A model generated the notes under the pieces. It made no database searches. It was given only the letters and a program-made list of their open reading frames with translations, and was not told the origin of the DNA. From the NCBI GenBank assembly GCA_964632215.1, contig CAZWBG010000001.1, positions 495,863 to 559,862 of the forward strand: a stretch of 64,000 nucleotides of DNA. The letters are read 5' to 3'. The translations under genes were made by a program, and so were the position numbers. This stretch comes from an uncultured Candidatus Saccharibacteria bacterium (GTDB lineage: Bacteria; Patescibacteriota; Saccharimonadia; Saccharimonadales; UBA7683). Below, piece after piece: positions 1-64,000 of the stretch. Within the stretch, counting starts at the first letter, position 1. Every line of letters starts with the position of its first letter.

Positions 1-134
1 GGCCCAGCTGTTTGCGGGTTTGTATCAAGATATGGCTGTGAGGGATTCAGATCACCGTTGGGATCCATACGTAGTTCCTTGTTTATATATGCTTATTGTA
101 GCAAAGTGCTTACGCTTCGCCAAGAGGAGAGAAT

Positions 135-857
135 TTAACCTATTCGATAGTAGTGGGTCGCGATCAACGTTTTGAAAGGTTCCCATACTTGCTTAGCTTT
201 TTTATGGGTTAGAGTACTCAGTTTTACAACAATCAAAATCAACATGCTTAGCCCCGTGCATAGCAGTGCCGTGACAACCTTTACAAGTATGTTCGTACCC
301 GTATCAATAAGTAGAATGAAAGATAGTGTAATCGAAAATAGCACGAGCATAATCATCCATTCATTACTGTAGACCCTGTTATTGAGTTGCATAGTAAAGT
401 TTGTGCGGTTCTGCTGATTCGCCACTAACTTCTCGAGTAGCTTGTCTATGTCATCCTTATCGGGACCTTGGTATTCAATACAGTAACTAATCAATGTTTC
501 GTATTCTTTTTCAGCAAGTTTATGATTATTATTAGTACACTTTTTTAGATAACTAGTGAACATCTGCCTGAGTGTAACCTTAGTTTTTTCTGGCAGTTTT
601 TTAACGAGTAGCATCATGGTGAAGATAGCGTTTGATTCTGTACGCACAATTTTATGCAACTCTTCTATCCTGGCTTTTTGACCAGCCAATATAGGGGATA
701 TGTAAAATCCGTAGAGAAAAGAGTTGACCGAAAAGAGAGTTAATGCCGCACTATCAAACTTGTAGCGTGGAAGTACAAGCAGCAGCAAGAAGTAAAAAAC
801 AAAGAAAATAACGTAATACCAGCTGAGGCGAATTTTTGTTAGTAATATGTTTTTCAT
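135..857 (-). CDS. Integral membrane protein, function unknown (DUF4239-like layout)
   Basis: 240-aa ORF. Two hydrophobic helices at each end (WYYVIFFVFYFLLLLVL, FLYGFYISPILAG ... WMIMLVLFSITLSFILLI, LLCTGLSMLILIVV) flank a charged helical core. Family guess is from memory and was not searched. Confidence 0.5.
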   Translation of the reverse strand: MKNILLTKIRLSWYYVIFFVFYFLLLLVLPRYKFDSAALTLFSVNSFLYGFYISPILAGQKARIEELHKIVRTESNAIFTMMLLVKKLPEKTKVTLRQMFTSYLKKCTNNNHKLAEKEYETLISYCIEYQGPDKDDIDKLLEKLVANQQNRTNFTMQLNNRVYSNEWMIMLVLFSITLSFILLIDTGTNILVKVVTALLCTGLSMLILIVVKLSTLTHKKAKQVWEPFKTLIATHYYRIG

Positions 858-900
858 AGAATCTTAGAAAACCTTATCAGATAAACACAAGCGGCGTCAA

Positions 901-2418
901 CTACTTAGCGTATTCAGTTGCTCGAGTTTCACGAATGACGTTTACCTTAATGGTTCCTGGATACTGCATAGTGCTCTCGATTTTGTTGGCAATATCACGA
1001 GCTAGCTTGATAGCAGTCAGATCATCAACACGTTCAGGTCTGACGATAATTCTTACTTCGCGCCCCGCAGAAATTGCGTACGCTTTGTCTATGCCTTCAA
1101 AACTTGTAGCGACATTTTCTAGCTCACGCATTCGTTCTACAAAGTTTTCAGCAGATATATTACGGGCACCCGGGCGAGCTGCTGAAAGCGCATCGACTAC
1201 CCGCACTACCAGTGCTTCAGGTGTCGTTGCCTCGATATCATCGTGATGGGCTTCTATAGCATGTACAATCTTTTCGCTCATGCCATACTTGCGAGCCATC
1301 TCGGCGCTAATATGATGATGCTTGCCTTCTATCTTGTGGGTCAGAGCCTTGCCGATATCATGAAGCAATGCCGAGACCTTCACAGTCTTCACATCTACGC
1401 CGATCTCCTCAGCAATCACTGCTGCAATATGCGCCATTTCAGTACTATGTTTGAGTACGTTCTGCCCATAACTAGTACGGAATTTTAATTCTCCGAGTAG
1501 TCGCATGAGCTCTTTTGGCACCATACCTACAACACCAACTTCACGAACTGCATCTTCACCTGCTTGGTCGATTTCTTTGTCGATCTGTTTACGAGCTTTT
1601 TCAACAATCTCTTCTACGCGGCCTGGGTGAATTCGACCGTCTTTCATAAGCATCTCAAGCGTTACACGGGCTACTTGGCGGCGAATTGGGTCAAAACTAG
1701 AAAGAATAACCATACCAGGCGTGTCATCTACCAGTATATCTACACCAGTCTCACGCTGCAGCGCCTGAATGTTACGGCCTTCTTTACCAATAATACGGCC
1801 CTTCATTTCTTCGTCGAGCAACTTAACGGCCGTGACAGTCTTTTCAGCTGTTACTTCGCTTGCCATGCGTTCCATAGCCTCCGTGAGCACCACCTGAGCT
1901 CGCACCTCAGCGTCTTCAACTGCATCGCGTTGCAATTTAGCCACAAGGCCTTCAAGGTCTTTTTTGATATCTCGCTCAGTCATCTGCATCAATTTCTCGG
2001 CCGCTTCTTGCTTACTCAGTTTAGCGATCTTCTCAAGTTTTTCTTTAGCACTGGTTCGAATAGCTCGAACTTCGTCTTTTAGTTTCTCTAGTTCATCTTC
2101 TTGGGCTCGTAATTTCTCGCTACGCTTGTCGATATCGTCAAACTTTTTGTCTAAGTTATCTTCGCGACCAAGTAATCTATCTTCTACGTCTTTGAGTTCC
2201 CTGCGACGACTCAGCTCTTCCTTCTTAGCCGCTTCGGCCGTGTCGAGAGCTTCTTTTTTTGCCTCGAGTAGTAATTTATCTGCTTCTTTTTTGGCTTCAG
2301 TCAGCTCTTTTTCAACTTCTGCTGCTACTGAGTGAGCAGTTTTTCTAGTCGCTACCACCGCTCCACCAACACCAATACCAGCACCGACCAGTGCTGCTAA
2401 CACGATAAATAAGATCAT
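901..2418 (-). CDS. rny: Ribonuclease Y
   Basis: N-terminal TM helix ILFIVLAALVGAGIGVGGAVV, Lys/Glu-rich coiled region, KH motif GRIIGKEGRNIQ and HD domain LLHDIGKA...AHHDD. The track ORF starts at 2451. ATG 2418 is preferred because AAAGGA lies 7 nt upstream and it gives a TM-first N-terminus. Confidence 0.9.
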   Translation of the reverse strand: MILFIVLAALVGAGIGVGGAVVATRKTAHSVAAEVEKELTEAKKEADKLLLEAKKEALDTAEAAKKEELSRRRELKDVEDRLLGREDNLDKKFDDIDKRSEKLRAQEDELEKLKDEVRAIRTSAKEKLEKIAKLSKQEAAEKLMQMTERDIKKDLEGLVAKLQRDAVEDAEVRAQVVLTEAMERMASEVTAEKTVTAVKLLDEEMKGRIIGKEGRNIQALQRETGVDILVDDTPGMVILSSFDPIRRQVARVTLEMLMKDGRIHPGRVEEIVEKARKQIDKEIDQAGEDAVREVGVVGMVPKELMRLLGELKFRTSYGQNVLKHSTEMAHIAAVIAEEIGVDVKTVKVSALLHDIGKALTHKIEGKHHHISAEMARKYGMSEKIVHAIEAHHDDIEATTPEALVVRVVDALSAARPGARNISAENFVERMRELENVATSFEGIDKAYAISAGREVRIIVRPERVDDLTAIKLARDIANKIESTMQYPGTIKVNVIRETRATEYAK

Positions 2419-2557
2419 ATCGAATCCTTTCAAAACGCCCAGACACCACATGTTTCATGTATAAAAGAAAAACAGGTTGGTGTCGGGTATATTACGGTAA
2501 TATTTCAGTCAATCTGTAGTCGCTGGGCAACGTACCGACACTATATTTAGTGTACAT

Positions 2558-2592
2558 GAAAAAGCCACTTTCTGGCAATGAAAGTGGCTAAA
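2558..2592 (-). terminator. Rho-independent terminator after the 103-aa surface-protein gene
   Basis: 9-bp stem GCCACTTTC/GAAAGTGGC (2564-2572 / 2580-2588) with a 7-nt loop. A T-run follows on the minus strand, just past the stop at 2611. Confidence 0.6.
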
Positions 2593-2610
2593 ACCATATG
2601 CATTATTTAT

Positions 2611-2922
2611 TTAAAGTGAGTTACGGCTTCTACGAAGCTGAACAACACCAAAGCCGAGAGCGGCTCCTGCAGCACTACCACCCAAGAAGATCAACGTGGC
2701 CAGTGCAACCCGATTACTTTGTGGAGCGACTCCAGTTGCTGGAACACCGGCACCTTTGCCTCCGGTTGTATCAGCCGCAGTTGGTGCTGGAGTAGTGACG
2801 GGTGGCGGAGTCGCGGTTGGACCAACCTCGACAACCCCTTGAGCACCCACTGGTACAGCTACCAAACTGAAAGACATAACTGTTGCTAACGAGAGAACAA
2901 TCCGTGTAATTTTTTGTTTCAT
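2611..2922 (-). CDS. Small secreted Pro/Thr-rich protein with sortase-type C-terminal anchor (VPATG)
   Basis: Signal peptide MKQKITRIVLSLATVMSFSLVAVPVGAQG, PPPVTTPAPT linker, then VPATG + hydrophobic helix + RRSRNSL tail. Confidence 0.6.
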   Translation of the reverse strand: MKQKITRIVLSLATVMSFSLVAVPVGAQGVVEVGPTATPPPVTTPAPTAADTTGGKGAGVPATGVAPQSNRVALATLIFLGGSAAGAALGFGVVQLRRSRNSL

Positions 2923-2996
2923 TTTAATTTCCTATTTTTATATTACTTATGATTATGTAGTATAGCTGCCTTCTAGTACTACTGTCAAGCTCATGC

Positions 2997-4592
2997 TTAT
3001 CTCAGCCGCGCCAATAACTTCCTACTTAGAACAAAACCATACGTGACCACACCTACACCAAGTGCCCCCATAGCCAGCAGCGGTAACTTGGTATTGGCTG
3101 CACCAGTATTGGACCCCCCTGGTAACGAAAACAGCTCAACGTCGTTACCGTCACCACCCTTATAGCTAATTACGAAGTCAACACCATTAATATTCACCAC
3201 AGAACCCTCGGGAAGGTCTTTAAATGTACCTTCAATCGCACCACTACCCGTATTGTTAATAATGATAAATTTATCCCCAGCTCTCGGCTGATAACCTTGT
3301 AACGAGATCAGGTTAAGTGTAGAATCGCCTAACGTAACTGTGCCACTTACGATAAGTTGATCATATTCCGAACAAACAACAGTACCCCCAAGTTCTACTT
3401 CAAATACTGACCCTGTAACTAAATCAACATTCTCAGAAGACGTAAGACATCCAGGACTTGTGCCAGGGGCCAACTTTCCGCCAGCATAAACAGTAATCTT
3501 GCCGACAATACCTGTACCCTTCAATGTCCCACCCTGCAAAATACTTGTCGTACCCCGTATGCCATCAATAATATATGTTTGATTGAATTGAACCACAATA
3601 TTCACATCGGGCTGATCATCGCCAGCGGTTATAACAATCGTCTCAGCTGGAGCTTCGACTGGTCCATTCGGTGTAGCCGAACCATTATTGGAAGAGTTAA
3701 GAGTGAGCGTTCTTGAGCTACCTGAGATAACACCAATTGTGTAGTAGCCACTGATAGCACCAGTAATAATTGTATTTACATCCATCCCAATTTTGACATC
3801 TGTCCCGAGCGTAATACTACCTGCCAATGTTACGGTGTTTGATTCAGGACAAATAGCAGGAGTACAGGGCGTCATCCTTAATATTCCCGTGTCCAAATAG
3901 GTCGAGCCGTTTAGGGTGATTGGCTCGTTAATAGTTGCATTATAATCTGACACATCAAACTCATAAAAACTTAAGCCAGCACCGTTATTAACTATTGTCC
4001 CTGTAGTACTACTTCCAAGACCTGTCGGGGTTTGAACCCGCACCTCTCCAGCGGTAATAGTTAAGCTCCCAGAAAAAGTATTCTCAGCCTCTAAATAAAG
4101 AGTCTCGTCTCCTTCCTTCGTAATATTGCCCGTACCAGAAATCACCCCACCTAGCCGCAATGCCGTGTCTGCCGTCGTTGTGATTGTTTGATTGGCATTT
4201 AATGTAAGTGGTGTGTTGATTCGGTGGAGCGAACCTTCGCCAATCATTGCACCATTGATACCCGCAACAAGCACCATAGAATTCCCGTTAATAATATAGC
4301 GTGAGTTACCCGATGCGGTTCCATTAAAGGTGATTGAGTTGAAAGAAGTCCCAGCCGTAAAGTTATTCTCTATCGTTCTTTTCGAAATATTAGCAGGGAA
4401 CACTAGATCGTCTCCGGCTTGGGGTGCAGAATCTCCTGCCCAGTTTGCTGCGGTATTCATATTGTCGTCACTACCGCCGCCAGTCCAGGTTTTAGCTGCT
4501 GCGAATGTTTCACCAGTACTGAAGAGTGCGACGCCTGCAAAGAGTACGCATACAAAAACCATCAGCTTTAATGACAAGTGGAATTTTTTCAT
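2997..4592 (-). CDS. Large surface protein with autotransporter-associated beta-strand (PATR) repeats and C-terminal anchor
   Basis: 531 aa with a signal peptide. TWTGGGSDDNMNTAANWAGD opening and an ITKEGDETLYLEAENTFSGSLTITAGEVRV PATR-type unit. Gly/Thr/Asn-rich body. C-terminus is GSNTG...hydrophobic helix...RKLLARLR. Confidence 0.7.
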   Translation of the reverse strand: MKKFHLSLKLMVFVCVLFAGVALFSTGETFAAAKTWTGGGSDDNMNTAANWAGDSAPQAGDDLVFPANISKRTIENNFTAGTSFNSITFNGTASGNSRYIINGNSMVLVAGINGAMIGEGSLHRINTPLTLNANQTITTTADTALRLGGVISGTGNITKEGDETLYLEAENTFSGSLTITAGEVRVQTPTGLGSSTTGTIVNNGAGLSFYEFDVSDYNATINEPITLNGSTYLDTGILRMTPCTPAICPESNTVTLAGSITLGTDVKIGMDVNTIITGAISGYYTIGVISGSSRTLTLNSSNNGSATPNGPVEAPAETIVITAGDDQPDVNIVVQFNQTYIIDGIRGTTSILQGGTLKGTGIVGKITVYAGGKLAPGTSPGCLTSSENVDLVTGSVFEVELGGTVVCSEYDQLIVSGTVTLGDSTLNLISLQGYQPRAGDKFIIINNTGSGAIEGTFKDLPEGSVVNINGVDFVISYKGGDGNDVELFSLPGGSNTGAANTKLPLLAMGALGVGVVTYGFVLSRKLLARLR

Positions 4593-4737
4593 TTTATTTA
4601 TTTTCCTTTTTGTTTTTGTGGTGTTGTGGATATAATAACAAACTTCTTATGTTTTGCAAATTAGCTTTTCACAGTCCCTTATCTCTATCTGTTACCACAC
4701 TACCTGTGGTATACCTACGCTATAGGTAGTGTCGGTA

Positions 4738-5127
4738 CTACTTGCGGGGTTTTGTGATGTGCGCCTCAGCACCATACAGAGGCATGACCACTTGAGGACC
4801 CCGTTGCTGAGACAGTTCATGCAGACCTTTTTGCTGCCAATCTTCTCCCTCAGCTCCCACAATAGGAACATCCAGGCTATAAGCCATCGTATTAGCAACC
4901 GTAATACCAATTCTTAAGCCCGTAAATGAGCCTGGGCCCTGATACACAAGCAGACCTGAGATATCCTGAAGGGTTCGCTGATTACACGTCAGGAGCTCTT
5001 CAATCTTCTGTAATAGTGTGATAGAAAGCTCTCTATGAGCCTGCCAAATTAGGCTATCAACCTGAACCGTATTTTCATAGAGGTACAGTTCGGCTTCTGG
5101 CTTATCTGTTCGGAGACAAAGATACAT
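4738..5127 (-). CDS. tsaB: tRNA t6A37 biosynthesis protein TsaB, short form
   Basis: LLVYQGPGSFTGLRIGITVANTMAYSLDVPIVG matches the TsaB/YeaZ N-terminal half. At 129 aa it is about half the usual length, and only about 145 nt of non-coding DNA follow. Confidence 0.7.
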   Translation of the reverse strand: MYLCLRTDKPEAELYLYENTVQVDSLIWQAHRELSITLLQKIEELLTCNQRTLQDISGLLVYQGPGSFTGLRIGITVANTMAYSLDVPIVGAEGEDWQQKGLHELSQQRGPQVVMPLYGAEAHITKPRK

Positions 5128-5141
5128 ATATCTAGTATAGA

Positions 5142-5606
5142 TTACTTTGGTAAATCAGAAAAAAGATAGTTGTAATCAACCGGATAGGTAAAGGTAATCG
5201 TACGCCTTGTTTCATCTTGGGCAGTAATATGTACGGTAATACGGTTTTTTGGTAAAACATCGTGCACGATCTCTCCCCATTCTACTGCCACCACCATCTG
5301 CTCATCTCCCTCAACCTCAGCCAATTCATTCGCTACAATGCCCGCATCTTGCAGGCGATAAAAATCAAAATGATGAAACTGCTTAGTGTCTTCTCGCCCG
5401 TACACATAACTTATCGTAAAAGTCGGGCTCGCAACTGGATCCGGCGAGCCAAAGCCCTTCACTAGTCCACGCACAAAGGTTGTTTTACCACCGCCCAGGT
5501 CACTTTTGAACTCAAACACTTCCCCACCCCTTAACTTCTGGCCTACTTTTTGGGCAAGTTCAACGGTTTGTTCGGGATCTGTGGTGGTATAAGTCACTTC
5601 TTGCAT
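5142..5606 (-). CDS. tsaE: tRNA t6A37 biosynthesis ATPase TsaE
   Basis: 154 aa with FKSDLGGGKTTFVRGL P-loop, SPTFTI and HFDFYRL motifs typical of TsaE/YjeE. Confidence 0.85.
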   Translation of the reverse strand: MQEVTYTTTDPEQTVELAQKVGQKLRGGEVFEFKSDLGGGKTTFVRGLVKGFGSPDPVASPTFTISYVYGREDTKQFHHFDFYRLQDAGIVANELAEVEGDEQMVVAVEWGEIVHDVLPKNRITVHITAQDETRRTITFTYPVDYNYLFSDLPK

Positions 5607-5627
5607 ACCAGCTACTATACTATATCC

Positions 5628-5921
5628 TTATTCGCTGAAGGGGTTTTGTCTGCCCTCTGGTAACTGAGTACCAGGAACTGTCACGTGACTCTCACGCAGG
5701 GCCTGTATCTCCCCTAAGGCTTCTTGATCAAACTGAACTGTCTTAATTTTTGTCGTCTCGTCATCTACATATGCTTGATTGGGTTCCATATTACCCAGCA
5801 TATTCAAACGTATAACAACTGCAATAATAACCAACAGCATACCAATAATCGTCACGAAAGCCTGGTGAACCTTGAAGAATCTTTTAAATTTATATAAAAA
5901 TGCTGTCAATTTTTGTTTCAT
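5628..5921 (-). CDS. Single-pass membrane protein, last gene of the pilMNO block
   Basis: 97 aa with one TM helix (FVTIIGMLLVIIAVVI). Its start shares nt 5921 with the stop of the upstream pilO-like gene. Confidence 0.45.
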   Translation of the reverse strand: MKQKLTAFLYKFKRFFKVHQAFVTIIGMLLVIIAVVIRLNMLGNMEPNQAYVDDETTKIKTVQFDQEALGEIQALRESHVTVPGTQLPEGRQNPFSE

Positions 5922-6520
5922 TATTTCTTCTCCTCGGTTTTTGGCGCCTGGGTGTAGAGATTGATGGAAATTATAACCTCTTGTAGCTTGGAACGATCTT
6001 CGGCGTTCGGTGCCAGAGAGATGTCTACCACTTGCATTCTACGTCGGTTCTCCTCAAGCCTTACTAGAAAATCTAGCAAGTCTTTATAGCTAGCGCCTTC
6101 GGCAAGCTGAATCGTGATAGGCGTAATATTAACCCCTTTTGGAATAGTAGAGGTTGTTGATTTTTTTGTGGTACTAGATGGTTTTGCAGTCTGAGTGACG
6201 TCAAAGGTAATTTTAGCCACGCCCAGATTAGAGCGCTTAGCAAATTGTGACACCTCAGCTATGATGACCGACTGATCTTCGCTAGCTGGTAAAACCTCCG
6301 CTGCAAGCTCATCAACATAACTGAGATCTTGTATTGCTACCTTAGTGCGCTCGTAAATAGTGAGTCGCTTCTGGTCTACTTCAATTTGAGCCTTCAACTG
6401 AGCAGTATCGCTAGCCATAGCTGTGAGGTATTTGTTTGCAAAGAATAGCCCGACAGAAACCGTTATAAACAGCAGTACCAAAAGAATCTTTAAAGTGGTA
6501 TTCATGCGCTTTGGTGTCAT
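5921..6520 (-). CDS. PilO-like pilus assembly protein
   Basis: 199 aa with an N-terminal TM helix and a coiled segment (AQLKAQIEVDQKRL). It sits directly after pilN with a 4-nt overlap. The call rests on layout and position. Confidence 0.55.
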   Translation of the reverse strand: MTPKRMNTTLKILLVLLFITVSVGLFFANKYLTAMASDTAQLKAQIEVDQKRLTIYERTKVAIQDLSYVDELAAEVLPASEDQSVIIAEVSQFAKRSNLGVAKITFDVTQTAKPSSTTKKSTTSTIPKGVNITPITIQLAEGASYKDLLDFLVRLEENRRRMQVVDISLAPNAEDRSKLQEVIISINLYTQAPKTEEKK

Positions 6521-7143
6521 GTTTTTTTCTCCACTTTCGCCTTGGCTGCTCCCTTAAAATACGTCTCTATGACGGCCGTATACGGGTAGGCACTACTCTG
6601 AAGTTTTTCATCAATGGCCGAGGTACTATCGCTACTAACCAGTGTCTTTTCAGTATCATTTCTTGTAATACTCTTGATGTTCGCGCTCTCAAATAGAGAC
6701 GATTGAGCAAGGTTATTTCTGAGTACCGCTGCCTTTTCTTCGGTATCAACCTGAGCGCTAATGACCAATGGGGCCGCTTTGTCACCTATAGAGAACTTGA
6801 GGCCAGTCAGTACCGTGCCCTGCGGCATGAGCCCGCCGATTTGCGTGAGCATTGCTGAAAACCTTATATCTTGAGAGATAAGGTTCGAAATAGTATTAAT
6901 TGATATCGAAAGTCCTTCGGCCCTTGTTTGCACAGGTTCCAATTCTGTTAATTTTTGCTGAGTTAGCTCAAGGTTCGTCCGAGTGTTTTGCTGTTGTTGA
7001 TACAAATAATAATAAGCTCCGACAATAACCGCAGCCAAGATAATCACACCTATACATACGAGTTCGATATAGCGGCGAAGCATTGTATTGCTCCGAGCAA
7101 TGCGCATATCGAGGAGCTTTTTGGGTGGCAAAAGATTAATCAT
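6517..7143 (-). CDS. pilN: Type IV pilus assembly protein PilN
   Basis: MINLLPPKK opening, single TM helix, coiled coil, and a 4-nt overlap with pilM. Confidence 0.75.
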   Translation of the reverse strand: MINLLPPKKLLDMRIARSNTMLRRYIELVCIGVIILAAVIVGAYYYLYQQQQNTRTNLELTQQKLTELEPVQTRAEGLSISINTISNLISQDIRFSAMLTQIGGLMPQGTVLTGLKFSIGDKAAPLVISAQVDTEEKAAVLRNNLAQSSLFESANIKSITRNDTEKTLVSSDSTSAIDEKLQSSAYPYTAVIETYFKGAAKAKVEKKT

Positions 7144-8216
7144 GCACCCACCACATCATCATCTTTAGTAAGCGCTAATCCGGCACAGGTTAAAAACCTA
7201 GGTAGATCTGCATACTCAGGTGGCTCTAGATGAGCAAATGAAATATGCTTGCCCCAAGGTGCAGAAACTCGGGTTGGAATATGAGTTGCGTTTGTAATGT
7301 AATCTCCAAGGCCTGGCATATTTGCACCACCACCTACAATAATAATCTGTGCTACTTCGCTATCTTGCCGTATCCGCTCTTCGTAGAACCGAACGAGGTT
7401 CTGAATCTCAACAACAACCTTGTCTAAGATTGGTGCCACTGCTTGCTGAATGTTCTTTTGACTTGGACCAGCACTCAGACCATGAGATATCTTAAGTCGT
7501 TGGGCTTTGTCTTGTGCGATATGAATTTTTTTAGCGATTGCTTCAGTTAAGCTATTGCCACCCTCGTCCACCGTACCCGTAACGCGCAGTGTAGCATCAA
7601 GAATTCCAACGTCTGTAGAATCGCCCCCTGCATCAAGGATAATATACGGATTGTCGACATTCAGATCTTCGTACATCTTACAAAGCTGAGCGTTTGCCCG
7701 AATATTAGTCTGCACAACCGCTAACTCCAGACCCAGTAGGTCACAAACTGCCGTGTAAGAGTCTATGATATCTCGGGGTGCAGCCTCCATACGTACTATC
7801 GTGTTGTCGGGGTCATCTGTCTCGGTTACTTCGTAGTTATAGTAAATATTTTTTGCGGAAAGTGGCACCGACTGCTCAACCTCTAACTGTACGGCGTTAT
7901 CAAGCTCTTTTTTTGACATTCTCGGCAGTGTTAACACACGCGTAAACACATGCGAAACCGGAACACTCATTACGACACGGTTTGTCATAAGCTCGCCCTG
8001 CAAATGATTTGCCAGTAGATCATCTATCAGCTTTGCAGCCTCAGGTATGTTCGTAATAACGCCATCTTTAACAATGTGTTCATCTGTCGCAATACTACCA
8101 TAACCCTTTACAACCGCCTTCTGGCGATGTGTCTCGAGCTGCATTACTTTGATAGTTTGTGAGCCAATATCTAAGCCAAAAAGTGGTCGTTTATGATAAA
8201 AGAGCTGTGTTTTCAT
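7140..8216 (-). CDS. pilM: Type IV pilus assembly ATPase-fold protein PilM
   Basis: 358 aa with actin-like fold motifs FGLDIGSQTIKVMQL and ILDAGGDSTDVGIL. Confidence 0.85.
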   Translation of the reverse strand: MKTQLFYHKRPLFGLDIGSQTIKVMQLETHRQKAVVKGYGSIATDEHIVKDGVITNIPEAAKLIDDLLANHLQGELMTNRVVMSVPVSHVFTRVLTLPRMSKKELDNAVQLEVEQSVPLSAKNIYYNYEVTETDDPDNTIVRMEAAPRDIIDSYTAVCDLLGLELAVVQTNIRANAQLCKMYEDLNVDNPYIILDAGGDSTDVGILDATLRVTGTVDEGGNSLTEAIAKKIHIAQDKAQRLKISHGLSAGPSQKNIQQAVAPILDKVVVEIQNLVRFYEERIRQDSEVAQIIIVGGGANMPGLGDYITNATHIPTRVSAPWGKHISFAHLEPPEYADLPRFLTCAGLALTKDDDVVGA

Positions 8217-8314
8217 TTTATAGTATTCTATCTATGTATTCCGTCTCTATTGATACTTAGTATAAGCATAACTGGTTTATTGACATGGCGCAAATCTTTA
8301 TTACCAGACTATTG

Positions 8315-9730
8315 CTATTCGTAGAATTGCTGATAGCTCGTGATTGTCCAGGTTCTATTGCCTGAAGAAAGTTTTGTACCAAATGTAACCGTACCCGCAC
8401 CGCTCATATCCACCGTCTGACCCAGGGCAGCACCTACGTTACCACTACCACCAATCGAGACCTTACCCCAGTAAGCTTGGAAGATCATTCCCGGCAGATT
8501 TGTTCCGCCATCAACGCGAACAGTTTCAACACCCTGCGAGTTTTTCAAATCATTACCAGTTAACGCCGTACAGTTCGGGTTGCAGCTTGCCGAGGCTTTC
8601 ATGCTAATAAAGTGAATACCTGTACCAAACTTGTTAGCGACCAACTGGGCAGAACCACCAATTGTGATCTTGCCGTCTACTAAGACCACCGGGCGAGTCG
8701 TACCGGCACTATCGTCTACCTTAATTTTTGAAGCACCACCGATAGTTAGATCTCCAGTAATATAAGTATTGCCCCTCATAACAATGTCACAACTTCCACC
8801 CACGTTCACATTACCCGTCAGCCTAAGATCGGCTGGCCACGTACGATCAAACGGCCAGTCAGCACAGACATAGGTATTAGAAGACCCAGTACCTGTAGTT
8901 TGCACCGCACCAACTTGTGCTGGCTTGTCATAGGTTGGGGTAGATATTGGTGGACTCACGCAACTGAGCAGTAACCCCTGGCCACTGCTACCTCCTAAGA
9001 TATTACCAGCAGGATCTGGACCTCGACTCGTTTGACCAGTTGCACAAACAGTTCCATAAATCTTGGTACTCCAATCCATGGTGATGGGCTGTGAGCTTGT
9101 ACAAACTTGTGGGTATGTAGGTCCTGGGGTATTGCCTGTAGGACACACCTGGTTCGCCACCTTCACCTGTAGTGGCTGGCTCTGCGTACCAATACGGGCA
9201 GCACCGTTGAGGCGAATTGTACCGTTCACATAAACATCGGAGTTCGTAATGTTCGCGCTACCACCCAAAATTAGCCCCCCAGGACCAGTGTGCACAGAAT
9301 AACCCTCCGACCCCGTACCAACTGTAGTAACTCTTACAACACGTGTGTTAATAAGCTTGTCTGAGCCATGCGCGTATATCCTCCCGATAGAAATGATGGT
9401 TTTTGAATTATCAGCAGCAGCATTTGTCACCGTTGTAGTAAACACGCCTCTACCTTGAGTCTCATTGTTAAAGAATTCCTGTTCTGTCTCATAACCCGCA
9501 AAATCGTCACTCTGGTTTAACTGCAGAATAGACTGCTCAACTCCTGCCTCAGAAAGTAACTGAGCGTTTGCAGTATAGACGTTCCGAGTTGTAATACTAT
9601 ACTGCCCGAGAATCAAGTTGGCGAGTGAGAGCCCAAGCACAAGCATGACGACTGTTAAAATCATCAACGTACCGAGCAGCGAGCCAGTTTCGTCTTGCTT
9701 CATACTTTTGTGTGTAAATAGTTTACTCAT
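8315..9730 (-). CDS. Large PilX-like pilus protein (candidate tip or minor pilin with beta-helix-like body)
   Basis: 471 aa. The N-terminus is a charged leader followed by LLGTLMILTVVMLVLGLSLANLIL. The body has Gly/Thr/Asn-rich units (NITNSDVYVNGTIRLNG; LTGNVNVGGSCDIVMRGNTYITGDLTIGGASKIKV). It overlaps the upstream minor pilin gene by 8 nt. Confidence 0.6.
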   Translation of the reverse strand: MSKLFTHKSMKQDETGSLLGTLMILTVVMLVLGLSLANLILGQYSITTRNVYTANAQLLSEAGVEQSILQLNQSDDFAGYETEQEFFNNETQGRGVFTTTVTNAAADNSKTIISIGRIYAHGSDKLINTRVVRVTTVGTGSEGYSVHTGPGGLILGGSANITNSDVYVNGTIRLNGAARIGTQSQPLQVKVANQVCPTGNTPGPTYPQVCTSSQPITMDWSTKIYGTVCATGQTSRGPDPAGNILGGSSGQGLLLSCVSPPISTPTYDKPAQVGAVQTTGTGSSNTYVCADWPFDRTWPADLRLTGNVNVGGSCDIVMRGNTYITGDLTIGGASKIKVDDSAGTTRPVVLVDGKITIGGSAQLVANKFGTGIHFISMKASASCNPNCTALTGNDLKNSQGVETVRVDGGTNLPGMIFQAYWGKVSIGGSGNVGAALGQTVDMSGAGTVTFGTKLSSGNRTWTITSYQQFYE

Positions 9731-10397
9731 TTCTAAAAACCATTCTCGTTGTATATTCAGCCGTTATATCTTTATTAAACTTACTCGTTGCAAGCTTAAG
9801 CGTCAACTCTACGGCTCGCGCTTGGGTTGGCTGCACCTCTTGGTTCTCACCGTTCAAGTATTTAATATCGAAACTCGTCACGTTTTTTACAAGCACTTTG
9901 TCTGCTGGGCACGCACTCGAACTTGCTGATTTCGGACACGAAGTAACAGCTTTATTATTGGCAACTGGTGCTGCTAGAATTCTCCGATATAAGTTACCTC
10001 CATTTACAAAATATATATCGTTGTTCTTATGCGAAATATACTTTGAGGCATCAGCAAACAAAATATTACCGTCGTGGTCTTGCGCCGCTGTAGCCAAAAC
10101 CAGCGTACTGCTTGTCGACTGCCAGCTCAAAAGATTAGTGGGAGCCCCTGGAGCGTGTTGGTCTTGCCAGCGGTTATTTTGGTCAGCCGTAGCCGAGAGG
10201 CGAATATCTTCATTAATTGTATCGAGCGCTATGTGTGTTTCACTCAGGAGATTGGCTCGCACTTCATTAATACTGTACTGAACAAGATTGTCACTCCAGA
10301 AATTTAAAATAACAATCAGCAAAAAGACTGTTACACTCAGTGCCACACTTGCCTCCACGATCGTAAAGCCAGACTGTGCGAGTTTCCGTAGCCTCAC
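9723..10397 (-). CDS. Minor pilin (prepilin-type N-terminal cleavage/methylation domain)
   Basis: 224 aa with prepilin signal MRLRKLAQSG/FTIVEASVAL. Confidence 0.7.
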   Translation of the reverse strand: MRLRKLAQSGFTIVEASVALSVTVFLLIVILNFWSDNLVQYSINEVRANLLSETHIALDTINEDIRLSATADQNNRWQDQHAPGAPTNLLSWQSTSSTLVLATAAQDHDGNILFADASKYISHKNNDIYFVNGGNLYRRILAAPVANNKAVTSCPKSASSSACPADKVLVKNVTSFDIKYLNGENQEVQPTQARAVELTLKLATSKFNKDITAEYTTRMVFRNE

Positions 10398-10801
10398 TGC
10401 GCAATACCAATCACACCAATAAGTGAACTTAGTTTTACTTCTCGATCTTTGCTTCCGTCGTTATAGCTAACTGTAACATCTACGCGCTTCAACCCTGGAG
10501 ATGGCTCGCTCACAACTACGGTGCCCGATTTTGAACTTGGCAAATTGTCTGGTAATTCATTCGTGAAGTTAATTGTTTGACCTGCCGTCAGGGTATTGTA
10601 GTTATTATTTCTTAACGATTCCACTTCTCGCTGCGCGGCCCTCGTAGCGCTCTCAAGCATGGCAGTTTTACGCTGTATACTCTGGTTGCTTAGGACGAGG
10701 TTGGAAATCACGACTGCCACAATACCAAAGACAATAATTGTCGTGATAAGTTCGGCAATAGTAAAACCAGCTTCATTTGTTTTCATGCTTATGTTAATCA
10801 T
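10394..10801 (-). CDS. Minor pilin (prepilin-type N-terminus)
   Basis: 135 aa with ...KTNEAG/FTIAELITTIIVFGIV. The start is ambiguous (ATG 10801 or ATG 10786). Confidence 0.7.
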   Translation of the reverse strand: MINISMKTNEAGFTIAELITTIIVFGIVAVVISNLVLSNQSIQRKTAMLESATRAAQREVESLRNNNYNTLTAGQTINFTNELPDNLPSSKSGTVVVSEPSPGLKRVDVTVSYNDGSKDREVKLSSLIGVIGIAQ

Positions 10802-10804
10802 ACC

Positions 10805-10833
10805 AAAAACTGCCCCAAATGGGGCAGTTTTTT
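10805..10833 (-). terminator. Terminator/attenuator after the major pilin gene
   Basis: AAAAACTGCCCC-AAAT-GGGGCAGTTTTT perfect hairpin with T-runs on both strands, between pilA and the minor pilin genes. Confidence 0.7.
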
Positions 10834-10854
10834 AATACTCTGTTACTTTCCGGT

Positions 10855-11250
10855 CTATTCACTAACTGTTCGAGTATAGGCAGCTGGTGTCTCTTTTTCT
10901 AGAGTGGCCGTTACTTCGTAGCCAGTACATTCACCTTCCACACAATCAACAGGAAGCGCAGTGTACGTGTAGCTAGCGCTCTTTGCATCTACAAGCGCAT
11001 CAGCAGGAAGCTCGCTCAAGACGGCTAGTCCCTGTGCAGTCGTAGGATACGAGTTGTTATCTGCTGTGTACTCAGCAAGCTTGCTTTCGATAAGACGAAC
11101 GTCAGCTTTGCGTTCTGAATCACGAGCACGTGCTTGCATGTTGTTGAACTGTACAAATACGAGGCCAGCCAAGATACCAATCACGACGATAACGATCAAG
11201 AGCTCAACGATTGTAAAGCCTTTTTGACTTAGTTGTTTAATTTTATTCAT
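10855..11250 (-). CDS. pilA: Major type IV pilin
   Basis: Prepilin signal MNKIKQLSQKG/FTIVELLIVIVVIGILAGL with Glu at +5. GGAGG lies 9 nt upstream of ATG 11250, whereas the track start 11259 is a GTG. The gene has its own terminator. Confidence 0.8.
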   Translation of the reverse strand: MNKIKQLSQKGFTIVELLIVIVVIGILAGLVFVQFNNMQARARDSERKADVRLIESKLAEYTADNNSYPTTAQGLAVLSELPADALVDAKSASYTYTALPVDCVEGECTGYEVTATLEKETPAAYTRTVSE

Positions 11251-11358
11251 ATTGCCCACCCTCCTTTGAGTGAAGTGTTTACTTTATGGTGAGCTAGCTA
11301 ACAAGCCAGCTCAATCCTGGTGGTAATTATTGCTTATGCTTATACCTCTTGTCAAGCA

Positions 11359-12585
11359 TTACTTAATGTTCTGGCTCAACTGACTGATAGGACCGAAAAC
11401 ACTTGCCGCAATAACACCTACGATAGAACCGAGAATTACGATCATAACCGGCTCAATAATTGAAGCTAGAGCGTTCACAAAAGCATCCACTTCCTCCTCG
11501 TAGAACTCAGCCACTTTAACAAGAATCTGATCAGTTTGGCCAGTCTCTTCACCAACTGCCAACATCTGGCTGACAAGTGGCGGGAAGACCTTGCTCTTTT
11601 CAAGCTGTTTAGAGAGTGGCTCACCTGCCTCAACCGCTTTAGAGGCATCGGTTAGTTCTTTGGCAATCACCGCATTACCAACGGCGCCTGAGGTGGTATT
11701 GATGGCATCGGTAATAGGAACACCTGCACCCATCAAAGCTGAGAAGGTTCGGGCAAAACGGGCAATGGCGACTTTGGTAAGCAGCACTTTCACAATAGGT
11801 ACCTTCAATAAGAAGCTTGCCCACTGATATTTACCTTTTGGTGTTTTAATGTACTTACGAAAGAGCACGACAACAACTGGCGTCACAATAAACATACCAA
11901 TCAGGAACTGAGGCGTCTTCATAACATCGCTAATTTTCAGTAGTATTTCTGTATATATTGGCAGCTTGGCATCTTCGCCACCAATATTTTTAACAATATC
12001 TCCGATCTTCGGCACAATACTGGTCATGAGGAGCACAAAGGCTACCGCGGTAATAACCAAAATCACTCCTGGGTACGTCATGGCGCTCTTAATTTTTGAA
12101 CGGATTGCAGCATCTTTCTCCTGCTGGACAGCTAATCTACGTAGTACTTCGTCTAAAATTCCACCTTCTTCGCCGGCCTTCACCATATTGACGTAGACCT
12201 CAGGGAAAGTCTTTGGGAATTCGGCCAATGCATCTGAAAGAGAGCTGCCACCCTCTATGTGCTTTACAACACTTGCCAGCTGCTTCTTTAAAGCTGGGCT
12301 GCTAGCCTGGCCCTGTAAGGTACTGAGCGAACGAGCCAACGGTACTCCGGCATTGACAAGTGTTGCAAGCTGACGGGTAAAGATGACGAGTTCTTTTGTT
12401 TTAACTTTGTTTCCAAATGGAAGGTCTGCGTTGAGGCCCTTCTTCTTTTTGATGGGCTCCACGCTGAGTGGGTGCATACCTTGTTTACGCAGCGCTTTGA
12501 CCGCACCCTCTCGATCTTCCGCCTCGACTGTGGCCCGAACAGTCGAACCTGATCTGTCTGTTGCTATGTAATTAAATTTTGCCAT
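11359..12585 (-). CDS. pilC: Type IV pilus platform protein PilC (T2SS-F family)
   Basis: 408 aa with a duplicated T2SS-F-type domain and TM helices. It follows pilB by 8 nt. Confidence 0.9.
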   Translation of the reverse strand: MAKFNYIATDRSGSTVRATVEAEDREGAVKALRKQGMHPLSVEPIKKKKGLNADLPFGNKVKTKELVIFTRQLATLVNAGVPLARSLSTLQGQASSPALKKQLASVVKHIEGGSSLSDALAEFPKTFPEVYVNMVKAGEEGGILDEVLRRLAVQQEKDAAIRSKIKSAMTYPGVILVITAVAFVLLMTSIVPKIGDIVKNIGGEDAKLPIYTEILLKISDVMKTPQFLIGMFIVTPVVVVLFRKYIKTPKGKYQWASFLLKVPIVKVLLTKVAIARFARTFSALMGAGVPITDAINTTSGAVGNAVIAKELTDASKAVEAGEPLSKQLEKSKVFPPLVSQMLAVGEETGQTDQILVKVAEFYEEEVDAFVNALASIIEPVMIVILGSIVGVIAASVFGPISQLSQNIK

Positions 12586-12593
12586 AATATCCC

Positions 12594-14375
12594 TTATTCA
12601 CGGGTAACCCGCAATATTTCTTCTACTGTCGTATCTCCACGCAGCGCTTTGACAAAACCGTCTATCTGCATCGTTACCATGCCAGATTTAATGGCTGTAT
12701 CTTGAATAACATCACTGGTTGTATCATGCATAATCAGATGTTGTGTTTCGGTCGTATTCTCAAGTACTTCATAAATACCGATACGGCCACGGTAGCCACT
12801 GTGTCCACAGTTATTGCAGCCTTCTTCTTTGGCTCGCCACAATCTTAGAATCCCCTGCTCGCTAGTAGCAAGCTCCTTATCTCGTATACCAATCCCTTGT
12901 TCTTGGGCAACCTTCTCTAGTTCGTGTATATGCTTGAGGGCCTCTGGTGTTCCAAGACCAAACATCTTCTTGATTTCGTTAAGTTCACCATCATCTGGCG
13001 TATAGCTGGTGCGACATTCTGAACAAACCTGACGCACAAGCCGCTGACCGATCACAGCTCGCACGGTTGAGGCTATGAGGAATGGTTCAATACCCATGTC
13101 GAGTAAACGAGGTAGACAGGTCGCAGCATTATTTGTGTGCAGCGTAGAAAAAACGAGGTGACCAGTGAGCGCAGCCTGCACCGCCATATCCGCCGTCTCA
13201 CCGTCTCGAACCTCACCCACCATGATAATGTTAGGGTCCTGACGCAGCAGAGCCCTCAAGCCTGATGCAAATGTCATACCAGCTTTAGGATTCACCTGTG
13301 TTTGGTTGGCTCCTACAATTTTATATTCGATCGGATCCTCGACAGTTGAAATATTAACTGAGTGGTCATTGAGCAACGACAGAACACTGTAGAGCGTCGT
13401 AGATTTACCGGAGCCCGTTGGCCCCGTTACCAAAACCATGCCATGAGGTTGAATCATAGCATTCTTAATCGTGGACAGTGAACTACCCCAAAAGCCAAGT
13501 TCCTCAAGATTCAGAGCCTTATTGGTTTCGTCGAGTAAACGGATAACGATTTTCTCACCGTCAGCTACTGGCAAAGTTGAAATACGCAAGGCGAACGTCT
13601 TGCCAGACTGCGTGATCTTAAATCTACCATCTTGCGGTATGCGTCGTTCGTCAATCTTAAGATTAGAGAGTATCTTAATACGGCTCGCCAAAGCTGCCTG
13701 AACTTTTTTCGGTAGCTTGTCGGCTTCACGTAGCACACCATCTACACGGTAACGAATTTGTACGTACTCTTCGCGTGGTTCAATATGGATATCTGAGGCA
13801 TTCGCCTTAATAGCGTACTCAATCAGTAAAGTAACCGTTTGGGCAATTGGTGAATCTTCGGCTAGATCTTCCTCGCTGACTTCGGCCTGGTCGCTTTCAC
13901 CCTCGGTATCTTCAGACATTACCTTAGTAAGTTCTGAACTCATTTCACCGCGGTAGAGGTCGAGTACTGCGGCGATGTTCTGTTTTGTCGCCAAATAAAC
14001 GGCTGGCTTGGCTTTGAGTTGCTTTTGCAAAAAATCAATCGCCTGCATGTCATCAGGATCTTCCATGGCGAGTTGCTTGATGCCATCTTCTTCCCCAAAC
14101 ACGACCGCGCTATAACGGCGAGCCATCCGTTCAGGTATCAACTTCAACAGGGTCGGATCAATCTTTTTAGGATCTACCTGCGTGAAAGCGATACCACTAT
14201 CTGCAGCGTACCACTGCGCTAGATCTTCGTCTGCCACCACGCCGCGGCGGATAACGACATCTTGCAATGTCTTCTTTTGATGCTGAGCTGTCTGCACTAA
14301 TTTTGTGAGTTCAGCTTCAGCTATTTTTTTATGTTCCGTCAGTAATTGTTTAACGGTCTTATCAGATATACGCAT
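12594..14375 (-). CDS. pilB: Type IV pilus extension ATPase PilB (GspE family)
   Basis: 593 aa with Walker A GPTGSGKSTT, GspE-type boxes and a C-terminal Cys cluster (CSECR ... CNNCGHSGYRGR). Confidence 0.9.
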   Translation of the reverse strand: MRISDKTVKQLLTEHKKIAEAELTKLVQTAQHQKKTLQDVVIRRGVVADEDLAQWYAADSGIAFTQVDPKKIDPTLLKLIPERMARRYSAVVFGEEDGIKQLAMEDPDDMQAIDFLQKQLKAKPAVYLATKQNIAAVLDLYRGEMSSELTKVMSEDTEGESDQAEVSEEDLAEDSPIAQTVTLLIEYAIKANASDIHIEPREEYVQIRYRVDGVLREADKLPKKVQAALASRIKILSNLKIDERRIPQDGRFKITQSGKTFALRISTLPVADGEKIVIRLLDETNKALNLEELGFWGSSLSTIKNAMIQPHGMVLVTGPTGSGKSTTLYSVLSLLNDHSVNISTVEDPIEYKIVGANQTQVNPKAGMTFASGLRALLRQDPNIIMVGEVRDGETADMAVQAALTGHLVFSTLHTNNAATCLPRLLDMGIEPFLIASTVRAVIGQRLVRQVCSECRTSYTPDDGELNEIKKMFGLGTPEALKHIHELEKVAQEQGIGIRDKELATSEQGILRLWRAKEEGCNNCGHSGYRGRIGIYEVLENTTETQHLIMHDTTSDVIQDTAIKSGMVTMQIDGFVKALRGDTTVEEILRVTRE

Positions 14376-14431
14376 GATCTTTTCTAGTATAGCAAATCAT
14401 AAGCATTTTAAACGTATTTACGTGTTGTGGG

Positions 14432-14440
14432 TGGTACAAT
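14432..14440 (+). promoter_or_regulatory. Extended -10 element (TGgTACAAT) 7 nt upstream of ATG 14448; possible leaderless transcript
   Basis: TGGTACAAT at 14432-14440. No Shine-Dalgarno sequence lies between it and the ATG. Confidence 0.35.
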
Positions 14441-14447
14441 AAAACAT

Positions 14448-15026
14448 ATGCTTGTCTTAAATACTCAGCTTGATAGCACCAACATTGTAAGTTTACAAAC
14501 TGGCGGCATGCTTGGTGCGGTGTCGGGTATTATTATCGACCCGCGAAAGCTCCAGATCGTGGCCTTCTACGTATCGGGTGCCCTCGGTCCTGGAAAGAAC
14601 GTGCTACATATAAGTGATATTCGTGAGTTCGGACCACTTGGCTTTATTATTGATACCGTTGACGATATCATGCCACTCGACGATAGCTTAGTGCGCCTTC
14701 AGGAGGTCATCAGCCTGAATTTCTCGCTACTTGGTAAGCAGGTTGTAACCGAGCAGAACAAGATCCTTGGCAAGGTTATTGAATACGTTATTGAAACAGG
14801 CGGATTTTATGTACAAAAGATCCATGTGAGCCAATCCTTACTCAAGAACTTCTCAAACAGTAACCTCATTATCCACCGTTCTCAGATTGTAGAACTCAGC
14901 GACAAGCGCATTATTGTTCGCTCCGCTACTGTACAGGAGCCAGTTGGGCTCGTAAAAGCTTTGAATCCTTTTAAGAAGCCAACACAGCCCCTGGCACCTG
15001 AAACCACCAAGCTGGAAGAAAACTAG
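14448..15026 (+). CDS. PRC-barrel-like domain protein (two repeats)
   Basis: IVSLQTGGMLGAVSGIIIDPRKLQIVAFYV and LLGKQVVTEQNKILGKVIEYVIETGGFYVQKIHV resemble PRC-barrel units. The track start 14427 is a GTG, so ATG 14448 is preferred. Confidence 0.5.
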   Translation: MLVLNTQLDSTNIVSLQTGGMLGAVSGIIIDPRKLQIVAFYVSGALGPGKNVLHISDIREFGPLGFIIDTVDDIMPLDDSLVRLQEVISLNFSLLGKQVVTEQNKILGKVIEYVIETGGFYVQKIHVSQSLLKNFSNSNLIIHRSQIVELSDKRIIVRSATVQEPVGLVKALNPFKKPTQPLAPETTKLEEN

Positions 15027-15712
15027 TCGGCACTCTCGGCCAGTTCGTCTAAAACACTTTTGATGAGATCATAATTAAAACCCTGCCCAGCAAGGTAGCG
15101 TGTAAGCTTGTCTTTGCTCTGGTACCGAGGTAATTTTTGTTTCTTACGAACAAGCAGTTCTAAGTTAGCTCTTTCGTCTATGTTTTCGTTTTGCAATACT
15201 GTCGCAATAATTTCACTGTCAATTCCTTTCGCTTGCAGTTCTTGTTGCAGTCGCCTTGTGCTAGATTTTTTTGTCAGTTGCCGTGATGCCACCCACGCTC
15301 GTGCAAATGCTTCATCGTTAAGGTATCTTTTCTCCTCTAGGCGCTGCAAAATTCGTTCAATCATGGCCTGGGTCACACACTTATCGACGACTTGTTTTTT
15401 ATATTGGCGTTCACCTTTTTTGTCTATATATATCTTTGGCTTTGGGTACAAAAATGTACGCCGTAAGTAGTCTTCAAGCTCCCGACGCGAACGAGGCCTT
15501 ATTGCAAGGTAACCCAGCGTCCGCTCGTATGCTTTACCAAAATTTGATTCGTTTTTAAACACCTCGAGTTCTTGAACAGAAATCTCTTTGCCAATCCGAA
15601 GTCCTGCTGTTGCCAGCTGGTATTCATTAAGTGAGAAACTGTATTTCTCATCAACATAGATCGAGAATCGATCAGTTTTTTTCACTTGTGGTGTAATCTT
15701 TGTGATCTTCAT
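15023..15712 (-). CDS. recX: RecA regulator RecX
   Basis: 229 aa of helical repeats with the LGYLAIRPRSRRELEDYLRR motif. Same strand as recA and downstream of it. Confidence 0.8.
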   Translation of the reverse strand: MKITKITPQVKKTDRFSIYVDEKYSFSLNEYQLATAGLRIGKEISVQELEVFKNESNFGKAYERTLGYLAIRPRSRRELEDYLRRTFLYPKPKIYIDKKGERQYKKQVVDKCVTQAMIERILQRLEEKRYLNDEAFARAWVASRQLTKKSSTRRLQQELQAKGIDSEIIATVLQNENIDERANLELLVRKKQKLPRYQSKDKLTRYLAGQGFNYDLIKSVLDELAESAD

Positions 15713-15768
15713 AAGCTGCGTCTCATATCTAGCACATTATCTCATACCTGCTACCAAACAAAGGAGTG

Positions 15769-16209
15769 CTACGCGTGAGATAGAATAAGTATCAACATGC
15801 CGCCCGTCCAAAAGAACTCTGGAATAATACCCCAAGAAGTTTCACTCCACTGAATTTTGGCATGAAAGCGATTGAGTGCATCGTACCTACCAGTCTTCCC
15901 AGTCTGACCCTTCAGCCCATAAAAAAACCAGGCGACATCGGGTGACATTGCTACAACGGCACAGGCGCCGAGTAACAAGAGGTTCGGTACACCGCTTAAA
16001 ACTAGTGTTATTGCCACCACCAGTAGAACTACAGCCTCAACCATAAGATACAGATACATCCGACGGCTACCAAATTTCATCTTAAAACCAAAATGGGGTA
16101 GCGCATCGCACGCAAAATGGCTTAAAAAAGCAAGGGGTAGCGCCAAAAGGGGTTGGCGTATAATAACTGCCACAGCGGCACCAGTTAAAGCATGATTTGT
16201 AGCCGTCAT
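15769..16209 (-). CDS. Polytopic membrane protein between recA and recX (weak YdjM/DUF457-like resemblance)
   Basis: 146 aa with about 4 TM helices. NHALTGAA...LSHFACDALPHFG is reminiscent of membrane-bound metal-hydrolase families. This is a weak, memory-based call. Confidence 0.45.
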   Translation of the reverse strand: MTATNHALTGAAVAVIIRQPLLALPLAFLSHFACDALPHFGFKMKFGSRRMYLYLMVEAVVLLVVAITLVLSGVPNLLLLGACAVVAMSPDVAWFFYGLKGQTGKTGRYDALNRFHAKIQWSETSWGIIPEFFWTGGMLILILSHA

Positions 16210-16246
16210 ATTCCCAAGTATACTTTACTATCTAGTGACCTATAAC

Positions 16247-17293
16247 TTAGTCTTCGGCTTTGGCTGCTTCTACCTTTACTTGTTTGATAATCTCTTCCAT
16301 CACTTTTGGATTATCTTTTAAGTATTGCTTGGCTGCTTCTCTACCTTGACCAATTTTTGCATCTTTGTAGTCAAACCAAGCGCCAGCCTTACCAACAATA
16401 CCGTACTGTACGCCCAGATCTACGGCGTCGCCAGTGGCCGAGATACCCTCGTTATACATAACATCGAACTCAGCTATTCTAAATGGCGGAGCGGTTTTGT
16501 TCTTCACCACTTTAACCTTTGTGCGGCTACCAATAATGTTCTCACCGTCTTTAATCTGGCCAATGCGGCGAATATCTATACGAACCGAAGAGTAGAACTT
16601 AAGAGCGTTTCCACCAGTTGTAGTTTCAGGATTACCAAACATCACTCCGATCTTCATACGAATTTGGTTGATGAAGATGACGGTACATTTGCTCTTGTTA
16701 ATAATTCCGGTGAGTTTGCGCAGTGCCTGGCTCATCAGACGAGCCTGCAAGCCCATGTGTGAATCACCCATATCTCCTTCAATTTCTGCCTGTGGTACAA
16801 GTGCCGCCACTGAGTCCACTACCACAAGATCAACAGCGTTGGAACGAACGAGTGTTTCACAAATTTCAAGCGCCTGTTCACCGTTATCAGGTTGTGAGAC
16901 AAAGAGATTTTCAGTATCTACACCCAAACGCTTAGCATATTGTGGATCAAGTGCGTGTTCGGCATCTATAAATGCCGCTGTGCCGCCCTTTCTTTGAACC
17001 TCGGCAATAGCATGCAGAGTAAGGGTTGTCTTACCAGAACTCTCAGGACCATAAATTTCAATAATTCTACCGGTAGGGAAGCCGCCGCCGAGTGCGAGGT
17101 CAATAGAGAGTGCGCCAGAACTAAAACGCTCTACATCACTTGCGTGGGAATCTCCCAACTTCATAATAGCGCCGTCGCCAAACTGCTTAGTAATTTGTTC
17201 CATAGCGAGTCCAAGGGCTTTTTGCTTACCCTCACTATCTGTGGCGCGTACGGTCATTGCTGCTTTATCTGATTTAGGAGTCTTTTTTGCCAT
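16247..17293 (-). CDS. recA: Recombinase RecA
   Basis: Walker [10 protein letters not shown] and full-length RecA-like sequence. ATG 17293 (GAGGG upstream) is preferred over GTG 17305. Confidence 0.95.
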
Positions 17294-17361
17294 CTCTACC
17301 CTCACTTTCGGCTTTATCCACCCGTTTACTATCTATTCTATTATACCCGTCATGCATCTTT

Positions 17362-17370
17362 TGCTACAAT
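17362..17370 (+). promoter_or_regulatory. Extended -10 element (TGcTACAAT) 8 nt upstream of ATG 17379; possible leaderless transcript
   Basis: TGCTACAAT at 17362-17370. No Shine-Dalgarno sequence precedes the pilin ATG. Confidence 0.35.
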
Positions 17371-17378
17371 GTTTATAT

Positions 17379-17774
17379 ATGAAACGAATATCTCTACCCG
17401 GTTTTACCATTATTGAACTCCTGATTTTTATCACCATCTTACTACTCATAGGAGTTGTCGCCACCACGAGTATCCGTAATGTTCGGGCAGAAAACCGTGA
17501 CCAGACGCGCAAGGCTGATCTGAACACGCTCGATTATCAACTTGAATCTTTTTATGAAGAGAATGGTTACTACCCAGCAGTTTTAAATAGCGAAACGCTG
17601 CCTGGCGTTGATTCCGAGGCACTGCTAGATAATAAAAATAATGCCGTTGGTACACCTGGAAGTACCTATACATACACCGTTCGAGGCTGTGGCGAAAACA
17701 AGTGCAAGGGCTTCGAACTTAAGGTAGATCTCGAAAAAGAAGCGCCTTTTATAAAAACGAGTCTCAATCAATAA
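17379..17774 (+). CDS. Orphan type IV pilin-like protein
   Basis: MKRISLPG/FTIIELLIFITILLLIGVV prepilin signal. The C-terminal region has two Cys (RGCGENKCKG). The track ORF begins at 17241 but overlaps recA, so ATG 17379 is preferred. Confidence 0.75.
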   Translation: MKRISLPGFTIIELLIFITILLLIGVVATTSIRNVRAENRDQTRKADLNTLDYQLESFYEENGYYPAVLNSETLPGVDSEALLDNKNNAVGTPGSTYTYTVRGCGENKCKGFELKVDLEKEAPFIKTSLNQ

Positions 17775-17780
17775 GTAGCC

Positions 17781-18512
17781 CTAGTTACCGTATTCGGCAA
17801 TAGAACTCTCATGTGCTTGAATAGTGCGCCTTGCGAACTCGTATGGCTCACTTACTTGAGACAGAACGTGGTTGTTTTGTTCACCTGCAGTTTCTATAGT
17901 TACTTTCCCCATTTTAAATATCCTATCAAGTAAATGCGGTTGAGAAACGTTCACATCTTCTACGTTGGCGATGTTTAGTTGTGAAACCTGTCGACTGACC
18001 AAGCTATGATAATGAATGAAGACCACTTTTTGATTTGTGAGAATAAATCGACTTTTCTGGTATACCATTGCGTACACGTAACCAACCGTACCAACCATCA
18101 GCAGTACAATAAAAGTAACGACACTTGCCACGGCTATAACACCACCACCTGAGAGTCCTATACTAGCCAGTATTGACGAATCACTAATGAAGAAAATGAA
18201 GGCAAGCACAATGCCCATAAGTGCAAGTGCGGTCACGGCATAAATTATGCTCACACCTATCGGATGTCGCGTTGCTTGGTAAGTAATTTTCTCGCTTGGA
18301 TCGTGCTCAAATAGATTGAGGAACTCAGGCTTTACACCAGCCAAATTCTCACCTACTCCGTCGTACCCTGCCTCACCGTAATTTGGAGTTACCACTGTGG
18401 CTGTCGGCTGAAAGGGCTCCATCTTGGCAAATTCTTGTGGTGAACGAGATAGATCTTCGCTAGCAGATGACTGTGACGAGGGTTGCTGGTGGGGTTTTTT
18501 GCTTTGATTCAT
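17781..18512 (-). CDS. Membrane protein with bacterial PH (YdbS/YdbT-like) domain
   Basis: 243 aa with a Pro/Ser-rich N-terminus, two TM helices, then FILTNQKVVFIHYHSLVSRQVSQLNIANVEDVNV...KMGKVTIETAGE. Confidence 0.6.
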   Translation of the reverse strand: MNQSKKPHQQPSSQSSASEDLSRSPQEFAKMEPFQPTATVVTPNYGEAGYDGVGENLAGVKPEFLNLFEHDPSEKITYQATRHPIGVSIIYAVTALALMGIVLAFIFFISDSSILASIGLSGGGVIAVASVVTFIVLLMVGTVGYVYAMVYQKSRFILTNQKVVFIHYHSLVSRQVSQLNIANVEDVNVSQPHLLDRIFKMGKVTIETAGEQNNHVLSQVSEPYEFARRTIQAHESSIAEYGN

Positions 18513-18551
18513 ACTACCTCTTTCTTGATACTACTAGTATAGCAAGTTTGC

Positions 18552-19571
18552 CTACTTATCTGCAGCTGCCTGTACCTTGCCCAGATGTTTGTAAGCTTTG
18601 GCCGTAACCTTTCGTCCGCGAGGAGTTCGTTCCAGAAAGCCAATTTGTAGCAAGTACGGCTCAAAGAAGTCTTCAATTGTGCTGCGTTCATCACCCGTTA
18701 AGGCAGCTAGCGTCTCGACGCCGACTGGTCCTCCGCCATGGTTTTCAATAATCGTCTCCATTAGGCGTCTGTCTGCCGGATCGAGCCCAATATGGTCAAT
18801 TTCGAGTAGCTCCAGAGCTTTTTCAGCCGTGATGGTATCAATAATGCCATCCCCGTTAATATCAGCGTAATCTCGGGTACGTTTGAGTAGGCGATTAGCA
18901 ATACGTGGCGTCAGCCGAGCACGGCCAGCAATCTTCTGCGTTGCCTCTTGGTTAATGCTTACTTGTAAGATAGCGGCTGAGCGATCAATAATCTGACCAA
19001 TTTCTTCCGGAGTGTAGAAATCAAGTCGGTGCATAATACCAAATCGATCTCGTAGCGGAGCTGCTAAATCTCCCATACGCGTCGTAGCACCGATGATCGT
19101 AAACTTTGGTAAATCGAGCCGCAGACTTTTAGCAGTCGGACCCTTACCAAGCATAATATCAAGTTTGAAATCTTCCATAGCAGAATAGAGGACCTCTTCT
19201 ATACTGGTGCTGAGCCGGTGGATCTCATCAATGAAAAGAATGTCGCCGTCTTGTAAACTCGTGAGTAGGCTCGCTAGATCCGCCGCTCGGCTCACTGCAG
19301 GCCCGCTAGTAATTCTAATCTGCGCACCCATCTCGTGGGCAATCACACTCGCCATAGTGGTCTTACCGAGTCCTGGAGGGCCATAGAGTAGTACGTGGTC
19401 TACTGGTTCACCTCTTTTTTTGGCGGCACCAATAGCCAGCTTCAAGTTCTTCTTCAATCGCTCTTGACCAATATAATTACCGAAATCACGCGGTCGCAGC
19501 GTATTTTCTAACTGCTCCTCAACCTGGTCATCATCCGGAACACTTGTGTTTACAATTCTCTCAATCGCCAT
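18552..19571 (-). CDS. ruvB: Holliday junction helicase RuvB
   Basis: Walker [16 protein letters not shown], full-length RuvB-like sequence. Confidence 0.95.
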
Positions 19572-20236
19572 TAAATATTGGTCTTTCTATTAACTACAAT
19601 CTCACTGATCTCCATGCTCTTCGGTAGATCTAGGATCTGCTTTATACATAAGGCAACATCTTCAACAGGCATCCATTCTTCAGGTCTCTCTAGAGGCTTG
19701 TTGGTTACTTTCTCGTGCAAACGAGATTGAAAACCACCAACCATAAAGCTAACTACTCTACATCTAGTACTCTTTAACTCTGCCTGAAGGTTTTCAGTAA
19801 AACCCCTAACTGCCCATTTGGCTGTTGAATAAACTGATTGCTGTGGGCCACCCGCTCTCATGGCTATAGTTGCACCCACATTCAAAATGTCGCCTTCGTC
19901 TTGTTTAACCTTTGCCAGTAATCCAGAGGTAACTAGCATCATACCCGTAACATTAACCTTAAACATCCTATCCAGCTCTGATGGAGTAATCTTATCTATA
20001 TCTTCATAACTTACCACGGCTGCAGAGTTAATTAGTACTTCAATTCGCTCGTCAATATTACAAATCTGTTTTACAGCATCAGATATTTGGTTCGAATCTG
20101 TTAAGTCACAAGTTATGTTTATATCAGCCACTTCACTGTGTGTTCTTGAAATATTTACAACTTTCTTACCCGAATCTTTGTAAAGCTTAGCGACCTGCCT
20201 ACCGAGCCCGTCACTGGCACCTGTAATAACTATCAT
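19571..20236 (-). CDS. Short-chain dehydrogenase/reductase (SDR)
   Basis: TGASDGLGR cofactor motif and YSTAK catalytic Tyr-x-x-x-Lys. Confidence 0.8.
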
Positions 20237-20850
20237 CTTAACCCTTTCGTGTCATTAATTTCAAATACCTTGAATTCACCTTCTTTGAGTGCATAGATTG
20301 GCAAAGATTTGTCACCGTAATTTTCTAACTCTTGATACGCAGCTTGCCAATCGACTGGCCCTCGCGGATCATCGACACCATATTCTGATTCGTAGTGTGC
20401 AATGGTCTTAATCGGTAGAATTCCAAGCCCATTCTTACACATCCGCCAATCACATGTCCAAAAACTCTCAGAAAGTATATGAGTACTAGCTGAGTTAGTT
20501 GCAACTACCTTATCTTCCCATATCTTAGGCAAGTCAAACTGCTCGAACCAATGACGCATGAGGTGATCGTCGCCACCATGAATATAGAGAACATCGCATT
20601 TTTTAATCTGCTCTTTAAAGGTTTCGGGAAATGCTAGTTCAAACTCAGGAGCAACTCCGTTAGGTGTCCAGTCTAGAAATCCTTCTTGGTATTTTGGAAA
20701 CTGTGTCTCCCAATCCTCTCTGGGCTGCGCAAAAAAACAGAATAGGACTTTAGGTTTTTCTCCAAGACCCTGAACCATCTCAGCCATGAACTTCTTGGCA
20801 CCGGAGATATTGTTCCGCAAGCCTCCAGAATTAAGGATATATTTTGTCAT
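20233..20850 (-). CDS. Peptidase S51 / PepE-like (class I glutamine amidotransferase-like fold) protein
   Basis: 205 aa. LYIHGGDDHLM and VATNSASTHIL resemble the PepE GGGN and Ser-nucleophile segments. Moderate, memory-based call. Confidence 0.45.
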   Translation of the reverse strand: MTKYILNSGGLRNNISGAKKFMAEMVQGLGEKPKVLFCFFAQPREDWETQFPKYQEGFLDWTPNGVAPEFELAFPETFKEQIKKCDVLYIHGGDDHLMRHWFEQFDLPKIWEDKVVATNSASTHILSESFWTCDWRMCKNGLGILPIKTIAHYESEYGVDDPRGPVDWQAAYQELENYGDKSLPIYALKEGEFKVFEINDTKGLR

Positions 20851-21425
20851 CGTGTTCCTTTTAGGGCTTGTTTTATGCGTTCTTCTACAGGAAGCAGGGG
20901 GTCGATATCTGCCAAAGCTTCAGCAGCGTCGTTCTCGCTGTAACCCAAAGTTATAAGAGCCATCAATGCTTCATCGCTCTGGTTAATACCGGCTCTACTA
21001 ATTAACTTTTCGGCGGCATCGCCAACTGGTGAGCCCACTTTATCGCGCAGCTCTACTACAATCTGCTCAGCCGCTCGCTTACCAACACCCTTGGCAGTGG
21101 TCAACAACTTTACATCGCCTTCAGCTATTGCTACCCGCACCGAATCTACACTACCAACATCTAAAATACTTAGCGCAACTTTAGGACCAACCTTTTTTAC
21201 GCTCAGGAGTTGTTCAAAGAGTTTCTTTGTCTCAAGATTAATAAATCCGTAAAGAGTGTGGGCATCTTCCTTTATGTGTTCGTGAATATACAGTCTTGCC
21301 TCCGTACCGCCTTGCAGCAGACCAAAATCTGAGAGCGTTACGGTCACACCATACCCTACACCACCGCACTCAATAACAATGCCGTCGTCTTTATCGGAAA
21401 CTATACCTCGAAGTGTTGCAATCAT
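20847..21425 (-). CDS. ruvA: Holliday junction DNA-binding protein RuvA
   Basis: MIATLRGIV opening, two helix-hairpin-helix segments (VKKVGPKVALSIL; AKGVGKRAAEQIV) and a C-terminal domain III. Confidence 0.9.
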   Translation of the reverse strand: MIATLRGIVSDKDDGIVIECGGVGYGVTVTLSDFGLLQGGTEARLYIHEHIKEDAHTLYGFINLETKKLFEQLLSVKKVGPKVALSILDVGSVDSVRVAIAEGDVKLLTTAKGVGKRAAEQIVVELRDKVGSPVGDAAEKLISRAGINQSDEALMALITLGYSENDAAEALADIDPLLPVEERIKQALKGTR

Positions 21426-21513
21426 ATCTAATAGTATATCAGCCTATGGCTCGTACTATTCATATAGTCTAGTATTAGCGATATACACCGAGCCTATGGC
21501 AGGCTCTTTTTGG

Positions 21514-21657
21514 CTAGTCGGCAAGCATTAAGGAAACCGAAGTAGCAATTTCCTGCACTACCTTAAGACGATGTTGGCGCTCTTTCTTTTTGATGAAAGT
21601 TTTTAAGTATTTTTCAAATTCTGGGCTATTTGAAGCACCTTTTAACTGCTCGGGCAT
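21514..21657 (-). CDS. Candidate small protein (47 aa, Lys-rich)
   Basis: Not in the track because it is under 60 aa. ATG at 21657 is preceded by AAGGAG with an 8-nt spacer. Translation: MPEQLKGASNSPEFEKYLKTFIKKKERQHRLKVVQEIATSVSLMLAD. Confidence 0.35.
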   Translation of the reverse strand: MPEQLKGASNSPEFEKYLKTFIKKKERQHRLKVVQEIATSVSLMLAD

Positions 21658-21730
21658 GGCTCGATCTCCTTTTGTTTGTGTTTTTATGATTACTATTTCA
21701 TAGTAGCAAAAATACTTATGTTTGTCAATA

Positions 21731-22192
21731 CTAATATGTAAATGTCAAGGCAGCGGCCAAAGCGTCGGCGCAATCATCTGGCTTTGGTACTTCAGCAAGC
21801 TTTAGATGTACTCGAACCATCTCTTGAACCTGTTTCTTATCTGCCCTACCATCACCAGTGGTAGCCTGCTTTATTTGCAAGGGCGTGAATTCTACAAGTC
21901 GCAACCCCATCTGCTCACCAAGCAATAATATAACGCCGCGGGCTTGTGCAACTGTCATGGCCGTGGTCACATTACGGGCAAAAAAGAGTTGCTCTACCAC
22001 CATAACGGTTGGTTTAGTGGCTTCAATGATTTCTTTCAGCTCATCATAGATAGTTACCAGGCGCTCGCTGGCTGGCTGATGAGCTGGGGTACGAATTACC
22101 CCTGCATCAACGAAGGACTTTTTTTGGCCTGTAACATCAATAACACCAAAGCCAACAATACCAGTGCCGGGATCAATCCCGAGTATTCGCAC
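21731..22192 (-). CDS. ruvC: Holliday junction resolvase RuvC
   Basis: MRILGIDPGTGIVGFGVI opening and RuvC-like length (153 aa). Confidence 0.9.
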   Translation of the reverse strand: MRILGIDPGTGIVGFGVIDVTGQKKSFVDAGVIRTPAHQPASERLVTIYDELKEIIEATKPTVMVVEQLFFARNVTTAMTVAQARGVILLLGEQMGLRLVEFTPLQIKQATTGDGRADKKQVQEMVRVHLKLAEVPKPDDCADALAAALTFTY

Positions 22193-22481
22193 GATTCATA
22201 CCTTTTTGTATAATCAACCAGATAACGCTAAGTGATACACCTGTAGCCCCTAGCAGCACGAATATCGCGAACCAAACATTTGACTGTTGGAAGACCATAT
22301 CGGTACCCTGTTTGACAACTATCGGTCGGGGCCAGCCATAGGTTGTACGCTCCATGCACTGGGGAGGATAACTAAGCAAACAGAACTCTTCCTTGCGTGG
22401 CCAGGCACTAATAACAGCTACTGTGATTATCATAAAAAATAGCCAGATGATGCTCATGAGTACAAGTTTTGTCTTTTTCAT
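22173..22481 (-). CDS. Small membrane protein, unknown function
   Basis: 102 aa with two TM helices. Overlaps the neighbouring genes at both ends. Confidence 0.5.
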   Translation of the reverse strand: MKKTKLVLMSIIWLFFMIITVAVISAWPRKEEFCLLSYPPQCMERTTYGWPRPIVVKQGTDMVFQQSNVWFAIFVLLGATGVSLSVIWLIIQKGMNRANTRD

Positions 22482-23278
22482 AGAGTTACCTTTGCCCCCT
22501 GTACAATCTTGAGTAGTTCACCGTGAATTCTACCATTGCTCACAATGGCTCCGTTAATTTTTTGGTCGTAGCGCTGCTCGTTGCCCTCAAGATCAGTGAC
22601 TATACCACCTGCCTCTTTGACAATCAGTTTAACTGCTGCCACGTCGTGCGCATCTTTTCCTTCAAATATATACCCATCAGCTGAACCCGAGGCAATTAAC
22701 ACGCCAGCAAAAACTGCCGCTTGAGATGAAAATAGCCCGATACCCTCTGCATAAAGGCGTGTGGCAAGCTCATGTTGGTCTAATATATTAAGCTCAGCTG
22801 GTGACCCCTTACGGATTAGGCGAGTACCTCTACTCCATACACGACTTGAAACCTGTAATTTATGCGCACCAAGCCATGCACCCGAAGACTCAGCGGCATA
22901 AAATAGCTCATTGGTCATTGGGTTATAGGCAACTGCTACCTTTGTTTCGCCATCTACTACATAAGCCAATGAGAACATAAAAATAGGTGTGTGTAAGAGG
23001 AAAGAAACAGTTCCATCAATCGGATCACAGACCCAAAGGTTAGATCGTTCTGGATGCCAACTTTCTTCTTCGCCCAAAATTCCATGATCAGGAAAGTTTT
23101 CTTTGATTTTTTCTATAACTAGTTTGTTGATCTCTTTATCTGCCACCGTAACTGGAGAGTTACCTGTTTTCATCTCAACCAAAACACTCTGGCCATAGTA
23201 GCGCTTCATAATTTCACCAGCTTCAATGGCGAGATCTTTTGCAAAATCCAGATACGTTTGTAGATCTTCATTCTTCAT
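22478..23278 (-). CDS. Inositol monophosphatase family protein
   Basis: GEEES metal-binding motif and WVCDPIDGT motif. Confidence 0.85.
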   Translation of the reverse strand: MKNEDLQTYLDFAKDLAIEAGEIMKRYYGQSVLVEMKTGNSPVTVADKEINKLVIEKIKENFPDHGILGEEESWHPERSNLWVCDPIDGTVSFLLHTPIFMFSLAYVVDGETKVAVAYNPMTNELFYAAESSGAWLGAHKLQVSSRVWSRGTRLIRKGSPAELNILDQHELATRLYAEGIGLFSSQAAVFAGVLIASGSADGYIFEGKDAHDVAAVKLIVKEAGGIVTDLEGNEQRYDQKINGAIVSNGRIHGELLKIVQGAKVTL

Positions 23279-23374
23279 TACCTACTAGTATAGATGGCAT
23301 CTACAAAAAACGAAAACCAGAAGTGTTCTGAAGAGTCTTATGGTTCTCGAATCATCTTCTGACAGTCAGTCTCT

Positions 23375-24907
23375 TCATCCCGATGGTCGAGATCCGCCAG
23401 ACTTGTCTCGTAATCTCACGATGAAGTTTTTGATATCGTTGCGATATTCATATAGCCCATAGCCCACGGCCATCAACGTCACGACAATAATGATCCAGAA
23501 ATTGAGCCTCACCGGATTGATAGCAGCTGGCTGTGAGAGTGTACCGGTGGCAGTCCCCGAACCTGCACCGGTTGCTTTTCGACAGCGATTGGTTGCAGGG
23601 TTGCGTTCGTAGCCAGGCTGGCAAGGTGTCGGACTCGATGAAGTCGCGGCTACTTTACGGCATCTGTTAGTTTCCGTGTTTCTCTCTTCTCCAACTCCAC
23701 AAGGCGCAAGTACTGAAACAGCACCTGCAATCTTGCGACAACGATTCGTCTCGGAATTACGCTCTTCCCCTGGATCACAAGCAGCCAGTGTGGCCTCGGC
23801 AGTTTCTAAATTCTTACATCGATTCGTTTCAGGGTTCCGATATTTGCCTTCTGGGCAAGCCGCAGATTCAGCCTCACTCACTACCGCCTCTAGTTCAGGA
23901 AGTATTAGTTGATTTTCAGCACCAGGCGTGGCGCTTAGTGTGAGTTGCCAGACACCTTGTAGCGACATCCACGCCGTATCATCAGCAAGATGAGCCGGAT
24001 ACTGTACTACTTGTTTGGTTGTCGGTGTAATAAATTCTACGGTTCCATCCGCACTATTGGGTAATGTTAAACCATAAAATGCCTGATAACCTGGTTGTAT
24101 GTAGCCTTGCAATATTTTTTGAGCAGAACCAACCCTTAGCACGCAATCAGTAAGGTCTATGGGTTGTGAGGTAGTATTGTGCAGCTCTATAAATTCTGTA
24201 CCCGCATCACTACCAGCAGGATTAGGTACGATCTCGCTAATTTCAATACCCTGACATTGGGCCACGGGCAAAGAGATAAGTGTACAGTCTCCACCCGCCG
24301 TTATTTCATAGCCAGCCGGGAGATCTTCTTGCAAACCAGAAAGATTCAGACAACTATCAAGTAGGCTCACTTGAAAATCATTGAGATTATGACCCGTGTC
24401 TACGAGCTGATCCTGAGTAGTTGTCTTCCTTGTCAAAAACTGCGTGCTTAATGGAACAGGTGCCGGTTTGCCCTTGAAACAAGGTGAATTACTCTGAGTA
24501 GATCCCCATCCAACCAAATCGTGTACAAGACTATCTTGTCTCAACCGCAGAGATCCGCCAACATTATCGTTTAGACTCACTGCAAACTGTGCTTCACTCT
24601 TGGCTGACAGCTGACCACTCAAGCCCACTTCGCTTGTTGCTGAGGAATTATCGCTGACCTTCCAACTCGGCACGTTACAGTCGGGAAGATGTGCGCTTGG
24701 TTTGGCATATTCCAATACCCAACCCGTCAGATCTAGCGGCTCGTGAGTCGTGTTATATAGTTTCACGTATTCTGTAAGCTCACCCGAAACAGCACCGCCC
24801 AGTTTGATTTCATTTATCAAAACAGTCGAAGCTACAGCCTGGGCGGGAAGCGATACTGCTACAAAAGAAATGGAAAAGAATACAACAGCCAAGATAAATC
24901 GCTTCAT
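23375..24907 (-). CDS. Secreted protein with two lamin-tail domains and four Cys-bracketed repeats, C-terminal TM helix
   Basis: Signal peptide. LTD-type segments VLINEIKLGG...EYVKLYNTTHEPLDLTGWVL and ISEIVPNPAGSDAGTEFIELHNTTSQPIDLTDCVL. Four repeats of the form C-x2-G-x-[YE]-R-N-x-[EA]-T-N-R-C-[KR]-[KN]. TM helix FWIIIVVTLMAVGYGLY. Confidence 0.75.
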   Translation of the reverse strand: MKRFILAVVFFSISFVAVSLPAQAVASTVLINEIKLGGAVSGELTEYVKLYNTTHEPLDLTGWVLEYAKPSAHLPDCNVPSWKVSDNSSATSEVGLSGQLSAKSEAQFAVSLNDNVGGSLRLRQDSLVHDLVGWGSTQSNSPCFKGKPAPVPLSTQFLTRKTTTQDQLVDTGHNLNDFQVSLLDSCLNLSGLQEDLPAGYEITAGGDCTLISLPVAQCQGIEISEIVPNPAGSDAGTEFIELHNTTSQPIDLTDCVLRVGSAQKILQGYIQPGYQAFYGLTLPNSADGTVEFITPTTKQVVQYPAHLADDTAWMSLQGVWQLTLSATPGAENQLILPELEAVVSEAESAACPEGKYRNPETNRCKNLETAEATLAACDPGEERNSETNRCRKIAGAVSVLAPCGVGEERNTETNRCRKVAATSSSPTPCQPGYERNPATNRCRKATGAGSGTATGTLSQPAAINPVRLNFWIIIVVTLMAVGYGLYEYRNDIKNFIVRLRDKSGGSRPSG

Positions 24908-24967
24908 AATTCTTATGATAATAGAAGCTTTTTAACCTGGTCAAAGTTTTAAGCGAAAGTTAATAAT

Positions 24968-25696
24968 CTAGGCGATTGTAATATCTTCAGAAATCACAAA
25001 ATTACTAAACACATTCGAGACATCATCTAGATCATCTAGCGTGTCCATGAGTTTAATGATTTTACGGGCAACCTCAGGTTCAGTGATGGTAATTGTGTTG
25101 TTGGGCACATACTGAAGCTCAGCACTTTCAATTTCAAGACCTGCCTCTAGCAATGCCTGGCGAGTCTTGGCTAACTCTTTTGGTGCAGTGTAGACAATTG
25201 TTTCGTTGTCTTCTTCTAGCGCATCGTCAGCACCAACTTCCAGTACAATCAATAGCGTTTCCTCACCTACTTGCTTAATGCGAATTACACCCCTGCGAGT
25301 AAACTGAAAACTCACGCTACCAGATTCAGCCACTGTACCGCCATTCTTCGTGAGTGCCGTACGAACCTCTGGGAAAGTTCGGTTTCGATTGTCAGTCGCA
25401 CACTCTATAATCACACCAATACCACCCGGGCCGTAACCCTCGTACATAACCTCTTCCAATTGGGCTGAGCCTTTATCTTTTACTCGGTCAATTGCCCGCT
25501 GAATGTTGGCCAGTGGCATATTAGAGTTTTTGGCCTGCTCAATTGCTAACGCTAAACTAGAGTTACTAGCTGGGTCAGTACCTGCTCTGGCCGCAATAGC
25601 AATCTGATTTCCGAGCTTGGTAAATACAGCGCCGCGCTTGGCGTCGGTGGCTTCCTTCTGACGCTTGATGGTTGACCATTTGCTGTGTCCGGACAT
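24968..25696 (-). CDS. YebC/PmpR family transcriptional regulator
   Basis: MSGHSKWSTIKRQK opening and full-length YebC-like sequence. Confidence 0.9.
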   Translation of the reverse strand: MSGHSKWSTIKRQKEATDAKRGAVFTKLGNQIAIAARAGTDPASNSSLALAIEQAKNSNMPLANIQRAIDRVKDKGSAQLEEVMYEGYGPGGIGVIIECATDNRNRTFPEVRTALTKNGGTVAESGSVSFQFTRRGVIRIKQVGEETLLIVLEVGADDALEEDNETIVYTAPKELAKTRQALLEAGLEIESAELQYVPNNTITITEPEVARKIIKLMDTLDDLDDVSNVFSNFVISEDITIA

Positions 25697-25747
25697 ATCT
25701 TCTCACTTCCATATATTAAGCAGTACCTAGGACGTTGGTTGCATCTA

Positions 25748-27202
25748 TTATACCAGATTCCAATCTATCTGAGCTTGCGGGCGCTGTCCTACCTTTTTTC
25801 TATATGACCGCCAAAGCCAGAGCGCAACCACAGCACAAGCCAGGTAGAGAAATAGCATTAACTGCCAGTGAATTTTTATCTGGGCTTGAGCCCATGAAAT
25901 TCGGGCAAGCCGTTCGATTGTCCAGATATTAATGGTTAAAATCGCCCGTGCCCACAAAGCAATCCATAATGCCAAAATAGGTGAGACTAAGCCTACCAAG
26001 CCCGTCGTAAAGACGAGTAACATAGTTAGCGGTATGAGCGGACCAACCAAAATATTAGCGAGAGGCGCAATCAGCGACACCTCACCGAACAAGAATGCTA
26101 CATACGGCAAGGTTAGAGCCTGGGCACACAGAGTTTCCAGTAGTAACAAGATTAAGAAATTTGGATGCTTTTCACCCCATATCCGCCAGGTAATTAACGG
26201 TGCTAGTATCAGTACTCCAGCAAAGGCTAAGAATGAAAGATACCAGCCAGCATCGCCCCACACATAAAGCGGATTCACAAAACCCGTAATAGCCGCGCCT
26301 AGTAAAATGAGTATGAGCGGCTTCACTGCTCGACCATAATACCAAGCCAGCAAACTCAGACCAGCAATCACCGCCGCACGAGCAATGGATGGACTCCAGC
26401 CAGTCATAACCAAAAAGCCAGCTATCAAAAGAATCGAAAACAGGACCGATTGATACGCTGAGCGCTTCGCAAATAATCGGCGTATGAGCTGCACTAAAAT
26501 AGTCAGATTATAACCACTCACCGCAATAATGTGTGTCAGGCCCACTACTGCCAAGGCTTCGGCAAAATCTTCAGGTAAACTTGTCCGAACGCCCACTAAA
26601 AATCCAAGCCCAAAACTTGCCTGGGGCTCCGGCAGTGCCGAGGTAACGCTGGCAAAGAATCGACTACGTAATTTTTCGACCCAACTAGTATTTTGCTCCA
26701 GCACCTGTATCTGTGCAAAGGACAAAGCGCCCTGACGACTAACACCCAGTGTTCTATTCAGCGTACCTTGAGCCTGAATTTTATCACCACGCTTGATGTT
26801 ATTTGCACCAAAACCTCGTACCCGAATACGACCCGGCAGTTTCTCACCATTTACTAAAATCTGACTAATATGGAATTCCGTTTGTGATTTTTCATACCCT
26901 ACATCGTCAATAACCTTCCCTATAACCGTGACAGGGCGAGTGTAGTACTGCTGGTATTTCCTCACCTCATTGAAAACCATACCGCTACGCCATAATCCTA
27001 CGAGCAGTCCCATAGCAAAGAAAGCAAGTAGAGCAAGTTGTCTGTGCCTTAGCCCTACAAGTACAAGTGGTAGCACAAATACCAAAGAGGCTATCGGCAA
27101 GTCAAGGCCATATCTGCCCAAAAAGAGACCACCCACCAGGCCCGCCAAACAGAAGCCGATACAAGCTGATTTTGAGGCTCCCACCCTGCGTATCAAGTCC
27201 AT
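25748..27202 (-). CDS. comEC: DNA internalisation channel ComEC/Rec2 (no metallo-beta-lactamase domain)
   Basis: 484 aa. N-terminal TM helices plus an OB-like segment (RIRVRGF...GDKIQAQGTL), then a polytopic competence domain with GLTHIIAVSGYNLTIL. Confidence 0.8.
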   Translation of the reverse strand: MDLIRRVGASKSACIGFCLAGLVGGLFLGRYGLDLPIASLVFVLPLVLVGLRHRQLALLAFFAMGLLVGLWRSGMVFNEVRKYQQYYTRPVTVIGKVIDDVGYEKSQTEFHISQILVNGEKLPGRIRVRGFGANNIKRGDKIQAQGTLNRTLGVSRQGALSFAQIQVLEQNTSWVEKLRSRFFASVTSALPEPQASFGLGFLVGVRTSLPEDFAEALAVVGLTHIIAVSGYNLTILVQLIRRLFAKRSAYQSVLFSILLIAGFLVMTGWSPSIARAAVIAGLSLLAWYYGRAVKPLILILLGAAITGFVNPLYVWGDAGWYLSFLAFAGVLILAPLITWRIWGEKHPNFLILLLLETLCAQALTLPYVAFLFGEVSLIAPLANILVGPLIPLTMLLVFTTGLVGLVSPILALWIALWARAILTINIWTIERLARISWAQAQIKIHWQLMLFLYLACAVVALWLWRSYRKKVGQRPQAQIDWNLV

Positions 27203-27296
27203 ATAAGCTCATACTAGCAAAAGCCAAACGGTCCGAAAAGTATTTAATAATACCTGACCACACCGCGCGATCCTGAGATTACTTCACCGAAAGAGT

Positions 27297-27323
27297 AAGG
27301 TACAAACTATTGCAACGAGATTA
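27297..27323. repeat. 27-nt direct repeat, copy A
   Basis: AAGGTACAAACTATTGCAACGAGATTA. Matches copy B at 27926-27952 at 23 of 27 positions. Lies just past the stop of the 170-aa gene. Confidence 0.6.
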
Positions 27324-27324
27324 G

Positions 27325-27837
27325 CTACCAAGGGCAAGAGTTTGTTTCTGTGCCAGCTATAATTTCTTGGTTTCCATACACGAAAGCGTGTTTATCCCAA
27401 AAATCTATACTATTCTTGGTTGCAGTAGCTGATTGCGGGAAAGGCTCATCATTCTTCTCATCAAAAACTCCGATCCAAGCACTTGATAAAAAGTAGTCGC
27501 TATTCGCCTGGCGAACTAGATGCATTGCTACAGTAGAGCAATCATCTCCTTTGCGATTCTTAACAAAAGGTACAAGACCATCATCTTCCCTATTTTTTCT
27601 AACCCCATACACTAATATGTCATCTTCATTCGTTTCTATAACATCGCAAACACCAATTGTGCGACCTATATCCACATGAGTTTTTATTTCATCATCTTCT
27701 AAACTCATTCTAGAAATAACTTCTATTAGTAGGTTCTTTAGTTGAGGAGTGTCATCAATATGGGTAGCGGTATGTGAACCCACAGGGTCGTAGACAACGC
27801 GCACTCTATTCTTGGACTTTGCAAGTAGCTCATTCAT
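27325..27837 (-). CDS. Hypothetical cytoplasmic protein (no family recognised)
   Basis: 170-aa acidic ORF with no TM helix or signal peptide. Low GC by hand count (21/60 on the line starting at 27601). Flanked by the 27-nt direct repeats. Confidence 0.55.
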   Translation of the reverse strand: MNELLAKSKNRVRVVYDPVGSHTATHIDDTPQLKNLLIEVISRMSLEDDEIKTHVDIGRTIGVCDVIETNEDDILVYGVRKNREDDGLVPFVKNRKGDDCSTVAMHLVRQANSDYFLSSAWIGVFDEKNDEPFPQSATATKNSIDFWDKHAFVYGNQEIIAGTETNSCPW

Positions 27838-27925
27838 TACCTAATAATAACAAAGAGAGCCAAAATAAGCTCTTTTTGTTCAGAATTTTCTACTAGGTTC
27901 ATCTGTTGGGTCAAATTGGAGGAAC

Positions 27926-27952
27926 AAGGTGCAAACTATTGCAACTGAATTA
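27926..27952. repeat. 27-nt direct repeat, copy B
   Basis: AAGGTGCAAACTATTGCAACTGAATTA. Its last 3 nt are the stop codon of the HAD gene. Confidence 0.6.
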
Positions 27953-28633
27953 CGACTCAACCAATACATCATCAAAGGTATTTAAGATAACGTCGGCCGC
28001 ATTTAGGTCTTGTTCTTTAACGTTACCTACACGTAGCCCTATAACAGTGCATTTTGCTGCCTTGCCTGCAATCGCACCATTCTTTGAATCCTCAAAAACG
28101 ATAGTTTCAGTATTGATTGCCCCGAGTTTTCTTATTCCAGCTATAAATGGCCCTGGGTCTGGTTTGTGCTGTGTAATATCTTCTTCACTAATAATGGCGT
28201 CAAAATAACCTGTCCAGTTATGTTGACCGAGTACGGCATTGACTTGTGAAAGCTTGCTCGCAGTCACGACAGCAAGCTTGAGTGATTGTAGTTTAGAGAC
28301 TCGCTCAAGAAATGAATCCACTCCAGGCAGAGCCTTTGCGGTGGTAATGTTACTTTCGTATAGCTTAAAAAATTCTGCAGCATATTCCTTGGCGTTATAA
28401 TTGATGCCATATTTGGCAATCATGCTCGCAAGGAAATATTCCTCGTTGATGTTAGTGCCATCACGACGCCATACTTTTACGAATAATTCGTAGTCAGTTT
28501 CTTCTGGTTCTACTCCATGATTTGAAAGTTGCTCTAGGAATGTAGCAGGACCTACAGGCTCAGTATCCACGAGCGTACCGTCCATATCAAATAGAAGAAA
28601 TTTTTTGTGACTGGGTATTGTGTATTTGCTCAT
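27950..28633 (-). CDS. HAD-superfamily hydrolase (beta-phosphoglucomutase-like)
   Basis: Motif I FDMDGTLVDTE, cap region, FEDSKNG motif. Confidence 0.85.
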   Translation of the reverse strand: MSKYTIPSHKKFLLFDMDGTLVDTEPVGPATFLEQLSNHGVEPEETDYELFVKVWRRDGTNINEEYFLASMIAKYGINYNAKEYAAEFFKLYESNITTAKALPGVDSFLERVSKLQSLKLAVVTASKLSQVNAVLGQHNWTGYFDAIISEEDITQHKPDPGPFIAGIRKLGAINTETIVFEDSKNGAIAGKAAKCTVIGLRVGNVKEQDLNAADVILNTFDDVLVES

Positions 28634-28640
28634 GTCATAA

Positions 28641-28678
28641 CTATAACAGAAACTCCCTTACGGGAGTTTCTGTTATAG
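28641..28678 (-). other. Perfect 17-bp hairpin, 7 nt upstream of the HAD start codon
   Basis: CTATAACAGAAACTCCC-TTAC-GGGAGTTTCTGTTATAG. The core AACTCCC/GGGAGTT is shared with the tRNA-Lys terminator. No T-run follows on the minus strand. Confidence 0.6.
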
Positions 28679-28699
28679 TATTCCTGCTAGGGTCTAGAT

Positions 28700-28725
28700 T
28701 GGAGGGTCCAGTGGGGCTCGCCCAC
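28700..28725 (-). pseudogene. Duplicated 3-prime fragment of tRNA-Lys (T arm, acceptor strand and CCA)
   Basis: 28699-28720 is identical (22 nt) to 28888-28909. The copy continues to 28725 with a 2-nt deletion in the T loop. Confidence 0.6.
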
Positions 28726-28855
28726 ATCCTGCAGGCCCAGAACTTCTGCCAAGGCAACATAGTTGCCAGGTGAAGATTCTCTTGCAAAATGCCACAGGCA
28801 TTTCTCACCCACTCCACCCTTTGGCGCGTCGTGAAACCGAGCTAAAGAATCCTCC

Positions 28856-28883
28856 AAACAAAAAACTCCCAAATGGGAGTTCT
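28856..28883 (-). terminator. Rho-independent terminator after tRNA-Lys
   Basis: AACTCCC-AAAT-GGGAGTT stem-loop (28864-28881) followed by a T-run on the minus strand. Confidence 0.7.
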
Positions 28884-28888
28884 TAGTT

Positions 28889-28965
28889 TGGAGGGTCCAG
28901 TGGGGCTCGAACCCACGACACCCTGCTTAAAAGGCAGGTGCTCTAACCAGCTGAGCTATGGACCC
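28889..28965 (-). tRNA. tRNA-Lys (anticodon UUU)
   Basis: 77-nt cloverleaf read by hand. Acceptor GGGTCCA/TGGACCC, D arm GCTC..GAGC, anticodon arm CCTGC-CTTTTAA-GCAGG, T arm GTGGG-TTCGAGC-CCCAC, encoded CCA. Confidence 0.9.
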
Positions 28966-29156
28966 AAATGTTGGGTGTACAGTAAAGTACTACTTGATAC
29001 ATAAGTGCAGTGATTACCGAATGGTTAGAGCACCGTGCTTATCGTCTTCGTTTTGTTTATTCATTTACCAAAACGGACCGAAGGACTAGGTTATTTTCGC
29101 ATATTTACAGATAAAGCGCAATGTCGATTTATTCACTCTGGCACAGACCACTACAA

Positions 29157-29642
29157 TCAATTTTTCTTTTTCGGTTCTTTTCTCACGCTATGAGTTAAGG
29201 TCATTTCCAACACAGCCAGTACCGCAGCAGCTGCTAAGATAGCGTTTTCGTAAGGGTCTAGGAAAAAGAGAAAACCTGAGGTTGTGATACTGGCTGGCAC
29301 AAAACTCAGTGGTTGTAGAATTTGAACCCCAAAAAATACTACTAAAATACCTAGCATAATACTCGTTAGTAATGAAAGTACAGGATTAGATCGATGGACC
29401 TTAACTGCAAAGAGTGAAACCAGCATCGGCAAAAACGTTAGTACTAGCTGCACTACAACCGGTACATAGACCCGAACACTAGAGCTGGTCGAAGGCAAGA
29501 GACCAATAACCCAAGTACCGAGTAACTGATTGAGTAAAACTCCAGCCAGCAGCCCTAAAATGGCCACGCCTGCGCTCGTCTTCTTTACAAAGACCACAAG
29601 CGTTACGAAAATCGCAATTCCAAGCATAATTATATCTGCCAC
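29157..29642 (-). CDS. Polytopic membrane protein, unknown function
   Basis: 161 aa with 4-5 TM helices and a Lys-rich C-terminus. Last gene of the rimK-strand block. Confidence 0.55.
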   Translation of the reverse strand: MADIIMLGIAIFVTLVVFVKKTSAGVAILGLLAGVLLNQLLGTWVIGLLPSTSSSVRVYVPVVVQLVLTFLPMLVSLFAVKVHRSNPVLSLLTSIMLGILVVFFGVQILQPLSFVPASITTSGFLFFLDPYENAILAAAAVLAVLEMTLTHSVRKEPKKKN

Positions 29643-29680
29643 TATGCTTATGGTATCATTCCCAACAGATCAAAACAATC

Positions 29681-30181
29681 TTACAGCTCAAATTCTACCC
29701 TATCACCAATCTTGATGGTATATTTCTGGGCGTAGCCAGCATTGGTCTCAAGTACATACTGTGCAGGCATTTTAGGGACAAATGTTTTCGGGTATGAGGC
29801 GGGCTGAACATTTGATTCAATATGTACAATTTCTTTTTCGGAGTTTAGCCACATAATATCCAATGGAATTCTAGTGTCTTTCATCCAGAAAGCGTAGCTA
29901 CCAGGCATGTCGTAGACAAAGAGCATACCAGCGTTTTCCGGTAAGCTGTCACGGCAACATAGGCCTCGTTCTTTTTCTTGCGATGATGTCGCAATTTGTA
30001 ATTCTAACGCTTGATCATGAATAGTAGCAGTGGGTATAATTTTTTGCGATCTTGTCGCAAAAAATAAGAGAAGTACCAAAATAATGCATAAAACTATGCC
30101 TATACTACCTAAAGTAGCCGTTTTACGCACCCACTTTGTCTTTTTTATTACTCCGCTTTGCGTTGATCTCGATATAGTCAA
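29681..30181 (-). CDS. DUF192 family protein with N-terminal membrane anchor
   Basis: ENAGMLFVY...FWMKDTRIPLDIMWL...VLETNAG segments typical of DUF192. The track start 30181 is a TTG. An alternative GTG at 30130 would overlap the rimK stop by 8 nt. Confidence 0.7.
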   Translation of the reverse strand: MTISRSTQSGVIKKTKWVRKTATLGSIGIVLCIILVLLLFFATRSQKIIPTATIHDQALELQIATSSQEKERGLCCRDSLPENAGMLFVYDMPGSYAFWMKDTRIPLDIMWLNSEKEIVHIESNVQPASYPKTFVPKMPAQYVLETNAGYAQKYTIKIGDRVEFEL

Positions 30182-31037
30182 TTATCTTGGCTGCGACGTT
30201 CCGCCCCGTTACCTTCTCGATACCACCAAGTCCGGGACTTGAGTTAACCTCTAGCACCAAAGGGCCTCTGCTTGATCGCATCATATCTACACCACAGATT
30301 GGGAGTCCCATAGATTTGGCGGCTTTAAGGGCAGTCTTCTTTTCTTCATCAGTTAGTTTTATCGATGCCCCTTCACCACCCTGGTGTAGGTTGCTACGAA
30401 AGTCATCGTCAAGGCTTTGTCGTTTCATACTAGCAACGACTCGACCACCCACTACGAAGGCCCTAATGTCTTCACCAGCAGATTCCTCAATAAATTCTTG
30501 CAGAAGGATGTTGGTCCCATCCTCATTATGCAGATAGAAGGCTTGCAGCACAGATTTTGCAGCTTTTTTGGTTTCCGCGAGTACCACGCCATTTCCGTGT
30601 GTACCACGTGCAAGCTTAATGATTACTGGAGTACCACCAACCTGCTCCAAGAGATCTTCGATATCGGTAGTATTACGTGAGAAAACTGTCTTAGGTATCC
30701 CCACTCCAGCCTTAGAAAGAAGCTGCAAAGAACGCAGCTTATCACGCGAACGAACAATCGCAATGGAGGTTGCGGTGGTATAAACTCCCTGCATTTCAAA
30801 TTGGCGCACAATAGCCGTACCATACCGTGTCATACTACTACCGATACGTGGAATAATTGCATCTACATTTTGTAGATCTTCGCCCCTGTAACTGACCGTC
30901 GGATTACTCCGTTCTATAGAGGCGTAGCACTCTCTATGTTTTACTACTCGAACCGAATGTCCGCGAAGCTTGGCCTCCTCTTTCAGCCTCTTAGTTGTAT
31001 AGTTTCCGGGTCCGTTTGAAAGAATAATGACATTCAT
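30123..31037 (-). CDS. rimK: Ribosomal protein S6 glutamate ligase RimK (ATP-grasp)
   Basis: Alignable by eye with E. coli RimK along its length: IPRIGSSMTRYGTAIVRQFEMQG, SRDKLRSLQLL, DFRSNLHQGG, GVDMMRSSRGPLVLEVNSSPGLGGIE. Confidence 0.9.
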   Translation of the reverse strand: MNVIILSNGPGNYTTKRLKEEAKLRGHSVRVVKHRECYASIERSNPTVSYRGEDLQNVDAIIPRIGSSMTRYGTAIVRQFEMQGVYTTATSIAIVRSRDKLRSLQLLSKAGVGIPKTVFSRNTTDIEDLLEQVGGTPVIIKLARGTHGNGVVLAETKKAAKSVLQAFYLHNEDGTNILLQEFIEESAGEDIRAFVVGGRVVASMKRQSLDDDFRSNLHQGGEGASIKLTDEEKKTALKAAKSMGLPICGVDMMRSSRGPLVLEVNSSPGLGGIEKVTGRNVAAKIIDYIEINAKRSNKKDKVGA

Positions 31038-31537
31038 GACTCGTCCGCCCTATCCTCTTCGTCATCTGGCATCTCGATACCGTATTGTTTCTTAAGCTCA
31101 ATTCTATTTATACTGGTTTCGTTTGTATCCACAAAAAATCTGCCGTTCAAAAGTTTTCTACCAATTAAAATTGGGTATATCTTCTTAGATCGGTCCGCAA
31201 GAGTAAAGGATGCTCTGAAAACTCGAGGGCCCAGCTTTACCCTTAGCCAGACCTCATATCTATCTTCACGGTGCCCAAATGAGTTTGCTACTCCGACCTG
31301 TTTAAATGTATCTGCAATAATGGTCTGAGAAAGCGCTCCGCAGACGGGGTGACCACCTAATAAGTCGAATTTAAGCTTGGCTCCATCATCAATAAGTACA
31401 ATATTCTCAGCATGGATAGCCGAGCGATACGCACCAGTATCGGTCTTAGCGGGAATACCGCTAATATCAAAGTCTAAGAAGTGCAGTACTTCTGCACGTC
31501 CAATAATTACTTTGTGAAAATCTTTTTTCGTTGCCAT
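31034..31537 (-). CDS. RimB-type retropepsin-like / putative ATP-dependent zinc protease family protein
   Basis: 167 aa. GRAEVLHFLDF...IPAKTDTGAYRSAIHA is typical of the family that commonly precedes rimK. ATGA overlap with rimK. Confidence 0.7.
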   Translation of the reverse strand: MATKKDFHKVIIGRAEVLHFLDFDISGIPAKTDTGAYRSAIHAENIVLIDDGAKLKFDLLGGHPVCGALSQTIIADTFKQVGVANSFGHREDRYEVWLRVKLGPRVFRASFTLADRSKKIYPILIGRKLLNGRFFVDTNETSINRIELKKQYGIEMPDDEEDRADES

Positions 31538-31647
31538 AAGTGAGTTACCTATTGTTAGTATATACTGCTAATGTATATTGGTCATTAATAATCGACTAGT
31601 CATTTAATACTTGAAATATTCTAACATAAGTAGTAAAATAAGTCAAT

Positions 31648-32889
31648 ATGAAAAAGCGTATACTAATTGTTGGTCAAAAGATATCTATCCTGGTGAATTA
31701 TCTGGAAGAGAACGGTTATGACTATATCGTCCTAAAAGACGTAAAGCGCACCAAGTTTCCTGATCGTCAGTTCAAGCGTCGCGTGCTATGCGATTTCTCG
31801 AGTCGCGATAAAGTCCTTGCCACTATTGATGAGATCAAGAAACCTATCCATGGAATAATAGCCACTTACGAAACCTACATTTTACCCGCCGCCTGGATTG
31901 CAGAGCATCTTCAGCTGCCGAGTATTCCAGTCAAAAGCGCCGAGGCCTGTACGGATAAGTTCATCATGCGAAGCTTATTCGCCAAAGCACCAGAGAAGAT
32001 TAGTCCAGATTTTATGGTAATTAACTCAGAGCAAGATGTTCGTAGCTTTGCCCAAAATCACGAGTTTCCATTAATTATTAAGCCCGCCAATCTCTCTAAA
32101 AGTCTCTTGGTCACAAAAAATCATGACCTTAATGAACTACTCGAGAACTACCGTAAAACCATGAATGTCATTAATGATGTCTACCTAAAGTATGCGCCCG
32201 ACCGTAAACCAAAACTACTTATTGAAGAGTTTATGGAAGGAACCATTCACTCGGTTGATGCTTTTGTCGACAAAGACGGTACCCCTCAGGTATTAAACCA
32301 GGTTGTTGATTATCAAACTGGGTACGATATTGGATACGATGACAACTTCCACTACAGTCGAGTACTCCCTTCTCAGCTGTCCAACGACGATCAAGAGGCA
32401 CTACGCCACTGCGCAGAAGTAGGTATTCGTGCCCTCGGAATGAAGAGTTCGCCAGCACACGTAGAAATTATTATGACAAAAGATGGCCCTCGACTTGTTG
32501 AGATTGGTGCTCGTAACGGTGGCTACCGTGAAAGAATGCACAAACTAGCGAACGGGATTGATATTACTGGGGCCGCACTTGCGCTTGTAGTAGGGTCCAA
32601 GCCAAACATTACTGCCACAAAAAATGAATCGTGTGCAGTGCTGGAGTTATTCCCACGAAGAAAAGGTGCTTTTAACGGTATCGCTAATGAATCTGTACTA
32701 AAAAATCTGGAGTCCCTTGAGCGCTATAGTATTAAAGTGAAACATGGCGAGACAGTTGGTAAATCAAGTGATGGATATAAGACACCGCTCGTTATTATCT
32801 TACACGCTTCGAACTCTGATATTCTCACACGTGACCTCTTTATAATTCAGGATAAAATTAGAGTCCTTACCAACGTAGACCCACAGTAA
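31648..32889 (+). CDS. ATP-grasp enzyme, L-amino-acid-ligase / carboxylate-amine ligase-like
   Basis: 413 aa. Rossmann-like pre-ATP-grasp N-terminus, FPLIIKPANLSKS, LLIEEFMEG, HVEIIMTKDGPRLVEIGARNGG. Confidence 0.75.
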   Translation: MKKRILIVGQKISILVNYLEENGYDYIVLKDVKRTKFPDRQFKRRVLCDFSSRDKVLATIDEIKKPIHGIIATYETYILPAAWIAEHLQLPSIPVKSAEACTDKFIMRSLFAKAPEKISPDFMVINSEQDVRSFAQNHEFPLIIKPANLSKSLLVTKNHDLNELLENYRKTMNVINDVYLKYAPDRKPKLLIEEFMEGTIHSVDAFVDKDGTPQVLNQVVDYQTGYDIGYDDNFHYSRVLPSQLSNDDQEALRHCAEVGIRALGMKSSPAHVEIIMTKDGPRLVEIGARNGGYRERMHKLANGIDITGAALALVVGSKPNITATKNESCAVLELFPRRKGAFNGIANESVLKNLESLERYSIKVKHGETVGKSSDGYKTPLVIILHASNSDILTRDLFIIQDKIRVLTNVDPQ

Positions 32890-32890
32890 G

Positions 32891-33910
32891 TTACGGCAGC
32901 AGGGTCGCAAGATACTCGACATACTTCTGAGTTACATTACGTGATTTACCACTGGTTGGTTTATCATGTATGGCCAGTGACGGGCACTTATTTAACTCCA
33001 CTATCACCGGTTGTAGATCATCAACAGTAGCATCTTTGGTGGGCCGTGTGCGCATCATGAAGTCAACACCGCATACTGGAAGTCCAATAGCCCGTGAAGC
33101 AGAAGTAGCCATATCGCGCATCCACTGAGGTGTATCATCCGTAATGTCAATAATCTCACCCCCGGCACCATAGTTGGCGATACCCAATACAAATACTTCT
33201 TCATCTCTTTCTGGGATTTTTGATACATCATCGCCCAAATACGTCGCAGCTGCTTCGGAATTAATGTACGCCAGTGCAGCACGATACGGCTCACCTCTGT
33301 TTCCAGAATTATTCTCTATTTCTATGAGTTCAGTAATACTATGCACACCATCTCCTGTAACTCGCGCAGGTACACGGTGAATCGCACCAGCAAATTCGTA
33401 ATTAATAGTGGCTATTCGTATATCTAGAATCTCTGGGTAATCATACTGTTTCTGAATAACTGCTGCCCGAATATTTTTAGCATTATCCATCGCAATATTA
33501 AGTGCAGCATCAAGAGCATTACTCTCGGTGATTCCGACGGTGATTCCCTTGCCATGCCCGCCATCAAGTGGTTTCACCACAACCTTCTCTGACGCCTGTA
33601 GAAATTTCTTGACTCGCGGATCATCCTTTTCCTTATCTTTTACGAGTATAGTTGGAAGTTGCTTAATACCGTTTGATTCAAGAAGGCAATGTGTGGCATA
33701 TTTATTATTTGCAATATGCCCTGCCGCGTAACTACTCGTTGGAGGCGTAGTACTAAAGATATGTATTGTTCGGTCACCCTTGGTTATGAATATGTTTGGA
33801 CAGCCAACATAGGGCACCTCCGCCTTCCAGTTGTGGCGTTTTATCTCGTCCTGAATAAGTTGCTGTCCCGTATTCAAACTAGCTGTATCAATACTTAAAA
33901 AATCTACCAT
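32891..33910 (-). CDS. ATP-grasp ligase resembling the cyanophycin-synthetase G domain / GshAB C-terminal domain
   Basis: 339 aa. VVVKPLDGGHGKGITVGI, HRVPARVTGDGVHSITELIEIENNSGNRGEPY, GVDFMM...VIVELNKCPSL. Confidence 0.7.
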   Translation of the reverse strand: MVDFLSIDTASLNTGQQLIQDEIKRHNWKAEVPYVGCPNIFITKGDRTIHIFSTTPPTSSYAAGHIANNKYATHCLLESNGIKQLPTILVKDKEKDDPRVKKFLQASEKVVVKPLDGGHGKGITVGITESNALDAALNIAMDNAKNIRAAVIQKQYDYPEILDIRIATINYEFAGAIHRVPARVTGDGVHSITELIEIENNSGNRGEPYRAALAYINSEAAATYLGDDVSKIPERDEEVFVLGIANYGAGGEIIDITDDTPQWMRDMATSASRAIGLPVCGVDFMMRTRPTKDATVDDLQPVIVELNKCPSLAIHDKPTSGKSRNVTQKYVEYLATLLP

Positions 33911-33927
33911 ATACTCAACGTCCCTTC

Positions 33928-34746
33928 TTATTCATTACATAATTCTTCGATAACTCTAGCTGCTACATTAAATCCAACAAGCTCACTGATTCCAAAACCT
34001 GGAGATGGATTAACTTCAAGTACAAGCGGACCTTTGTTACTGTCTATAATATCTACTCCTGAAAAGTCGAGATTTAAGCTTCTATTAGCAGCTACTGCGA
34101 TTCTTTTCTCTTCTTCCGTAGGCTTGTGTGCAATTGCTGCACCACCTTGGTGAAGGTTGGCCCTAAAATCTCCGGAGTCAGCCGTACGTTTCATCGCTGC
34201 TATAATCTTATCACCTGCTACAATAACCCTTTTATCCGAGCCTTGTGATTCTTCTATATATTCCTGGCTAAGAAGTTTCGGGCTAACAGCAAATAACTCT
34301 TCTGCTTTTTTAGCAAACTCCTCCTTGTTTTTAATTAGTTCAACTCCAATGCCCCTATTACCATGTGGAACCTTAAGTACGAGAGGAAATGAAAGTGTTT
34401 CTACGGGCGTAAGACACGTAATAATGCTCGATTTAGGTGTCGGCACATCATGAGATATGAGTATTTCATATGTTTTGATCTTATCAAATCCAGTAAGTAC
34501 TGACTGAAGTTGCTTCAACTTTTGACCCTTCAGATTCTTGGCAAGCTCTATATATAAGGTGTAGCTTTTTGGCCCAAGACGATATATTACTTTATTCGCA
34601 AGCTCTATATCCTCTAAAATTGTATCACTCGTAATCAACGCCAGCTTTGATGTACAACCGAGCCCATCGGCAGCCTGCAACAATGCATTTGCTCCAGGAC
34701 TTGTACGAGATAATGTTGTAATGCAGAGGGTATTTTTGTTTGACAT
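33928..34746 (-). CDS. RimK-family ATP-grasp ligase paralogue
   Basis: 272 aa. FPLVLKVPHGNRGIGV, DFRANLHQGGAA, GVDIIDSNKGPLVLEVNPSPGFG. The next ATP-grasp gene follows 17 nt downstream. Confidence 0.8.
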   Translation of the reverse strand: MSNKNTLCITTLSRTSPGANALLQAADGLGCTSKLALITSDTILEDIELANKVIYRLGPKSYTLYIELAKNLKGQKLKQLQSVLTGFDKIKTYEILISHDVPTPKSSIITCLTPVETLSFPLVLKVPHGNRGIGVELIKNKEEFAKKAEELFAVSPKLLSQEYIEESQGSDKRVIVAGDKIIAAMKRTADSGDFRANLHQGGAAIAHKPTEEEKRIAVAANRSLNLDFSGVDIIDSNKGPLVLEVNPSPGFGISELVGFNVAARVIEELCNE

Positions 34747-34936
34747 AATGAAACTACTATATCATACCTAGACTATGTCACCCTAGTGGGCTCATCTTCT
34801 TGAACTTGGCACCAAAACTCGGATACTTCACACTGACGAATTAATTGATTTGCATACTTTATAGGCTTACATCTTGTATTTCAATAATTAGTTTGGCATT
34901 ATGAGGGTAGTTATTTATATAAACTTAGGAGGAACT

Positions 34937-35290
34937 ATGGCTGAGGAGAAGAAAACAACACCAAAGGTAAAGGTGCCTGCGGTTAATGCAAAAGATGTTG
35001 AAGAGAATAAAATATACGGCATCCTAGCCTATATTGGTATTCTTTTCATCGTGCCATTACTTGCTGCACCAAAATCACCATTTGCAAAGTTCCATGCCAA
35101 CCAAGGCTGCGTGTTATTTATTGCTGGTGTGGCACTTGCGGTTATATCTTGGATTCCAATTTTGGGTTGGCTCATTGGCTTCATTGGTTGGATCGTCGTT
35201 GTCGTACTAGCTATTATGGGTATCGTTAACGCTGCTGGTGGCAAGATGGAAAAATTACCACTTATCGGTGATATCGAAATTATTAAATAG
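34937..35290 (+). CDS. DUF4870-like small membrane protein
   Basis: AGGAGG lies 5 nt upstream of ATG 34937. Contains NKIYGILAYIGILFIVPLL...FHANQG and three TM helices. Confidence 0.6.
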   Translation: MAEEKKTTPKVKVPAVNAKDVEENKIYGILAYIGILFIVPLLAAPKSPFAKFHANQGCVLFIAGVALAVISWIPILGWLIGFIGWIVVVVLAIMGIVNAAGGKMEKLPLIGDIEIIK

Positions 35291-35346
35291 TCTCAATTGA
35301 CCTGATATAAAATACCCTGATATACATTGGGGTAATTTTATTAGCT

Positions 35347-36456
35347 CTAGTGAAAGATACCCTTCTTCTTGCTGGTCTTAAGCTCTTGGAGTAAATCTTT
35401 TTGCTGCTTACTTAAGTTAGTTGGGGTATCGACCAGTATGGTAACAATATGCGCGCCGCGGCTACTCTCGCGCAAGCGTGGTACACCGTGACCAGAAAGT
35501 TTAAAATCTGTACCACTCTGAGTTCCTGCTGGGACCTTCATCTTCACGGGGCCATCTACCGTTTGAACCTCTATCTCGGCGCCCAGCGATGCATCAATCA
35601 TACTTACATGTTCCGAGGAGAGAATAAGATCACCTTCTCGCGTGAAGTGCTTGTGCGGCTTCACATTCAGCTGCACATACAGATCACCCTTATTCCCGTT
35701 AGCTGCGGCCTCACCATGCTCGCGGAGGCGGATCACCGCTCCGTCATCAATTCCGGCTGGAATTTTAATAGTAATCTCCTGCTTGACCCGCTCTACTCCA
35801 GTTGCCTTACAAACACTACATGGTTTCTCGGGTATTTCACCGCGGCCGTGACAGTTACGACAAACTGCGGCTTGCTGAATAGTACCAAACACGGTGTTCA
35901 TCTGTTGAACGACCTGGCCCGAACCTTTACAGACGTCGCAGGTCTTTAGCCCATATCCGGGCTCTGCTCGGCTACCCTTACAGTGCGTACAAACATCATT
36001 CATTTGCAAGTGAATAGTTTTCTCAACACCAAATACTGCCTCTTCAAAACTTAACATAACCTCAGTTTGAACATCCCGACCCATATCTTCGCCACGGGGT
36101 TGTTGTGGGCCACCACCACCAAAAAAGCTACCAAAAATATCTCCGAGGCCCATATCGCCAAAGTCGAAATGCATGTTTTGACCCTGGCCACCAAAGCCCT
36201 GGAAACCTTCAAATGGATTACCCCCAGGTGCGCCATCTCCACCTACGCCAGCATGACCAAACTGGTCATACCTTTGGCGCTTGGTTGCATCTTTTAGGAC
36301 TTCGTAGGCTTCATTTGCTTCTTTAAATTTGGCTTCATCGCCGCCCTCTTTATCTGGATGGTGCTTAACGGCAAGCTTACGAAAAGCCTTCTTGATCTCA
36401 TCTGCTGAGGCTTCTTTTTTAATACCTAAAATTTCATAATAATCACGTTTTGCCAT
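35347..36456 (-). CDS. dnaJ: Co-chaperone DnaJ
   Basis: J domain with HPD (KHHPDKE), a Gly/Phe-rich region, and four Cys-x2-Cys zinc-finger motifs. Confidence 0.95.
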   Translation of the reverse strand: MAKRDYYEILGIKKEASADEIKKAFRKLAVKHHPDKEGGDEAKFKEANEAYEVLKDATKRQRYDQFGHAGVGGDGAPGGNPFEGFQGFGGQGQNMHFDFGDMGLGDIFGSFFGGGGPQQPRGEDMGRDVQTEVMLSFEEAVFGVEKTIHLQMNDVCTHCKGSRAEPGYGLKTCDVCKGSGQVVQQMNTVFGTIQQAAVCRNCHGRGEIPEKPCSVCKATGVERVKQEITIKIPAGIDDGAVIRLREHGEAAANGNKGDLYVQLNVKPHKHFTREGDLILSSEHVSMIDASLGAEIEVQTVDGPVKMKVPAGTQSGTDFKLSGHGVPRLRESSRGAHIVTILVDTPTNLSKQQKDLLQELKTSKKKGIFH

Positions 36457-36460
36457 TAAT

Positions 36461-37066
36461 TTATCCTATCAAGCTATAAAAATATTCAGAGAAACGGGTT
36501 AGTACGAGGGTGATAACAATTAAGTAGGTTATGGCGATGAACTTGCCCGAGTTATTAGCAAATACGCTCCCAAGAGCACCTCTTAGTTTAATGTGTCCTT
36601 GCCGAATGTTCCAAGCCAACGTTGTCCAGAATATTGGAATAGTGACGGTCCAGACGGCTATACAGTACAGGCAAAGCTTACCAATATCGTACAAGCTTTG
36701 AGAGATCAGCCAAGCGCAGAACAAGAAACCGAATGCGGTACCAGCTTGAAATGTTAGCCAATACCAACGTTTTGGAATCCTGACACCAGCTAGGAGTGTC
36801 ATACCAACAACCAATACACAGGCGAAGCCAAAGATACCAATGAGTGGATTAGGAACACCGAAGAATACCTTGCCCTGCCACGAGCCAATAACTGGCGAAC
36901 AGGCCACTACTGGGCTAATTGAGCAGCTCGGGACGTAGTCTGGATTGGCTGCAATATGTATCTTCTCTATAGTTAAGATAGTGGATGCTAATACGCCGAT
37001 AACCGCACCGATTACCAAAACCCAGGGAAACACTTTTTCAAACGATAGTTTTTTTAGTATATGCAT
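36461..37066 (-). CDS. Vitamin K epoxide reductase (VKOR) family membrane protein
   Basis: 201 aa with 4-5 TM helices, a loop Cys pair (CSISPVVAC) and a CLYC active-site motif in a TM helix. Confidence 0.8.
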   Translation of the reverse strand: MHILKKLSFEKVFPWVLVIGAVIGVLASTILTIEKIHIAANPDYVPSCSISPVVACSPVIGSWQGKVFFGVPNPLIGIFGFACVLVVGMTLLAGVRIPKRWYWLTFQAGTAFGFLFCAWLISQSLYDIGKLCLYCIAVWTVTIPIFWTTLAWNIRQGHIKLRGALGSVFANNSGKFIAITYLIVITLVLTRFSEYFYSLIG

Positions 37067-37169
37067 GGCTTCATTATACGTTAAGTTGATCTCGATTGTA
37101 CGATCTCATGGAGAGCATACCTATCAAGCCAGCCAGAATCTCAACTGGCTTGATAGATCTAAGGTTGTT

Positions 37170-39092
37170 TTACTTTTCTTTCTTTTCTTCTTCAACAACT
37201 TCGCCTTCTACAGCTTCGTCTTCCTTTGCCGCGTCATCCTTCTTCTCGTCACCCTTAGCAGCCTCTTCGGCCTTGGCAGCTTCTTCATACATCTTGGCAC
37301 CAATTGGCTGAATTTTATCCATCAGCTCTTTAGTAGCTTTTTCAATCTCGTCTTTATCAGCTGAAGCCTGGTGCTTTTTAGCTTCTTCTACGGCTTCAGT
37401 GATGATCTTTTTGTCATCGTCTGAGATCTTATCTTTATACTCATCGGGCATCTTCTCAGCCTGGTAGATGGCATTCTCAAGTAAATTCTTAGACTCAGCT
37501 GCTTCGCGCTTCTTTTTGTCATCCTCAGCATGAGTCTCAGCTTCTTTTTGTGCCTTTTCTACGTCTTCTTTACTCAAGTTTCCAGAATTCTGAATAGTAA
37601 TAGACTGCTCTTTGCCCGTGCCTTTGTCTTTTGCCGCTACATTTAAGATACCGTTGGCATCAAGGTTAAAGGTTACTTCAATTTGTGGCACACCACGTGG
37701 CGCTGGAGCAATACCATCTAGAATAAAACGTCCGAGTGACTTGTTGTCGTTTGCCATCTCACGCTCACCTTGTAGTACGTGAATCTCAACCTGCGGCTGA
37801 CTATCGGCAGCAGTTGAGAAGGTCTCAGACTTACTGGTTGGAATAGTCGTGTTACGCTCAATCAGTTTGGTTGTCACGCTACCCATAGTTTCGATACCAA
37901 GAGAAAGCGGGGTCACATCAAGCAGTAGTACGTCTTTGACATCTCCAGCTAGTACACCACCCTGAATTGCAGCACCTACAGCGACTACTTCGTCAGGATT
38001 TACACCCTTAAGTGGATCTTTGCCAAAGATTGATTTTACCTTAGCTACTACCGCGGGCATGCGAGTCATACCACCAACCAAGATAACTTCGTCGATATCT
38101 TTTGGTGTAAGCTTGGCATCTTTTAGGGCTTTTTCACAAGGCCCAGCAGTTCGTTCAATAAAGTCTTTAACCAAATCTTCAAGCTTGGCACGAGTCATAC
38201 TGTATTCAAAGTTAATCGGACCATCATCTCCTTGGTCAAGGAATGGTAGGTTGATTTCTGCAGTTTGCGCGCTAGAAAGTTCCTTCTTGGCTTTTTCAGC
38301 CTCTTCCTTGAGACGCTGCATAGCCATAGCGTTGCTACGCAGGTCTTTGCCGTGCTCTTTTTTAATTTCGTCGAGGAAGAAGTTAACAATCTTATTGTCG
38401 AAGTCTTCACCACCGAGGTGTGTATCGCCGTGTGTACTCTTTACTTCGAAGACACCATCACCAAGCTCGAGTACTGAAACGTCGAAGGTACCACCACCAA
38501 GGTCGAATACCACTACAGTTTCGTTCTTGTTCTTTTTATCAAGGCCGTAGGCAAGTGCTGCGGCAGTTGGCTCATTAATGATTCGCTTAACTTCAAGACC
38601 GGCAATTTTACCCGCATCCTTCGTTGCTTGACGCTGTGAATCGTCAAAGTAGGCAGGTACAGTTATGACTGCCTCAGACACTGGCTCACCCAAGAAGGCT
38701 TCAGCATCAGCTTTTAGCTTAGAAAGAATCATGGCTGAAACTTCTTCTGGCGTGTATTCCTTACCTGCCATCTTGACGGCCACGCCATTACCTTTTTCTA
38801 CAATTTGGTAGGGCATAATGTCGTGGTCTTTTTGGACTTCGTTATCTTTCCACTTACGGCCGATTAAACGTTTTACACCGAAGATGGTGTTTTCTGGGTT
38901 TGTAACTCGCTGACGGTTTGCAATTTGGCCAACCAAGCGCTCTTCTTTACCGTCTTTATCCTTTTTTACCGCGACAACTGAAGGTGTTGTTCTATTACCT
39001 TCGCTGTTGGTAATAATTTCAGGTGATCCTGCCTGCATAACAGCCATGGCTGAGTTGGTAGTTCCTAAATCAATTCCGATAATTTTACCCAT
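37170..39092 (-). CDS. dnaK: Chaperone DnaK (Hsp70)
   Basis: [17 protein letters not shown], full-length Hsp70 with an acidic Lys/Glu tail. Confidence 0.97.
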
Positions 39093-39164
39093 ACAATCTA
39101 CTCCTTTTGTGCCCCTAGACCATCTGATCTAGAGGTTATGCTTTTTTAAAAATATACAAGTTGC

Positions 39165-39191
39165 TTAGCAGTCGTTTATTTTGATTGCTAA
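39165..39191. promoter_or_regulatory. CIRCE-like HrcA operator (proximal to dnaK)
   Basis: TTAGCAGTC-N9-GATTGCTAA, compared with consensus TTAGCACTC-N9-GAGTGCTAA. Confidence 0.65.
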
Positions 39192-39200
39192 AGTAATTCT

Positions 39201-39230
39201 ATCATATATAAATTAGCAGTCGCAAGTCAA
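39201..39230 (-). promoter_or_regulatory. Putative sigma-70-type dnaK promoter
   Basis: On the minus strand, TTGACT (39230-39225) lies inside the distal CIRCE spacer, followed by an 18-nt spacer and TATGAT (39206-39201). Confidence 0.45.
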
Positions 39231-39239
39231 GAGTGCTAA
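39213..39239. promoter_or_regulatory. CIRCE HrcA operator (distal, overlaps the -35)
   Basis: TTAGCAGTC-N9-GAGTGCTAA, one mismatch to the consensus inverted repeat. Confidence 0.85.
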
Positions 39240-39256
39240 TTTACGCGATTCTAGTT

Positions 39257-39448
39257 TTATTGGGCAAGGCCCATACCGCTTGCTTTGGTGGTTTTAGTAG
39301 AATCTACTGGTAGTGGACGTCCTTGAATCGTATCTACAGGGTCCGCATGAGCACTCGTTGAGTCGGCTAAGACTAAGCCCAGAGCCTCTCCTTCGTCAGG
39401 ATAGTAATACGTCGGATCCTGAATTACTTGTGGTGTAGCTTCTGACAT
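39257..39448 (-). CDS. Small acidic hypothetical protein between grpE and dnaK
   Basis: 63 aa. AAGGGAG lies 6 nt upstream of the ATG. Composition is Pro/Asp/Thr-rich and looks disordered. Confidence 0.4.
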   Translation of the reverse strand: MSEATPQVIQDPTYYYPDEGEALGLVLADSTSAHADPVDTIQGRPLPVDSTKTTKASGMGLAQ

Positions 39449-39517
39449 AGTGGACTCCCTTAGTATGGCTCACTATACTACTGTTATAAAATTTAGTTGT
39501 GATATTCCACACACTAT

Positions 39518-39979
39518 TTATTGGTGCGTAACCTTGACGACTGCATGACGGATAACTTGATTGTTAATTTTGTATCCTTCTTGCAAGACTTCACTAACAA
39601 TCTGCTCTGGACCCTCGCCTTCTACTTGAACTGCTTCATGAAATTCTGGATTAAACGGCTGATTAAGAGCATCGATTTTCTCGATTCCTAACTTCGCCAA
39701 CTGCTGCAAAAGTCTGTCATGTATCTTTTGCACACCCTGCGCCCATTTGTTATCTTCTAGATCTTTTGGCAAATGGTTTAGTGCCCGTTCGAGATCATCG
39801 ATAACAGGCAGTAGATCTTTTACTACTTGAGCTTTCGAAAATTGCGAAAGTTGGGTCTTTTCTTCTTCAACTCGCTTTTTATAATTAATAAACTCTGCTT
39901 GCACACGCTGCAAATCACCCGTTAGTTCTCCAATTTGCTGTTCAAGCAGTACTTCATTTTTGGTTAACTTCTTACTCAT
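39518..39979 (-). CDS. grpE: Nucleotide exchange factor GrpE
   Basis: 153 aa with a coiled N-terminus, the FINYKKRVEEE motif, and a C-terminal beta domain (FNPEFHEAV). Confidence 0.9.
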   Translation of the reverse strand: MSKKLTKNEVLLEQQIGELTGDLQRVQAEFINYKKRVEEEKTQLSQFSKAQVVKDLLPVIDDLERALNHLPKDLEDNKWAQGVQKIHDRLLQQLAKLGIEKIDALNQPFNPEFHEAVQVEGEGPEQIVSEVLQEGYKINNQVIRHAVVKVTHQ

Positions 39980-40677
39980 AGTATTGCCTCCAAGGTTTCG
40001 CCAGCATGGGCTACTAAATTCATTACATTTTTATAACTCTGTCGGGTTGGTCCAAGTACCCCAATATAACTATGGTCAGAATAGGGTGAGCGGAAGCGAC
40101 TAATAATAAGAGCTGATTCACTTGTTTTACCAATAGGATTCTCGCGACCGATATAAACACTAAGTGGTTCATTTGGCGCTGCCTCGCGTAGCCAGGGCTC
40201 TAAATTATCTAGCAGTCGAGCAACACCTTGTGAATGGATCGGATCTAAAAATTCTGGTTGACCAAATAGATTTGAAAATCCCGCCACATAAAGCTGATTG
40301 CCAATAGTTGCAAGTCCCAGGTTATGGGTCAGTTGCACAAGCGAATCTACAGCACTCCTGATTGCCATAGCTGGCTCACCGGCGTGAGAGATGCGAGTTG
40401 TCATAGCTTTTGAACCACGTGAGATAAGCGGTAACTGCGTAGGCTGTTCATTAATATGATTAACATAGAAACGGTATCCCTTGTCTGTTGGTATACGGCC
40501 AGCGGAAGTGTGTGGCTGCTTGATGAAACCAAGTCGTTCAAGTTCTGCCATCTCATTACGGATTGTTGCACTTGAGACGCTAAAGAGCTTCGCAAGCGTA
40601 ACACTACCAACAGGTGATGCGACTTCGGCATACTCTTCAATCATAGCGGCTAGAATACTGATTTGACGGGTAGTCAT
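39976..40677 (-). CDS. hrcA: Heat-inducible repressor HrcA (short form)
   Basis: N-terminal winged helix (LTTRQ-like MTTRQISIL...SSATIRNEMAELERLGFIKQPHTSAGRIPTDKGYRFYV). At 233 aa it is clearly shorter than the roughly 340 aa I recall for B. subtilis HrcA. Confidence 0.85.
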   Translation of the reverse strand: MTTRQISILAAMIEEYAEVASPVGSVTLAKLFSVSSATIRNEMAELERLGFIKQPHTSAGRIPTDKGYRFYVNHINEQPTQLPLISRGSKAMTTRISHAGEPAMAIRSAVDSLVQLTHNLGLATIGNQLYVAGFSNLFGQPEFLDPIHSQGVARLLDNLEPWLREAAPNEPLSVYIGRENPIGKTSESALIISRFRSPYSDHSYIGVLGPTRQSYKNVMNLVAHAGETLEAIL

Positions 40678-40698
40678 AATGGTTTTTAGTATATAGTT

Positions 40699-40725
40699 TT
40701 AGCAGTTAACTAGCAAGAGTGCCAA
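40699..40725. promoter_or_regulatory. Degenerate CIRCE-like element upstream of hrcA
   Basis: TTAGCAGTT-N9-GAGTGCCAA, three mismatches to consensus. Confidence 0.5.
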
Positions 40726-40771
40726 CGCTGCTTGTTGCATAAAGGTGAGTTCGGTATACTAAAAGGCAGAC

Positions 40772-41392
40772 ATGAAAAAGCTCACATCTTCTGAAATGCT
40801 ACCGATCATTGGCGAATGGCTCGGTACGGGTAGTATCAATATTTTTGGTATACCTTTTTCTGGGAAAGACACACAGGGTGAACTTTTATCTGAATATCTG
40901 AGTGCCTCGGTGATCGGTAGCGGTGACATACTGCGCAGTAGTGTTTTATCTACCGAGGCCAAAGAAACAATGGATGCTGGTAACCTGCCCCCTTCCGAAG
41001 AATTTTTTAGAGTTGTCCTGCCCTATTTCAACAAACCTGAATATTCGCAGACTGCCCTTGTACTAAGCTCAGTTGGTCGCTGGAAGGGTGAAGAAACAAA
41101 GGTGATTCAAGCTGCACAAGAATCTGGCCACCCTATAAAAGCGGCCTTCCTACTTACCCTACCCGAGGAAGTAGCGTTTGAGCGTAAGGCAAAAGTTGAA
41201 CGTAACCGAAATGATGATGCTAGCACGCAGATTCTAGAAAAACGAATGGAAGAGTTTCGTACAAAAACACTGCCCGCCCTGCAGACCTATCGGCAACTTG
41301 GCTTACTTATTGAAGTAGATGGCAGTCAATCTCCAGAAGAAGTAAAACAAGAAATTATCACGCTTCTGTACCAACATGCGACTGGAGAGTGA
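40772..41392 (+). CDS. Adenylate kinase-family nucleoside monophosphate kinase (divergent P-loop)
   Basis: GIPFSGKDTQ (Adk has GxPGxGKGTQ), SGDILR, MDAGNL, and a C-terminal LIEVDGSQSPEEV segment that aligns by eye with Adk. Confidence 0.6.
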   Translation: MKKLTSSEMLPIIGEWLGTGSINIFGIPFSGKDTQGELLSEYLSASVIGSGDILRSSVLSTEAKETMDAGNLPPSEEFFRVVLPYFNKPEYSQTALVLSSVGRWKGEETKVIQAAQESGHPIKAAFLLTLPEEVAFERKAKVERNRNDDASTQILEKRMEEFRTKTLPALQTYRQLGLLIEVDGSQSPEEVKQEIITLLYQHATGE

Positions 41393-41396
41393 GACA

Positions 41397-42656
41397 ATGT
41401 CAGACATCCCGGCTCACCTTATTAATACACTCCAAAAAGCCCAGACCTTCCTAACCAAAGATTTACCTGCCCTACCTGGAGCCCACCATAAAACTGACCG
41501 AGAATCCCGATACCTACAGAATCAAAAACTCTTCGAAATGCTTGGTAATCCACAGAATACACACAAGGTTATTCACGTCGCGGGAACAAGCGGAAAAGGT
41601 ACCGTTAGCTACCTGGTTGATGCCATGCTCCGAGCCCACGACAAACAAACGGGGTTACTAGTTAGCCCTCATGTGTATGATATTCGTGAGCGAATACAAC
41701 TTAACGGTCAATTTATAAGTGAACGGCAGTTTATAGAAACCCTCAACCAGCTCTTGCCATTTATACAAAAACTGAATACCACCCAACAAACACCCCACTA
41801 CTTTGAGACTTTGTTGCTACTTGGGTTTATGGCGAGCTCAACACGCAGTCTAGATTACCTGGTTGTTGAGGCGGGTGTAGGTGGGCGCTACTCACCCACG
41901 AATTTAGTTAACCGAGATGATACTTACGGCGTCATAACTCAAATAGGGCTTGATCATACCGACCGCCTTGGCACCACCTACGAGCAGATCACTACTGAGA
42001 AATCTGGCATCATAAAGCCAAATATGTGGCTGACTGCTCTGCGCCAGCGCAGCGGGGTTAATGATATTATTGCAAAAACTGCCCAGGCCGAGCAAGCAGA
42101 TCTCTCTTGGGTAGAATCTTCCAAAGATTATGAGACCGATGATCTCCTTTTAGCCCTAGACTGTGTTCGGCGCCTAGCCGAACGTGACGGCTGGAGTTTT
42201 GACGAAGAACTTGCCAAGCAAGCTGCCCATAAACTCTATATACCTGGCCGTTATGAAAAACGTAGCTTCTTAGACCACTCAGTTGTTCTAGATGGTGCAC
42301 ACAACCCTCAAAAACTGACTGCCCTAAGCTCGCGTCTAGGCCGAGATAAAATTGCACCCTGTACGTTCGTGCTGGCTATTGGTACACATAAAGATTACGT
42401 AAACTCACTCTTAGCACTCAAGCACGTAGCCCAGCGAATTATCTGCTGTGAATTCTTTTTACACGAACCAGAGGTACCTGGGCGACCTGTCAGTGCTCGG
42501 GTGCTTGGAGAAACCGCCAGAAAGCTTGGTTTTAGCCAGGTAGAGATCATACCAGAACCAGTTTTGGCTTTTCGTTTTGGCCTACAATTCCCAGAACCCG
42601 TCGTAGTAGCTGGTTCGTTCTATCTACTTGGTGAAGTCGACAAAGTATTTAATTAG
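41397..42656 (+). CDS. folC: Folylpolyglutamate synthase / dihydrofolate synthase-like Mur ligase
   Basis: VIHVAGTSGKGTV P-loop, FolC-like length and C-terminal domain. ATG 41397 (GGAGAG upstream) and ATG 41376 are both possible starts. Confidence 0.75.
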   Translation: MSDIPAHLINTLQKAQTFLTKDLPALPGAHHKTDRESRYLQNQKLFEMLGNPQNTHKVIHVAGTSGKGTVSYLVDAMLRAHDKQTGLLVSPHVYDIRERIQLNGQFISERQFIETLNQLLPFIQKLNTTQQTPHYFETLLLLGFMASSTRSLDYLVVEAGVGGRYSPTNLVNRDDTYGVITQIGLDHTDRLGTTYEQITTEKSGIIKPNMWLTALRQRSGVNDIIAKTAQAEQADLSWVESSKDYETDDLLLALDCVRRLAERDGWSFDEELAKQAAHKLYIPGRYEKRSFLDHSVVLDGAHNPQKLTALSSRLGRDKIAPCTFVLAIGTHKDYVNSLLALKHVAQRIICCEFFLHEPEVPGRPVSARVLGETARKLGFSQVEIIPEPVLAFRFGLQFPEPVVVAGSFYLLGEVDKVFN

Positions 42657-42689
42657 CTTATACTTATAGTTATCTAAAAGGAGACCCAC

Positions 42690-43139
42690 ATGAAAGCAGC
42701 AGATTTTTCACTTACCGATCAAGATGGAACTACTAAAACCCTAAAAGATTTTGCAGGCACATGGTTAGTTCTCTATTTTTACCCAAAAGATGATACACCT
42801 GGTTGCACAGTTGAGGCTTGTAGCCTGCGAGATGCCAACGATGAACTTATTGCGCTGGGCGCTAACGTAGTTGGTATCAGCAAAGATGATGCAGATTCGC
42901 ACCGTAATTTTAAGGCCAAGCACCAGCTTAACTTCACACTACTAAGCGATCCTGATGGTAAAACTATCGAGGCTTATGGTGCATGGGGCAAGAAAATGTT
43001 TGGCAAAGAAGGAATTCTCAGAAAAACTTTTATTATCAACCCTTCGGGTGAGATCGTAAAGACCTACGGCCGCGTCACCCCGCTCGGTCACGGCGAACAA
43101 GTAGTAGAAGAGCTCAAAAGACTACAATCGACTAGTTAA
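42690..43139 (+). CDS. bcp: Thiol peroxidase Bcp (peroxiredoxin)
   Basis: FYPKDDTPGCTVEAC active-site motif. AAGGAG Shine-Dalgarno sequence. Confidence 0.9.
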   Translation: MKAADFSLTDQDGTTKTLKDFAGTWLVLYFYPKDDTPGCTVEACSLRDANDELIALGANVVGISKDDADSHRNFKAKHQLNFTLLSDPDGKTIEAYGAWGKKMFGKEGILRKTFIINPSGEIVKTYGRVTPLGHGEQVVEELKRLQSTS

Positions 43140-45559
43140 TGCTTATGCAGTCTTAAGTATGTACGTCGAACTACATAGAGCAGGGCCACCCCTGACACAA
43201 TAAGAGCCACTGCTTGCACCAGCCGCCTATTAAAGCCAGTTGGTGCTAGCCCATCTCCTCCAGGTATTAGGGGGTTCGGAGGTGCTGGATTGCCCGGGAA
43301 GCAGTTGCCGAAACAGGTAAAATTAAAGCTCTGGTCGTCAATTTCAAAGAGATTACCAGACACATACAATGCATTATTGCTCGGTGAAAAGAGTAGATTG
43401 TCCATATTCCAGCCAGCAACGTTTTGGATTACCGGGTTAAAATCTGTAACGATTCCAGTGGCTGTGTCGAAAGCGGCAAGGCGGTTGCGTGGCACGGAGC
43501 CGTTCACCATAGACATCCCTCCCCCGCCAACATACAAAACCGTCTCATCGCTGGTGAGTGTTAGGGTTTCGGTGTAATCATTAATATTGGGGTTAAAGCT
43601 GGTCGCAAGACCAGTGGCTGTGTCGAAAGCGGCAAGACGACTACGGGAAATACTGCCGTTCACGGTAGTAAAAACACCAGTTATATAAAGTAAGTCACCG
43701 TCAGCCGTTAGTAATATATCTCGTGTTTCATTATTGAGATTCGGGTTAAAGCTAGTGGCGGTGCCAGTTGAGGTATCGAATGCAGCGAGGCGGTTGCGGG
43801 TAGTACTGCCGTTTACGGTCGTAAATGCCCCACCGGCATATAGTGTCTGGCCATCTGGTGAAATATCCATTCCCCATACTGTATTATTCGTATCTGGGTT
43901 AAAGCTTGTTGCGAGACTCGTATTTACATCGAAAGCGGCGAGGCGGTTGCGGGTAGTACTGCCGTTTACGGTAGTGAAGGAACCATGAGCATATAGTGTC
44001 TGACCATCTGGTGAAAGCTCAATACCCAACGCAATGGCATTCAATTCAGGGTTAAAATCCGTAAGACTGCCGTCACTCGTATTAAGCGCTGCCATACGAA
44101 GGCGCACTTGGCCATTGACACCAGTAAAATGTCCGCTCACATAGAGCATGCTCTCATCAGGTGATAAAGCGAGCCCCCATACAGAATTATTAAAAGTAGG
44201 GTTGAAGCTGGCATCAACGCTCCCATCTGGCAAAATCCGAACAAGGTTATTATGCACTCCACCGTATCCACCCATGTATCCACCAACGTAGAAAGTACCC
44301 GTCAAAGAATCATAGCTCAATGACATAACCTCGCCATCTGTTGAGACATTCATGTCAGTAACCGTACCTGTAGTTGCATTAAACTCGGCAAATCTATTAC
44401 GTTGCACGGTATCATTTACCATCACAAAACTACCTCCAACAAAAACAGTCGATTCATCTTGACCAAACGAAAGACTAAAGACTGTTCCGGCATTAAGGTT
44501 TGGGTTAAAGCTGGTGGCTGTGCCAGTCGAGGTATCGAAAGCCGCAAGTCTGTTGCGGGTAGTGCCGCCGTTTACGGTAGTGAAATTACCACCGACATAC
44601 AGAGTAGACCCGTCGGCAGAAAGGAGAACAGAACGAGCAAAGTCATTAAGGTTTGGGTTAAAGCTGGTGGCTGTGCCAGTTGAAGTATCAAAGGCGGCGA
44701 GGCGATTACGGGTAGTCGAGGGGGAGTTAACTGTCGTAAAGTCACCTGCAGCATACAGGATAGATTCATCAGTACTCAGCCTCATAGAATACACTTGATT
44801 GTTGGCAATCGGGTTAAAACTAGTAGCTGTGCCCGTGGCGGTATCGAAAGCAGCAATCCTAGTGCGAGCCGTTGAACCGTTCACAGTAGTGAAATTACCG
44901 CCCGCATAGAGAGTAGATCCATCATTAGAAAGAAGAATGGAACGAGCATAGCTACTGAGATTTGGATTAAAGCTGGTGGCTGTGCCAGTTGAGGTATCGA
45001 AAGCGGCAAGGCGGTTGCGGGTAGTGCCGCCATTCACGGTAGTGAAGTCACCAGATACGTAGAGTGTGCTTGCGTCAGGACTCAATACAACAGAGAGCAC
45101 TGAACCATTGATATCAGGATTAAAATTTGGATTCAGTGAACCATCGGGAAGAACATGTGCAAGCCGATTACGAGTTGATATTCCTGCGGTAAATTCTCCA
45201 CCAACATACCAACCACCAGCGCCGTCAGGCACTGCGGTACGTACCCCACCATTAAAAGAAATGCTGCTTTGACTTGGCTGTCCGGTGTTTTCATCATACA
45301 AAAACGCACCAATAGAGCGAGTAGCATCCACTGATTTAAAATCACCACTCATATACATGGTGCCGTCCGATGCAGCAATGTTATTAACCACTCGGGAATT
45401 AAATTGAGGTAATGGTGATGCCGGCGTATCTGGCAATACTGGAGCAGCAAATATATCAATCGGTAACATGACAGCCACAAATAAAAGCAAGATCGTAGTG
45501 ATCCATAAAGATTTAAATTGGTACTTTGGCGCTTTGTTCAACCCCATAAACTTCTTCAT
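43136..45559 (-). CDS. Surface protein of about 12 delta-60/DUF5122-type beta-propeller repeats with LAPTG anchor
   Basis: 807 aa with a signal peptide. Repeated unit of about 51-52 aa: GGNFTTVNGGTTRNRLAAFDTSTGTATSFNPNLN. C-terminus is LAPTG + hydrophobic helix + RRTYLRLHKH. Confidence 0.8.
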   Translation of the reverse strand: MKKFMGLNKAPKYQFKSLWITTILLLFVAVMLPIDIFAAPVLPDTPASPLPQFNSRVVNNIAASDGTMYMSGDFKSVDATRSIGAFLYDENTGQPSQSSISFNGGVRTAVPDGAGGWYVGGEFTAGISTRNRLAHVLPDGSLNPNFNPDINGSVLSVVLSPDASTLYVSGDFTTVNGGTTRNRLAAFDTSTGTATSFNPNLSSYARSILLSNDGSTLYAGGNFTTVNGSTARTRIAAFDTATGTATSFNPIANNQVYSMRLSTDESILYAAGDFTTVNSPSTTRNRLAAFDTSTGTATSFNPNLNDFARSVLLSADGSTLYVGGNFTTVNGGTTRNRLAAFDTSTGTATSFNPNLNAGTVFSLSFGQDESTVFVGGSFVMVNDTVQRNRFAEFNATTGTVTDMNVSTDGEVMSLSYDSLTGTFYVGGYMGGYGGVHNNLVRILPDGSVDASFNPTFNNSVWGLALSPDESMLYVSGHFTGVNGQVRLRMAALNTSDGSLTDFNPELNAIALGIELSPDGQTLYAHGSFTTVNGSTTRNRLAAFDVNTSLATSFNPDTNNTVWGMDISPDGQTLYAGGAFTTVNGSTTRNRLAAFDTSTGTATSFNPNLNNETRDILLTADGDLLYITGVFTTVNGSISRSRLAAFDTATGLATSFNPNINDYTETLTLTSDETVLYVGGGGMSMVNGSVPRNRLAAFDTATGIVTDFNPVIQNVAGWNMDNLLFSPSNNALYVSGNLFEIDDQSFNFTCFGNCFPGNPAPPNPLIPGGDGLAPTGFNRRLVQAVALIVSGVALLYVVRRTYLRLHKH

Positions 45560-45745
45560 TGTTTAATTTTTTATACTCCTCACTCCATAAATACGTATGA
45601 TAACTCGTATTACACTTGTCACCAAGGATTTAAAAGTCCTTATCCTCTGTACATATAGTACATGATGCTTATGATAGAATTCAAGGTACTTTTGATATTA
45701 TTTAACACCTGATACTTTGCGCGTAGCGAACCATGCTTGTGCGCC

Positions 45746-47527
45746 TTAATCTCTTTTAAGCATCACCGTGAAGGCTTCCGCTGGAATATCTACTTTTCCA
45801 AAGCGCTTCATACGTTCTTTACCTTTTTTCTGTTTCGCCAGTACTTTCTTCTTACGGGAGACATCACCACCGTAGAGGCCACTCGTTACGTCTTTACGGA
45901 AGGCCGAGAGATCTTCGCGAGCAATAAACTTACCGCCAATAGCAGCTTGGAGGGCAACCTTAAAGTTCTGGCGTGGAATAACATCTTTTAACTTATCAAC
46001 TGTTTCACGCCCAAGTAATTGGGCCTCGGAACGGTGAGCCATAACAGAAAGTGCACCAACGATCTCTCCAGCAACGTAAAAATCTACTCGTACCAAATCT
46101 TCCACGCGGTAATCGTCTAGCTCATAATTGAATGAGCCGTAGCCGCTCGTCACACTTTTGAGCTGATCGTAGAAATCAGTCAGTAAGTTGGCTAGTGGTG
46201 CTTCAAACGCTACCAGTGCCAGTTGAGCATCGACAAAACTAAGGCCTTTTTGAATACCCCTCTTCGTGGAGATAAGTTGGATGACTGCGCCGACATATTC
46301 TTTGGGTACCACAATCTCGCCTTTGATCCATGGTTCAGCAATGGTGCTGATTCGAGCTGGATCGGGTAGGTCGCTAGCTGATTTAATATCTACTCGGTCA
46401 CCGCTTAGGAGCGAAACATGATAGTCAGTACTAGGGTTAGTGACGATTAGGCTAAGATTATACTCACGCTCGAGCCGTTCACGTACAATCTCCATATGTA
46501 GCAAGCCCAGGAAGCCGACGCGCACACCAAAACCTAGAACTGGTGAGTTCTCTGGTTCGTATTGCAGTGCTGAGTCACTGAGCGACAGCTTCTCTATGGC
46601 TTCTTTGAGCTCGGCGTAATATTCGTTACTTTCCGGAAACACACCAGCATACACAAACGGCTGGACTTCCTTATAACCTGGTAATGGTTGCTGACCAGTC
46701 TGTTTGCTAAGCGCCACGGTATCGCCTACCTTAGCCTCACGAGTAGATTTAAGGTTCGTCACAATGTAGCCAATCTCACCAGCCTGCAATTCATCATCGG
46801 CTTGCATCTGCGGGCTCAGGTGCCCGACTTCTAGCGCCAGGCCATGGCTCTTGGTGCTAAGCATATTAATTTCACTACCCCGTTTAATACTACCGTCTAC
46901 GACTCGTACATAGAGAATAACCCCACGATAATCGTCATAGTAACTATCAAAAATTAATGCTCGGGTTGGCTGCTCAAGCTCACCGCGAGGCGCCGGGACC
47001 TTTTCAATAACAGCATCTAACACTGACTGAACACCCTCACCTGTCTTGGCAGAAATATGTAATATCTCACTCTCGTCACAACCCAACAAGCTTACTACCT
47101 CAGCAGTAACTCGTGGTACATCTGCGGCTGGCAAATCAATCTTATTAAGTACTGGAATAATGGTTAAATCTGCCCCTAGTGCCAAATACACGTTGGCTAA
47201 AGTCTGAGCTTGAATACCCTGGCTGGCATCAACCACCAAGATTGCACCCTCGCAGGCCTCTAGGCTACGAGAAACCTCATAGCTAAAGTCTACATGACCA
47301 GGTGTGTCGATGAGATTGAGCTGATAGCCTTCATATGACATCTGTACTGGTGTTAGTTTAATAGTGATTCCCTTCTCGCGCTCGAGATCCATTCTGTCTA
47401 ACAACTGAGCCTTCATATCACGCTTTAAGACAGTACTGGTCAATTCTAATAGCCGATCTGCTAGGGTAGACTTACCATGATCGATGTGTGCAATAATGCA
47501 AAAGTTGCGGATTTTTTCTTGGTTCAT
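45746..47527 (-). CDS. lepA: Elongation factor 4 (LepA)
   Basis: IIAHIDHGKSTLADRL G1 motif, DTPGHVDF, LepA-specific C-terminus. Confidence 0.97.
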   Translation of the reverse strand: MNQEKIRNFCIIAHIDHGKSTLADRLLELTSTVLKRDMKAQLLDRMDLEREKGITIKLTPVQMSYEGYQLNLIDTPGHVDFSYEVSRSLEACEGAILVVDASQGIQAQTLANVYLALGADLTIIPVLNKIDLPAADVPRVTAEVVSLLGCDESEILHISAKTGEGVQSVLDAVIEKVPAPRGELEQPTRALIFDSYYDDYRGVILYVRVVDGSIKRGSEINMLSTKSHGLALEVGHLSPQMQADDELQAGEIGYIVTNLKSTREAKVGDTVALSKQTGQQPLPGYKEVQPFVYAGVFPESNEYYAELKEAIEKLSLSDSALQYEPENSPVLGFGVRVGFLGLLHMEIVRERLEREYNLSLIVTNPSTDYHVSLLSGDRVDIKSASDLPDPARISTIAEPWIKGEIVVPKEYVGAVIQLISTKRGIQKGLSFVDAQLALVAFEAPLANLLTDFYDQLKSVTSGYGSFNYELDDYRVEDLVRVDFYVAGEIVGALSVMAHRSEAQLLGRETVDKLKDVIPRQNFKVALQAAIGGKFIAREDLSAFRKDVTSGLYGGDVSRKKKVLAKQKKGKERMKRFGKVDIPAEAFTVMLKRD

Positions 47528-49116
47528 TGTAGTCGTATCGGTTTAAATAATATCGTGCGGGCTTTAGCGATAATCGGCTCAACCTCTTCCAATCGGAAAA
47601 GCCAGGAAACTCCAATGTAGACCAATGCCGCACCAATAGAAACAAGCGCAAGCTTTGGTAGCAATGTCAGTACTCCTCGGTCTTGAACACCCAGCTCAAA
47701 AAGCTCACGGCGCATCAGCCAGGTTGCCCAAAACGTAATACCGAAGGCCGAAAGCATACGCCATAGTGCCCCAAAAAAGGGCCGATCCAGTGTACCCGGA
47801 AAGCGTTTGAGCAATATAATTGTCAGGGCAAACACCTCAAAAGCTGCCACAATCACTTGGGCAAGCGGCAACCCCAGTACACCGTATTGGCTTGGCCGAG
47901 CCAGCCAAACAGAAAGGATAACGTTAAAGGTGATCGCAAAGATCGAAACATACAGTGGCGTCTTTGTATCTTGTTGGGCGTAAAAACTACGACTCAGCAC
48001 ATGGTAAATTGCTCGAAATGCAATTGCCCAGGTGAAAATACCCAGAATAGCGGCAATTTCCGGATCACCCTGACGAGCCAAAATACGCACTAAATAACCA
48101 CGCATCAAGAATGTCACCGTAACCGCAGGCAATACAAGCCAGATGACAAGTCGTAGCAATTTACGGAGTTCTTTTTTAAACAGATCTGTACGCTTTTGAG
48201 CCAACCGCTCTGTCATGCGCGGAAAGGCAGCGGTTGAAAGCGCTACGCCGATTAAGGTAATCGGGACATTGTGCAACGTATAGGCAGCACTGTAGGCACC
48301 AATAGCACCTTGTCCTAAGCGTGAAGCCAAGTTGATTTCAACCATATTCTGAAAGTAGTCAATACCTTGGTCGGTTGAACGGGCAGGAAGTATTTTTAAG
48401 ACTTGTCGGAACCCTTTGTTACGCCAAAAAATCTTCGATTGATAATCGAAGCCGAGACCCACTAACCCCAATGCACTGATAATGAGCTGTAGCACCGAGC
48501 CAATTACCACACCAAGCGCCACACCCATGATGCCAAACCTTGGAGCCAAGAAGACAACGCCGATGATGATACTCAGGTTATAGAAAGATGGGGCTAACGC
48601 TACGAAGAAAAAGCGACCGACAGCCTGCTGCATAGCAGCAAAAACACTACTGATAGAAAACAGAAGTGGGTTAATAGCGATGATGCGCATCATAGAAACT
48701 GCCAGGAAAGTTGTGTGCTCGTCTAGGCCAGGTGCCACAACGTACTTCACGAGTGGTTCGGCAAAAACTAAAATTAGGACACTTGCCACAAAAGTGACCA
48801 GTGCAAAAAGGTTGAGTAAACTGGAGCTTAGTTCCCAAGCAGACTTTTTATTACCTTTGAGCCAACGTTCATTAAAGACCGGAATAAAGGTAACGCTCAG
48901 AGCACCCGAGATTAGAATAAAGAACATAAAGTCTGGTACGGTGAAGGCTACTTTATAGGCAGCTACCTCTGAGCTTTTGACACCAAAGCTACCGTAGAGA
49001 AAGACATCACGCAGTAAACCTAAAACTTGCGCAATTAAACCAGAGCCGGCCAACAATGCTGCAGCCCAGCCAAAACTTACTTTCTTATTTGCGCGAACGA
49101 GAAGACGATTTACCAT
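47524..49116 (-). CDS. murJ: Lipid II flippase MurJ
   Basis: 530 aa with about 14 TM helices and a MurJ/MviN-like N-terminal region. 4-nt overlap with lepA. Confidence 0.8.
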   Translation of the reverse strand: MVNRLLVRANKKVSFGWAAALLAGSGLIAQVLGLLRDVFLYGSFGVKSSEVAAYKVAFTVPDFMFFILISGALSVTFIPVFNERWLKGNKKSAWELSSSLLNLFALVTFVASVLILVFAEPLVKYVVAPGLDEHTTFLAVSMMRIIAINPLLFSISSVFAAMQQAVGRFFFVALAPSFYNLSIIIGVVFLAPRFGIMGVALGVVIGSVLQLIISALGLVGLGFDYQSKIFWRNKGFRQVLKILPARSTDQGIDYFQNMVEINLASRLGQGAIGAYSAAYTLHNVPITLIGVALSTAAFPRMTERLAQKRTDLFKKELRKLLRLVIWLVLPAVTVTFLMRGYLVRILARQGDPEIAAILGIFTWAIAFRAIYHVLSRSFYAQQDTKTPLYVSIFAITFNVILSVWLARPSQYGVLGLPLAQVIVAAFEVFALTIILLKRFPGTLDRPFFGALWRMLSAFGITFWATWLMRRELFELGVQDRGVLTLLPKLALVSIGAALVYIGVSWLFRLEEVEPIIAKARTILFKPIRLQ

Positions 49117-49196
49117 AAAATAAAACTAAAATTTATATCTGTAAATAGTATACGCGTATAGAGAGTAAAAAAGAACCGTTTTTCTAGATAAAGCAC

Positions 49197-51083
49197 CTAG
49201 GTTAAGACAACTTCTTTCGGAGCCTTGGCATCCTTCAGAGCGGCATGAGCCTCAGTTTCATCAAGTGTCTCATGCTCTAATAGTTCATCTTTAATGGTTT
49301 CAAGGGCTTTTTTATTCGCAGTAATGATTTTCTCAGCACGAGAGGTAGCCTCGGTAATGAGTGCTTCCACCTCAGCATCAATCAGTTCAGCGGTCTTCTC
49401 CGAATACGGTTTGGAGTGCACCATACGGTCAAGCATCATACCGCCTTCATCTTCGTGAAAAACCTGGTCACGCAACTTTGTACCCATGCCTTGTTCGATG
49501 ATCATTTCGCGTGCCAGCTGAGCGGCTTTTTGCAAATCATTACCAGCTCCGGTCGTGACCCAGTCTTTTCCGTAAATTACTTTCTCAGCTACGCGACCAC
49601 CTACTACACGAGCTAGAACATCTTTGTATTCGTTAATAGAGTGGTAACTTTTATCTTCTTCGTCGAGGAACCAAGTAACTCCACCAGTACCACCGCGTGG
49701 GATAATCGTGACTTTATGCAAACCACCAGAGAGTGGCAAGACATGTCCAACCAGAGCATGTCCACCTTCGTGATAAGCAGTCATTTCACGTTCTCTCTCA
49801 CCCATGGCTTTATTTTTACGCTCAGGGCCAATAGCAATACGTTCAAAAGCCTCAGTGATATCACTATTTTGAATTACCTTACGATTAGAACGAGCTGCAA
49901 CAATTGCTGATTCATTGGCTAAGTTCGCCAGATCTGCACCAGCCATACCAACTGTCTTTTTAGATAGAGCGCTTAAGTTAACGGAACCATCTACCGGCTT
50001 GTTCTTAAAGTGTACCTTCAAAATCGCTTCACGGTCTCTACGCTCAGGTAGTGGAATGTTCACACGACGATCAAAACGACCAGGACGAAGTAGGGCAGGA
50101 TCAAGTACATCAGCACGGTTAGTGGCCGCCAACACAATCACGTTAACGCCAGTCTCAAAACCATCCATCTCTACCAAAATTTGGTTCAATGTCTGTTCAC
50201 GCTCATCGTGCCCACCACCCATACCAGAGCCACGACGGCGGCCCACTGCATCAATTTCATCTATGAATATAATGCACGGTGAATTCTTTTTAGCCTTTGC
50301 AAACAGATCACGTACACGCGAAGCGCCAACACCAACAAACATTTCTACAAACTCGGAACCAGAGATGCTAAAGAATGGCACGCCTGCTTCACCAGCTACG
50401 GCTTTAGCCATTAAAGTCTTACCAGTACCAGGCGAACCGACTAGTAAAACACCCTTCGGGATTTTAGCGCCCACAGCAGCAAACTTCTTAGGGAATTTTA
50501 AGAACTCCACTACTTCTTCAAGATCCTGCTTAGCCTCTTCGTTACCAGCTACATCTTTAAAAACAACTTTTTCTTTGTCATTACCAGCTATGCGGGCCTT
50601 GCTTTTGCCAAAGCTCATGGCTTGGCTATTTTGGCCCTGGGCTTGACGCATCATGAAGAAAAAGAAACCTAGAATCAGTATGCCCGGTATGAGTAACTGT
50701 GCAACACCCCAGATAATACCACTACTACCTGAGGGTTCTTTGGCACTATACTGCACCTTGCTTACATCAATTTTTTGGTCGTCACGTAGCTCGGTTGGCT
50801 GTACAACAATAAACTGCTTACCAAGATTTTTATCACCCTCTTGTAAATCATCTCTGAGAGTTACTTTTAGCTCATTGCCTTGCTGCTCAATCTTCTCAAC
50901 ACTACCTGCATCAACCTTTTCGTTCAGCTGTGTGTAGGTTAGGGTATCTTTTTTAAAGTCGGTAGAATTGAGAGTAGTAGATGCCCAAAAGAAGGCACCG
51001 ATCAGTACTATTAATAAAATGAGCCCTACGGTCTTGAGGGTATTTTTACGTTTAGACGGCAAATTAGGACTTTTCTGTTCCAC
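49197..51083 (-). CDS. ftsH: ATP-dependent zinc metalloprotease FtsH
   Basis: Two TM helices, Walker [13 protein letters not shown] region, HEGGH zinc motif. Confidence 0.97.
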
Positions 51084-51122
51084 TGGGATCTCCTTTTTAT
51101 ACTCAGTTACAGTAGCACATTT

Positions 51123-52025
51123 CTAGACTTTTTGAAACACAACCCGGGTCTGTTCTAGCCTAATCTTAAGGTCTTTGTGAAGTGGAAAATAAGTTTTTGA
51201 GCGACCGGTTTTAATAAACCGTTCTAGTCGGCGAAGCTGCATAGTTGAAGGGTGCCACCGTGTTTCAAGCCGAGCTAGCACCTCATACAATACCTCTCGT
51301 GTGACTTCACTTGGCCACATGATACATTGGTAGCGAGGCAATACGTATATGCCACCCGCCTGATTCGCATCAGCCAGTAGAGTATCTAGTTCGCCTTCTA
51401 TTTCTGGACGAAGTGTCTGTACAGAGCGAATTGATGTCAGAAATTTCTGCGTAAACCGTGTGCCTTGAGTTTTGGCATTGGGTAATAAGGTGAGTCGGAT
51501 GTAATTACGTAGATAATCTTGATTCTGATTCGTACTATCCTGGTTCCAACTTAATTGTTGCTCACGGGCATATGTACTGATTTCTTCTTTTGAATATTCT
51601 AGAAGTGGGCGCAGGCAATCGTCGGTTGACCGTAGGCTTGCCAAGCCACGCCAACTTGTACCACGGATAATATTGAGGACTGCAGTCTCGACAACATCAT
51701 CTTGATGATGAGCGGTGATGAGTGCCTGAGCCTCATGCTTTTTTTGACAGTCTCGTAAAAAGCGGTAGCGAGCCTCACGGGCCACTTGTTCACTGGCATT
51801 GGCGGGCAACTTACCATGGCCTAGTTCAAACGGCAGACCATATTGCCGAGCCAGTGATGCAATTAATTGAGCATCGGCACTCGAATCTGCACGAATACCG
51901 TGGTCAAAATGAGCCACTACCAAATCTACCTTTGATACACCTACTAGTAGACTCAGCAAAGCTACCGAGTCTACCCCGCCGCTCACCGCCACAATATATC
52001 TACCTGGTTTAATATGCACTTTCAT
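51123..52025 (-). CDS. tilS: tRNA(Ile)-lysidine synthase TilS
   Basis: PP-loop SGGVDS near the N-terminus. 300 aa. Confidence 0.85.
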   Translation of the reverse strand: MKVHIKPGRYIVAVSGGVDSVALLSLLVGVSKVDLVVAHFDHGIRADSSADAQLIASLARQYGLPFELGHGKLPANASEQVAREARYRFLRDCQKKHEAQALITAHHQDDVVETAVLNIIRGTSWRGLASLRSTDDCLRPLLEYSKEEISTYAREQQLSWNQDSTNQNQDYLRNYIRLTLLPNAKTQGTRFTQKFLTSIRSVQTLRPEIEGELDTLLADANQAGGIYVLPRYQCIMWPSEVTREVLYEVLARLETRWHPSTMQLRRLERFIKTGRSKTYFPLHKDLKIRLEQTRVVFQKV

Positions 52026-52063
52026 ACTCTAGATTGTACCAGCAGCTCAGTGCCTAGATGTAC

Positions 52064-52089
52064 AAATACCCCGCAGTTGCGGGGTATTT
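52064..52089 (-). terminator. Terminator after the DUF308 gene
   Basis: AAATACCCCGC-AGTT-GCGGGGTATTT hairpin, 29 nt past the stop at 52118. Confidence 0.6.
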
Positions 52090-52117
52090 GAGGCTAGGCA
52101 GGTATTTTATTTGTGTG

Positions 52118-52678
52118 TTACTTTTTGCCTTCGGCAATGTTCTTCGCGTCGATAGAAAGAGCTACCAAAATTGGTCCGGTGATCAAAGCATATAGGCCAA
52201 GGACCCATACGAATGCCACACCAGCTGCTTCTGACTGGAAGAGCAAGACGATACCAACAATCACAGCAGCTGCGCCACCAAGAAGTGTTAGTAGGCGCTC
52301 AGTTGCACCGATGTTCTTTGTTACGAATGTTGCAATAACCTCAGCAACACCCACAGCGATTAACGTGAAGCTAATGATAAGAATCAAGAGCGCAAAGTTA
52401 ACACCTGGGTGACGAAGTAAGTACACACCTACACCGATCTCAATAAGACCAATGAGAAGTGTCCAGATCCAACGCTGGTGCTTTCCAACTCCACCAATAC
52501 CATGCACAACACTAACAACACCGTTCACGAGCACGAATGCACCGAAAAGGTATACGAGTGTTACCAGAGTAAGCCCTGGCCAAAAAACTGCTGCGATTCC
52601 AAATAGAATTGCTGCGATTCCACGTACTGTTAATACCCACCAGTAATCAGATACGAATTGTCGTTCTGCTTTGTCCAT
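52118..52678 (-). CDS. HdeD/DUF308 family membrane protein
   Basis: 186 aa with six TM helices. YWWVLTVRGIAAILFGIAAVFWPG opening is typical of the family. Confidence 0.75.
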   Translation of the reverse strand: MDKAERQFVSDYWWVLTVRGIAAILFGIAAVFWPGLTLVTLVYLFGAFVLVNGVVSVVHGIGGVGKHQRWIWTLLIGLIEIGVGVYLLRHPGVNFALLILIISFTLIAVGVAEVIATFVTKNIGATERLLTLLGGAAAVIVGIVLLFQSEAAGVAFVWVLGLYALITGPILVALSIDAKNIAEGKK

Positions 52679-52859
52679 TATTCTTTCCCTCCTTTTAGAT
52701 GAACCTAACCTAATCCGTATAATGCCACGGTAGTTTCCCCTCTGTCAAGCAAGATATGCGTCGATAAGCATATGCCCATCTGTAGCATAAGTAGTTTATT
52801 TGACACCACCTCATGGTGGGTGAATAATGAGAGTATTCATTTAAAGGGAGGATTCTTAT

Positions 52860-53258
52860 ATGGCACAGAAGAACAATACGTCGTCAGGTTGGGTTGGTTG
52901 GGTTTACTTTGCAGGAATTTTACTACTCATACAGGCCTTTTTCCAAGCACTAATTGGGTTTGTTTCGTTTACCCGCAGTGATCTTTTCGTTGTCGCGGAA
53001 AATAATGCCCTCTTCTTCGACTTTACCGCTTGGGGTTGGGTTCATTTAATACTAGCGATCGTCTTACTAACCGCTGGTTTTTCAGTTATTAACGGCGGCT
53101 TATGGGGACGCACGATTGGTGTAATATTTGGAATCATAAGTTTCTTTATAAACATCGCCTTTCTACCAGCCTATCCAGTCTGGCTCACCATCGCAGCAGT
53201 GCTAGATCTAATTATTATCTACGCTCTGATCGTACACGGCCGCGAAGCCCGCCTGTAG
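52860..53258 (+). CDS. Four-TM membrane protein (DUF7144-like)
   Basis: GWVGWVYFAGILLLIQAFFQ...FTAWGWVHLILAIVLL...LPAYPVWLTIAAVLDLIIIYAL. GGGAGG Shine-Dalgarno sequence. Confidence 0.6.
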   Translation: MAQKNNTSSGWVGWVYFAGILLLIQAFFQALIGFVSFTRSDLFVVAENNALFFDFTAWGWVHLILAIVLLTAGFSVINGGLWGRTIGVIFGIISFFINIAFLPAYPVWLTIAAVLDLIIIYALIVHGREARL

Positions 53259-53278
53259 AAGCCCTTCAGATCTAACTT

Positions 53279-53306
53279 AAAAGCAGTCCGTTACGGACTG
53301 CTTTTA
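53279..53306 (+). terminator. Rho-independent terminator
   Basis: AAAAGCAGTCCG-TTA-CGGACTGCTTTT hairpin, 21 nt after the stop at 53258. Confidence 0.75.
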
Positions 53307-53652
53307 AATCATGGCACTATTCTTTCGTAAAATTATAAAAAATGACTACCGATTAGTGAATCATCAGAACGATCAACAAGGTTTGTCCTGACTAATAAAG
53401 ATGGGCTCCTTTAATCTATATTGTCCGGAATATGTTGCCTCTGTTATAATGCCATCAAGCTACTTGTAGCTCAGACCTAAATCTCGAATTATCGGGACAT
53501 GGTCGTCAAAACTATCGTGAATATAAAGCTCGTCGTCAGAGCCTATTTCACGATAGTCAATACTGGAAACGGTATTGGGTGACTTCGGTCATCGCTGGCG
53601 GCGGGCTTTTTGTATTGCCGCCAATTATCAACTACTAATAAAGGAGTGCTCT

Positions 53653-53937
53653 ATGCAGGGAATATTAATACTAACATCGCTGGCAATATTTATTGGAATA
53701 TCGGTAAATGTTAATAGAAAGATCAAGCGTAATGAAACAGCAGACTTATTTTGGCAAGGCTGTGGTATGGGAATATTTGGTGGTCTTATAATTGCCGTGA
53801 TTGTCAGTAATGAATTTAAGATCAAAATAGAGGACAAACAAGATAGAAAAACATTCAAACAAGGTGTTTGGGGTGGTATTGCTATATCTTTCACTATGGC
53901 GATTGGTTCATTCATGATTATCAGTTCATCAACGTAA
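53653..53937 (+). CDS. Small membrane protein (3 TM), unknown function
   Basis: AAGGAG lies 7 nt upstream of ATG 53653. 94 aa. Low-GC region. Confidence 0.5.
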   Translation: MQGILILTSLAIFIGISVNVNRKIKRNETADLFWQGCGMGIFGGLIIAVIVSNEFKIKIEDKQDRKTFKQGVWGGIAISFTMAIGSFMIISSST

Positions 53938-54173
53938 CCTACGAAATGCTGGTGATACCAGCTACTGTCCTTGTCGCCCAAGTACGATTAAGCAACGCCC
54001 ATGAGTACTCATAGAAGATGAATTTCTCGACGTAGAGGCCAAATAAACTGGTCTATTATCGAAGAGTGGACGTATAGAGCCAGGACTGGCCCATAAAGGT
54101 AGGGAGATTGAAGGGATATGAACGGACAACAAGACAAGTTGGTACAGAGTGATATCTATCGCAGGGATAGAGT

Positions 54174-54701
54174 ATGAACGATGAAACAAATAATGCTCAG
54201 AGGTTAGCCAAAAATTTTGTTTTAACTTTTGTAGCACTTGTCATAGTAGCGTTTCTTGCATTGGTTGCTAACCTGCGGCACGATGTGCCCAAACAAAACA
54301 CACCGTCGCACACTGCATCGAAAGAACAAAGAACACAAGCCACTAGGATTGAACAAGAAGTAAGAACCGAAACCATTCCGTATGGTAGACACACCGTGAA
54401 CGACGACAATATAACATACAGGCAAAAACGACTCCGCACAGCTGGCATAGCTGGTGTTAAGGCATATACGTATGAGGTTACATATACTGATGGCCAGGAA
54501 ACTACTCGTAGGTTGATCAGAGAAGAGGTCACTCGACAACCCACCAATGAAGTAACTGTAGTAGGTACAAAAACCACATGGAGCTGCATAGACGTCACGT
54601 CGCATGACTATAACTGGAGTAATGACATGTTGTGTATTACGTCTGACGGCAGAACACAATACACAAGCTACTCTGGGGCCAGAAGTCTAAAACGATTGTA
54701 A
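54174..54701 (+). CDS. Membrane-anchored G5-domain protein
   Basis: N-terminal TM helix. G5-type segment ETIPYGRHTVNDDNITYRQKRLRTAGIAGVKAYTYEVTYTDGQETTRRLIREEVTRQPTNEVTVVGTK. Short Cys-containing C-terminal tail. Confidence 0.7.
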   Translation: MNDETNNAQRLAKNFVLTFVALVIVAFLALVANLRHDVPKQNTPSHTASKEQRTQATRIEQEVRTETIPYGRHTVNDDNITYRQKRLRTAGIAGVKAYTYEVTYTDGQETTRRLIREEVTRQPTNEVTVVGTKTTWSCIDVTSHDYNWSNDMLCITSDGRTQYTSYSGARSLKRL

Positions 54702-54801
54702 GTTATATCAGACTCACGGCATGCCAGCTAGACACCGATTGGTTCAATTTTGGATTATATTACCAAGAAAAAATGAGCACCGTTTGGTGATCAACTTTTC
54801 T

Positions 54802-54878
54802 TGGTAGCAGCGACTGGAATTGAACCAGTGACCTCGAGCTTATGAGTCTCGCGCTCTAACCAACTGAGCTACGCTGCC
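54802..54878 (-). tRNA. tRNA with CAU anticodon (elongator Met most likely; Ile2 not excluded)
   Basis: 77-nt cloverleaf read by hand. GGCAGCG/CGCTGCT acceptor with G1-U72, D arm GCTC..GAGC, loop CTCATAA, T arm ACTGG-TTCAATT-CCAGT, encoded CCA. It lacks the initiator features (no three G-C pairs in the anticodon stem). Confidence 0.85.
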
Positions 54879-54905
54879 GTATGATTTTGATCTTAAAATA
54901 TGAAA

Positions 54906-54943
54906 AGACCGCGATCTAGGTTACCGACCTAGAAACGCGGTCT
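54906..54943 (-). terminator. Strong terminator hairpin downstream of the 41-aa ORF
   Basis: AGACCGCG-A-TCTAGG / CCTAGA-AA-CGCGGTCT, 14 bp with a small internal loop. A T-rich tract follows on the minus strand. Confidence 0.7.
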
Positions 54944-54990
54944 ACTATAGCAGATTTGACCCGTAAGAGCCAGATCTGTCGGCTAAAGTT

Positions 54991-55116
54991 CTAACAAAAT
55001 GCGCAACCTTCGTCGTCTGCCTTTTCCTGTTGCTTTTTCTTAATATCTACGTCGACAACCTTTTTAGTGACTTTGCTGTCGATATATCGCACATTAATTT
55101 TTTTTGGTTTGGTCAT
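54991..55116 (-). CDS. Candidate small protein (41 aa, Lys-rich, C-terminal CAFC)
   Basis: Not in the track. AAGGAG lies 10 nt upstream of ATG 55116. Translation: MTKPKKINVRYIDSKVTKKVVDVDIKKKQQEKADDEGCAFC. Followed by the terminator. Confidence 0.4.
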   Translation of the reverse strand: MTKPKKINVRYIDSKVTKKVVDVDIKKKQQEKADDEGCAFC

Positions 55117-55215
55117 GTTATGTCCGCTCCTTTTTTATATTATTTTTGTTGTATATGTTTGTAACAACAATTACTATACTAGCATAAGCTTTTTAAATTG
55201 TCAAGTATATGCTGG

Positions 55216-57900
55216 TTAATTCTCTTTACCGAGGAGATCTAGCGGCTTGTTGAGTAGTTTCATAATAAGTACCAGTGCTATACTCATACCCGCTATATAC
55301 AGCCATGGCTGATGACCAAACGGCACAACCTCGAAGACTTTTGCAAACTGCGGAATGTAGATAACGCTCAATTGGAGTAGTAATGAGGCAACAATAGCAA
55401 CTGTCAGCAGCGGGTTACTGAACCAGGCAATTTTGTAGTCTGTTCGAATATCAACCAAACGCACCAGCTCGAACACTACCATACCTGTAAAGACAACCGA
55501 AGTAGCAATCTCGGCTGGCATAGTTTTATACAGCGTTAGCAGAGCAATGGTCATCAGCGTACCGAAAATAAAGATTTCAAACCACGTTCGCTTATTAATA
55601 ATTGCCTCTTGGTACTTGCTTGGCAGGTGCTTCATGATAGTCTTAGCTGCTGGATCAGAGCCCAATGCAATGGCCGGCAAACCGTCGGTCACAATATTAA
55701 TAAAGAGTATCTGAGAAGGGCTAAGCAGCAGTTTACGGGCAAAAATAATACCCGCAAGTATAGTTAATACTTCAGCAATATTAGCTGAGAGTAAAAAGTT
55801 GACGAACTTACGAACATTATCGTAGATACCTCGACCCTCTTCAATTGCTTTAATAATGGTTGTGAACTGATCGTCGAGCAAGATAAGGTCCGCCGCCTCT
55901 TTAGTGACATCAGTACCAGTGATACCCATCGCTATACCAATATCTGCGGCCTTAATGGCTGGCGCATCATTCACGCCGTCGCCTGTCATAGCCACCTGGT
56001 GACCATGCTTTTTAAGAGCCTGTACGATACGAATTTTATGTTCTGGATTCACCCTTGCATACACACCAAGCGTTTCCACGCGGCGCTCAAACTCACTCTG
56101 CGAGAGCTTGTCGAGCTCCATACCTGTAATTGAATTTCCTTTTATACCGAGCTGCAAGGCTATGGCCCGAGCAGTATCAATATGGTCGCCTGTAATCATA
56201 ACGACGCGCATACCAGCCTCGGCCTGGACACGCTCAATCACTGCTGCCACTTCGCGGCGAGGCGGGTCTATCATGGCTTGCAGACCAACAAACGTGAGGC
56301 CTGTTTCCGCAGACTGGGCCTTTTGTGGCAAAGTTTTTTCTTCTTTTATGGCAAAAGCGAGGACCCGAAGAGCTTCTTGGGCAAAGCTCTTATTTGCCGC
56401 CTCAATCTTTTTACGATGTGCTGGGGTTAAGGCTACGCGTTTGCCACCCTGCAACACATGACTACAGTGTTCTAAAAGTACGTCTGGCGCACCCTTGGCG
56501 GTTACTAAGTACCCCTGCTTGCTCTTTTGTATGGTGCTCATCATCTTGCGGTCTGAAGTAAATGGAAATTCCTTAACACGCGGATACAGCTGCTGGAGCT
56601 CGTGGTACTCTATTTTGCCTTTTGCAGCACTAATGAGCAATGAACCCTCGGTAGGGTCGCCAATGACCTTACCGTGCTTCAGGTGGGCATTATTACAGAG
56701 AGCACCCGCCGTAAAAAGCTGATTAAGCGATGTTTCTGATAAAGCAGCTGATCTGATGATTTTACCTGCGGTACCATAGCCCTCGCCCTCAACTTCCACA
56801 ATTTGGTCTTCTACATATAGTTTGCGGACGGTCATTTCACCCTTGGTGAGTGTACCGGTTTTATCTGAACAGATGACATCTGTACTACCAAGCGCCTCTA
56901 CGGCTGAGAGTTTACGGACCAAAGCATTCTGCGTGGCCATGCGCCGAGCCCCGAGCGCCAAGCTGATACGCACGACGAATGCCAAACCCTCTGGTATAGC
57001 TGCTACAGCCAAAGCCACAGCGGCCGTAAAGGAGAAGATGAGACGCGAGGCTAAGTTCTGTGAGAGCGCTTGTTTGTCGAAAAAGAGTTCAACCAAAAAA
57101 ACGACTACACACAAAATAATGACTATAATACCGAGTTTCTTGCCCAAAGCGTCGAGTTTACGCTGCATAGGTGTTGGTTCGCTCTCGACGCCATCAACTA
57201 ATTGGGCAATTTTGCCGAGTTGCGTGGAGCCACCAGTTTCTACCACCACCGCTACACCCGTTCCGCTACTTACATAAGTACCGCTAAAAAGCATGTTTCT
57301 CTGATCACCCAACGCAAGTGTCTGACCCAATTGCTCACTGTCTTTATCTGCTACGCTCGATTCACCAGTTAAACTAGCCTCGTTTACCATCAGGGTTTCG
57401 GCCAAGAGCAGGCGCATATCGGCTGGTATTTTCTGGCCTTCTTCAATTATGACGATATCACCAGGTACTAAATCTTCAACATCAATCTCAATAACATGCC
57501 CACCACGCTTAACTTTTGTGCGGTACGCAACCAACGAACGCAGAGCCTCAACCGTTTTTTCTGCTCGGTATTCATTAAAGAAACCAACTATCGCAATAGC
57601 AAACACAATGGCATAGATCAGCAAAGATTCGGTCGAAGCGTGCCCGGATTCAATAAATCCAAGCACTAGTGACACGCTTGCAGCTAGTAGTAGAATAATG
57701 ATCAAGACGTCTTTAAACTGGCCAAAAAAGATCTTGAAGACCGAGGCACCCTTGGTAGACTCTAACCGATTATTGCCAAAATGCGCCAATCTGCTACTCA
57801 CCTCAGCAGGTGCCAGTCCTTGTTCTATATCAGTATCTAGGGCCCCTACAACTTCCTTCGAGGACTGATTATACCAATGTTGTTTTTGTATTTTGTCCAT
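55216..57900 (-). CDS. P-type cation-transporting ATPase (P2/Ca2+-type)
   Basis: 894 aa. N-terminal cation-ATPase segment (GLAPAEVSSRLAHFGNNRLE), DKTGTLT phosphorylation site, TGDGVNDAPA hinge, about 10 TM helices. Confidence 0.93.
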   Translation of the reverse strand: MDKIQKQHWYNQSSKEVVGALDTDIEQGLAPAEVSSRLAHFGNNRLESTKGASVFKIFFGQFKDVLIIILLLAASVSLVLGFIESGHASTESLLIYAIVFAIAIVGFFNEYRAEKTVEALRSLVAYRTKVKRGGHVIEIDVEDLVPGDIVIIEEGQKIPADMRLLLAETLMVNEASLTGESSVADKDSEQLGQTLALGDQRNMLFSGTYVSSGTGVAVVVETGGSTQLGKIAQLVDGVESEPTPMQRKLDALGKKLGIIVIILCVVVFLVELFFDKQALSQNLASRLIFSFTAAVALAVAAIPEGLAFVVRISLALGARRMATQNALVRKLSAVEALGSTDVICSDKTGTLTKGEMTVRKLYVEDQIVEVEGEGYGTAGKIIRSAALSETSLNQLFTAGALCNNAHLKHGKVIGDPTEGSLLISAAKGKIEYHELQQLYPRVKEFPFTSDRKMMSTIQKSKQGYLVTAKGAPDVLLEHCSHVLQGGKRVALTPAHRKKIEAANKSFAQEALRVLAFAIKEEKTLPQKAQSAETGLTFVGLQAMIDPPRREVAAVIERVQAEAGMRVVMITGDHIDTARAIALQLGIKGNSITGMELDKLSQSEFERRVETLGVYARVNPEHKIRIVQALKKHGHQVAMTGDGVNDAPAIKAADIGIAMGITGTDVTKEAADLILLDDQFTTIIKAIEEGRGIYDNVRKFVNFLLSANIAEVLTILAGIIFARKLLLSPSQILFINIVTDGLPAIALGSDPAAKTIMKHLPSKYQEAIINKRTWFEIFIFGTLMTIALLTLYKTMPAEIATSVVFTGMVVFELVRLVDIRTDYKIAWFSNPLLTVAIVASLLLQLSVIYIPQFAKVFEVVPFGHQPWLYIAGMSIALVLIMKLLNKPLDLLGKEN

Positions 57901-57946
57901 GCTTATTAATATGGTACACTGAGTTCAAGCATAAGGAAAATAAAAA

Positions 57947-58813
57947 ATGATACTATTTCTAGCCAGCATTGATCTAGAACAAACAATTGCACAGCAATCT
58001 AAGACGGTTGTTTTGGTCGCAGCAGCACTACTTGCGCTGCTTGTTGTGCTTTCCGTAATCCTGCACAATCGGGCACCAAAACTTAACCCTTGGCTATTTG
58101 GAGCCATTAGCCTGACTATGATACTACCGACGCTCTTCTTGGTGGTGAGCACGGTGTATTTAAATGTAAAATCCGAATCTGGTGGCCCTATTCACTGGCA
58201 TGCAGATATTGAACTCTGGGCCTGTGATACCCAGCTCAACCTTCGAGATCCTAAAGGTGCTCTCAACAATAAAATTGGTACTCCAACACTGCACGAACAT
58301 AATGACAAACGTATACATCTTGAGGGCGTCGCGGTAGATATCTCTCGTGATGCTTCTGTTGGTAAATTTATGGAAGTAGTTGGTGGTGAAATTACTGACA
58401 AAAGCTTTACTATTCCTCTGAACGAAGCGGATATTGCAAGCCTGCCTGCTCAGATTGGCACGTTTGTAGAGACCGCTAGCTCTGGACCAAGTGCAACCTT
58501 TATAACTGGGCAAAACTGTGGTGACCAAACCGCCGAGGTGCAAATGTTTGCCTACCGCTTTGATCAAGCTACCAATACCTACTCTCAGCAAAAAGTAGAG
58601 CACCCTGCTCAGTGGGTCATTGCACCTGAAAGCCAAGTACCTCCTGGAGATTGTTTGATCGTTGAATTTGGTGCACCAAAAGAGCGTACTGATAGACTCT
58701 GCGCCCAGTACGGTGTACGAGATAAACACCGCTGCCAAGAGTTTGGCGTAAAACCCGACAAGCTTGATGTGTGTGACATTGAAGAAGTACCCCATGGAGG
58801 CAATGATGTTTGA
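57947..58813 (+). CDS. Membrane-anchored extracytoplasmic Cys/His-containing protein, unknown function
   Basis: 288 aa with two N-terminal TM helices. The exported domain has HWHADIELWAC and HEHNDKRIH segments and seven Cys. Its stop overlaps the start of the ccdA-like gene. Confidence 0.6.
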   Translation: MILFLASIDLEQTIAQQSKTVVLVAAALLALLVVLSVILHNRAPKLNPWLFGAISLTMILPTLFLVVSTVYLNVKSESGGPIHWHADIELWACDTQLNLRDPKGALNNKIGTPTLHEHNDKRIHLEGVAVDISRDASVGKFMEVVGGEITDKSFTIPLNEADIASLPAQIGTFVETASSGPSATFITGQNCGDQTAEVQMFAYRFDQATNTYSQQKVEHPAQWVIAPESQVPPGDCLIVEFGAPKERTDRLCAQYGVRDKHRCQEFGVKPDKLDVCDIEEVPHGGNDV

Positions 58814-59510
58814 TCTGCCTACACTCGCCCTAGTCATCGGCTCAGCCGCGATTGACTCTATTAACCCGTGTGCTATTGGTGTACTTATCTTGATGGTCTC
58901 GGTGGTTCTTGGTACTGGCAAATCACCCCGCCGACTCCTGCTACTTGGTGGTGCTTACATTTTCGCCATATTTGCAACCTACCTCATAGCTGGGCTTGGA
59001 CTCATTTACTTCTTTAGCGAAGTACCAATTGTAGTTGCCGAATACTTAAGTATCGCTGTGGCAATGCTCGTGATTCTCGCTGGAATTTTAGAAATTAAAG
59101 ACTACTTCTGGTACGGCAAAGGTCCAAGCCTGCACATACCAGCTAAGTTTGCTAAAAAGATCCAAGAGATGAGTGGTGGTGCAACCAGCGTTGTAAGTGT
59201 GATGCTGCTGGGTGTCTTCGTAGCCGCGGTAGAATTGCCGTGCACAGGTGCACCGTACTTAGCCATCATTACCATACTAAGAATTGATTTCAACTTCCAG
59301 GCCTTGATGCTCATGGTGCTCTACAACCTCATCTTTGTTCTACCACTGATTGTTATTCTCATCATGATCGCCGGTGGTGCCAAACTCAGCTCAGTCAAAT
59401 CTTGGAAGGAAGAAAAGAAGGGTACTATGCGCCTGATGGTCGGCGTCCTACTCGCAGCGCTTGGCTGGCTCCTCATATTAATTGCAAACGGTACCATTAA
59501 TTTTGGGTAA
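58803..59510 (+). CDS. CcdA/DsbD-family thiol-disulfide electron transporter
   Basis: Six TM helices with the two conserved membrane Cys motifs SINPCAIGVL and ELPCTGAPYL. The track start 58764 lies inside the upstream gene. Confidence 0.8.
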   Translation: MMFDLPTLALVIGSAAIDSINPCAIGVLILMVSVVLGTGKSPRRLLLLGGAYIFAIFATYLIAGLGLIYFFSEVPIVVAEYLSIAVAMLVILAGILEIKDYFWYGKGPSLHIPAKFAKKIQEMSGGATSVVSVMLLGVFVAAVELPCTGAPYLAIITILRIDFNFQALMLMVLYNLIFVLPLIVILIMIAGGAKLSSVKSWKEEKKGTMRLMVGVLLAALGWLLILIANGTINFG

Positions 59511-59512
59511 TC

Positions 59513-59782
59513 ATGCACAGAGTTATTAAAAAGGCTAAACACACCGAACACTACCAACACCAGAAACTCTACGGCAGTATTCACAGTGCTTGCCTCAGTG
59601 TTGGTGAATTTGTCGGCTCAGCTGAAGTAACGGCTGAAAATGTCTGTCGAGAAGTAGAAGTTTGGTTAAGTAAGAAATATGAGATAACATCTTCTGATAT
59701 CCGCCGTGTCGCTGGTGAATTCCTCCAAGCCTACAATCCTTCGGCTGCCTATATTTACGTAACGCATAACGATATAAATTAA
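59513..59782 (+). CDS. Stand-alone ATP-cone-like domain protein
   Basis: 89 aa. RVIKKAKHTEHYQHQKLYGSIHSA...ITSSDIRRVAGEFL follows the ATP-cone pattern (VIKRDG..E.F...KI..SI..A ... I...V). Starts 2 nt after the ccdA-like stop. Confidence 0.5.
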   Translation: MHRVIKKAKHTEHYQHQKLYGSIHSACLSVGEFVGSAEVTAENVCREVEVWLSKKYEITSSDIRRVAGEFLQAYNPSAAYIYVTHNDIN

Positions 59783-59789
59783 GGGGTAC

Positions 59790-61175
59790 ATGGTGGGAAA
59801 AAAATCAACATACGACTATGATTTACTCATAATAGGTAGCGGCGCTGGTGGTAGCGTAGCGGCTCATATTGCTGCTAAGCAAGGTAGGCGCGTGGCAATT
59901 GTAGAAGCTGAATATATCGGCGGTGAATGCCCCAACATAGGTTGCGTACCGACCAAGGCCTTGCTGCATGCTGCCGAGATCTACGAAGCTACCAAGAACG
60001 GTGGGAAGTTTGGCATACGTGGCAGCACAGTTGGATACAACTACCCCACCATCAAGGCTTGGAAAGATCTAGCTGTTAAACGCACCGGGACCTACTTGGG
60101 TGAAGAAATGTACCACGAAGAAGGTATTATGTTCATCCGTGGCAACGCCCACTTCATAGACCCCCATACTATTACCATCGGCAAAGCTCGTTTTAGCGCT
60201 CAGAACTTTCTGATTGCAACGGGATCAAAGATAAGTGTTCCACCCATTTCTGGGCTAGAAAAAACTGGCTATCTCACCTACCGTGAGGCTATTGACCTGA
60301 AACGACCACCTCGAAGCCTAGCTATTATTGGCGGTGGCGCCATTGGCTGTGAGTTTGCGCAGCTGTTTGCTATCTTTGGCACTAAAATTTACATAATAGA
60401 TGCTGCCAAGAGGCTACTTTCACGCGAGGATGCAGCGGCAGGAGAATTCTTGGAAAAACGCTTCCGTGAAGAGTACGGTATGCAAGTTTTTACGAGCGCC
60501 AGCGTTGAGACTGTCGAGAAAGTTGGTGCAGGCAAGCAAGTACGCCTGAAAGTTGATGGCAAAAAACACTCTATTCAGGTGGAAGACATACTCATTGCCA
60601 CCGGCAAGCGTGGTGTGGTAGATATCGGCCTAGAAAACGCTGGTGTTGCCTACGAACACGATAGTATTACCGTCAACCAACACTTGCAAACTACGGCTCC
60701 GCACATTTATGCAGCTGGAGACTGTGTTGGCCCTTATCAATTTACACATACTGCTACCTACCAAAGCCGAATCGTAGCCTATAATCTCTTGCACCCTCGG
60801 AAGAAGCGTTCGGTTGATTACCGCGCCGTGCCACGCTGTATCTTTACCAATCCAGAGATTGCCAGTGTTGGATTAACCGAAGAGGAACTAAAGACTCAGG
60901 GTGCTAGTTATAAAGCTGCCACAGCTTCCATAACCGTCGTTGGGCGAGCCAATACCGCAGATGTTGACGACGGCTTTGTAAAAGTCTTGTCCGATAAGAA
61001 AACTGGCATCTTACTTGGGGCCACTATTGCTAGCCCTCACGCTGGTGAGATGATCCACGAGCTTGCAGTAGCTGTGCAAAACCGACTCACGGCCGAGGCC
61101 ATTACCGAGACCATTCACGCCTTCCCTACGTGGTCAGAAGCAGTGCGAGTAGCCTGTAATAAGCTACTTCGTTAG
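59790..61175 (+). CDS. FAD-dependent pyridine nucleotide-disulfide oxidoreductase (Lpd / glutathione-reductase family)
   Basis: GSGAGGS FAD site, redox-active GGECPNIGCVPTK, second GGGAIGCE dinucleotide site, C-terminal HAFPTWSE interface motif. Confidence 0.9.
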   Translation: MVGKKSTYDYDLLIIGSGAGGSVAAHIAAKQGRRVAIVEAEYIGGECPNIGCVPTKALLHAAEIYEATKNGGKFGIRGSTVGYNYPTIKAWKDLAVKRTGTYLGEEMYHEEGIMFIRGNAHFIDPHTITIGKARFSAQNFLIATGSKISVPPISGLEKTGYLTYREAIDLKRPPRSLAIIGGGAIGCEFAQLFAIFGTKIYIIDAAKRLLSREDAAAGEFLEKRFREEYGMQVFTSASVETVEKVGAGKQVRLKVDGKKHSIQVEDILIATGKRGVVDIGLENAGVAYEHDSITVNQHLQTTAPHIYAAGDCVGPYQFTHTATYQSRIVAYNLLHPRKKRSVDYRAVPRCIFTNPEIASVGLTEEELKTQGASYKAATASITVVGRANTADVDDGFVKVLSDKKTGILLGATIASPHAGEMIHELAVAVQNRLTAEAITETIHAFPTWSEAVRVACNKLLR

Positions 61176-61320
61176 AGCTTATGCTCGTAAAAAATAAGTT
61201 TCTGTTATATAATCTACAAATGCAGTTGTACGTGTATGGGTCGTTTGTGTAAGCTAAGGTTCCCGCGTAACGTAAGATGGTCGAACTGCTAGAAGTTTAA
61301 ACAAAGGACATACATACATA

Positions 61321-61632
61321 ATGGCATATCGACTTTTTGTAGGCGGACTTCCATTCAGCACAACAAGTGAGGAATTGGAAAAGTTATTTGCAGAGCATGG
61401 CGCAGTAGCATCAGCTCGTGTGATAACTGATCGCGACTCAGGACGTTCAAAAGGCTTTGGTTTCGTTGAGTTTGAAAACGACGACGAAGGAAAAGCAGCT
61501 GAAAAAGCATTGAACGGCGCTGAGCTTGGCGGCCGCACATTAACGGTTAATGAAGCTCGTCCCCAAGAGGATCGTCCACGACGTGACTCTAACGGTGGTG
61601 GCGGTGGTTCATTCCGTGAACGCAGCTGGTAA
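61321..61632 (+). CDS. RRM-type RNA-binding protein with Gly/Arg tail
   Basis: RNP-2 LFVGGL and RNP-1 KGFGFVEF. C-terminal RPRRDSNGGGGGSFRERSW. Confidence 0.9.
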   Translation: MAYRLFVGGLPFSTTSEELEKLFAEHGAVASARVITDRDSGRSKGFGFVEFENDDEGKAAEKALNGAELGGRTLTVNEARPQEDRPRRDSNGGGGGSFRERSW

Positions 61633-61652
61633 TTTTTACTAGTTCGTAGAGG

Positions 61653-61680
61653 AACTCCGGATTCGTCCGGAGTTTTTTTA
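61653..61680 (+). terminator. Rho-independent terminator after the RRM gene
   Basis: AACTCCGGA-TTCG-TCCGGAGTT followed by a T-run of seven. Confidence 0.8.
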
Positions 61681-61772
61681 TACTCAAGAATAACCCGAGA
61701 AAGCATAATCTCTTTGTAAAAATAACTACGTAGGCATATACTAGAGCTATTACAATAACAGGAGGTTACATC

Positions 61773-62171
61773 ATGGGTATTACAACATTACTCGCACAGA
61801 TCACAACTACAAGTTCATCTAATGGCGATTCAGTGCTCTGGTCACTCGTTTCCATAGCTCTATCATTAGTTCTTATAGTCTCGCTCTGGGTTATCTTTAC
61901 TAAAGCAAAACATCCAGGCTGGGCGGCAATTATACCAATCTACAACATCTATGTACTACTAAAAGTTGTCGGCCGACCAGGTTGGTGGCTCTTACTTTAC
62001 CTGATCCCATTCGTAAACATTGTTGTACACCTAGTAGTGGCGATTGATTTTGCAAAAGCATTTGGCAAAAGTACTACATTCGGCGTATTTGGACTTTGGT
62101 TGTTTAGCATTATTGGCTACCCGATGCTTGCTTTTGGAGACGCACGTTACGAAGGTGCACCAAAACACTAA
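61773..62171 (+). CDS. DUF5684-like small membrane protein
   Basis: GGAGG Shine-Dalgarno sequence. IPIYNIYVLLKVVGRPGWWLLLYLIPFVNIV segment is typical of the family. Confidence 0.6.
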   Translation: MGITTLLAQITTTSSSNGDSVLWSLVSIALSLVLIVSLWVIFTKAKHPGWAAIIPIYNIYVLLKVVGRPGWWLLLYLIPFVNIVVHLVVAIDFAKAFGKSTTFGVFGLWLFSIIGYPMLAFGDARYEGAPKH

Positions 62172-62196
62172 AACCACCCCTTTCGGTTTCTTTGCG

Positions 62197-62226
62197 TAGC
62201 ACGGACCTCGTCCGTGCTATTTATTT
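62197..62226. terminator. Bidirectional terminator between convergent genes
   Basis: TAGCACGGA-CCTCG-TCCGTGCTA hairpin with a T-rich 3-prime flank. Confidence 0.65.
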
Positions 62227-62237
62227 ACCTTAATTCT

Positions 62238-63362
62238 CTAGAGTAAGGCGTCTCTGAAACTATAAAAAGCAGGCTTGGGCTTGTAGTTATAGTCGAAAGC
62301 TAAAGGGTCAGAATTTGGCGTACCAGGTAGATAATTATACCAAGTCTCCTTATCGGTAATACCTAGTAGCGAGAAACTCGGGCAGACTTTTGACTCAATA
62401 CATGCACGCATCATTTCATAGTAGATACCTGACTGTATATCTTCCCGAGCTTTCTTGTCGGCCTTTACGTCGTTCATATTAACGTCAAATTCTGTCACAT
62501 ACACCTTCAGGCCAAGATCACCGAACCTCTTCATGTTAGATATAACTTCATCTTTTACGGGTGGATGCGTACCGTCTATGTGCATCTGCATGCCTATGCC
62601 ATCTATGGGTATTCCCCTTGCAAGTGCGTCTTTTACGTAATCGTACATCCTATTGGAAGTATCGTTCATGCGTTCATTGTTAAAATCGTTGAGTATTAAT
62701 TTCGAGTTTGGGTCAGCTTGTCGAGCCCAAATAAAAGATTGGTCGATGTAACTCTGATCTCCGATATTGTCTGCCCACCAGTCATTCAAACCATACATGT
62801 GTTGACCTCGAGTGAATACCTCGTTAACCACTGTCCACTCCTGAACCTTGCCACTGTAGCGCTTGCCCATCGTATCAATATGATTATGAATAAACTCCAT
62901 AAGCTCCGGCTTATTATAGTTACCCTTTAATAGCCAGTCTGGTAGCCATTTCTCTTCACCCCAAATGTAATGATGCATCTGGATAGCCATATTATTCTTT
63001 TGGGCGAAAGCTACCACCTCATCAACACGGCTAAAATTAAACTCAGTTGGCGAAGGACGTAGATCTGTATCTGTAAAATGCCAATTGGGTTGATTATCTA
63101 CCAATGCCAGATCAAATTGTGAAGTGAGTATGTCGGTGTAGGGCTTCTCGTTAAGCAGCTTGGGCATTGCAAAATTACCTACTTGAATGCCTTTTGCGGC
63201 GGCCAACGTCTTTAATGAGGGCTCAGGTAATACTGGCGTCTTGGCTATGGTATGGTTTTTAATTAGCAAAAAGGAACAAAGAGCACCCACTGCGAGAATT
63301 AATACTACAATAAAACCAGTATTTCTTTTGGTGCTGTAATATTTTTTTATAGCATGGGCCAT
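62238..63362 (-). CDS. Glycoside hydrolase family 10 endo-beta-1,4-xylanase, membrane-anchored
   Basis: WTVVNEVF (acid/base Glu region) and VYVTEFDV (nucleophile Glu region). N-terminal TM helix after ATG 63362. The track start 63416 is a TTG. Confidence 0.8.
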   Translation of the reverse strand: MAHAIKKYYSTKRNTGFIVVLILAVGALCSFLLIKNHTIAKTPVLPEPSLKTLAAAKGIQVGNFAMPKLLNEKPYTDILTSQFDLALVDNQPNWHFTDTDLRPSPTEFNFSRVDEVVAFAQKNNMAIQMHHYIWGEEKWLPDWLLKGNYNKPELMEFIHNHIDTMGKRYSGKVQEWTVVNEVFTRGQHMYGLNDWWADNIGDQSYIDQSFIWARQADPNSKLILNDFNNERMNDTSNRMYDYVKDALARGIPIDGIGMQMHIDGTHPPVKDEVISNMKRFGDLGLKVYVTEFDVNMNDVKADKKAREDIQSGIYYEMMRACIESKVCPSFSLLGITDKETWYNYLPGTPNSDPLAFDYNYKPKPAFYSFRDALL

Positions 63363-63464
63363 AGATGTAACTATAACCCACTCAGTAAGCAATAGGTACT
63401 TTAGACACGAACGCAAAACTTATTTTAGGTGTTTAAAACTTTTTGCTAATCCAGTGCTATGCGC

Positions 63465-64000
63465 TCAAGAATTTTGTTTTAAAGTCTTGGTAGCGAGCCC
63501 TGCTCCTGTAGCCATGAGAAGTAACGAAAGTCCCGTAATTACGGCTGTATTAGTTCCGGTGTTTGCAAGTTTACCAGATGCAATACCCAGACCTGCTGGG
63601 TCGACAATAACACCATTAGCTTGGCCATCTTCATCGAGTGAACCGCCATCAATTACATCGTATGTCATGGTAGTGACGGTCTGGTTGGCAATAGTTGCTT
63701 GGCTGATGCTTGCGCCAACGATAGTACTGTACTGCCCCGTAATGCTATTAAACTTTCGAGCAGTTTGACCAGTAGCAGTTACATCGTAGAAGAATTGCTT
63801 CACGGATGTAGCAAAGCCTGGTGTACCACAATTTGCTACAAAATGCAGTAACGCATTTGGGTACGTAAAGCTCACGTCTTGCGTGGCCGGTTGGCTTGCA
63901 GTACTAGAGGTAATAGAGCACGCCTCATTCAATTCAATTGCCACTGCCTTACCAGTTAAACCATTCACGAAACTCACTACATTAGCTTGTGTGGCATCCA
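63465..64000 (-). CDS. C-terminal part of a surface protein with LANTG anchor (5-prime end outside window)
   Basis: The frame stays open to the window edge, and the track start 63977 is a GTG. Contains a DGGSLDEDGQANGVIVDPAGLG pre-anchor motif, then LANTG + hydrophobic helix + KTLKQNS. Confidence 0.7.
   Translation of the reverse strand, partial: DATQANVVSFVNGLTGKAVAIELNEACSITSSTASQPATQDVSFTYPNALLHFVANCGTPGFATSVKQFFYDVTATGQTARKFNSITGQYSTIVGASISQATIANQTVTTMTYDVIDGGSLDEDGQANGVIVDPAGLGIASGKLANTGTNTAVITGLSLLLMATGAGLATKTLKQNS

Follow-up and report, generated by a model that had tools for sequence, protein, structure and literature searches.

A candidate structured RNA, conserved in the trailer of tRNA-Lys(UUU) in a subset of Saccharibacteria, that carries a second copy of the tRNA 3′ end

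The window, by which we mean the whole 64-kb stretch of DNA that was analysed (GC content 44.6%), contains a tRNA-Lys(UUU) gene that is followed on the minus strand by a terminator (T1), a segment of ~160 nt that runs from 28859 to 28699 (hereafter, the element), a 19-nt spacer, an 18-bp hairpin (28679–28640) and a gene for a HAD-family phosphatase, the ATG of which lies at 28633 (Table 1). A pattern search with the 3′ half of this tRNA-Lys recovered loci that share it, all of them from Saccharibacteria or Saccharimonadales; these are designated below by L and a number. An earlier, sequence-only reading had drawn attention to four features of the locus: an exact repeat of the tRNA 3′ end, a segment that could close on itself and contained two perfect hairpins, a pair of hairpins with a common core, and an inverted match to the D-arm region of the tRNA. 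Each of these proved to be real and to lie where it had been placed.

Table 1. Features of the tRNA-Lys locus, in minus-strand order after the upstream inverted match
Feature	Position	Strand	Basis or remark
Inverted 13-mer matching tRNA positions 17–29 (D arm to anticodon stem)	29022–29034	plus	57 nt upstream of tRNA
tRNA-Lys(UUU) gene, encoded CCA	28889–28965	minus	ARAGORN; Rfam RF00005, 71.5 bits
Terminator T1	28851–28894	minus	Core AACUCCC-AUUU-GGGAGUU 28881–28864, then UUUUUUG
Segment (a), inverted and diverged copy of the tRNA 3′ third, from variable loop to CCA	28826–28859	minus	Comparison of copies
P2 hairpin (end of (a) with start of (b))	28814–28829	minus	Predicted by RNAalifold; 3/4 pairs with double changes (alignment A4)
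Segment (b) AGGGTGGAGTGGGT, direct copy of tRNA variable loop and T-stem 5′ strand	28807–28820	minus	Comparison of copies
P3 hairpin	28783–28807	minus	AAATGCC-ACA-GGCATTT as read earlier on the plus strand
P4 long hairpin	28739–28780	minus	Tip is the GGCAAC-ATA-GTTGCC read earlier
P5 hairpin GCCUGC-AGGAU-GUGGGC	28720–28736	minus	Includes the GTGGG earlier given to a T-arm-like stem
Tail (h) CGAGCCCCACTGGACCCTCCA(A), distal copy of tRNA C56–A76	28699–28720	minus	Exact repeat
Post-tail spacer	28680–28698	minus	Homologous in L025 and L019
18-bp perfect hairpin, T1-like core	28640–28679	minus	Position of T2 in relatives; without a U run here
HAD-family phosphatase gene	27950–28633	minus	Pfam HAD_2, 1.2e-29; neighbour, outside the element

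The proximal copy of the repeat is the final 21 nt (C56–A76) of the tRNA-Lys gene, and the distal copy forms the tail of the element. In the window the two are identical over 22 nt (28699–28720 = 28888–28909) and over 26 nt with one mismatch, as confirmed by a repeat search and by BLAST (E = 1.3e-6 within the 64-kb window); the ~167 nt between the two direct repeats are free of genes. T1 looks strong as a terminator in the window. In its extended stem, the tRNA 3′ end, CCUCCAAAC, pairs with GUUUGGAGG, which are the first bases of the element, and the repeat search returned this extended inverted pair with 21-nt arms (90%). Related AACUCC...GGAGUU terminators are found 3′ of tRNA-Lys in L009, L012, L024 and L025. 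The hairpin core that had been described as shared, AACTCCC-N4-GGGAGTT, was found at two places in the window and no others, both of them at this locus (0.12 occurrences expected with up to two mismatches), the second being inside the 18-bp stem that ends 6–7 nt from the HAD start codon. Upstream of the tRNA, the inverted 13-mer is an exact match, but a weak one window-wide (BLAST E = 0.31); by our own estimate, a match that lies just 72 nt away from its partner is improbable by chance. The 13-mer is specific to the lineage of the window, being missing from 19 of 20 related loci; the match in L016 is a lookalike with three mismatches.

The element consists of pieces of tRNA-Lys that, counted together with the gene itself, follow one another in the order direct, inverted, direct. 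The first direct copy is the tRNA; the second is a copy of its 3′ third, inverted and in decay; the last is again direct, with its T loop interrupted, between positions 55 and 56, by an insert of ~100 nt. Segment (b) and the tail (h) are thus the two parts of one split fragment, so that the tRNA 3′ third is present three times, and the only tRNA positions that the element holds in sense orientation are ~44–55 and 56–76. Segment (a), which makes up the first ~33 nt of the element, is visibly decaying and is the least conserved part; an exact 17-mer of this segment, GGCTCGAACCCACGACA, persists in L011. The 5′ part of (a) is able to pair either with the tail (helix P1) or with the real tRNA 3′ end. 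The pairing of TTGGAGG (28699–28705) with CCTCCAA (28851–28857), on which the proposed self-closure of the segment was based, stands as a complementarity, but CCTCCAA pairs equally well with the tRNA 3′ end across T1. The duplex of (a) with the tail has a predicted energy of −19.8 kcal/mol in the window (z = −2.9), and P1 beats shuffled controls in most copies, with z from +0.2 to −3.7, being weak in L020 and L022 and absent in L025; we regard this putative end-closing helix as weakly supported. An apparent compensatory change in the end helix of L024 was dropped from the analysis, the tail there being interrupted by an insertion.

Within the third copy, AGGGTGTCGTGG of segment (b) is exact in L014 and L020, and across copies reads AGGGTGTCGTGG(G)T. 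The GGG(U) of this segment pairs with CCCC of the tail (28808–28812 with 28713–28716) and closes a predicted four-way junction; the closing pair of this T-stem-like helix is G-C, G·U or A-U, and tracks a C/U polymorphism of the tail. The two perfect hairpins noticed earlier correspond to P3 and to the tip of P4, the latter reading GACAGC/GCTGTC in L025, and P5 also occurs as GGUCGC/GUGACC and as CCUGCC/GGUAGG. A tRNA-like 3′ end with a shortened T arm had been proposed as well. As letters, GTGGG--CGAGC does read as a T arm minus two bases; the corresponding hairpin (GTGGG/CCCAC) is not a conserved one, since GTGGG belongs to P5 as its 3′ strand and gives way elsewhere to GTAGG or GTGAC with P5 still paired. 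Pairing of the P3 loop (CCAGUGG) with the tail (CCACUGG), a candidate pseudoknot, was rejected from the alignment, as it is not kept in the window, L025 or L026.

When species genomes were searched with the tRNA-Lys 3′ half alone, 12 loci were obtained, one of which (L015) ends 19 nt past the tRNA and is uninformative. The element lies 3′ of tRNA-Lys and its terminator in five of the 11 informative genomes (L008, L009, L011, L014 and L018), and is absent from the other six (L007, L010, L012, L013, L016 and L017); it is therefore dispensable, about half of the related genomes being without it. Eight further loci with the element (L019–L026), including the closest relative of the window copy, L025, come from a metagenome set that was selected for the repeat architecture. 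The conserved neighbourhood comprises a RimK cluster, DUF192, a membrane protein, tRNA-Lys, the element where it is present, variable genes, ComEC and YebC. The window copy is separated from ComEC by the HAD gene and a 170-aa ORF, and in L017 ComEC is directly 3′ of the tRNA. None of the relatives holds an island between the repeats, and empty sites exist; in L010, a gene for a large serine recombinase abuts a tRNA-Lys that has no second repeat.

The copies fall into subtypes besides type A. Type B (L009, L019, L023, L018 and the first half of L011) is distinguished by a much longer P2 and by an insert that is shorter and different; in type C (L021) there are two GCCAGUGGC hairpins; and in L011 a type-B part is fused to a type-A part. 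Host RimK identity is 89% between the window and L025, 89% between L008 and L014 and 88% between L009 and L019, pairs that match the element subtypes, which argues for mainly vertical descent, with losses. With the covariance model built here (R1), a single copy per locus was found in the ~206 kb that were searched, in each case 3′ of tRNA-Lys; the ~206 kb include the 64-kb window, which has no second copy. Multiple dispersed copies, as required of a MITE or other non-autonomous transposon, were not found in those ~206 kb. Both the inverted copies ((a) against the tail) and the direct repeats (tRNA end against the tail) are tRNA-derived, and (a) is the one that decays. A search of the literature returned no description of the element.

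The principal evidence for a selected structure is comparative. Given eight type-A copies of 53–83% pairwise identity, RNAalifold predicts P2, the T-stem-like closing helix, P3, P4 and P5. In this alignment 96.0% of the cells are paired and 24 of 47 pairs are changed on both sides, which was matched by none of 500 shuffles, and slid controls reach 34–48% of cells and 3–9 pairs. With L011 added, an alignment of only nine type-A sequences from few clades, 96.2% of the cells are paired and compensatory changes are seen in 31 of the 47 pairs (0/500 shuffles; slid controls, 34–47% and 5–12 pairs). By helix, the nine sequences give compensatory changes in seven of the 10 pairs of P3 (97.7% of cells paired), in 15 of the 18 pairs of P4 and in four of the seven pairs of P5, which is 100% paired and has one invariant G·U. 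Furthermore, L011 scores 71.7 bits with covariance model R1, having been outside the training of that model. The trailer is 74–81% identical within type-A pairs and 67% identical within the type-B pair L009/L019, whereas the similarity of the upstream intergenic DNA of the same pairs is within the range of shuffled sequences; the hosts that keep the element have ComEC proteins that are only ~40–60% identical.

In addition, G·U pairs outnumber A·C by 25:3 in the eight-copy alignment, or by 17:3 minus the invariant pair in P5; this excess points to the tRNA strand as the functional single strand. In single-stranded DNA that has folded, the best tolerated mismatch is likewise G·T, so that the asymmetry does not by itself separate an RNA from such a DNA. 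Single-sequence folding gives z = −1.5 on the tRNA strand versus −4.2 on the opposite strand and is unconvincing for the former, and the case for structure is carried by the comparative data. A 61-codon ORF runs across the segment in the window, and a small-ORF reading was rejected: no reading frame is open across all copies, and the indels are not multiples of three. Taken together, covariation, strand-specific G·U, conservation above that of the flanks and a non-coding interior are what is generally looked for in a conserved structured non-coding RNA, and all four appear in these alignments.

Known families do not account for the element. Rfam covariance searches, at gathering thresholds and, over 28500–29200, at E ≤ 10, assigned no family to the segment and returned only hairpin-like microRNA noise for it. 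ARAGORN and Rfam called the real tRNA and no other at the locus; the element is without an acceptor 5′ strand, a D arm and an anticodon arm. There is no ARAGORN call or Rfam match for a tmRNA and no conserved ORF in the element, and neither YrlA (RF02553) nor a T-box was matched at E ≤ 10 in 28500–29200.

The tail has its own history. Across copies it reads CGAG(C/T)CCCACTGGACCCTCCA, i.e., tRNA C56–A76; the repeated block begins at C56, inside the T loop, in every type-A and type-C copy, and ends at the tRNA 3′ end. This stretch, from the T loop to the 3′ end, is the sublocation typical of tyrosine integrases that target tRNA genes. The T-loop junctions carry small deletions of 1–2 nt (GTGGGT--GAG and GTGGG--CGAG). 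The tRNA varies between lineages at T-loop position 60 (C or U) and at position 57 (G, or A in L022), and in 13/13 loci the tail carries the variant of its own tRNA (C60U, G57A), even in the sister lineages L009 (C) and L019 (U). We conclude that the two copies evolve in concert. The extreme 3′ end of the tail appears to be less constrained: its CCA is lost in L018, L020 and L023, and in L024 the tail is split by a 446-nt insertion that is bounded by a CTGGAC repeat. Models that require a tRNA-like terminus, among them the one offered by the sequence-only reading, are weakened by these losses and by the split.

As to transcription, the stretch from the tRNA to the element contains no promoter-like site in any of the four loci scanned (the window, L014, L020 and L025), and a promoter of the element's own, 3′ of T1, was rejected on that basis. 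In 10 of 14 loci, a hairpin with a U run (T2) lies 3′ of the tail on the tRNA strand. In view of this lack of a promoter and the presence of T2 in most relatives, we propose that the element is read through from the tRNA; the apparent strength of T1 in the window speaks against this. In L020, L022 and L023 the tRNA and element form a cassette that has been flipped with respect to the conserved flanks and points towards convergent genes; the inversion in L025 extends to the upstream gene for the membrane protein as well. Since the element moves with the tRNA in these inverted cassettes, it belongs to the tRNA and not to the HAD gene or to any other downstream gene, and the convergent arrangement excludes a role as a leader.

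We hypothesize that segment 28699–28859 is an undescribed, conserved structured RNA that forms the trailer of tRNA-Lys(UUU) in a subset of Saccharibacteria (Saccharimonadales), and that it is a domesticated recombination remnant that is read through from the tRNA; this is the account towards which we lean, with some reserve. Site-specific recombination, or a duplication, at the T loop of the tRNA would have made the repeats; the remnant would then have been locked in place by small junction deletions and retained by selection. The RNA would be made by read-through of T1 from the tRNA promoter and released by 3′ processing of the tRNA; it would fold into a compact, end-paired form that displays the T-stem and acceptor 3′ strand of tRNA-Lys, while concerted evolution would keep the tail identical to the tRNA. 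Its role is a matter of speculation: most likely, it might be an RNA that mimics the tRNA-Lys 3′ end, or competes with it, for something by which that end is handled, or might act as a cis element in the metabolism of the tRNA-Lys precursor. Of the two alternatives that the sequence-only reading had left standing, that of a tRNA-derived structured small RNA is the one supported here, by conservation and covariation across divergent Saccharibacteria and by the G·U asymmetry. The other, an island scar, is plausible only as the origin of the element, given a repeat that extends from C56 to the 3′ end; as a neutral scar it is contradicted by a trailer that is conserved beside flanks at background level.

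A bolder form of this proposal, which we put forward only tentatively and judge to be rather doubtful, is that the element represents a new CPR class of tRNA mimic: a domesticated att remnant in which the T loop has been replaced by a three-hairpin domain, made by read-through, with a 3′ block that co-evolves with the functional tRNA, and acting in trans on whatever it is that handles the tRNA-Lys 3′ end, or protecting the integration hotspot at tRNA-Lys. Under this form the target of the mimic could be processing, CCA repair, or a toxin or phage factor.

The rival that survives best, though we hold it to be unlikely, places the function in the DNA: the element would be an integrase-less, CIME-like module or some other recombination substrate, its hairpins being recognised either in folded single-stranded form or as palindromes that bind protein, and its 21-nt repeats serving as attL and attR cores that recombination homogenises. 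Precise deletion would then join the tRNA to the post-tail spacer (...GGTTCGAGCCCCACTGGACCCTCCAATCTAGACCC), and a circle would join P5 to T1 (...GGATGTGGGCGAGCCCCACTGGACCCTCCAAACTAAGAAC). Much of what is described above fits this rival, namely the sharp and constant repeat boundary at C56 with an end at the tRNA 3′ end, a tail that tracks neutral tRNA polymorphisms in all 13 loci and so looks like a DNA-level effect, element ends that are mutually inverted in the manner of TIRs, patchy presence and absence among relatives, repeated inversion of the tRNA cassette, the serine recombinase gene that abuts the tRNA in L010, and the 446-nt insertion within the L024 tail. Against it, no integrase or transposase gene adjoins any copy; there is a single copy per locus and none elsewhere in the ~206 kb; and the relationships among elements mirror those among hosts. 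Long bulged stems (P4 has 18 pairs) and the 25:3 preference for G·U fit a transcript better than a protein-bound duplex, and the 1–2-nt deletions at the junction core should block exchange by a tyrosine recombinase. Viral sequences also speak against a mobile module: the exact 22-mer of the tRNA 3′ end is absent from the viral contigs, and a degenerate 20-mer pattern of the tail gave one uncertain match there, in phage contig L147.

Three other results came from the viral contigs. L147 contains a 32-nt fragment that resembles the 3′ part of tRNA-Lys, together with a sub-threshold YrlA match (33 bits, versus a gathering score of 69). The AT-rich internal motif of the element returned >120 chance matches. 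A contig matched by the core pattern, L148, was rejected by the covariance model.

That the element is a neutral scar, either a decayed island or the product of an old duplication, in tandem, of the tRNA 3′ end with its terminator, and now without function, we consider very improbable. Its composition from tRNA fragments, the decay of segment (a), its absence from about half of the relatives, and a core common to both hairpins in the window, as would follow from duplication of a unit of tRNA end plus terminator, are all in its favour. However, the element has been kept in hosts whose ComEC is ~40–60% identical while the adjacent intergenic DNA is unalignable, and compensatory changes affect 31 of 47 pairs; 21-nt direct repeats should moreover ease precise deletion, yet the element persists. 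Covariation, and conservation relative to the flanks, largely refute this explanation. We give almost no credence to a cis-regulatory leader or small protein gene that serves the downstream HAD gene, as might be suggested by the position of the 18-bp hairpin just before the HAD start and by the 61-codon ORF, given that the genes downstream vary by locus (and are convergent in three of them), that no frame is open in all copies, with indels that are not multiples of three, and that the HAD gene is not linked to the element, its homologues (57–64% identity) sitting amid unrelated neighbours without the element, and a pattern scan of the species genomes for the HAD protein giving no match.

The genomes of Saccharibacteria are very small and leave little DNA to spare, and to our knowledge almost none of the non-coding RNAs of these bacteria have been characterised. 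That a 160-nt element is kept, with compensatory changes, in such small genomes and across hosts with ~40–60% protein identity indicates that it is likely to be functional. If the preferred reading of a domesticated trailer RNA is correct, the element offers a clear case in which a by-product of recombination at a tRNA gene has turned into a conserved structure. The 21-nt block that co-evolves with the tRNA is a direct handle on recombination at the tRNA hotspots of Saccharibacteria, and covariance model R1 can be used to annotate the element. If, in addition, the element mimics the 3′ end of tRNA-Lys, the few bacterial tRNA mimics, such as tmRNA and YrlA, would be joined by one of a new design.

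Several known systems share individual features with the element. Remnants of attL/attR sites and CIME-type elements likewise have a direct repeat of a tRNA 3′ end that starts in the T loop, at a site that varies between relatives; in contrast to these, the element has ~167 nt between its repeats without any genes, an interior conserved in structure and an extra inverted tRNA fragment, and no relative shows a full island between the repeats. In integron attC sites and the subterminal hairpins of IS200/IS605, structure is likewise conserved over sequence and the strands are asymmetric, whereas the element is single-copy, fixed at one tRNA gene, without an integrase or TnpA, and multi-branched instead of being a single imperfect hairpin. 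With YrlA and tmRNA the element shares T-stem and acceptor-strand sequences that derive from a tRNA or resemble one, and its ends may pair as theirs do; it differs from them in having no Rfam match (E ≤ 10), no tmRNA call and no 5′ acceptor strand, in the replacement of its T loop by a 100-nt insert of three hairpins, and in a CCA that is paired, or in some copies lost. The small RNAs from tRNA 3′ external transcribed spacers, such as 3′ETS-leuZ of E. coli, act by short unstructured seed pairing and are located before the terminator. Like these, the element is a trailer within a tRNA transcription unit, lacks a separate promoter and, we propose, would be released by tRNA processing; unlike them, it is found past a terminator, has a high degree of structure and includes a copy of the 3′ end of the tRNA itself.

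The tRNA-Lys locus is a recurrent inversion hotspot. Its flanks are conserved, with genes for a membrane protein, DUF192 and RimK on one side and ComEC and YebC on the other; relative to these flanks, the tRNA-Lys gene (together with the tRNA-derived element that follows it, where the element is present) is inverted at three species-genome loci (L010, L015, L016) and four metagenome loci (L020, L022, L023, L025), the comparison set for orientation being the window and loci L009, L014, L017, L019 and L026. At L025, which is the closest relative of the window, the inverted block also takes in the membrane-protein gene, and the 161-aa membrane-like protein that flanks the locus in the window is kept beside tRNA-Lys.

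Upstream of the tRNA in the window, 29022-29034 is an inverted copy of tRNA positions 17-29; judged from the sequence, the match lengthens to approximately 16/17 when a 1-nt indel is permitted. This copy is not present in L025, and a lineage-specific rearrangement at the tRNA may have left it as a scar. Also on this side, 30-140 nt 5′ of tRNA-Lys, a promoter-like motif, TTGACTTTTTG...(A)TACGGATAATRTAAGGAGTTA, is common to L007, L009, L011, L012, L013, L015 and L018, whereas the window shows no evident counterpart.

One of the inverted loci, L010, encodes a large serine recombinase (see the table), the reading frame of which enters the tRNA-Lys gene antisense; the 420 nt downstream at this locus yielded no second tRNA fragment. 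Two further loci carry altered copies of the element. In L024 (metagenome), a 446-nt insertion, bordered by a CTGGAC direct repeat, splits the element's tail after CCCACTGGAC (+250 to +712 from the tRNA start in the oriented copy). The insertion contains a 117-aa ORF that has a Shine-Dalgarno sequence of its own; at the same locus, the acceptor strands of this tRNA, GGGCCCG and TGGACCC, form a C4·A69 mismatch. The element in L011 (species genome), approximately 105-345 nt past the tRNA start, is a composite that joins a type-B copy, with CCCACTGGCA at its end, to a type-A part comprising P3-P5 and the tail; the latter scores 71.7 bits against R1, the covariance model of the type-A element.

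Features in the window and at other loci
Feature	Location	Strand	Remarks
ORF, 170 aa	window 27325-27837	-	flanks locus; without Pfam match
Perfect palindrome, 18 bp	window 28640-28679		core like that of T1, the terminator directly after tRNA-Lys
ORF, 161 aa, membrane-like protein	window 29157-29642	-	flanks locus; without Pfam match
LOOT RNA (Rfam RF03000)	window 53474-53593	+	full-length match; 78.1 bits (gathering score, 46.4)
tRNA-Met	window 54802-54878	-	1.2 kb from LOOT RNA match
Large serine recombinase, 536 aa	L010:3171-4781	+	domains Resolvase, Recombinase, Zn_ribbon_recom
Region with a tRNA-Lys-like 3′ third, GGTCGTGGGTTTGAGTCCCACTGGACCCTCCA	L147:599-739	-	viral contig IMGVR_UViG_3300005253_000144, 102 kb

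The palindrome in the window occupies the site of the post-element terminator in relatives, and it lacks a U run. The start codon of the HAD-family gene (28631-28633) lies 6 nt beyond its end. A public collection holds a 211-aa version of this protein that starts at Met17; the longer version, with its start at 28633, looks correct, because the Met17 start would cut off Asp16 of the DxDxT motif (FDMDGT).

On the viral contig L147, the tRNA-Lys-like 3′ third is followed by a sequence resembling a tRNA 5′ half, and no full tRNA is called. Among Rfam families, this region gives a sub-threshold match to the Y RNA-like YrlA (RF02553), at 33 bits against a gathering score of 69.

Follow-up and report, generated by a model that had tools for sequence, protein, structure and literature searches.

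In Pseudomonas, the RimABK system (PMC11957791, PMC10092738) contains the glutamate ligase RimK and the peptidase RimB, which boosts poly-alpha-glutamate synthesis by RimK and cuts glutamate runs (PMC11957791); the Asp of the DTG motif is essential in P. fluorescens RimB. The P. aeruginosa RloABC locus (PMC12239564) likewise holds a retropepsin-like peptidase and a RimK-related ATP-grasp protein, with RloA secreted and partnered by the 7-TM inactive transglutaminase RloB. Other ATP-grasp enzymes relevant here are the G domain of the cyanophycin synthetases CphA1 and CphA2 (PDB 7wae, 7lgm, 7ta5, 8fxi), where Glu215 of CphA1 binds the Arg side chain of the primer and Arg458 the alpha-carboxylate of Asp; the C-terminal module of GshF/GshAB and N-acetylglutaminylglutamine synthetase (Ngg), which extend a small acyl-amino acid or dipeptide by one amino acid at its alpha-carboxylate; and the L-amino-acid ligases (Lals) BL00235, BacD/YwfE, RizA and DdaF. 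The component types of the locus described below are known, and their arrangement is new and undescribed.

The locus lies within a 64,000-nucleotide stretch of Saccharibacteria DNA (the window) and comprises seven ORFs, all found where a sequence-only reading of the same DNA had placed them. On the minus strand, the gene for a cytoplasmic RimB-like aspartic peptidase of the retropepsin type (31034-31537; PF05618 at 52 bits) is followed by rimK (30123-31037), whose product is predicted to be an alpha-L-glutamate ligase of the S6-modification or poly-alpha-glutamate type, by a DUF192 (COG1430) gene (29681-30181; PF02643 at 110 bits, N-terminal transmembrane segment) and, last in the operon, by the gene for a 161-aa polytopic membrane protein (29157-29642). 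Divergent from them across a 110-bp intergenic region (31538-31647), the plus strand carries the gene for Lal413, a 413-aa ATP-grasp enzyme of the Lal type (31648-32889; PF13535 at 68 bits). A two-gene operon on the minus strand encodes RimK2, a 272-aa RimK paralogue with a shortened, divergent N-domain (33928-34746), and, after a 17-bp spacer, CphG339, a 339-aa stand-alone homologue of the cyanophycin-synthetase G domain (32891-33910). Profile matches and ORF calls bore out the three ATP-grasp subfamilies, the RimB-like protein, DUF192 and the membrane protein, and the sequence confirmed that the RimB-like gene and rimK share an ATGA overlap. The earlier claim that no precursor gene is visible at the locus also held, as neither gap contained a free-standing small ORF: none of at least 20 aa lay wholly inside 34747-34900, and every ORF that the small-ORF scan detected in 31538-31647 extended into the flanking genes. 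No defence-system match was found for the cluster.

The RimB-RimK pair shares several features with its Pseudomonas counterpart. RimK comprises the Rimk_N and RimK domains, scored 335.7 bits against the S6--L-glutamate ligase equivalog NF007764 (curated cut-off 331) and, as a full-length orthologue, matched P. aeruginosa RimK (7qyr) at 331 bits. Its orthologs across loci are 64-90% identical, with a common basic tail at the C-terminus (...NAKRRNKKDKVGA). As in Pseudomonas, the two genes overlap in a co-transcribed, cytoplasmic two-gene unit; the ATGA overlap predicts translational coupling, and reading of the RimB-like sequence revealed no N-terminal hydrophobic signal sequence. The catalytic motif AKTDTGAY, which contains the DTG triad, was kept in approximately 55 RimB-like orthologs, and the majority of these have an acidic, lineage-specific C-terminus, ...DEEEGR. 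Unlike the Pseudomonas system, the cluster lacks RimA, and its RimB-like protein scored far below the equivalog cut-off (48 bits for RimB; RloA3, at 53 bits, was also under its cut-off). The pair also has a Lal-type ligase as its constant companion, with DUF192 and the membrane protein following, and it has neither the secreted RloA nor the RloB partner of RloABC.

The nearest solved structures to Lal413 were the Lals BL00235, BacD and RizA. Its AF2 model (pLDDT 88.9) has the three-domain fold of the characterised enzymes, including the C-terminal LAL_C2-type domain (TM 0.72-0.82; by Foldseek 0.82 to 3vot and 0.79-0.80 to BacD), and many of its best 120 homolog clusters, which were 60-71% identical, carry PF18130 and PF18603 (LAL_C2). 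Lal413 differs from any characterised Lal in sequence (only 16-21% identity) and in setting, as its gene lies outside an antibiotic or secondary-metabolite cluster and is fixed beside RimB-RimK in a reduced-genome episymbiont lineage.

CphG339 scored 166 bits against TIGR02068 (cut-off 850), 135 against Ngg (569) and 131 against GshAB (425). Its AF2 model (pLDDT 93.7) superposed on the whole G domain of TeCphA1, with the complete Gcore-Glid-Gomega fold (TM 0.82 over 332 columns). Among 35 family sequences, K70, K113, H119, R165, R179, N246, D283 and E305 were invariant, as were all residues that handle ATP, Mg and the acyl-phosphate in CphA1, including the CphA-type P-loop His; CphG339 is accordingly predicted to be a catalytically intact ATP-grasp ligase. 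The recognition residues of CphA1 were not conserved: the family has His or a variable residue for Glu215 and Ala, Ser or Thr for Arg458, while Ser396, Leu395 and Ala453 of TeCphA1 correspond to invariant Gly248, Tyr247 and Lys308. In the comparison with CphA1, the equivalents of R323 and N394 are retained, which would fit an acidic incoming amino acid but may not be diagnostic of one. CphG339 also lacks the N and M domains of the cyanophycin synthetases. It belongs to the same ATP-grasp clade as the GshF/GshAB module and Ngg, from which it differs in having no GCL or GNAT fusion in the window and a P-loop His in place of the Tyr or Phe of GshF.

RimK2 scored 150 bits against TIGR00768 (cut-off 143.4) and is 35% identical to RimK. 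It keeps the DFRxNLHQGG motif and gave no Rimk_N match in the profile search. It belongs to a clade of its own, approximately 85 clusters that lack PF18030 and measure roughly 265-280 aa, in which all members carrying a source name come from Saccharibacteria. None of the three extra ligases fell into a characterised orthologous group, all their NCBIfam equivalog scores being far below cut-off.

Dozens of Saccharimonadales genomes have the locus between dnaK-dnaJ and comEC, with ligase identities of only 40-70%. Clustering exceeds chance: over 40 independent Saccharimonadales loci show the same gene set at this site on the chromosome. The published annotation table of the cultured relative Southlakia epibionticum, by contrast, lists only one PF08443 protein. 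The genes are co-localised in many related genomes, in support of the sequence-only proposal of a dedicated locus of ligases from three ATP-grasp subfamilies without an encoded precursor. The locus has two parts. The constant core is the Lal-type gene divergent from RimB-RimK, adjoining it in 27 of 28 long Lal-anchored loci despite 50-67% sequence divergence, which makes Lal413 the most constant partner of the pair; DUF192 (3' of RimK in 22 of the 28) and the membrane protein usually follow. Beside Lal413 lies a slot that differs between genomes and holds almost exclusively amide-bond ligases, peptidases and GNATs: RimK2 and then CphG339 in the window, and an S51 peptidase, a MATCAP-like peptidase, a GNAT or further ligases in relatives. 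Where CphG-anchored loci have both genes, RimK2 always immediately precedes the G-like gene on the same strand, and the two overlap or nearly do; the G-like gene is often present where RimK2 is not. A GNAT is fused to or adjoins RimK2 in four loci (L108, L005, L032 and L042), an association also seen in Ngg and other N-acetylated dipeptide synthetases. This variation means that the four ligases may form two or three independent modules.

The sequence-only reading had described the cluster as low in GC and possibly acquired. Window genes averaged a GC of 0.447 ± 0.026 and a GC3 of 0.405 ± 0.043; only RimK2 (GC z -1.9, GC3 z -2.4) and the DUF192 gene (GC z -1.8) stood at the lower margin, the remaining five lay within about 1 SD, and no cluster gene had an elevated codon-usage distance. 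Composition and codon usage are unremarkable and synteny extends across the order, so an acquired island fails as an explanation; the locus is native and vertically inherited in Saccharimonadales.

The likeliest role of the cluster is to synthesise and trim tails of glutamate or short acidic peptides. In the fuller form that we favour, tentatively and at somewhat short of an even chance, a RimK/RimB module for glutamate tailing and poly-alpha-glutamate synthesis works alongside ligases whose product, made anew or by extension, is a short and probably acidic peptide or poly-amino acid. RimK would convert a C-terminal alpha-carboxylate to an acyl-phosphate and attach successive L-glutamate residues, elongating ribosomal protein S6 or making free poly-alpha-glutamate, and the retropepsin RimB would bind RimK and trim the glutamate runs. 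The S6 gene, rpsF, was not found in the DNA covered here. Each of the four enzymes is predicted to be active as a carboxylate-amine ligase that extends its substrate at the C-terminal carboxylate, so that the core and the slot could together carry out ribosome-independent synthesis, with peptidases supplying turnover; in the slot of relatives, ligases are indeed paired with S51 and MATCAP-like peptidases. Short-peptide synthesis is the likeliest role of the Lal- and G-type enzymes because, to our knowledge, all their characterised relatives use free amino acids or short peptides as substrates. What is observed here is gene content, intact catalytic residues, folds, synteny and co-occurrence; the substrates, the product and the action of the four ligases in a single pathway are what we infer from them. 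In S. epibionticum, the RimB-like/RimK pair and its two downstream genes were non-essential by Tn-seq (PMC10633639 Table S1), which makes the function conditional.

An unlikely alternative is a protein C-terminal tail code, in which RimK, RimK2 and the G-like and Lal-like ligases would write tails on S6 or other proteins and peptidases (RimB in the window, MATCAP-like and S51 in relatives) would erase them, perhaps much as in tubulin glutamylation and tyrosination. RimK is known to add tails to proteins (PMC11957791), and eukaryotic MATCAP-family peptidases strip C-terminal Tyr and Glu off tubulin (PMC10499314). MATCAP-family genes are translationally coupled to RimK- or Lal-like ligase genes in five loci (L021, L011, L017, L108 and L004), overlapping a RimK-like gene in L021 and a Lal-like gene in L011 and lying directly upstream of a RimB::RimK-like fusion in L017. 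The conserved RimB-like tail is itself acidic and S6-like. Against this, MATCAP and S51 genes are absent from the window, and we know of no characterised enzyme of the Lal or CphA-G/GshF/Ngg types that modifies a protein.

It is rather improbable that the genes are neighbours without a shared pathway, RimB-RimK modifying S6 and the other ligases being unrelated housekeeping enzymes in a gene-flux hotspot. The variable slot content fits such a hotspot, as do solitary G-like genes next to those for RNase HII and NUDIX proteins (L024, L025). DUF192 and the membrane protein likewise stay in place without RimB-RimK (L015, L022), so that conserved adjacency at this locus is no proof of functional coupling. 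Nevertheless, the Lal-RimB-RimK adjacency outlasts extensive divergence, the RimK2/G-like pair keeps its orientation and spacing, and the slot is almost wholly confined to so few enzyme types.

Cell-wall ligation, either of a D-Ala-D-Ala-like dipeptide or of stem-peptide or cross-bridge residues on peptidoglycan precursors, has a low probability. The Ddl fold is related to the Lal and G-like folds, the S. epibionticum annotation table lists MurF and no Pfam Ddl match (PF07478, PF01820), and lineage-specific slot variation can be likened to cross-bridge diversity. However, S. epibionticum has Mur ligases although both Lal413 and the G-like ligase are absent from it, the Ddl model scored only 20-35 bits, mur and fem genes were not found in the locus, and the tight partner is a cytoplasmic, ribosome-modifying pair.

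The low-molecular-weight thiol proposed in the sequence-only reading, taken here as glutathione-like and made by RimK2 and the G-like ligase, gained no specific support and is very improbable: CphG339 matches the GshAB C-terminal domain (also by structure, 3ln7), shares an operon with a second ligase and has VKOR and AhpC-type genes close by, but no glutamate-cysteine ligase homologue was found, RimK2 is of the alpha-ligase type, the P-loop His is that of CphA1, and the G-like gene often lacks RimK2. The split cyanophycin-like synthetase that the same reading suggested, using the FolC-like Mur ligase (41376-42656), is largely refuted and scarcely credible, for despite the CphA1 superposition and the S51 (cyanophycinase/PepE family) peptidase in the slot of some relatives, the FolC-like gene lies near the cluster in this genome only and is elsewhere in S. 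epibionticum, and the recognition residues and N and M domains are missing.

Sigma-70-like matches stand back to back in the divergent intergenic region (31611-31639, plus; 31646-31618, minus), their count over the whole region equalling chance expectation. The 161-aa membrane protein had no Pfam or NCBIfam match and was recovered by tblastn only in L007, at 49% identity; an unclassified protein of approximately 160 aa follows DUF192 in L001, L004, L005, L015 and L108. Because the longest DUF192 ORF overlaps the 3' end of rimK, its true start probably lies further downstream.

The four ATP-grasp ligases of three subfamilies, the RimB-like protein and the DUF192 protein recognised in the sequence-only reading were confirmed by their ORFs and by Pfam/NCBIfam scans. 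On the minus strand, the RimB-like gene (31034-31537) shares an ATGA overlap with rimK (30123-31037), which is followed by the DUF192 gene (29681-30181) and a gene for a 161-aa polytopic membrane protein (29157-29642). The gene for a 413-aa Lal-type ligase (Lal413; 31648-32889, plus strand) is divergent from the RimB-like gene across a 110-bp gap. Converging on it is a second, minus-strand operon whose first gene encodes a 272-aa RimK paralogue (RimK2; 33928-34746), followed after 17 bp by that of a 339-aa homolog of the cyanophycin-synthetase G domain (CphG339; 32891-33910). A promoter/terminator scan, in which the match count equalled the shuffle expectation, weakly supports a divergent promoter. 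A tRNA-Lys(UUU) lies just downstream of the membrane-protein gene (28889-28965, minus strand); in a related locus (L010, 15159-15422), a tRNA-like translation artefact in the corresponding position suggests that this tRNA is syntenic and not an integration scar.

The flanking genes belong to the core chromosome (RNase Y, type IV pilus ATPase, RuvB, YebC, ComEC, DnaJ, DnaK, GrpE, HrcA, Adk, and FtsH). Across the 63 genes of the window, GC was 0.447 ± 0.026 and GC3 was 0.405 ± 0.043. Low-edge composition in the cluster was confined to RimK2 (GC3 z −2.4) and the DUF192 gene (GC z −1.8), and codon-usage distance was elevated for no cluster gene. The low GC previously counted by hand was gone on per-gene calculation, and the z-scores for GC, GC3 and codon distance led to rejection of a compositional island. 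A 170-aa ORF between a HAD hydrolase gene and comEC (27325-27837, minus strand) is likelier than any cluster member to be foreign or fast-evolving; it had no Pfam, NCBIfam or PADLOC match, and its composition deviates more than that of any other gene of the window (GC z −2.0, GC3 z −2.2, codon-usage distance z +2.55). No protein matched a defence-system model in PADLOC, and an anti-phage defence system was rejected.

Homologs of CphG339 were nearly all stand-alone proteins of approximately 337 aa, and those with a named organism all belonged to Saccharibacteria or, more broadly, to Patescibacteria. Eighteen of the 20 reference-genome loci were from Saccharibacteria/Saccharimonadales MAGs, and the labels of the other two read simply “Patescibacteria group” or “uncultured bacterium”. 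Among about 19 distinct loci anchored on CphG339, the gene was almost always located between dnaK-dnaJ and comEC, with RimB-RimK in approximately 14, the 413-aa ligase in approximately 10, and the RimK paralogue, always directly upstream and co-oriented, in approximately seven. A second, independent sample comprised 28 metagenome loci of at least 15 kb anchored on Lal413. RimB-RimK adjoined Lal413 in 27 of the 28, DnaJ was present in 26, DUF192 in 22, a third RimK-like family in 11, an S51 peptidase in seven, and the RimK paralogue in three; about half carried a G-like ligase, which profile scores placed anywhere between a close ortholog and a very divergent relative. Given this conservation, the locus is ancient and vertically inherited rather than recently acquired; acquisition had been raised as a possibility. 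Its architecture combines a constant core, in which the Lal-type gene diverges from RimB-RimK and DUF192 and the membrane protein usually follow, with a variable slot beside Lal413 toward dnaJ. A divergent G-like ligase (31–33% identity) occurs alone in rumen-type Saccharibacteria (L024, 9965-10951; L025, 9962-10951), away from dnaJ and comEC and next to RNase HII, YraN-like, NUDIX, and HD-domain genes. Since it is solitary in both loci, the G-like ligase can function without other cluster members.

RimK scored 335.7 bits against a cut-off of 331 for the S6--L-glutamate ligase equivalog (NF007764), contains Rimk_N (PF18030, 122 bits) and PF08443 (210 bits), and aligns over its full length with 7qyr (P. 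aeruginosa RimK, 331 bits) and 5zct; identity among Saccharimonadales was 64–90%. The RimB-like protein matched PF05618 at 52.3 bits and has a catalytic D-T-G motif near the N-terminus (AKTDTGAY, conserved in about 55 orthologs); in P. fluorescens RimB, the Asp of this retropepsin motif is essential. We refer to it as RimB-like because it is a divergent relative that falls below the equivalog cut-offs (NF052261 for RimB, 48.3 vs 200 bits; RloA3, 52.6 vs 210 bits). RloA has a signal peptide, whereas the N-terminus of the RimB-like protein (MATKKDFHKVIIGRAEV) showed no hydrophobic signal segment by eye and its gene is ATGA-coupled to rimK; the protein is predicted from these features to be cytoplasmic and co-transcribed with RimK. 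Most of the approximately 55 orthologs end in YGI[DE]FPxDEEEGR (...MPDDEEDRADES in the window), an acidic tail resembling the S6 acceptor tails of P. fluorescens (...DNADE) and E. coli (...GDSEE), and a basic tail (...NAKRRNKKDK[VI]GA) is conserved at the C-terminus of RimK orthologs. The acidic tail, which is absent from the divergent RimB-like copies of L017, L019, L026, L086, and L088, could be a self- or pseudo-substrate or form a docking pair with the basic tail. The Pseudomonas RimK both glutamylates RpsF and produces free poly-alpha-glutamate, and the RimB there cleaves runs of at least 5 or 6 Glu and stimulates polymer synthesis (PMC11957791). The RimB-RimK pair described here is a new member of this known system. 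Tblastn searches of the window and of 1.35 Mb from related loci, with the S6, S18 and SSB proteins of E. coli and of B. subtilis as queries, found no rpsF, rpsR or ssb; the S6 of the cultured relative Southlakia epibionticum is 119 aa long, with the Pfam S6 domain at residues 4–91 (PMC10633639).

The best models for CphG339 were the cyanophycin-synthetase G domain (166 bits), Ngg (135 bits) and the GshAB C-terminal domain (131 bits, vs a cut-off of 425 for NF002688), all far under cut-off. Its predicted structure (pLDDT 93.7) could be superposed on all of the G domain in a TeCphA1 structure with bound substrate, with a TM score of 0.82 over 332 columns. Residue roles were taken from TeCphA1 (PMC9427784) and mapped by HMMER alignment to 7wac in 35 family members. 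K70, K113, H119, R165, R179, N246, D283, and E305 were invariant in all 35 sequences and correspond to CphA1 K220, K261, H267, R309, R323, N394, D431, and E450, which handle ATP, Mg, the acyl phosphate and carboxylates (PMC9427784). Conservation of R179 and N246 is compatible with an acidic incoming amino acid. Two residues give CphA1 its specificity for cyanophycin: Glu215, which binds the Arg side chain of the primer, and Arg458, which binds the alpha-carboxylate of the Asp being added (PMC9427784). Neither is conserved in the family, where the two positions are occupied by His65 (H in 19 members, S in four, N and Q in two each, and others) and Ala313 (A in 19, S in six, T in four, and others). 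CphA1 combines N, G and Mur-ligase M domains in one polypeptide, whereas CphG339 matches only residues about 187–470. The P-loop His119 of the family is CphA-like, whereas GshF has Tyr or Phe there (PMC9427784), and GshF/GshAB is fused to a glutamate-cysteine ligase domain, whereas CphG339 stands alone. CphG339 is predicted to be a catalytically active ligase in a specificity class of its own, neither a cyanophycin nor a glutathione synthetase. A stand-alone G-domain family with altered recognition residues appears to be undescribed.

Lal413 matched PF13535 at 68 bits and PF18130 at 23.6 bits, just under the cut-off of 27; many close homologs are annotated with PF18603 and PF18130. The top Foldseek matches of its model (pLDDT 88.9) were L-amino-acid ligases (BL00235, BacD/YwfE and RizA; structures 3vot, 4wd3 and 3vmm; TM 0.72–0.82), ahead of biotin carboxylases. 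Lal413 has the Lal architecture (ATPgrasp_N + ATP-grasp_4 + LAL_C2) and the Lal fold, and lies outside characterised Lal groups (BacD, 42 vs 850 bits; DdaF, 37 vs 840 bits). The family is unusually conserved, with 60–71% identity over the best 120 clusters. RimK2 scored just above the cut-off of a generic RimK-family model and has no detectable RimK N-domain, but keeps the DFRxNLHQGG motif. It belongs to a clade of approximately 85 clusters lacking the RimK N-domain signature, whose source-named members are all Saccharibacteria.

In relatives, the slot also holds Peptidase_S51 and a second Lal-like family. A MATCAP/DUF1704-like metallopeptidase gene overlaps a RimK-like gene in L021 (2918-4899) and a second Lal-like gene in L011 (6486-9147), lies directly upstream of a 443-aa RimB-like::RimK-like fusion in L017 (11028-13733), and is beside an ATP-grasp ligase in L108 (6563-8871) and L004 (10697-13172). 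L108 additionally encodes a 435-aa RimK-paralogue::GNAT fusion (P0269, 5180-6487), and L005 (6625-7107), L032 (12341-12790) and L042 (11853-12332) each have a free GNAT gene adjoining that of the RimK paralogue or of the G-like ligase. This fusion and these neighbours hint that the substrate or product may be N-acetylated; N-acetylated products are known in NAAG and NAGGN synthesis. None of the S51, MATCAP/DUF1704-like, second Lal-like or GNAT genes occurs within the window.

The evidence shows a native, conserved locus that encodes four carboxylate-amine ligases and an aspartic peptidase, all intact. To our knowledge, all characterised Lal-type and G-type relatives use free amino acids or short peptides as substrates; together with the ligase-peptidase pairs and GNATs in the slot of related loci, this makes the extra ligases most likely peptide-building. 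We tentatively favour a joint reading in which RimK and the RimB-like protein would tail and trim glutamate on S6 and/or free poly-alpha-glutamate, and the extra ligases would make or lengthen a short peptide or poly-amino acid, probably acidic and subject to regulated turnover, possibly a primer, cap or parallel product of the RimK chemistry. The cluster's intergenic gaps held no free-standing small ORF, including any precursor for the graspetide chemistry that had been raised, and a graspetide/RiPP system was rejected on this ground; no LysW-like carrier or precursor gene was found within the locus, and NCBIfam graspetide maturase models gave the cluster ligases at most 35 bits.

It is unlikely that the ligases instead write a code of protein C-terminal tails. 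The eukaryotic MATCAP family is described as stripping C-terminal Tyr and Glu off tubulin tails (PMC10499314), and the recurrent coupling of RimK-like and MATCAP-like proteins in relatives hints at a prokaryotic origin of such tail-writing/erasing pairs. A full bacterial counterpart of the tubulin code is distinctly unlikely; in it, S6 or other C-termini would receive different amino-acid tails from the RimK-, Lal- and CphA-G-type ligases, RimB and, in relatives, MATCAP-like and S51 enzymes would erase them, and the slot would hold lineage-specific “alphabets”. That the genes are functionally unrelated neighbours in a gene-flux hotspot is unlikely; the variability of the slot speaks for this reading, and the near-obligate Lal-RimB-RimK triad, which appears to be undescribed, speaks against it.

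S. epibionticum, a genetically tractable Saccharibacterium, has the syntenic genes SEML1_0782 (RimB-like), SEML1_0781 (RimK), 0780 and 0779 adjoining dnaJ (SEML1_0784), and all four were non-essential by Tn-seq (PMC10633639, Table S1), with RimB/RimK dispensable under standard co-culture. Its published annotation has only one RimK-type ATP-grasp protein, indicating that the extra ligases belong to larger, mostly environmental Saccharimonadales genomes. Full-text literature searches found no published report of a RimK or ATP-grasp ligase for Saccharibacteria. The S. epibionticum annotation contains neither a PF07478/PF01820 match nor a protein named Ddl (PMC10633639, Tables S1/S2), which speaks for cell-wall peptide ligation by the cluster; this reading is nevertheless improbable, as the best ligase scores against Ddl models were 20–51 bits, far under the cut-offs of at least 243, and a canonical Ddl in disguise was rejected. 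The source of D-Ala-D-Ala in S. epibionticum looks unexplained; MurD, MurE and MurF are present in the same tables. Synthesis of a low-molecular-weight thiol, suggested by nearby disulfide-reductase systems, is very improbable and gained no specific support, since no glutamate-cysteine ligase was found and the P-loop is not GshF-like. A VKOR-family membrane protein is encoded between dnaJ and dnaK (36461-37066, minus strand), and an AhpC/Redoxin gene (42690-43139, plus strand) lies after adk with a FolC-like Mur ligase gene (Mur_ligase_M + FOL3_C; 41376-42656, plus strand), 7.5 kb from the CphG339 gene. The proposal that this FolC-like ligase completes a split cyanophycin synthetase is effectively refuted, as none of the other loci compared has this gene close to the cluster and the Glu215/Arg458 equivalents are lost. 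The FolC-like gene is odd in itself, given that the lineage is thought to lack folate synthesis. Its counterpart in S. epibionticum is located elsewhere in the genome and is non-essential (PMC10633639).

Each component of the locus belongs to a known superfamily; a modular ligase/peptidase/GNAT slot in a reduced-genome phylum appears to be undescribed. Saccharibacteria genomes are approximately 0.7–1 Mb with most biosynthesis missing, yet many environmental members retain, at a single fixed position, four to six amino-acid ligases that consume ATP, which implies a selected function, so far undescribed. The stand-alone G-domain family, with its changed specificity residues, offers a compact model for substrate choice in a polymerase fold, and the partnership of Lal with RimB-RimK may reveal roles of the RimK system beyond S6 in Proteobacteria. 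These questions are testable because Saccharibacteria are now genetically tractable, and the value of the finding lies in direct testability in vitro and, increasingly, in vivo. Elsewhere in the window, two ORFs (2997-4592, 531 aa; 8315-9730, 471 aa; both minus strand) matched no Pfam family at E ≤ 1e-5, and a 510-aa lamin-tail-domain protein (23375-24907) and an 807-aa beta-propeller (DUF5122/Rax2-like) protein (43136-45559) are also encoded on the minus strand; surface or host-interaction roles are possible for all four.

Follow-up and report, generated by a model that had tools for sequence, protein, structure and literature searches.

The window, by which we mean the whole 64-kb stretch of Saccharibacteria DNA that was analysed, contains a chaperone locus in which a gene coding for a VKOR-family thiol oxidoreductase lies between dnaK and dnaJ. 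Open reading frames and profile matches give, all on the minus strand, the order hrcA, grpE, orf63, two CIRCE repeats with a promoter, dnaK, 103 nt, VKOR, 4 nt, dnaJ and a terminator (Table 1). This order from hrcA to dnaJ, and both spacer lengths exactly, had been described in an earlier note on this DNA. The small gene orf63 had no match in Pfam or NCBIfam and is barely conserved, with its best match in a relative (E=0.21) found at the same position. The terminator that follows dnaJ sits between this gene and a convergent DUF4870/MamF-like gene. Since the gap to the dnaJ ATG is only 4 nt, VKOR and dnaJ are necessarily co-transcribed here. An Rfam search of positions 35000-41000 (E<=1) gave no match, indicating that the spacers in this interval contain no known RNA thermometer or riboswitch.

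Table 1. Features of the dnaK-VKOR-dnaJ locus and Cys-containing proteins of the window
Feature	Position	Strand	Basis or remark
CIRCE-like inverted repeat upstream of hrcA	40699..40725	.	3 mismatches
hrcA	39976..40677	-	ORF and Pfam/NCBIfam; heat-shock repressor binding CIRCE
grpE	39518..39979	-	ORF and Pfam/NCBIfam
orf63	39257..39448	-	Small ORF, no family match
CIRCE 1	39213..39239	.	1 mismatch to TTAGCACTC-N9-GAGTGCTAA
dnaK promoter TTGACT-18-TATGAT	39201..39230	-	10/12 consensus matches
CIRCE 2	39165..39191	.	2 mismatches to TTAGCACTC-N9-GAGTGCTAA
dnaK (Hsp70)	37170..39092	-	ORF and Pfam/NCBIfam, DnaK equivalog
Stem-loop	37121..37156	-	14 bp (12 Watson-Crick, 2 G-U), 8-nt loop; 13 nt after dnaK stop
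TATAAT -10 hexamer	37073..37078	-	6 nt before VKOR ATG; predicted promoter of a leaderless VKOR(-dnaJ) mRNA
VKOR-family thiol oxidoreductase, 201 aa	36461..37066	-	Pfam PF07884 and signature residues
AGGA Shine-Dalgarno of dnaJ	36464..36467	-	Within last VKOR codons
dnaJ	35347..36456	-	J domain, zinc-finger CXXCXGXG x4, C-terminal domain; DnaJ equivalog
Bidirectional intrinsic terminator	35313..35334	.	TACCC...GGGTA, T runs on both strands
510-aa protein, 14 Cys	23375-24907		
Type IV pilin-like proteins, 2 Cys each	9723-11259		
471-aa protein, 8 Cys	8315-9730		

The two CIRCE repeats and the promoter that had been claimed ahead of dnaK are confirmed, the chance rate of CIRCE-like matches in shuffled sequence being 0.15 per window. 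The repeats bracket the promoter. Specifically, the 9-nt spacer of CIRCE 1 holds the -35 hexamer TTGACT, and CIRCE 2 lies downstream of the -10 hexamer and upstream of AAAGGAG, the Shine-Dalgarno sequence of dnaK. A third repeat, which the earlier note overlooked, is located upstream of hrcA; its spacer contains the -35 hexamer TTGCTA, and its position is occupied in all relatives. CIRCE is therefore found in the promoter regions of dnaK (two repeats) and hrcA (one repeat). None occurs anywhere between dnaK and dnaJ, so that dnaJ here lacks a CIRCE of its own, and the dnaK-VKOR spacer is free of CIRCE both in the window and in every relative. Two relatives (L091 and L093) have an extra CIRCE directly after VKOR, where it serves dnaJ or LysE-NYN-dnaJ.

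The VKOR-family protein

The 201-residue protein matches PF07884 with an E value of 1.4e-38 (132.5 bits against a Pfam cutoff of 27.5), and this match runs from residue 15 to 149, or positions 1-133 of the 134 in the profile. It scores 31 bits against the NCBIfam VKOR equivalog NF011480, for which the cutoff is 120, and thus does not belong to that subfamily. The loop Cys pair (C48, C56) and the CLYC active site (C132-C135) that had been attributed to it are present. Together with S62 they align with C43, C51, S57, C132 and C135 of human VKORC1, the loop Cys pair, loop Ser and CXXC motif that make up the family signature (PMC4555120), and all five residues are invariant in an alignment of 20 Saccharibacteria homologues. 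Across the clade, purifying selection on the protein is clear.

Five transmembrane helices are predicted: hydropathy indicates transmembrane segments, and an AF2 model has helices at residues 9-40, 75-92, 99-128, 133-155 and 173-191. The predicted topology is that of the family, namely a four-helix bundle with the CXXC motif at the outer end of TM4, plus TM5. This model was built from the 20-sequence alignment, has a low confidence (pLDDT 61) and was used solely to confirm the fold class; in a Foldseek comparison with the PDB its best 14 matches are all VKOR structures. As judged by its sequence, the gene codes for a genuine and apparently catalytically competent VKOR.

Promoter, hairpin and gene order in relatives

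The start of VKOR reads TATAAT-gaagcc-ATG, with no Shine-Dalgarno sequence between the hexamer and the ATG, and none was found before VKOR in any locus examined. All 13 distinct relatives have a hexamer of this kind (TAYAAT, TATAGT, TATACT or TAGAAT) 6-7 nt ahead of the VKOR start. The 6-7 nt that separate hexamer and start differ in each of these relatives, and the hexamer is retained where the dnaK-VKOR spacer is as short as 13 nt (L095) or exceeds 250 nt (L001, L011). When a leaderless-type gene is defined as one that lacks a Shine-Dalgarno sequence and has a -10 hexamer whose end is some 6-8 nt ahead of the start codon, VKOR is such a gene. The same holds for 12 of the 56 genes of the window (about 20%) versus 0.6 expected, and for 26 of 104 genes in relatives versus 1.3 expected, a 20-fold enrichment at gaps of 6-8 nt. 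Distant CPR VKORs in other genomic contexts also show this architecture. The conserved -10 box and missing Shine-Dalgarno sequence are the signature of a leaderless mRNA, with both promoter and start being predicted. A second candidate promoter, TTAACG-17-TATACT (37084-37056), was rejected as its -10 falls within the conserved N-terminal coding sequence.

The dnaK-VKOR spacer also contains the stem-loop listed in Table 1, and the folding energy of this spacer is -30 kcal/mol (z = -2.7). Unlike the other terminators of this genome, which carry T runs, this hairpin has no U tract behind it, and it is a candidate for either a partial terminator or a 3'-end stabiliser of dnaK mRNA. In L095 and L092 there is little or no hairpin between dnaK and VKOR. 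Compact junctions in which a terminator is followed by a -10 hexamer are present elsewhere in the window. As to whether VKOR is isolated from its neighbours by signals of its own, a point raised against coupling in the earlier note, we find a predicted independent promoter on the dnaK side (its own -10, no CIRCE, and the hairpin) and no isolation on the dnaJ side.

All 14 relatives examined have the order hrcA-grpE-(small ORF)-dnaK-...-VKOR-...-dnaJ, so that VKOR, far from being missing at this position in relatives, is present there throughout. The VKORs of these syntenic relatives are 56-73% identical, and the dnaK-linked VKORs group together as a single cluster in neighbour-joining trees. 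Among the loci recovered, more distant VKORs never adjoin dnaK or dnaJ. These results support the dnaK-VKOR-dnaJ order as a stable clade-specific marker in Saccharimonadales. The same interval also houses ACT-domain, LysE and NYN genes and small ORFs in relatives, and it is an insertion hot spot that tolerates cargo genes of unrelated function. The sole outgroup evidence comes from a Saccharibacteria-like contig (L041; FtsH 68% and P-type ATPase 63% identical to those of the window) where VKOR is located between tilS/ftsH and the ATPase gene, and the placement of this contig in the neighbour-joining tree is unstable. A recent transfer from Actinobacteria was rejected, as the dnaK-linked VKORs group with low-GC (CPR-like) and not high-GC sequences in neighbour-joining analysis.

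With its own predicted promoter, VKOR looks like a long-standing insertion and not like a heat-shock-controlled part of the chaperone operon. The unrelated genes of the interval, and the re-supply of dnaJ with a CIRCE in L091 and L093, argue that VKOR is located here for historical reasons and not because a regulatory coupling was designed. Retention of the position across the whole clade could nevertheless reflect selection as well as inertia.

Transcription and function of VKOR at this locus

The explanation that we favor, and consider somewhat probable, is that a functional VKOR of ancestral placement forms an autonomous and mostly constitutive leaderless unit whose position reflects history and compaction. 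Gene identity, catalytic residues, synteny, and the anatomy and conservation of promoter, hairpin and CIRCE enter this explanation as direct observations. In this Saccharibacterium (CPR), VKOR would be a functional membrane thiol oxidase analogous to DsbB, and its gene would have arrived between dnaK and dnaJ in an ancestor of one Saccharimonadales clade and stayed there. It would be transcribed autonomously from the -10-only TATAAT located 6 nt before its ATG, giving a leaderless mRNA that, because of the 4-nt gap and dnaJ's own Shine-Dalgarno sequence, would carry dnaJ as well. The dnaK transcript would start at the promoter guarded by the double CIRCE and end at the strong hairpin that lacks a U tract, with some read-through into VKOR-dnaJ being possible. 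Poor translation is generally expected of an internal AUG that has no Shine-Dalgarno sequence. On read-through RNA the internal VKOR start would accordingly yield little protein and dnaJ would be translated, such that VKOR output would be mostly constitutive and its position a product of genome history and compaction. The transcription start, the effect of the hairpin, translation efficiency, the partner protein and the quinone source are what we infer in this scheme, and what speaks against it is that the promoter and leaderless start are predictions.

The earlier note had interpreted the locus as coupling extracytoplasmic disulfide formation to heat shock. In its fullest form, VKOR would belong to the HrcA/CIRCE regulon and be part of one heat-inducible dnaK-VKOR-dnaJ transcript, so that disulfide formation would rise together with cytoplasmic Hsp70. 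This is what one might expect of a gene flanked on the same strand by two genes of the HrcA regulon, in an arrangement that is kept throughout the clade, with a hairpin after dnaK that lacks the U tract of the genome's other terminators, a dnaJ that abuts VKOR and has no CIRCE of its own, and a relative (L095) in which the dnaK-VKOR gap is down to 13 nt and has no hairpin. However, the leaderless-type -10 before VKOR is conserved and a Shine-Dalgarno sequence is found in no locus, relatives hold unrelated cargo genes in the same interval, and more distant VKORs do not adjoin either chaperone gene. In addition, the new CIRCE that lies downstream of VKOR for dnaJ in L091 and L093 implies that transcription through VKOR gives inadequate HrcA control. 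We therefore regard full membership in the regulon as unlikely. What stands of the earlier interpretation is a bona fide VKOR embedded downstream of a CIRCE promoter, while the own -10 box and the lack of CIRCE weaken the coupling, leaving heat-shock control of VKOR weakly supported.

A partial coupling, in which read-through from the double-CIRCE promoter over the U-less hairpin would make VKOR heat/HrcA-inducible on top of its constitutive expression and would wire extracytoplasmic oxidative folding into the cytoplasmic Hsp70 regulon, seems to us more doubtful still. Read-through is itself plausible and could make VKOR RNA heat-inducible, because the hairpin has no T run and is weak or missing in L095 and L092. 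Moreover, since dnaJ has no CIRCE here, any heat induction of DnaJ would have to come from a transcript that runs through VKOR. If coupling of VKOR to heat shock is real, then envelope disulfide formation would be linked to the heat-shock response in ultra-small episymbionts that attach to their hosts by means of surface proteins. With read-through, folding of the pilins and adhesins that host attachment requires would come under the Hsp70 stress regulon, a cross-compartment proteostasis operon that would be undescribed.

The opposite possibility is that the hairpin terminates efficiently and that VKOR-dnaJ is a purely constitutive bicistron of the leaderless promoter, leaving DnaJ uncoupled from HrcA in this lineage. 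The strong stem-loop right after dnaK (-30 kcal/mol), the similar compact junctions of the window and the lack of CIRCE between dnaK and dnaJ fit with this, but the stem is not followed by a U tract, loss of DnaJ heat induction would be unusual, and L091 and L093 keep dnaJ under CIRCE; we consider it improbable.

Regarding function, by analogy with actinobacterial VKOR, C48/C56 would take electrons from an extracytoplasmic DsbA/MdbA-like oxidoreductase and pass them to the CLYC pair and from there to a quinone in the membrane, probably obtained by scavenging. Neither the 64-kb window nor any of the syntenic loci contains such a partner, that is, an ORF with a thioredoxin fold and CXXC motif. 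A motif scan of the window found CXXC only in PilB, DnaJ and VKOR, and Pfam searches of its Cys-rich or membrane candidates identified no DsbA/MdbA partner, with a 288-aa protein containing 6 Cys (57947-58813) having no Pfam match at all. A tblastn search with a DsbA-like query (L052) likewise gave nothing in the window or syntenic loci, whereas the same query matches VKOR neighbours in many high-GC loci. Both VKOR (fam000898) and an MdbA-like oxidoreductase (fam000318) are widespread in CPR bacteria (Meheust et al. 2019, PMC6744442), and the latter is reportedly encoded by most CPR genomes, as a rule away from VKOR (adjacency in 88 of 750 genomes; PMC6744442). The earlier note's statement that many Cys-containing surface proteins are encoded nearby holds in part: Cys-containing proteins do exist in the window (Table 1), but all are 11-28 kb from VKOR. 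A type IV pilus cluster whose pilins have Cys pairs is found in the window as well.

The 64-kb window showed no quinone-related genes, and Saccharibacteria are reported to be without quinone biosynthesis (PMC8407418, PMC6031116). The supply of quinone had been called an open question, but scavenging has already been proposed in these studies, and soil Saccharibacteria have quinone-using ubiquinol oxidases (PMC6031116, PMC8407418). The lack of quinone synthesis and of a nearby partner gene might instead suggest that this VKOR is not a quinone-dependent DsbA/MdbA re-oxidase but uses another acceptor, acts directly on substrates or is a relic, which is highly improbable given the invariance of the five signature residues under clear purifying selection, the MdbA-like enzymes that most CPR genomes encode away from VKOR, and the proposed quinone scavenging.

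Comparison with known systems

The closest known system is the VKOR/MdbA pair of CPR bacteria (PMC6744442), which involves the same family in the same phylum-level group and has the same proposed role, the re-oxidation of an MdbA-like enzyme responsible for folding exported proteins such as pilins. The oxidoreductase adjoins VKOR in 88 of 750 genomes there, whereas VKOR here is flanked by dnaK and dnaJ and has no partner in its vicinity.

Actinobacterial VKORs, such as those of M. tuberculosis (with DsbA) and Actinomyces oris (with MdbA), are likewise stand-alone proteins with no fused thioredoxin domain and, according to PMC11208910, PMC12421883 and PMC6744442, re-oxidise DsbA/MdbA with reduction of quinone. 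These and the window VKOR have about 200 aa, 4+1 transmembrane helices and the same four cysteines, and identity to VKORs of Streptomyces and other Actinomycetota is 41-48%. Two differences are evident. Many high-GC, presumably actinobacterial, loci have a DsbA-like gene directly upstream of VKOR, which the dnaK-linked clade lacks. Furthermore, Actinobacteria make their own menaquinone, which Saccharibacteria are reported not to do.

The best PDB matches by both sequence and structure are the Synechococcus VKOR-thioredoxin fusion (3KP9, 4NV2, 4NV5) and vertebrate VKORC1 (6WV3 etc.), which share fold and catalytic residues with the window VKOR at only 16-21% identity. The fusion has a Trx-like domain after TM5 that is missing here, and vertebrate VKORC1 does not support DsbA but reduces vitamin K epoxide for carboxylation. 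E. coli DsbB, also a four-helix membrane protein with two Cys pairs, is a functional analogue that re-oxidises DsbA and reduces quinone (PMC4555120, PMC11208910). It is of a different sequence family, and the window VKOR has no Pfam DsbB match.

Earlier publications already cover both the occurrence of VKOR in CPR bacteria and the scavenging of quinone by Saccharibacteria. Only the dnaK-VKOR-dnaJ gene order, for which we found no published description, is new, and it is of modest interest. The locus illustrates cleanly how, in compact CPR genomes, leaderless promoters made up of a -10 alone are embedded within adjacent genes or between them, which means that same-strand adjacency in such genomes does not imply co-regulation. 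For annotation and expression modelling of Saccharibacteria, the more useful lead may be how common leaderless promoters appear to be (about 20-25% of sampled genes).

Finally, the hrcA-grpE-dnaK-dnaJ-... operon of B. subtilis is reportedly (Homuth/Schumann) under CIRCE/HrcA control with internal promoters, and is said to have unrelated extra genes in or behind it, with internal promoters and stem-loops differentiating dnaK from the downstream genes. CIRCE/HrcA control and extra genes of unrelated function are thus common to both loci. However, the window has a CIRCE before hrcA and then twice more before dnaK, and while dnaK and dnaJ are adjacent in B. subtilis, here they are separated by a membrane redox enzyme.

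Gene order at the chaperone locus

The window has a GC content of ~44% and comes from a Saccharibacterium (TM7, CPR). Among genome and metagenome sequences, its closest matches all bear the label Candidatus Saccharibacteria or Saccharimonadales, and three Logan assemblies (SRR16797976, SRR16797977 and SRR16797980) hold contigs identical to it. The gene order that the earlier note had described is borne out in the window, as are the spacers of 103 nt (dnaK-VKOR) and 4 nt (VKOR-dnaJ) and the promoter with two CIRCE repeats before dnaK.

Features of the chaperone locus and other features discussed (L numbers, loci of relatives with their own coordinates)
Feature	Position	Strand	Basis or remark
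CIRCE-like inverted repeat 3, upstream of hrcA	40699-40725		missed by the earlier note
hrcA	40677-39976	-	ORF call; Pfam/NCBIfam
grpE	39979-39518	-	ORF call; Pfam/NCBIfam
orf63, 63 codons	39448-39257	-	ORF call
CIRCE-like inverted repeat 1, before dnaK	39213-39239		1 mismatch
CIRCE-like inverted repeat 2, before dnaK	39165-39191		2 mismatches
dnaK	39092-37170	-	ORF call; Pfam/NCBIfam
Stem-loop, 14 bp	37156-37121		13 nt past dnaK stop
VKOR -10 hexamer, TATAAT	37078-37073		exactly 6 nt before ATG
VKOR, 201 codons	37066-36461	-	ORF call; PF07884
dnaJ	36456-35347	-	ORF call; Pfam/NCBIfam
Canonical bidirectional terminator	35313-35334		T runs; after dnaJ
ATP-grasp/RimK block	30123-34746		adjoins dnaJ
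510-aa secreted protein, 14 Cys	23375-24907	-	candidate substrate
Four-gene cluster	57947-61175	+	possible redox module
Extra CIRCE, L091	8608-8634		near-perfect
Extra CIRCE, L093	6599-6625		near-perfect
Interval cargo, L001	6794-7396
Interval cargo, L002	2149-3568
Interval cargo, L003	6725-7327
Interval cargo, L093	5580-7976
VKOR, L041	5941-6594		43-50% identical

A synteny survey anchored on VKOR covered 14 relatives with enough flanking sequence, namely L001-L004, L010, L011, L053, L090-L095 and one JGI contig (the latter without DNA). All relatives with a VKOR of 55% identity or more have the order hrcA-grpE-(small ORF)-dnaK-...-VKOR-...-dnaJ, and the position of VKOR noticed earlier is kept in all 14. 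Neighbour-joining trees place the dnaK-linked VKORs in one cluster within the low-GC sequences, apart from the high-GC (actinobacterial) group. None of ~70 more distant VKOR loci (at most 48% identity) has dnaK or dnaJ as a neighbour, and at many high-GC loci a DsbA-like gene lies directly upstream of VKOR. The synteny among close relatives together with its absence at distant loci indicates that the dnaK-VKOR-dnaJ arrangement is real and conserved yet limited to one clade. Our literature search returned no mention of VKOR between dnaK and dnaJ, and this gene order, undescribed as far as that search goes, is probably incidental.

The interval holds VKOR alone in the window, L010, L090, L091, L092 and L095, a small ORF with VKOR in L001 and L094, VKOR with an NYN-domain gene in L001 and L003, VKOR with LysE and NYN in L002, and an ACT-domain gene with VKOR, LysE and NYN in L093. 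These cargo genes (an NYN-domain protein, a LysE-type exporter, an ACT-domain protein and ORFs of 77-85 aa) have no evident tie to chaperones or among themselves, so the interval looks like a tolerated insertion site. The stop of the NYN-domain gene overlaps the dnaJ start.

Several other features of the region were observed. No family matches the small orf63, which lies between grpE and the dnaK promoter and is hardly conserved in sequence. Unrelated small ORFs of 49-90 aa occupy its position in relatives, and it may therefore not be a real gene. Rfam returned no family match in the region. Five ATP-grasp/RimK-type ligase genes and a RimB-like protease adjoin dnaJ, and every relative has such a block, variable in composition, next to its chaperone locus. 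On L041, a more distant Saccharibacteria-like contig, VKOR sits between tilS/ftsH and a P-type ATPase gene (FtsH 68% and P-type ATPase 63% identical to those of the window), a site corresponding to 52-55 kb of the window, where there are only small membrane-protein genes.

Promoter signals and regulation of VKOR

The dnaK promoter (TTGACT-18-TATGAT) is flanked by two CIRCE, with its -35 hexamer inside the spacer of the first; shuffled windows yield 0.15 such matches. The third repeat, which is kept in all relatives, carries a -35 hexamer (TTGCTA) within the spacer, and TATACT stands 10 nt upstream of the hrcA ATG. From this combination we infer that HrcA is autoregulated from its own promoter, distinct from that of dnaK.

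VKOR has no CIRCE before it in the window or in any relative's locus. Its start is instead preceded by a -10 hexamer without a Shine-Dalgarno sequence, in contrast to dnaK (AAAGGAG) and dnaJ (AGGA). All 13 distinct relatives likewise lack a Shine-Dalgarno sequence at VKOR and carry TATAAT, TACAAT, TATAGT, TATACT or TAGAAT 6-7 nt before the start, the nucleotides in between differing in each. This holds for dnaK-VKOR spacers as short as 13 nt, in L095 with the hexamer directly against the dnaK stop codon, and for spacers of up to >300 nt. A -10 hexamer at this short distance from the start codon is a hallmark of leaderless mRNAs. The geometry is not peculiar to VKOR: a strong hexamer ending 6-8 nt before ATG precedes 12 of 56 window genes (0.6 expected) and 26 of 104 genes across the loci of nine relatives (1.3 expected), and VKOR genes of distant low-GC contigs have it in quite different contexts. 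Leaderless-type promoters thus appear pervasive in this genome, a subject on which the literature search found nothing for Saccharibacteria. Example starts are 5127, 5606, 8216, 16209, 21425, 23278, 27202, 28633, 37066 and 52025 (minus strand), the hexamers often lying within tiny intergenic gaps or overlapping the upstream gene's stop codon.

The dnaK-VKOR spacer folds at -30 kcal/mol (z = -2.7). Hairpins of other sequence occur at the same place in L002, L003, L004, L010, L011 and L090; the hairpin is weak in L092 and absent in L095. None, in the window or relatives, is followed by a U tract such as the other window terminators have. The efficiency of the window hairpin as a terminator is uncertain.

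On the simplest reading, VKOR would form a leaderless transcription unit of its own, probably constitutive, that settled between dnaK and dnaJ in the clade's ancestor. Here its transcript would also carry dnaJ, which follows after only 4 nt and has a Shine-Dalgarno sequence. The earlier note had placed disulfide formation under heat-shock control. Read-through from the CIRCE promoter could extend into VKOR, and may be how dnaJ becomes heat-induced; however, the internal VKOR start on such RNA, lacking a Shine-Dalgarno sequence, would be expected to be translated poorly, so this control is possible but not favoured, and we consider it unlikely. HrcA-dependent co-induction of VKOR through read-through, the most novel of the readings, is also given a low probability. 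The earlier interpretation is partly supported: the identity, position and conservation of VKOR stand, whereas its regulatory coupling is judged unlikely given its own -10 box and its lack of both a Shine-Dalgarno sequence and CIRCE. In L091 and L093 an extra CIRCE immediately downstream of VKOR fronts dnaJ and LysE-NYN-dnaJ, respectively, which suggests that this subclade regained or retained HrcA control of dnaJ separate from the dnaK promoter.

Redox pathway, substrates and VKOR architecture

VKOR and its likely pairing with MdbA-like oxidoreductases in CPR bacteria, with a link to pilin folding, have been published (PMC6744442), and in oral Saccharibacteria VKOR has been listed among the core genes, though as one that evolves fast (PMC9040727). 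The quinone supply, earlier posed as open, has already been discussed: Saccharibacteria are reported to lack quinone biosynthesis despite having quinone-dependent enzymes, and scavenging is the proposed answer (PMC6031116, PMC8407418).

A DsbA/MdbA-like partner gene, which the earlier note had proposed seeking, is found neither within the 64-kb window nor in the relatives' flanks. Cys-containing surface proteins are indeed encoded in the window, but not next to VKOR. Likely disulfide substrates include type IV pilin-like proteins with Cys pairs, an 8-Cys protein within the pilus cluster and the 510-aa protein (two lamin-tail domains, C-terminal transmembrane anchor), a plausible major substrate.

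The four-gene cluster may be a reducing-pathway module, although the organism is not known to produce c-type cytochromes. It encodes a 288-aa membrane protein (6 Cys, no Pfam match), a 7-TM protein resembling CcdA/DsbD (motifs NPC and LPC; a weak match to SfLAP), a small ATP-cone protein and a pyridine-nucleotide disulfide oxidoreductase.

The 201-aa protein matches PF07884 over the whole domain (132.5 bits, E=1.4e-38). In human numbering the family-defining residues are Cys43, Cys51, Ser57, Cys132 and Cys135 (PMC4555120); their equivalents, C48, C56, S62, C132 and C135 by HMMER alignment to human VKORC1 structures, are invariant among 20 aligned Saccharibacteria homologues (56-72% identical), which upholds the identity and active-site cysteines first noticed. 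Hydropathy and an AlphaFold model, poor at pLDDT 61, give four transmembrane helices and a fifth C-terminal one, and the model's best 14 PDB matches are all VKOR structures. By analogy with actinobacterial VKOR, the enzyme would return a DsbA/MdbA-like protein to its oxidised form, with a quinone as electron acceptor, the mechanism described in PMC6744442, PMC11208910 and PMC12421883. A fused thioredoxin domain is absent from the window VKOR, which gives it the same stand-alone architecture as the actinobacterial type.
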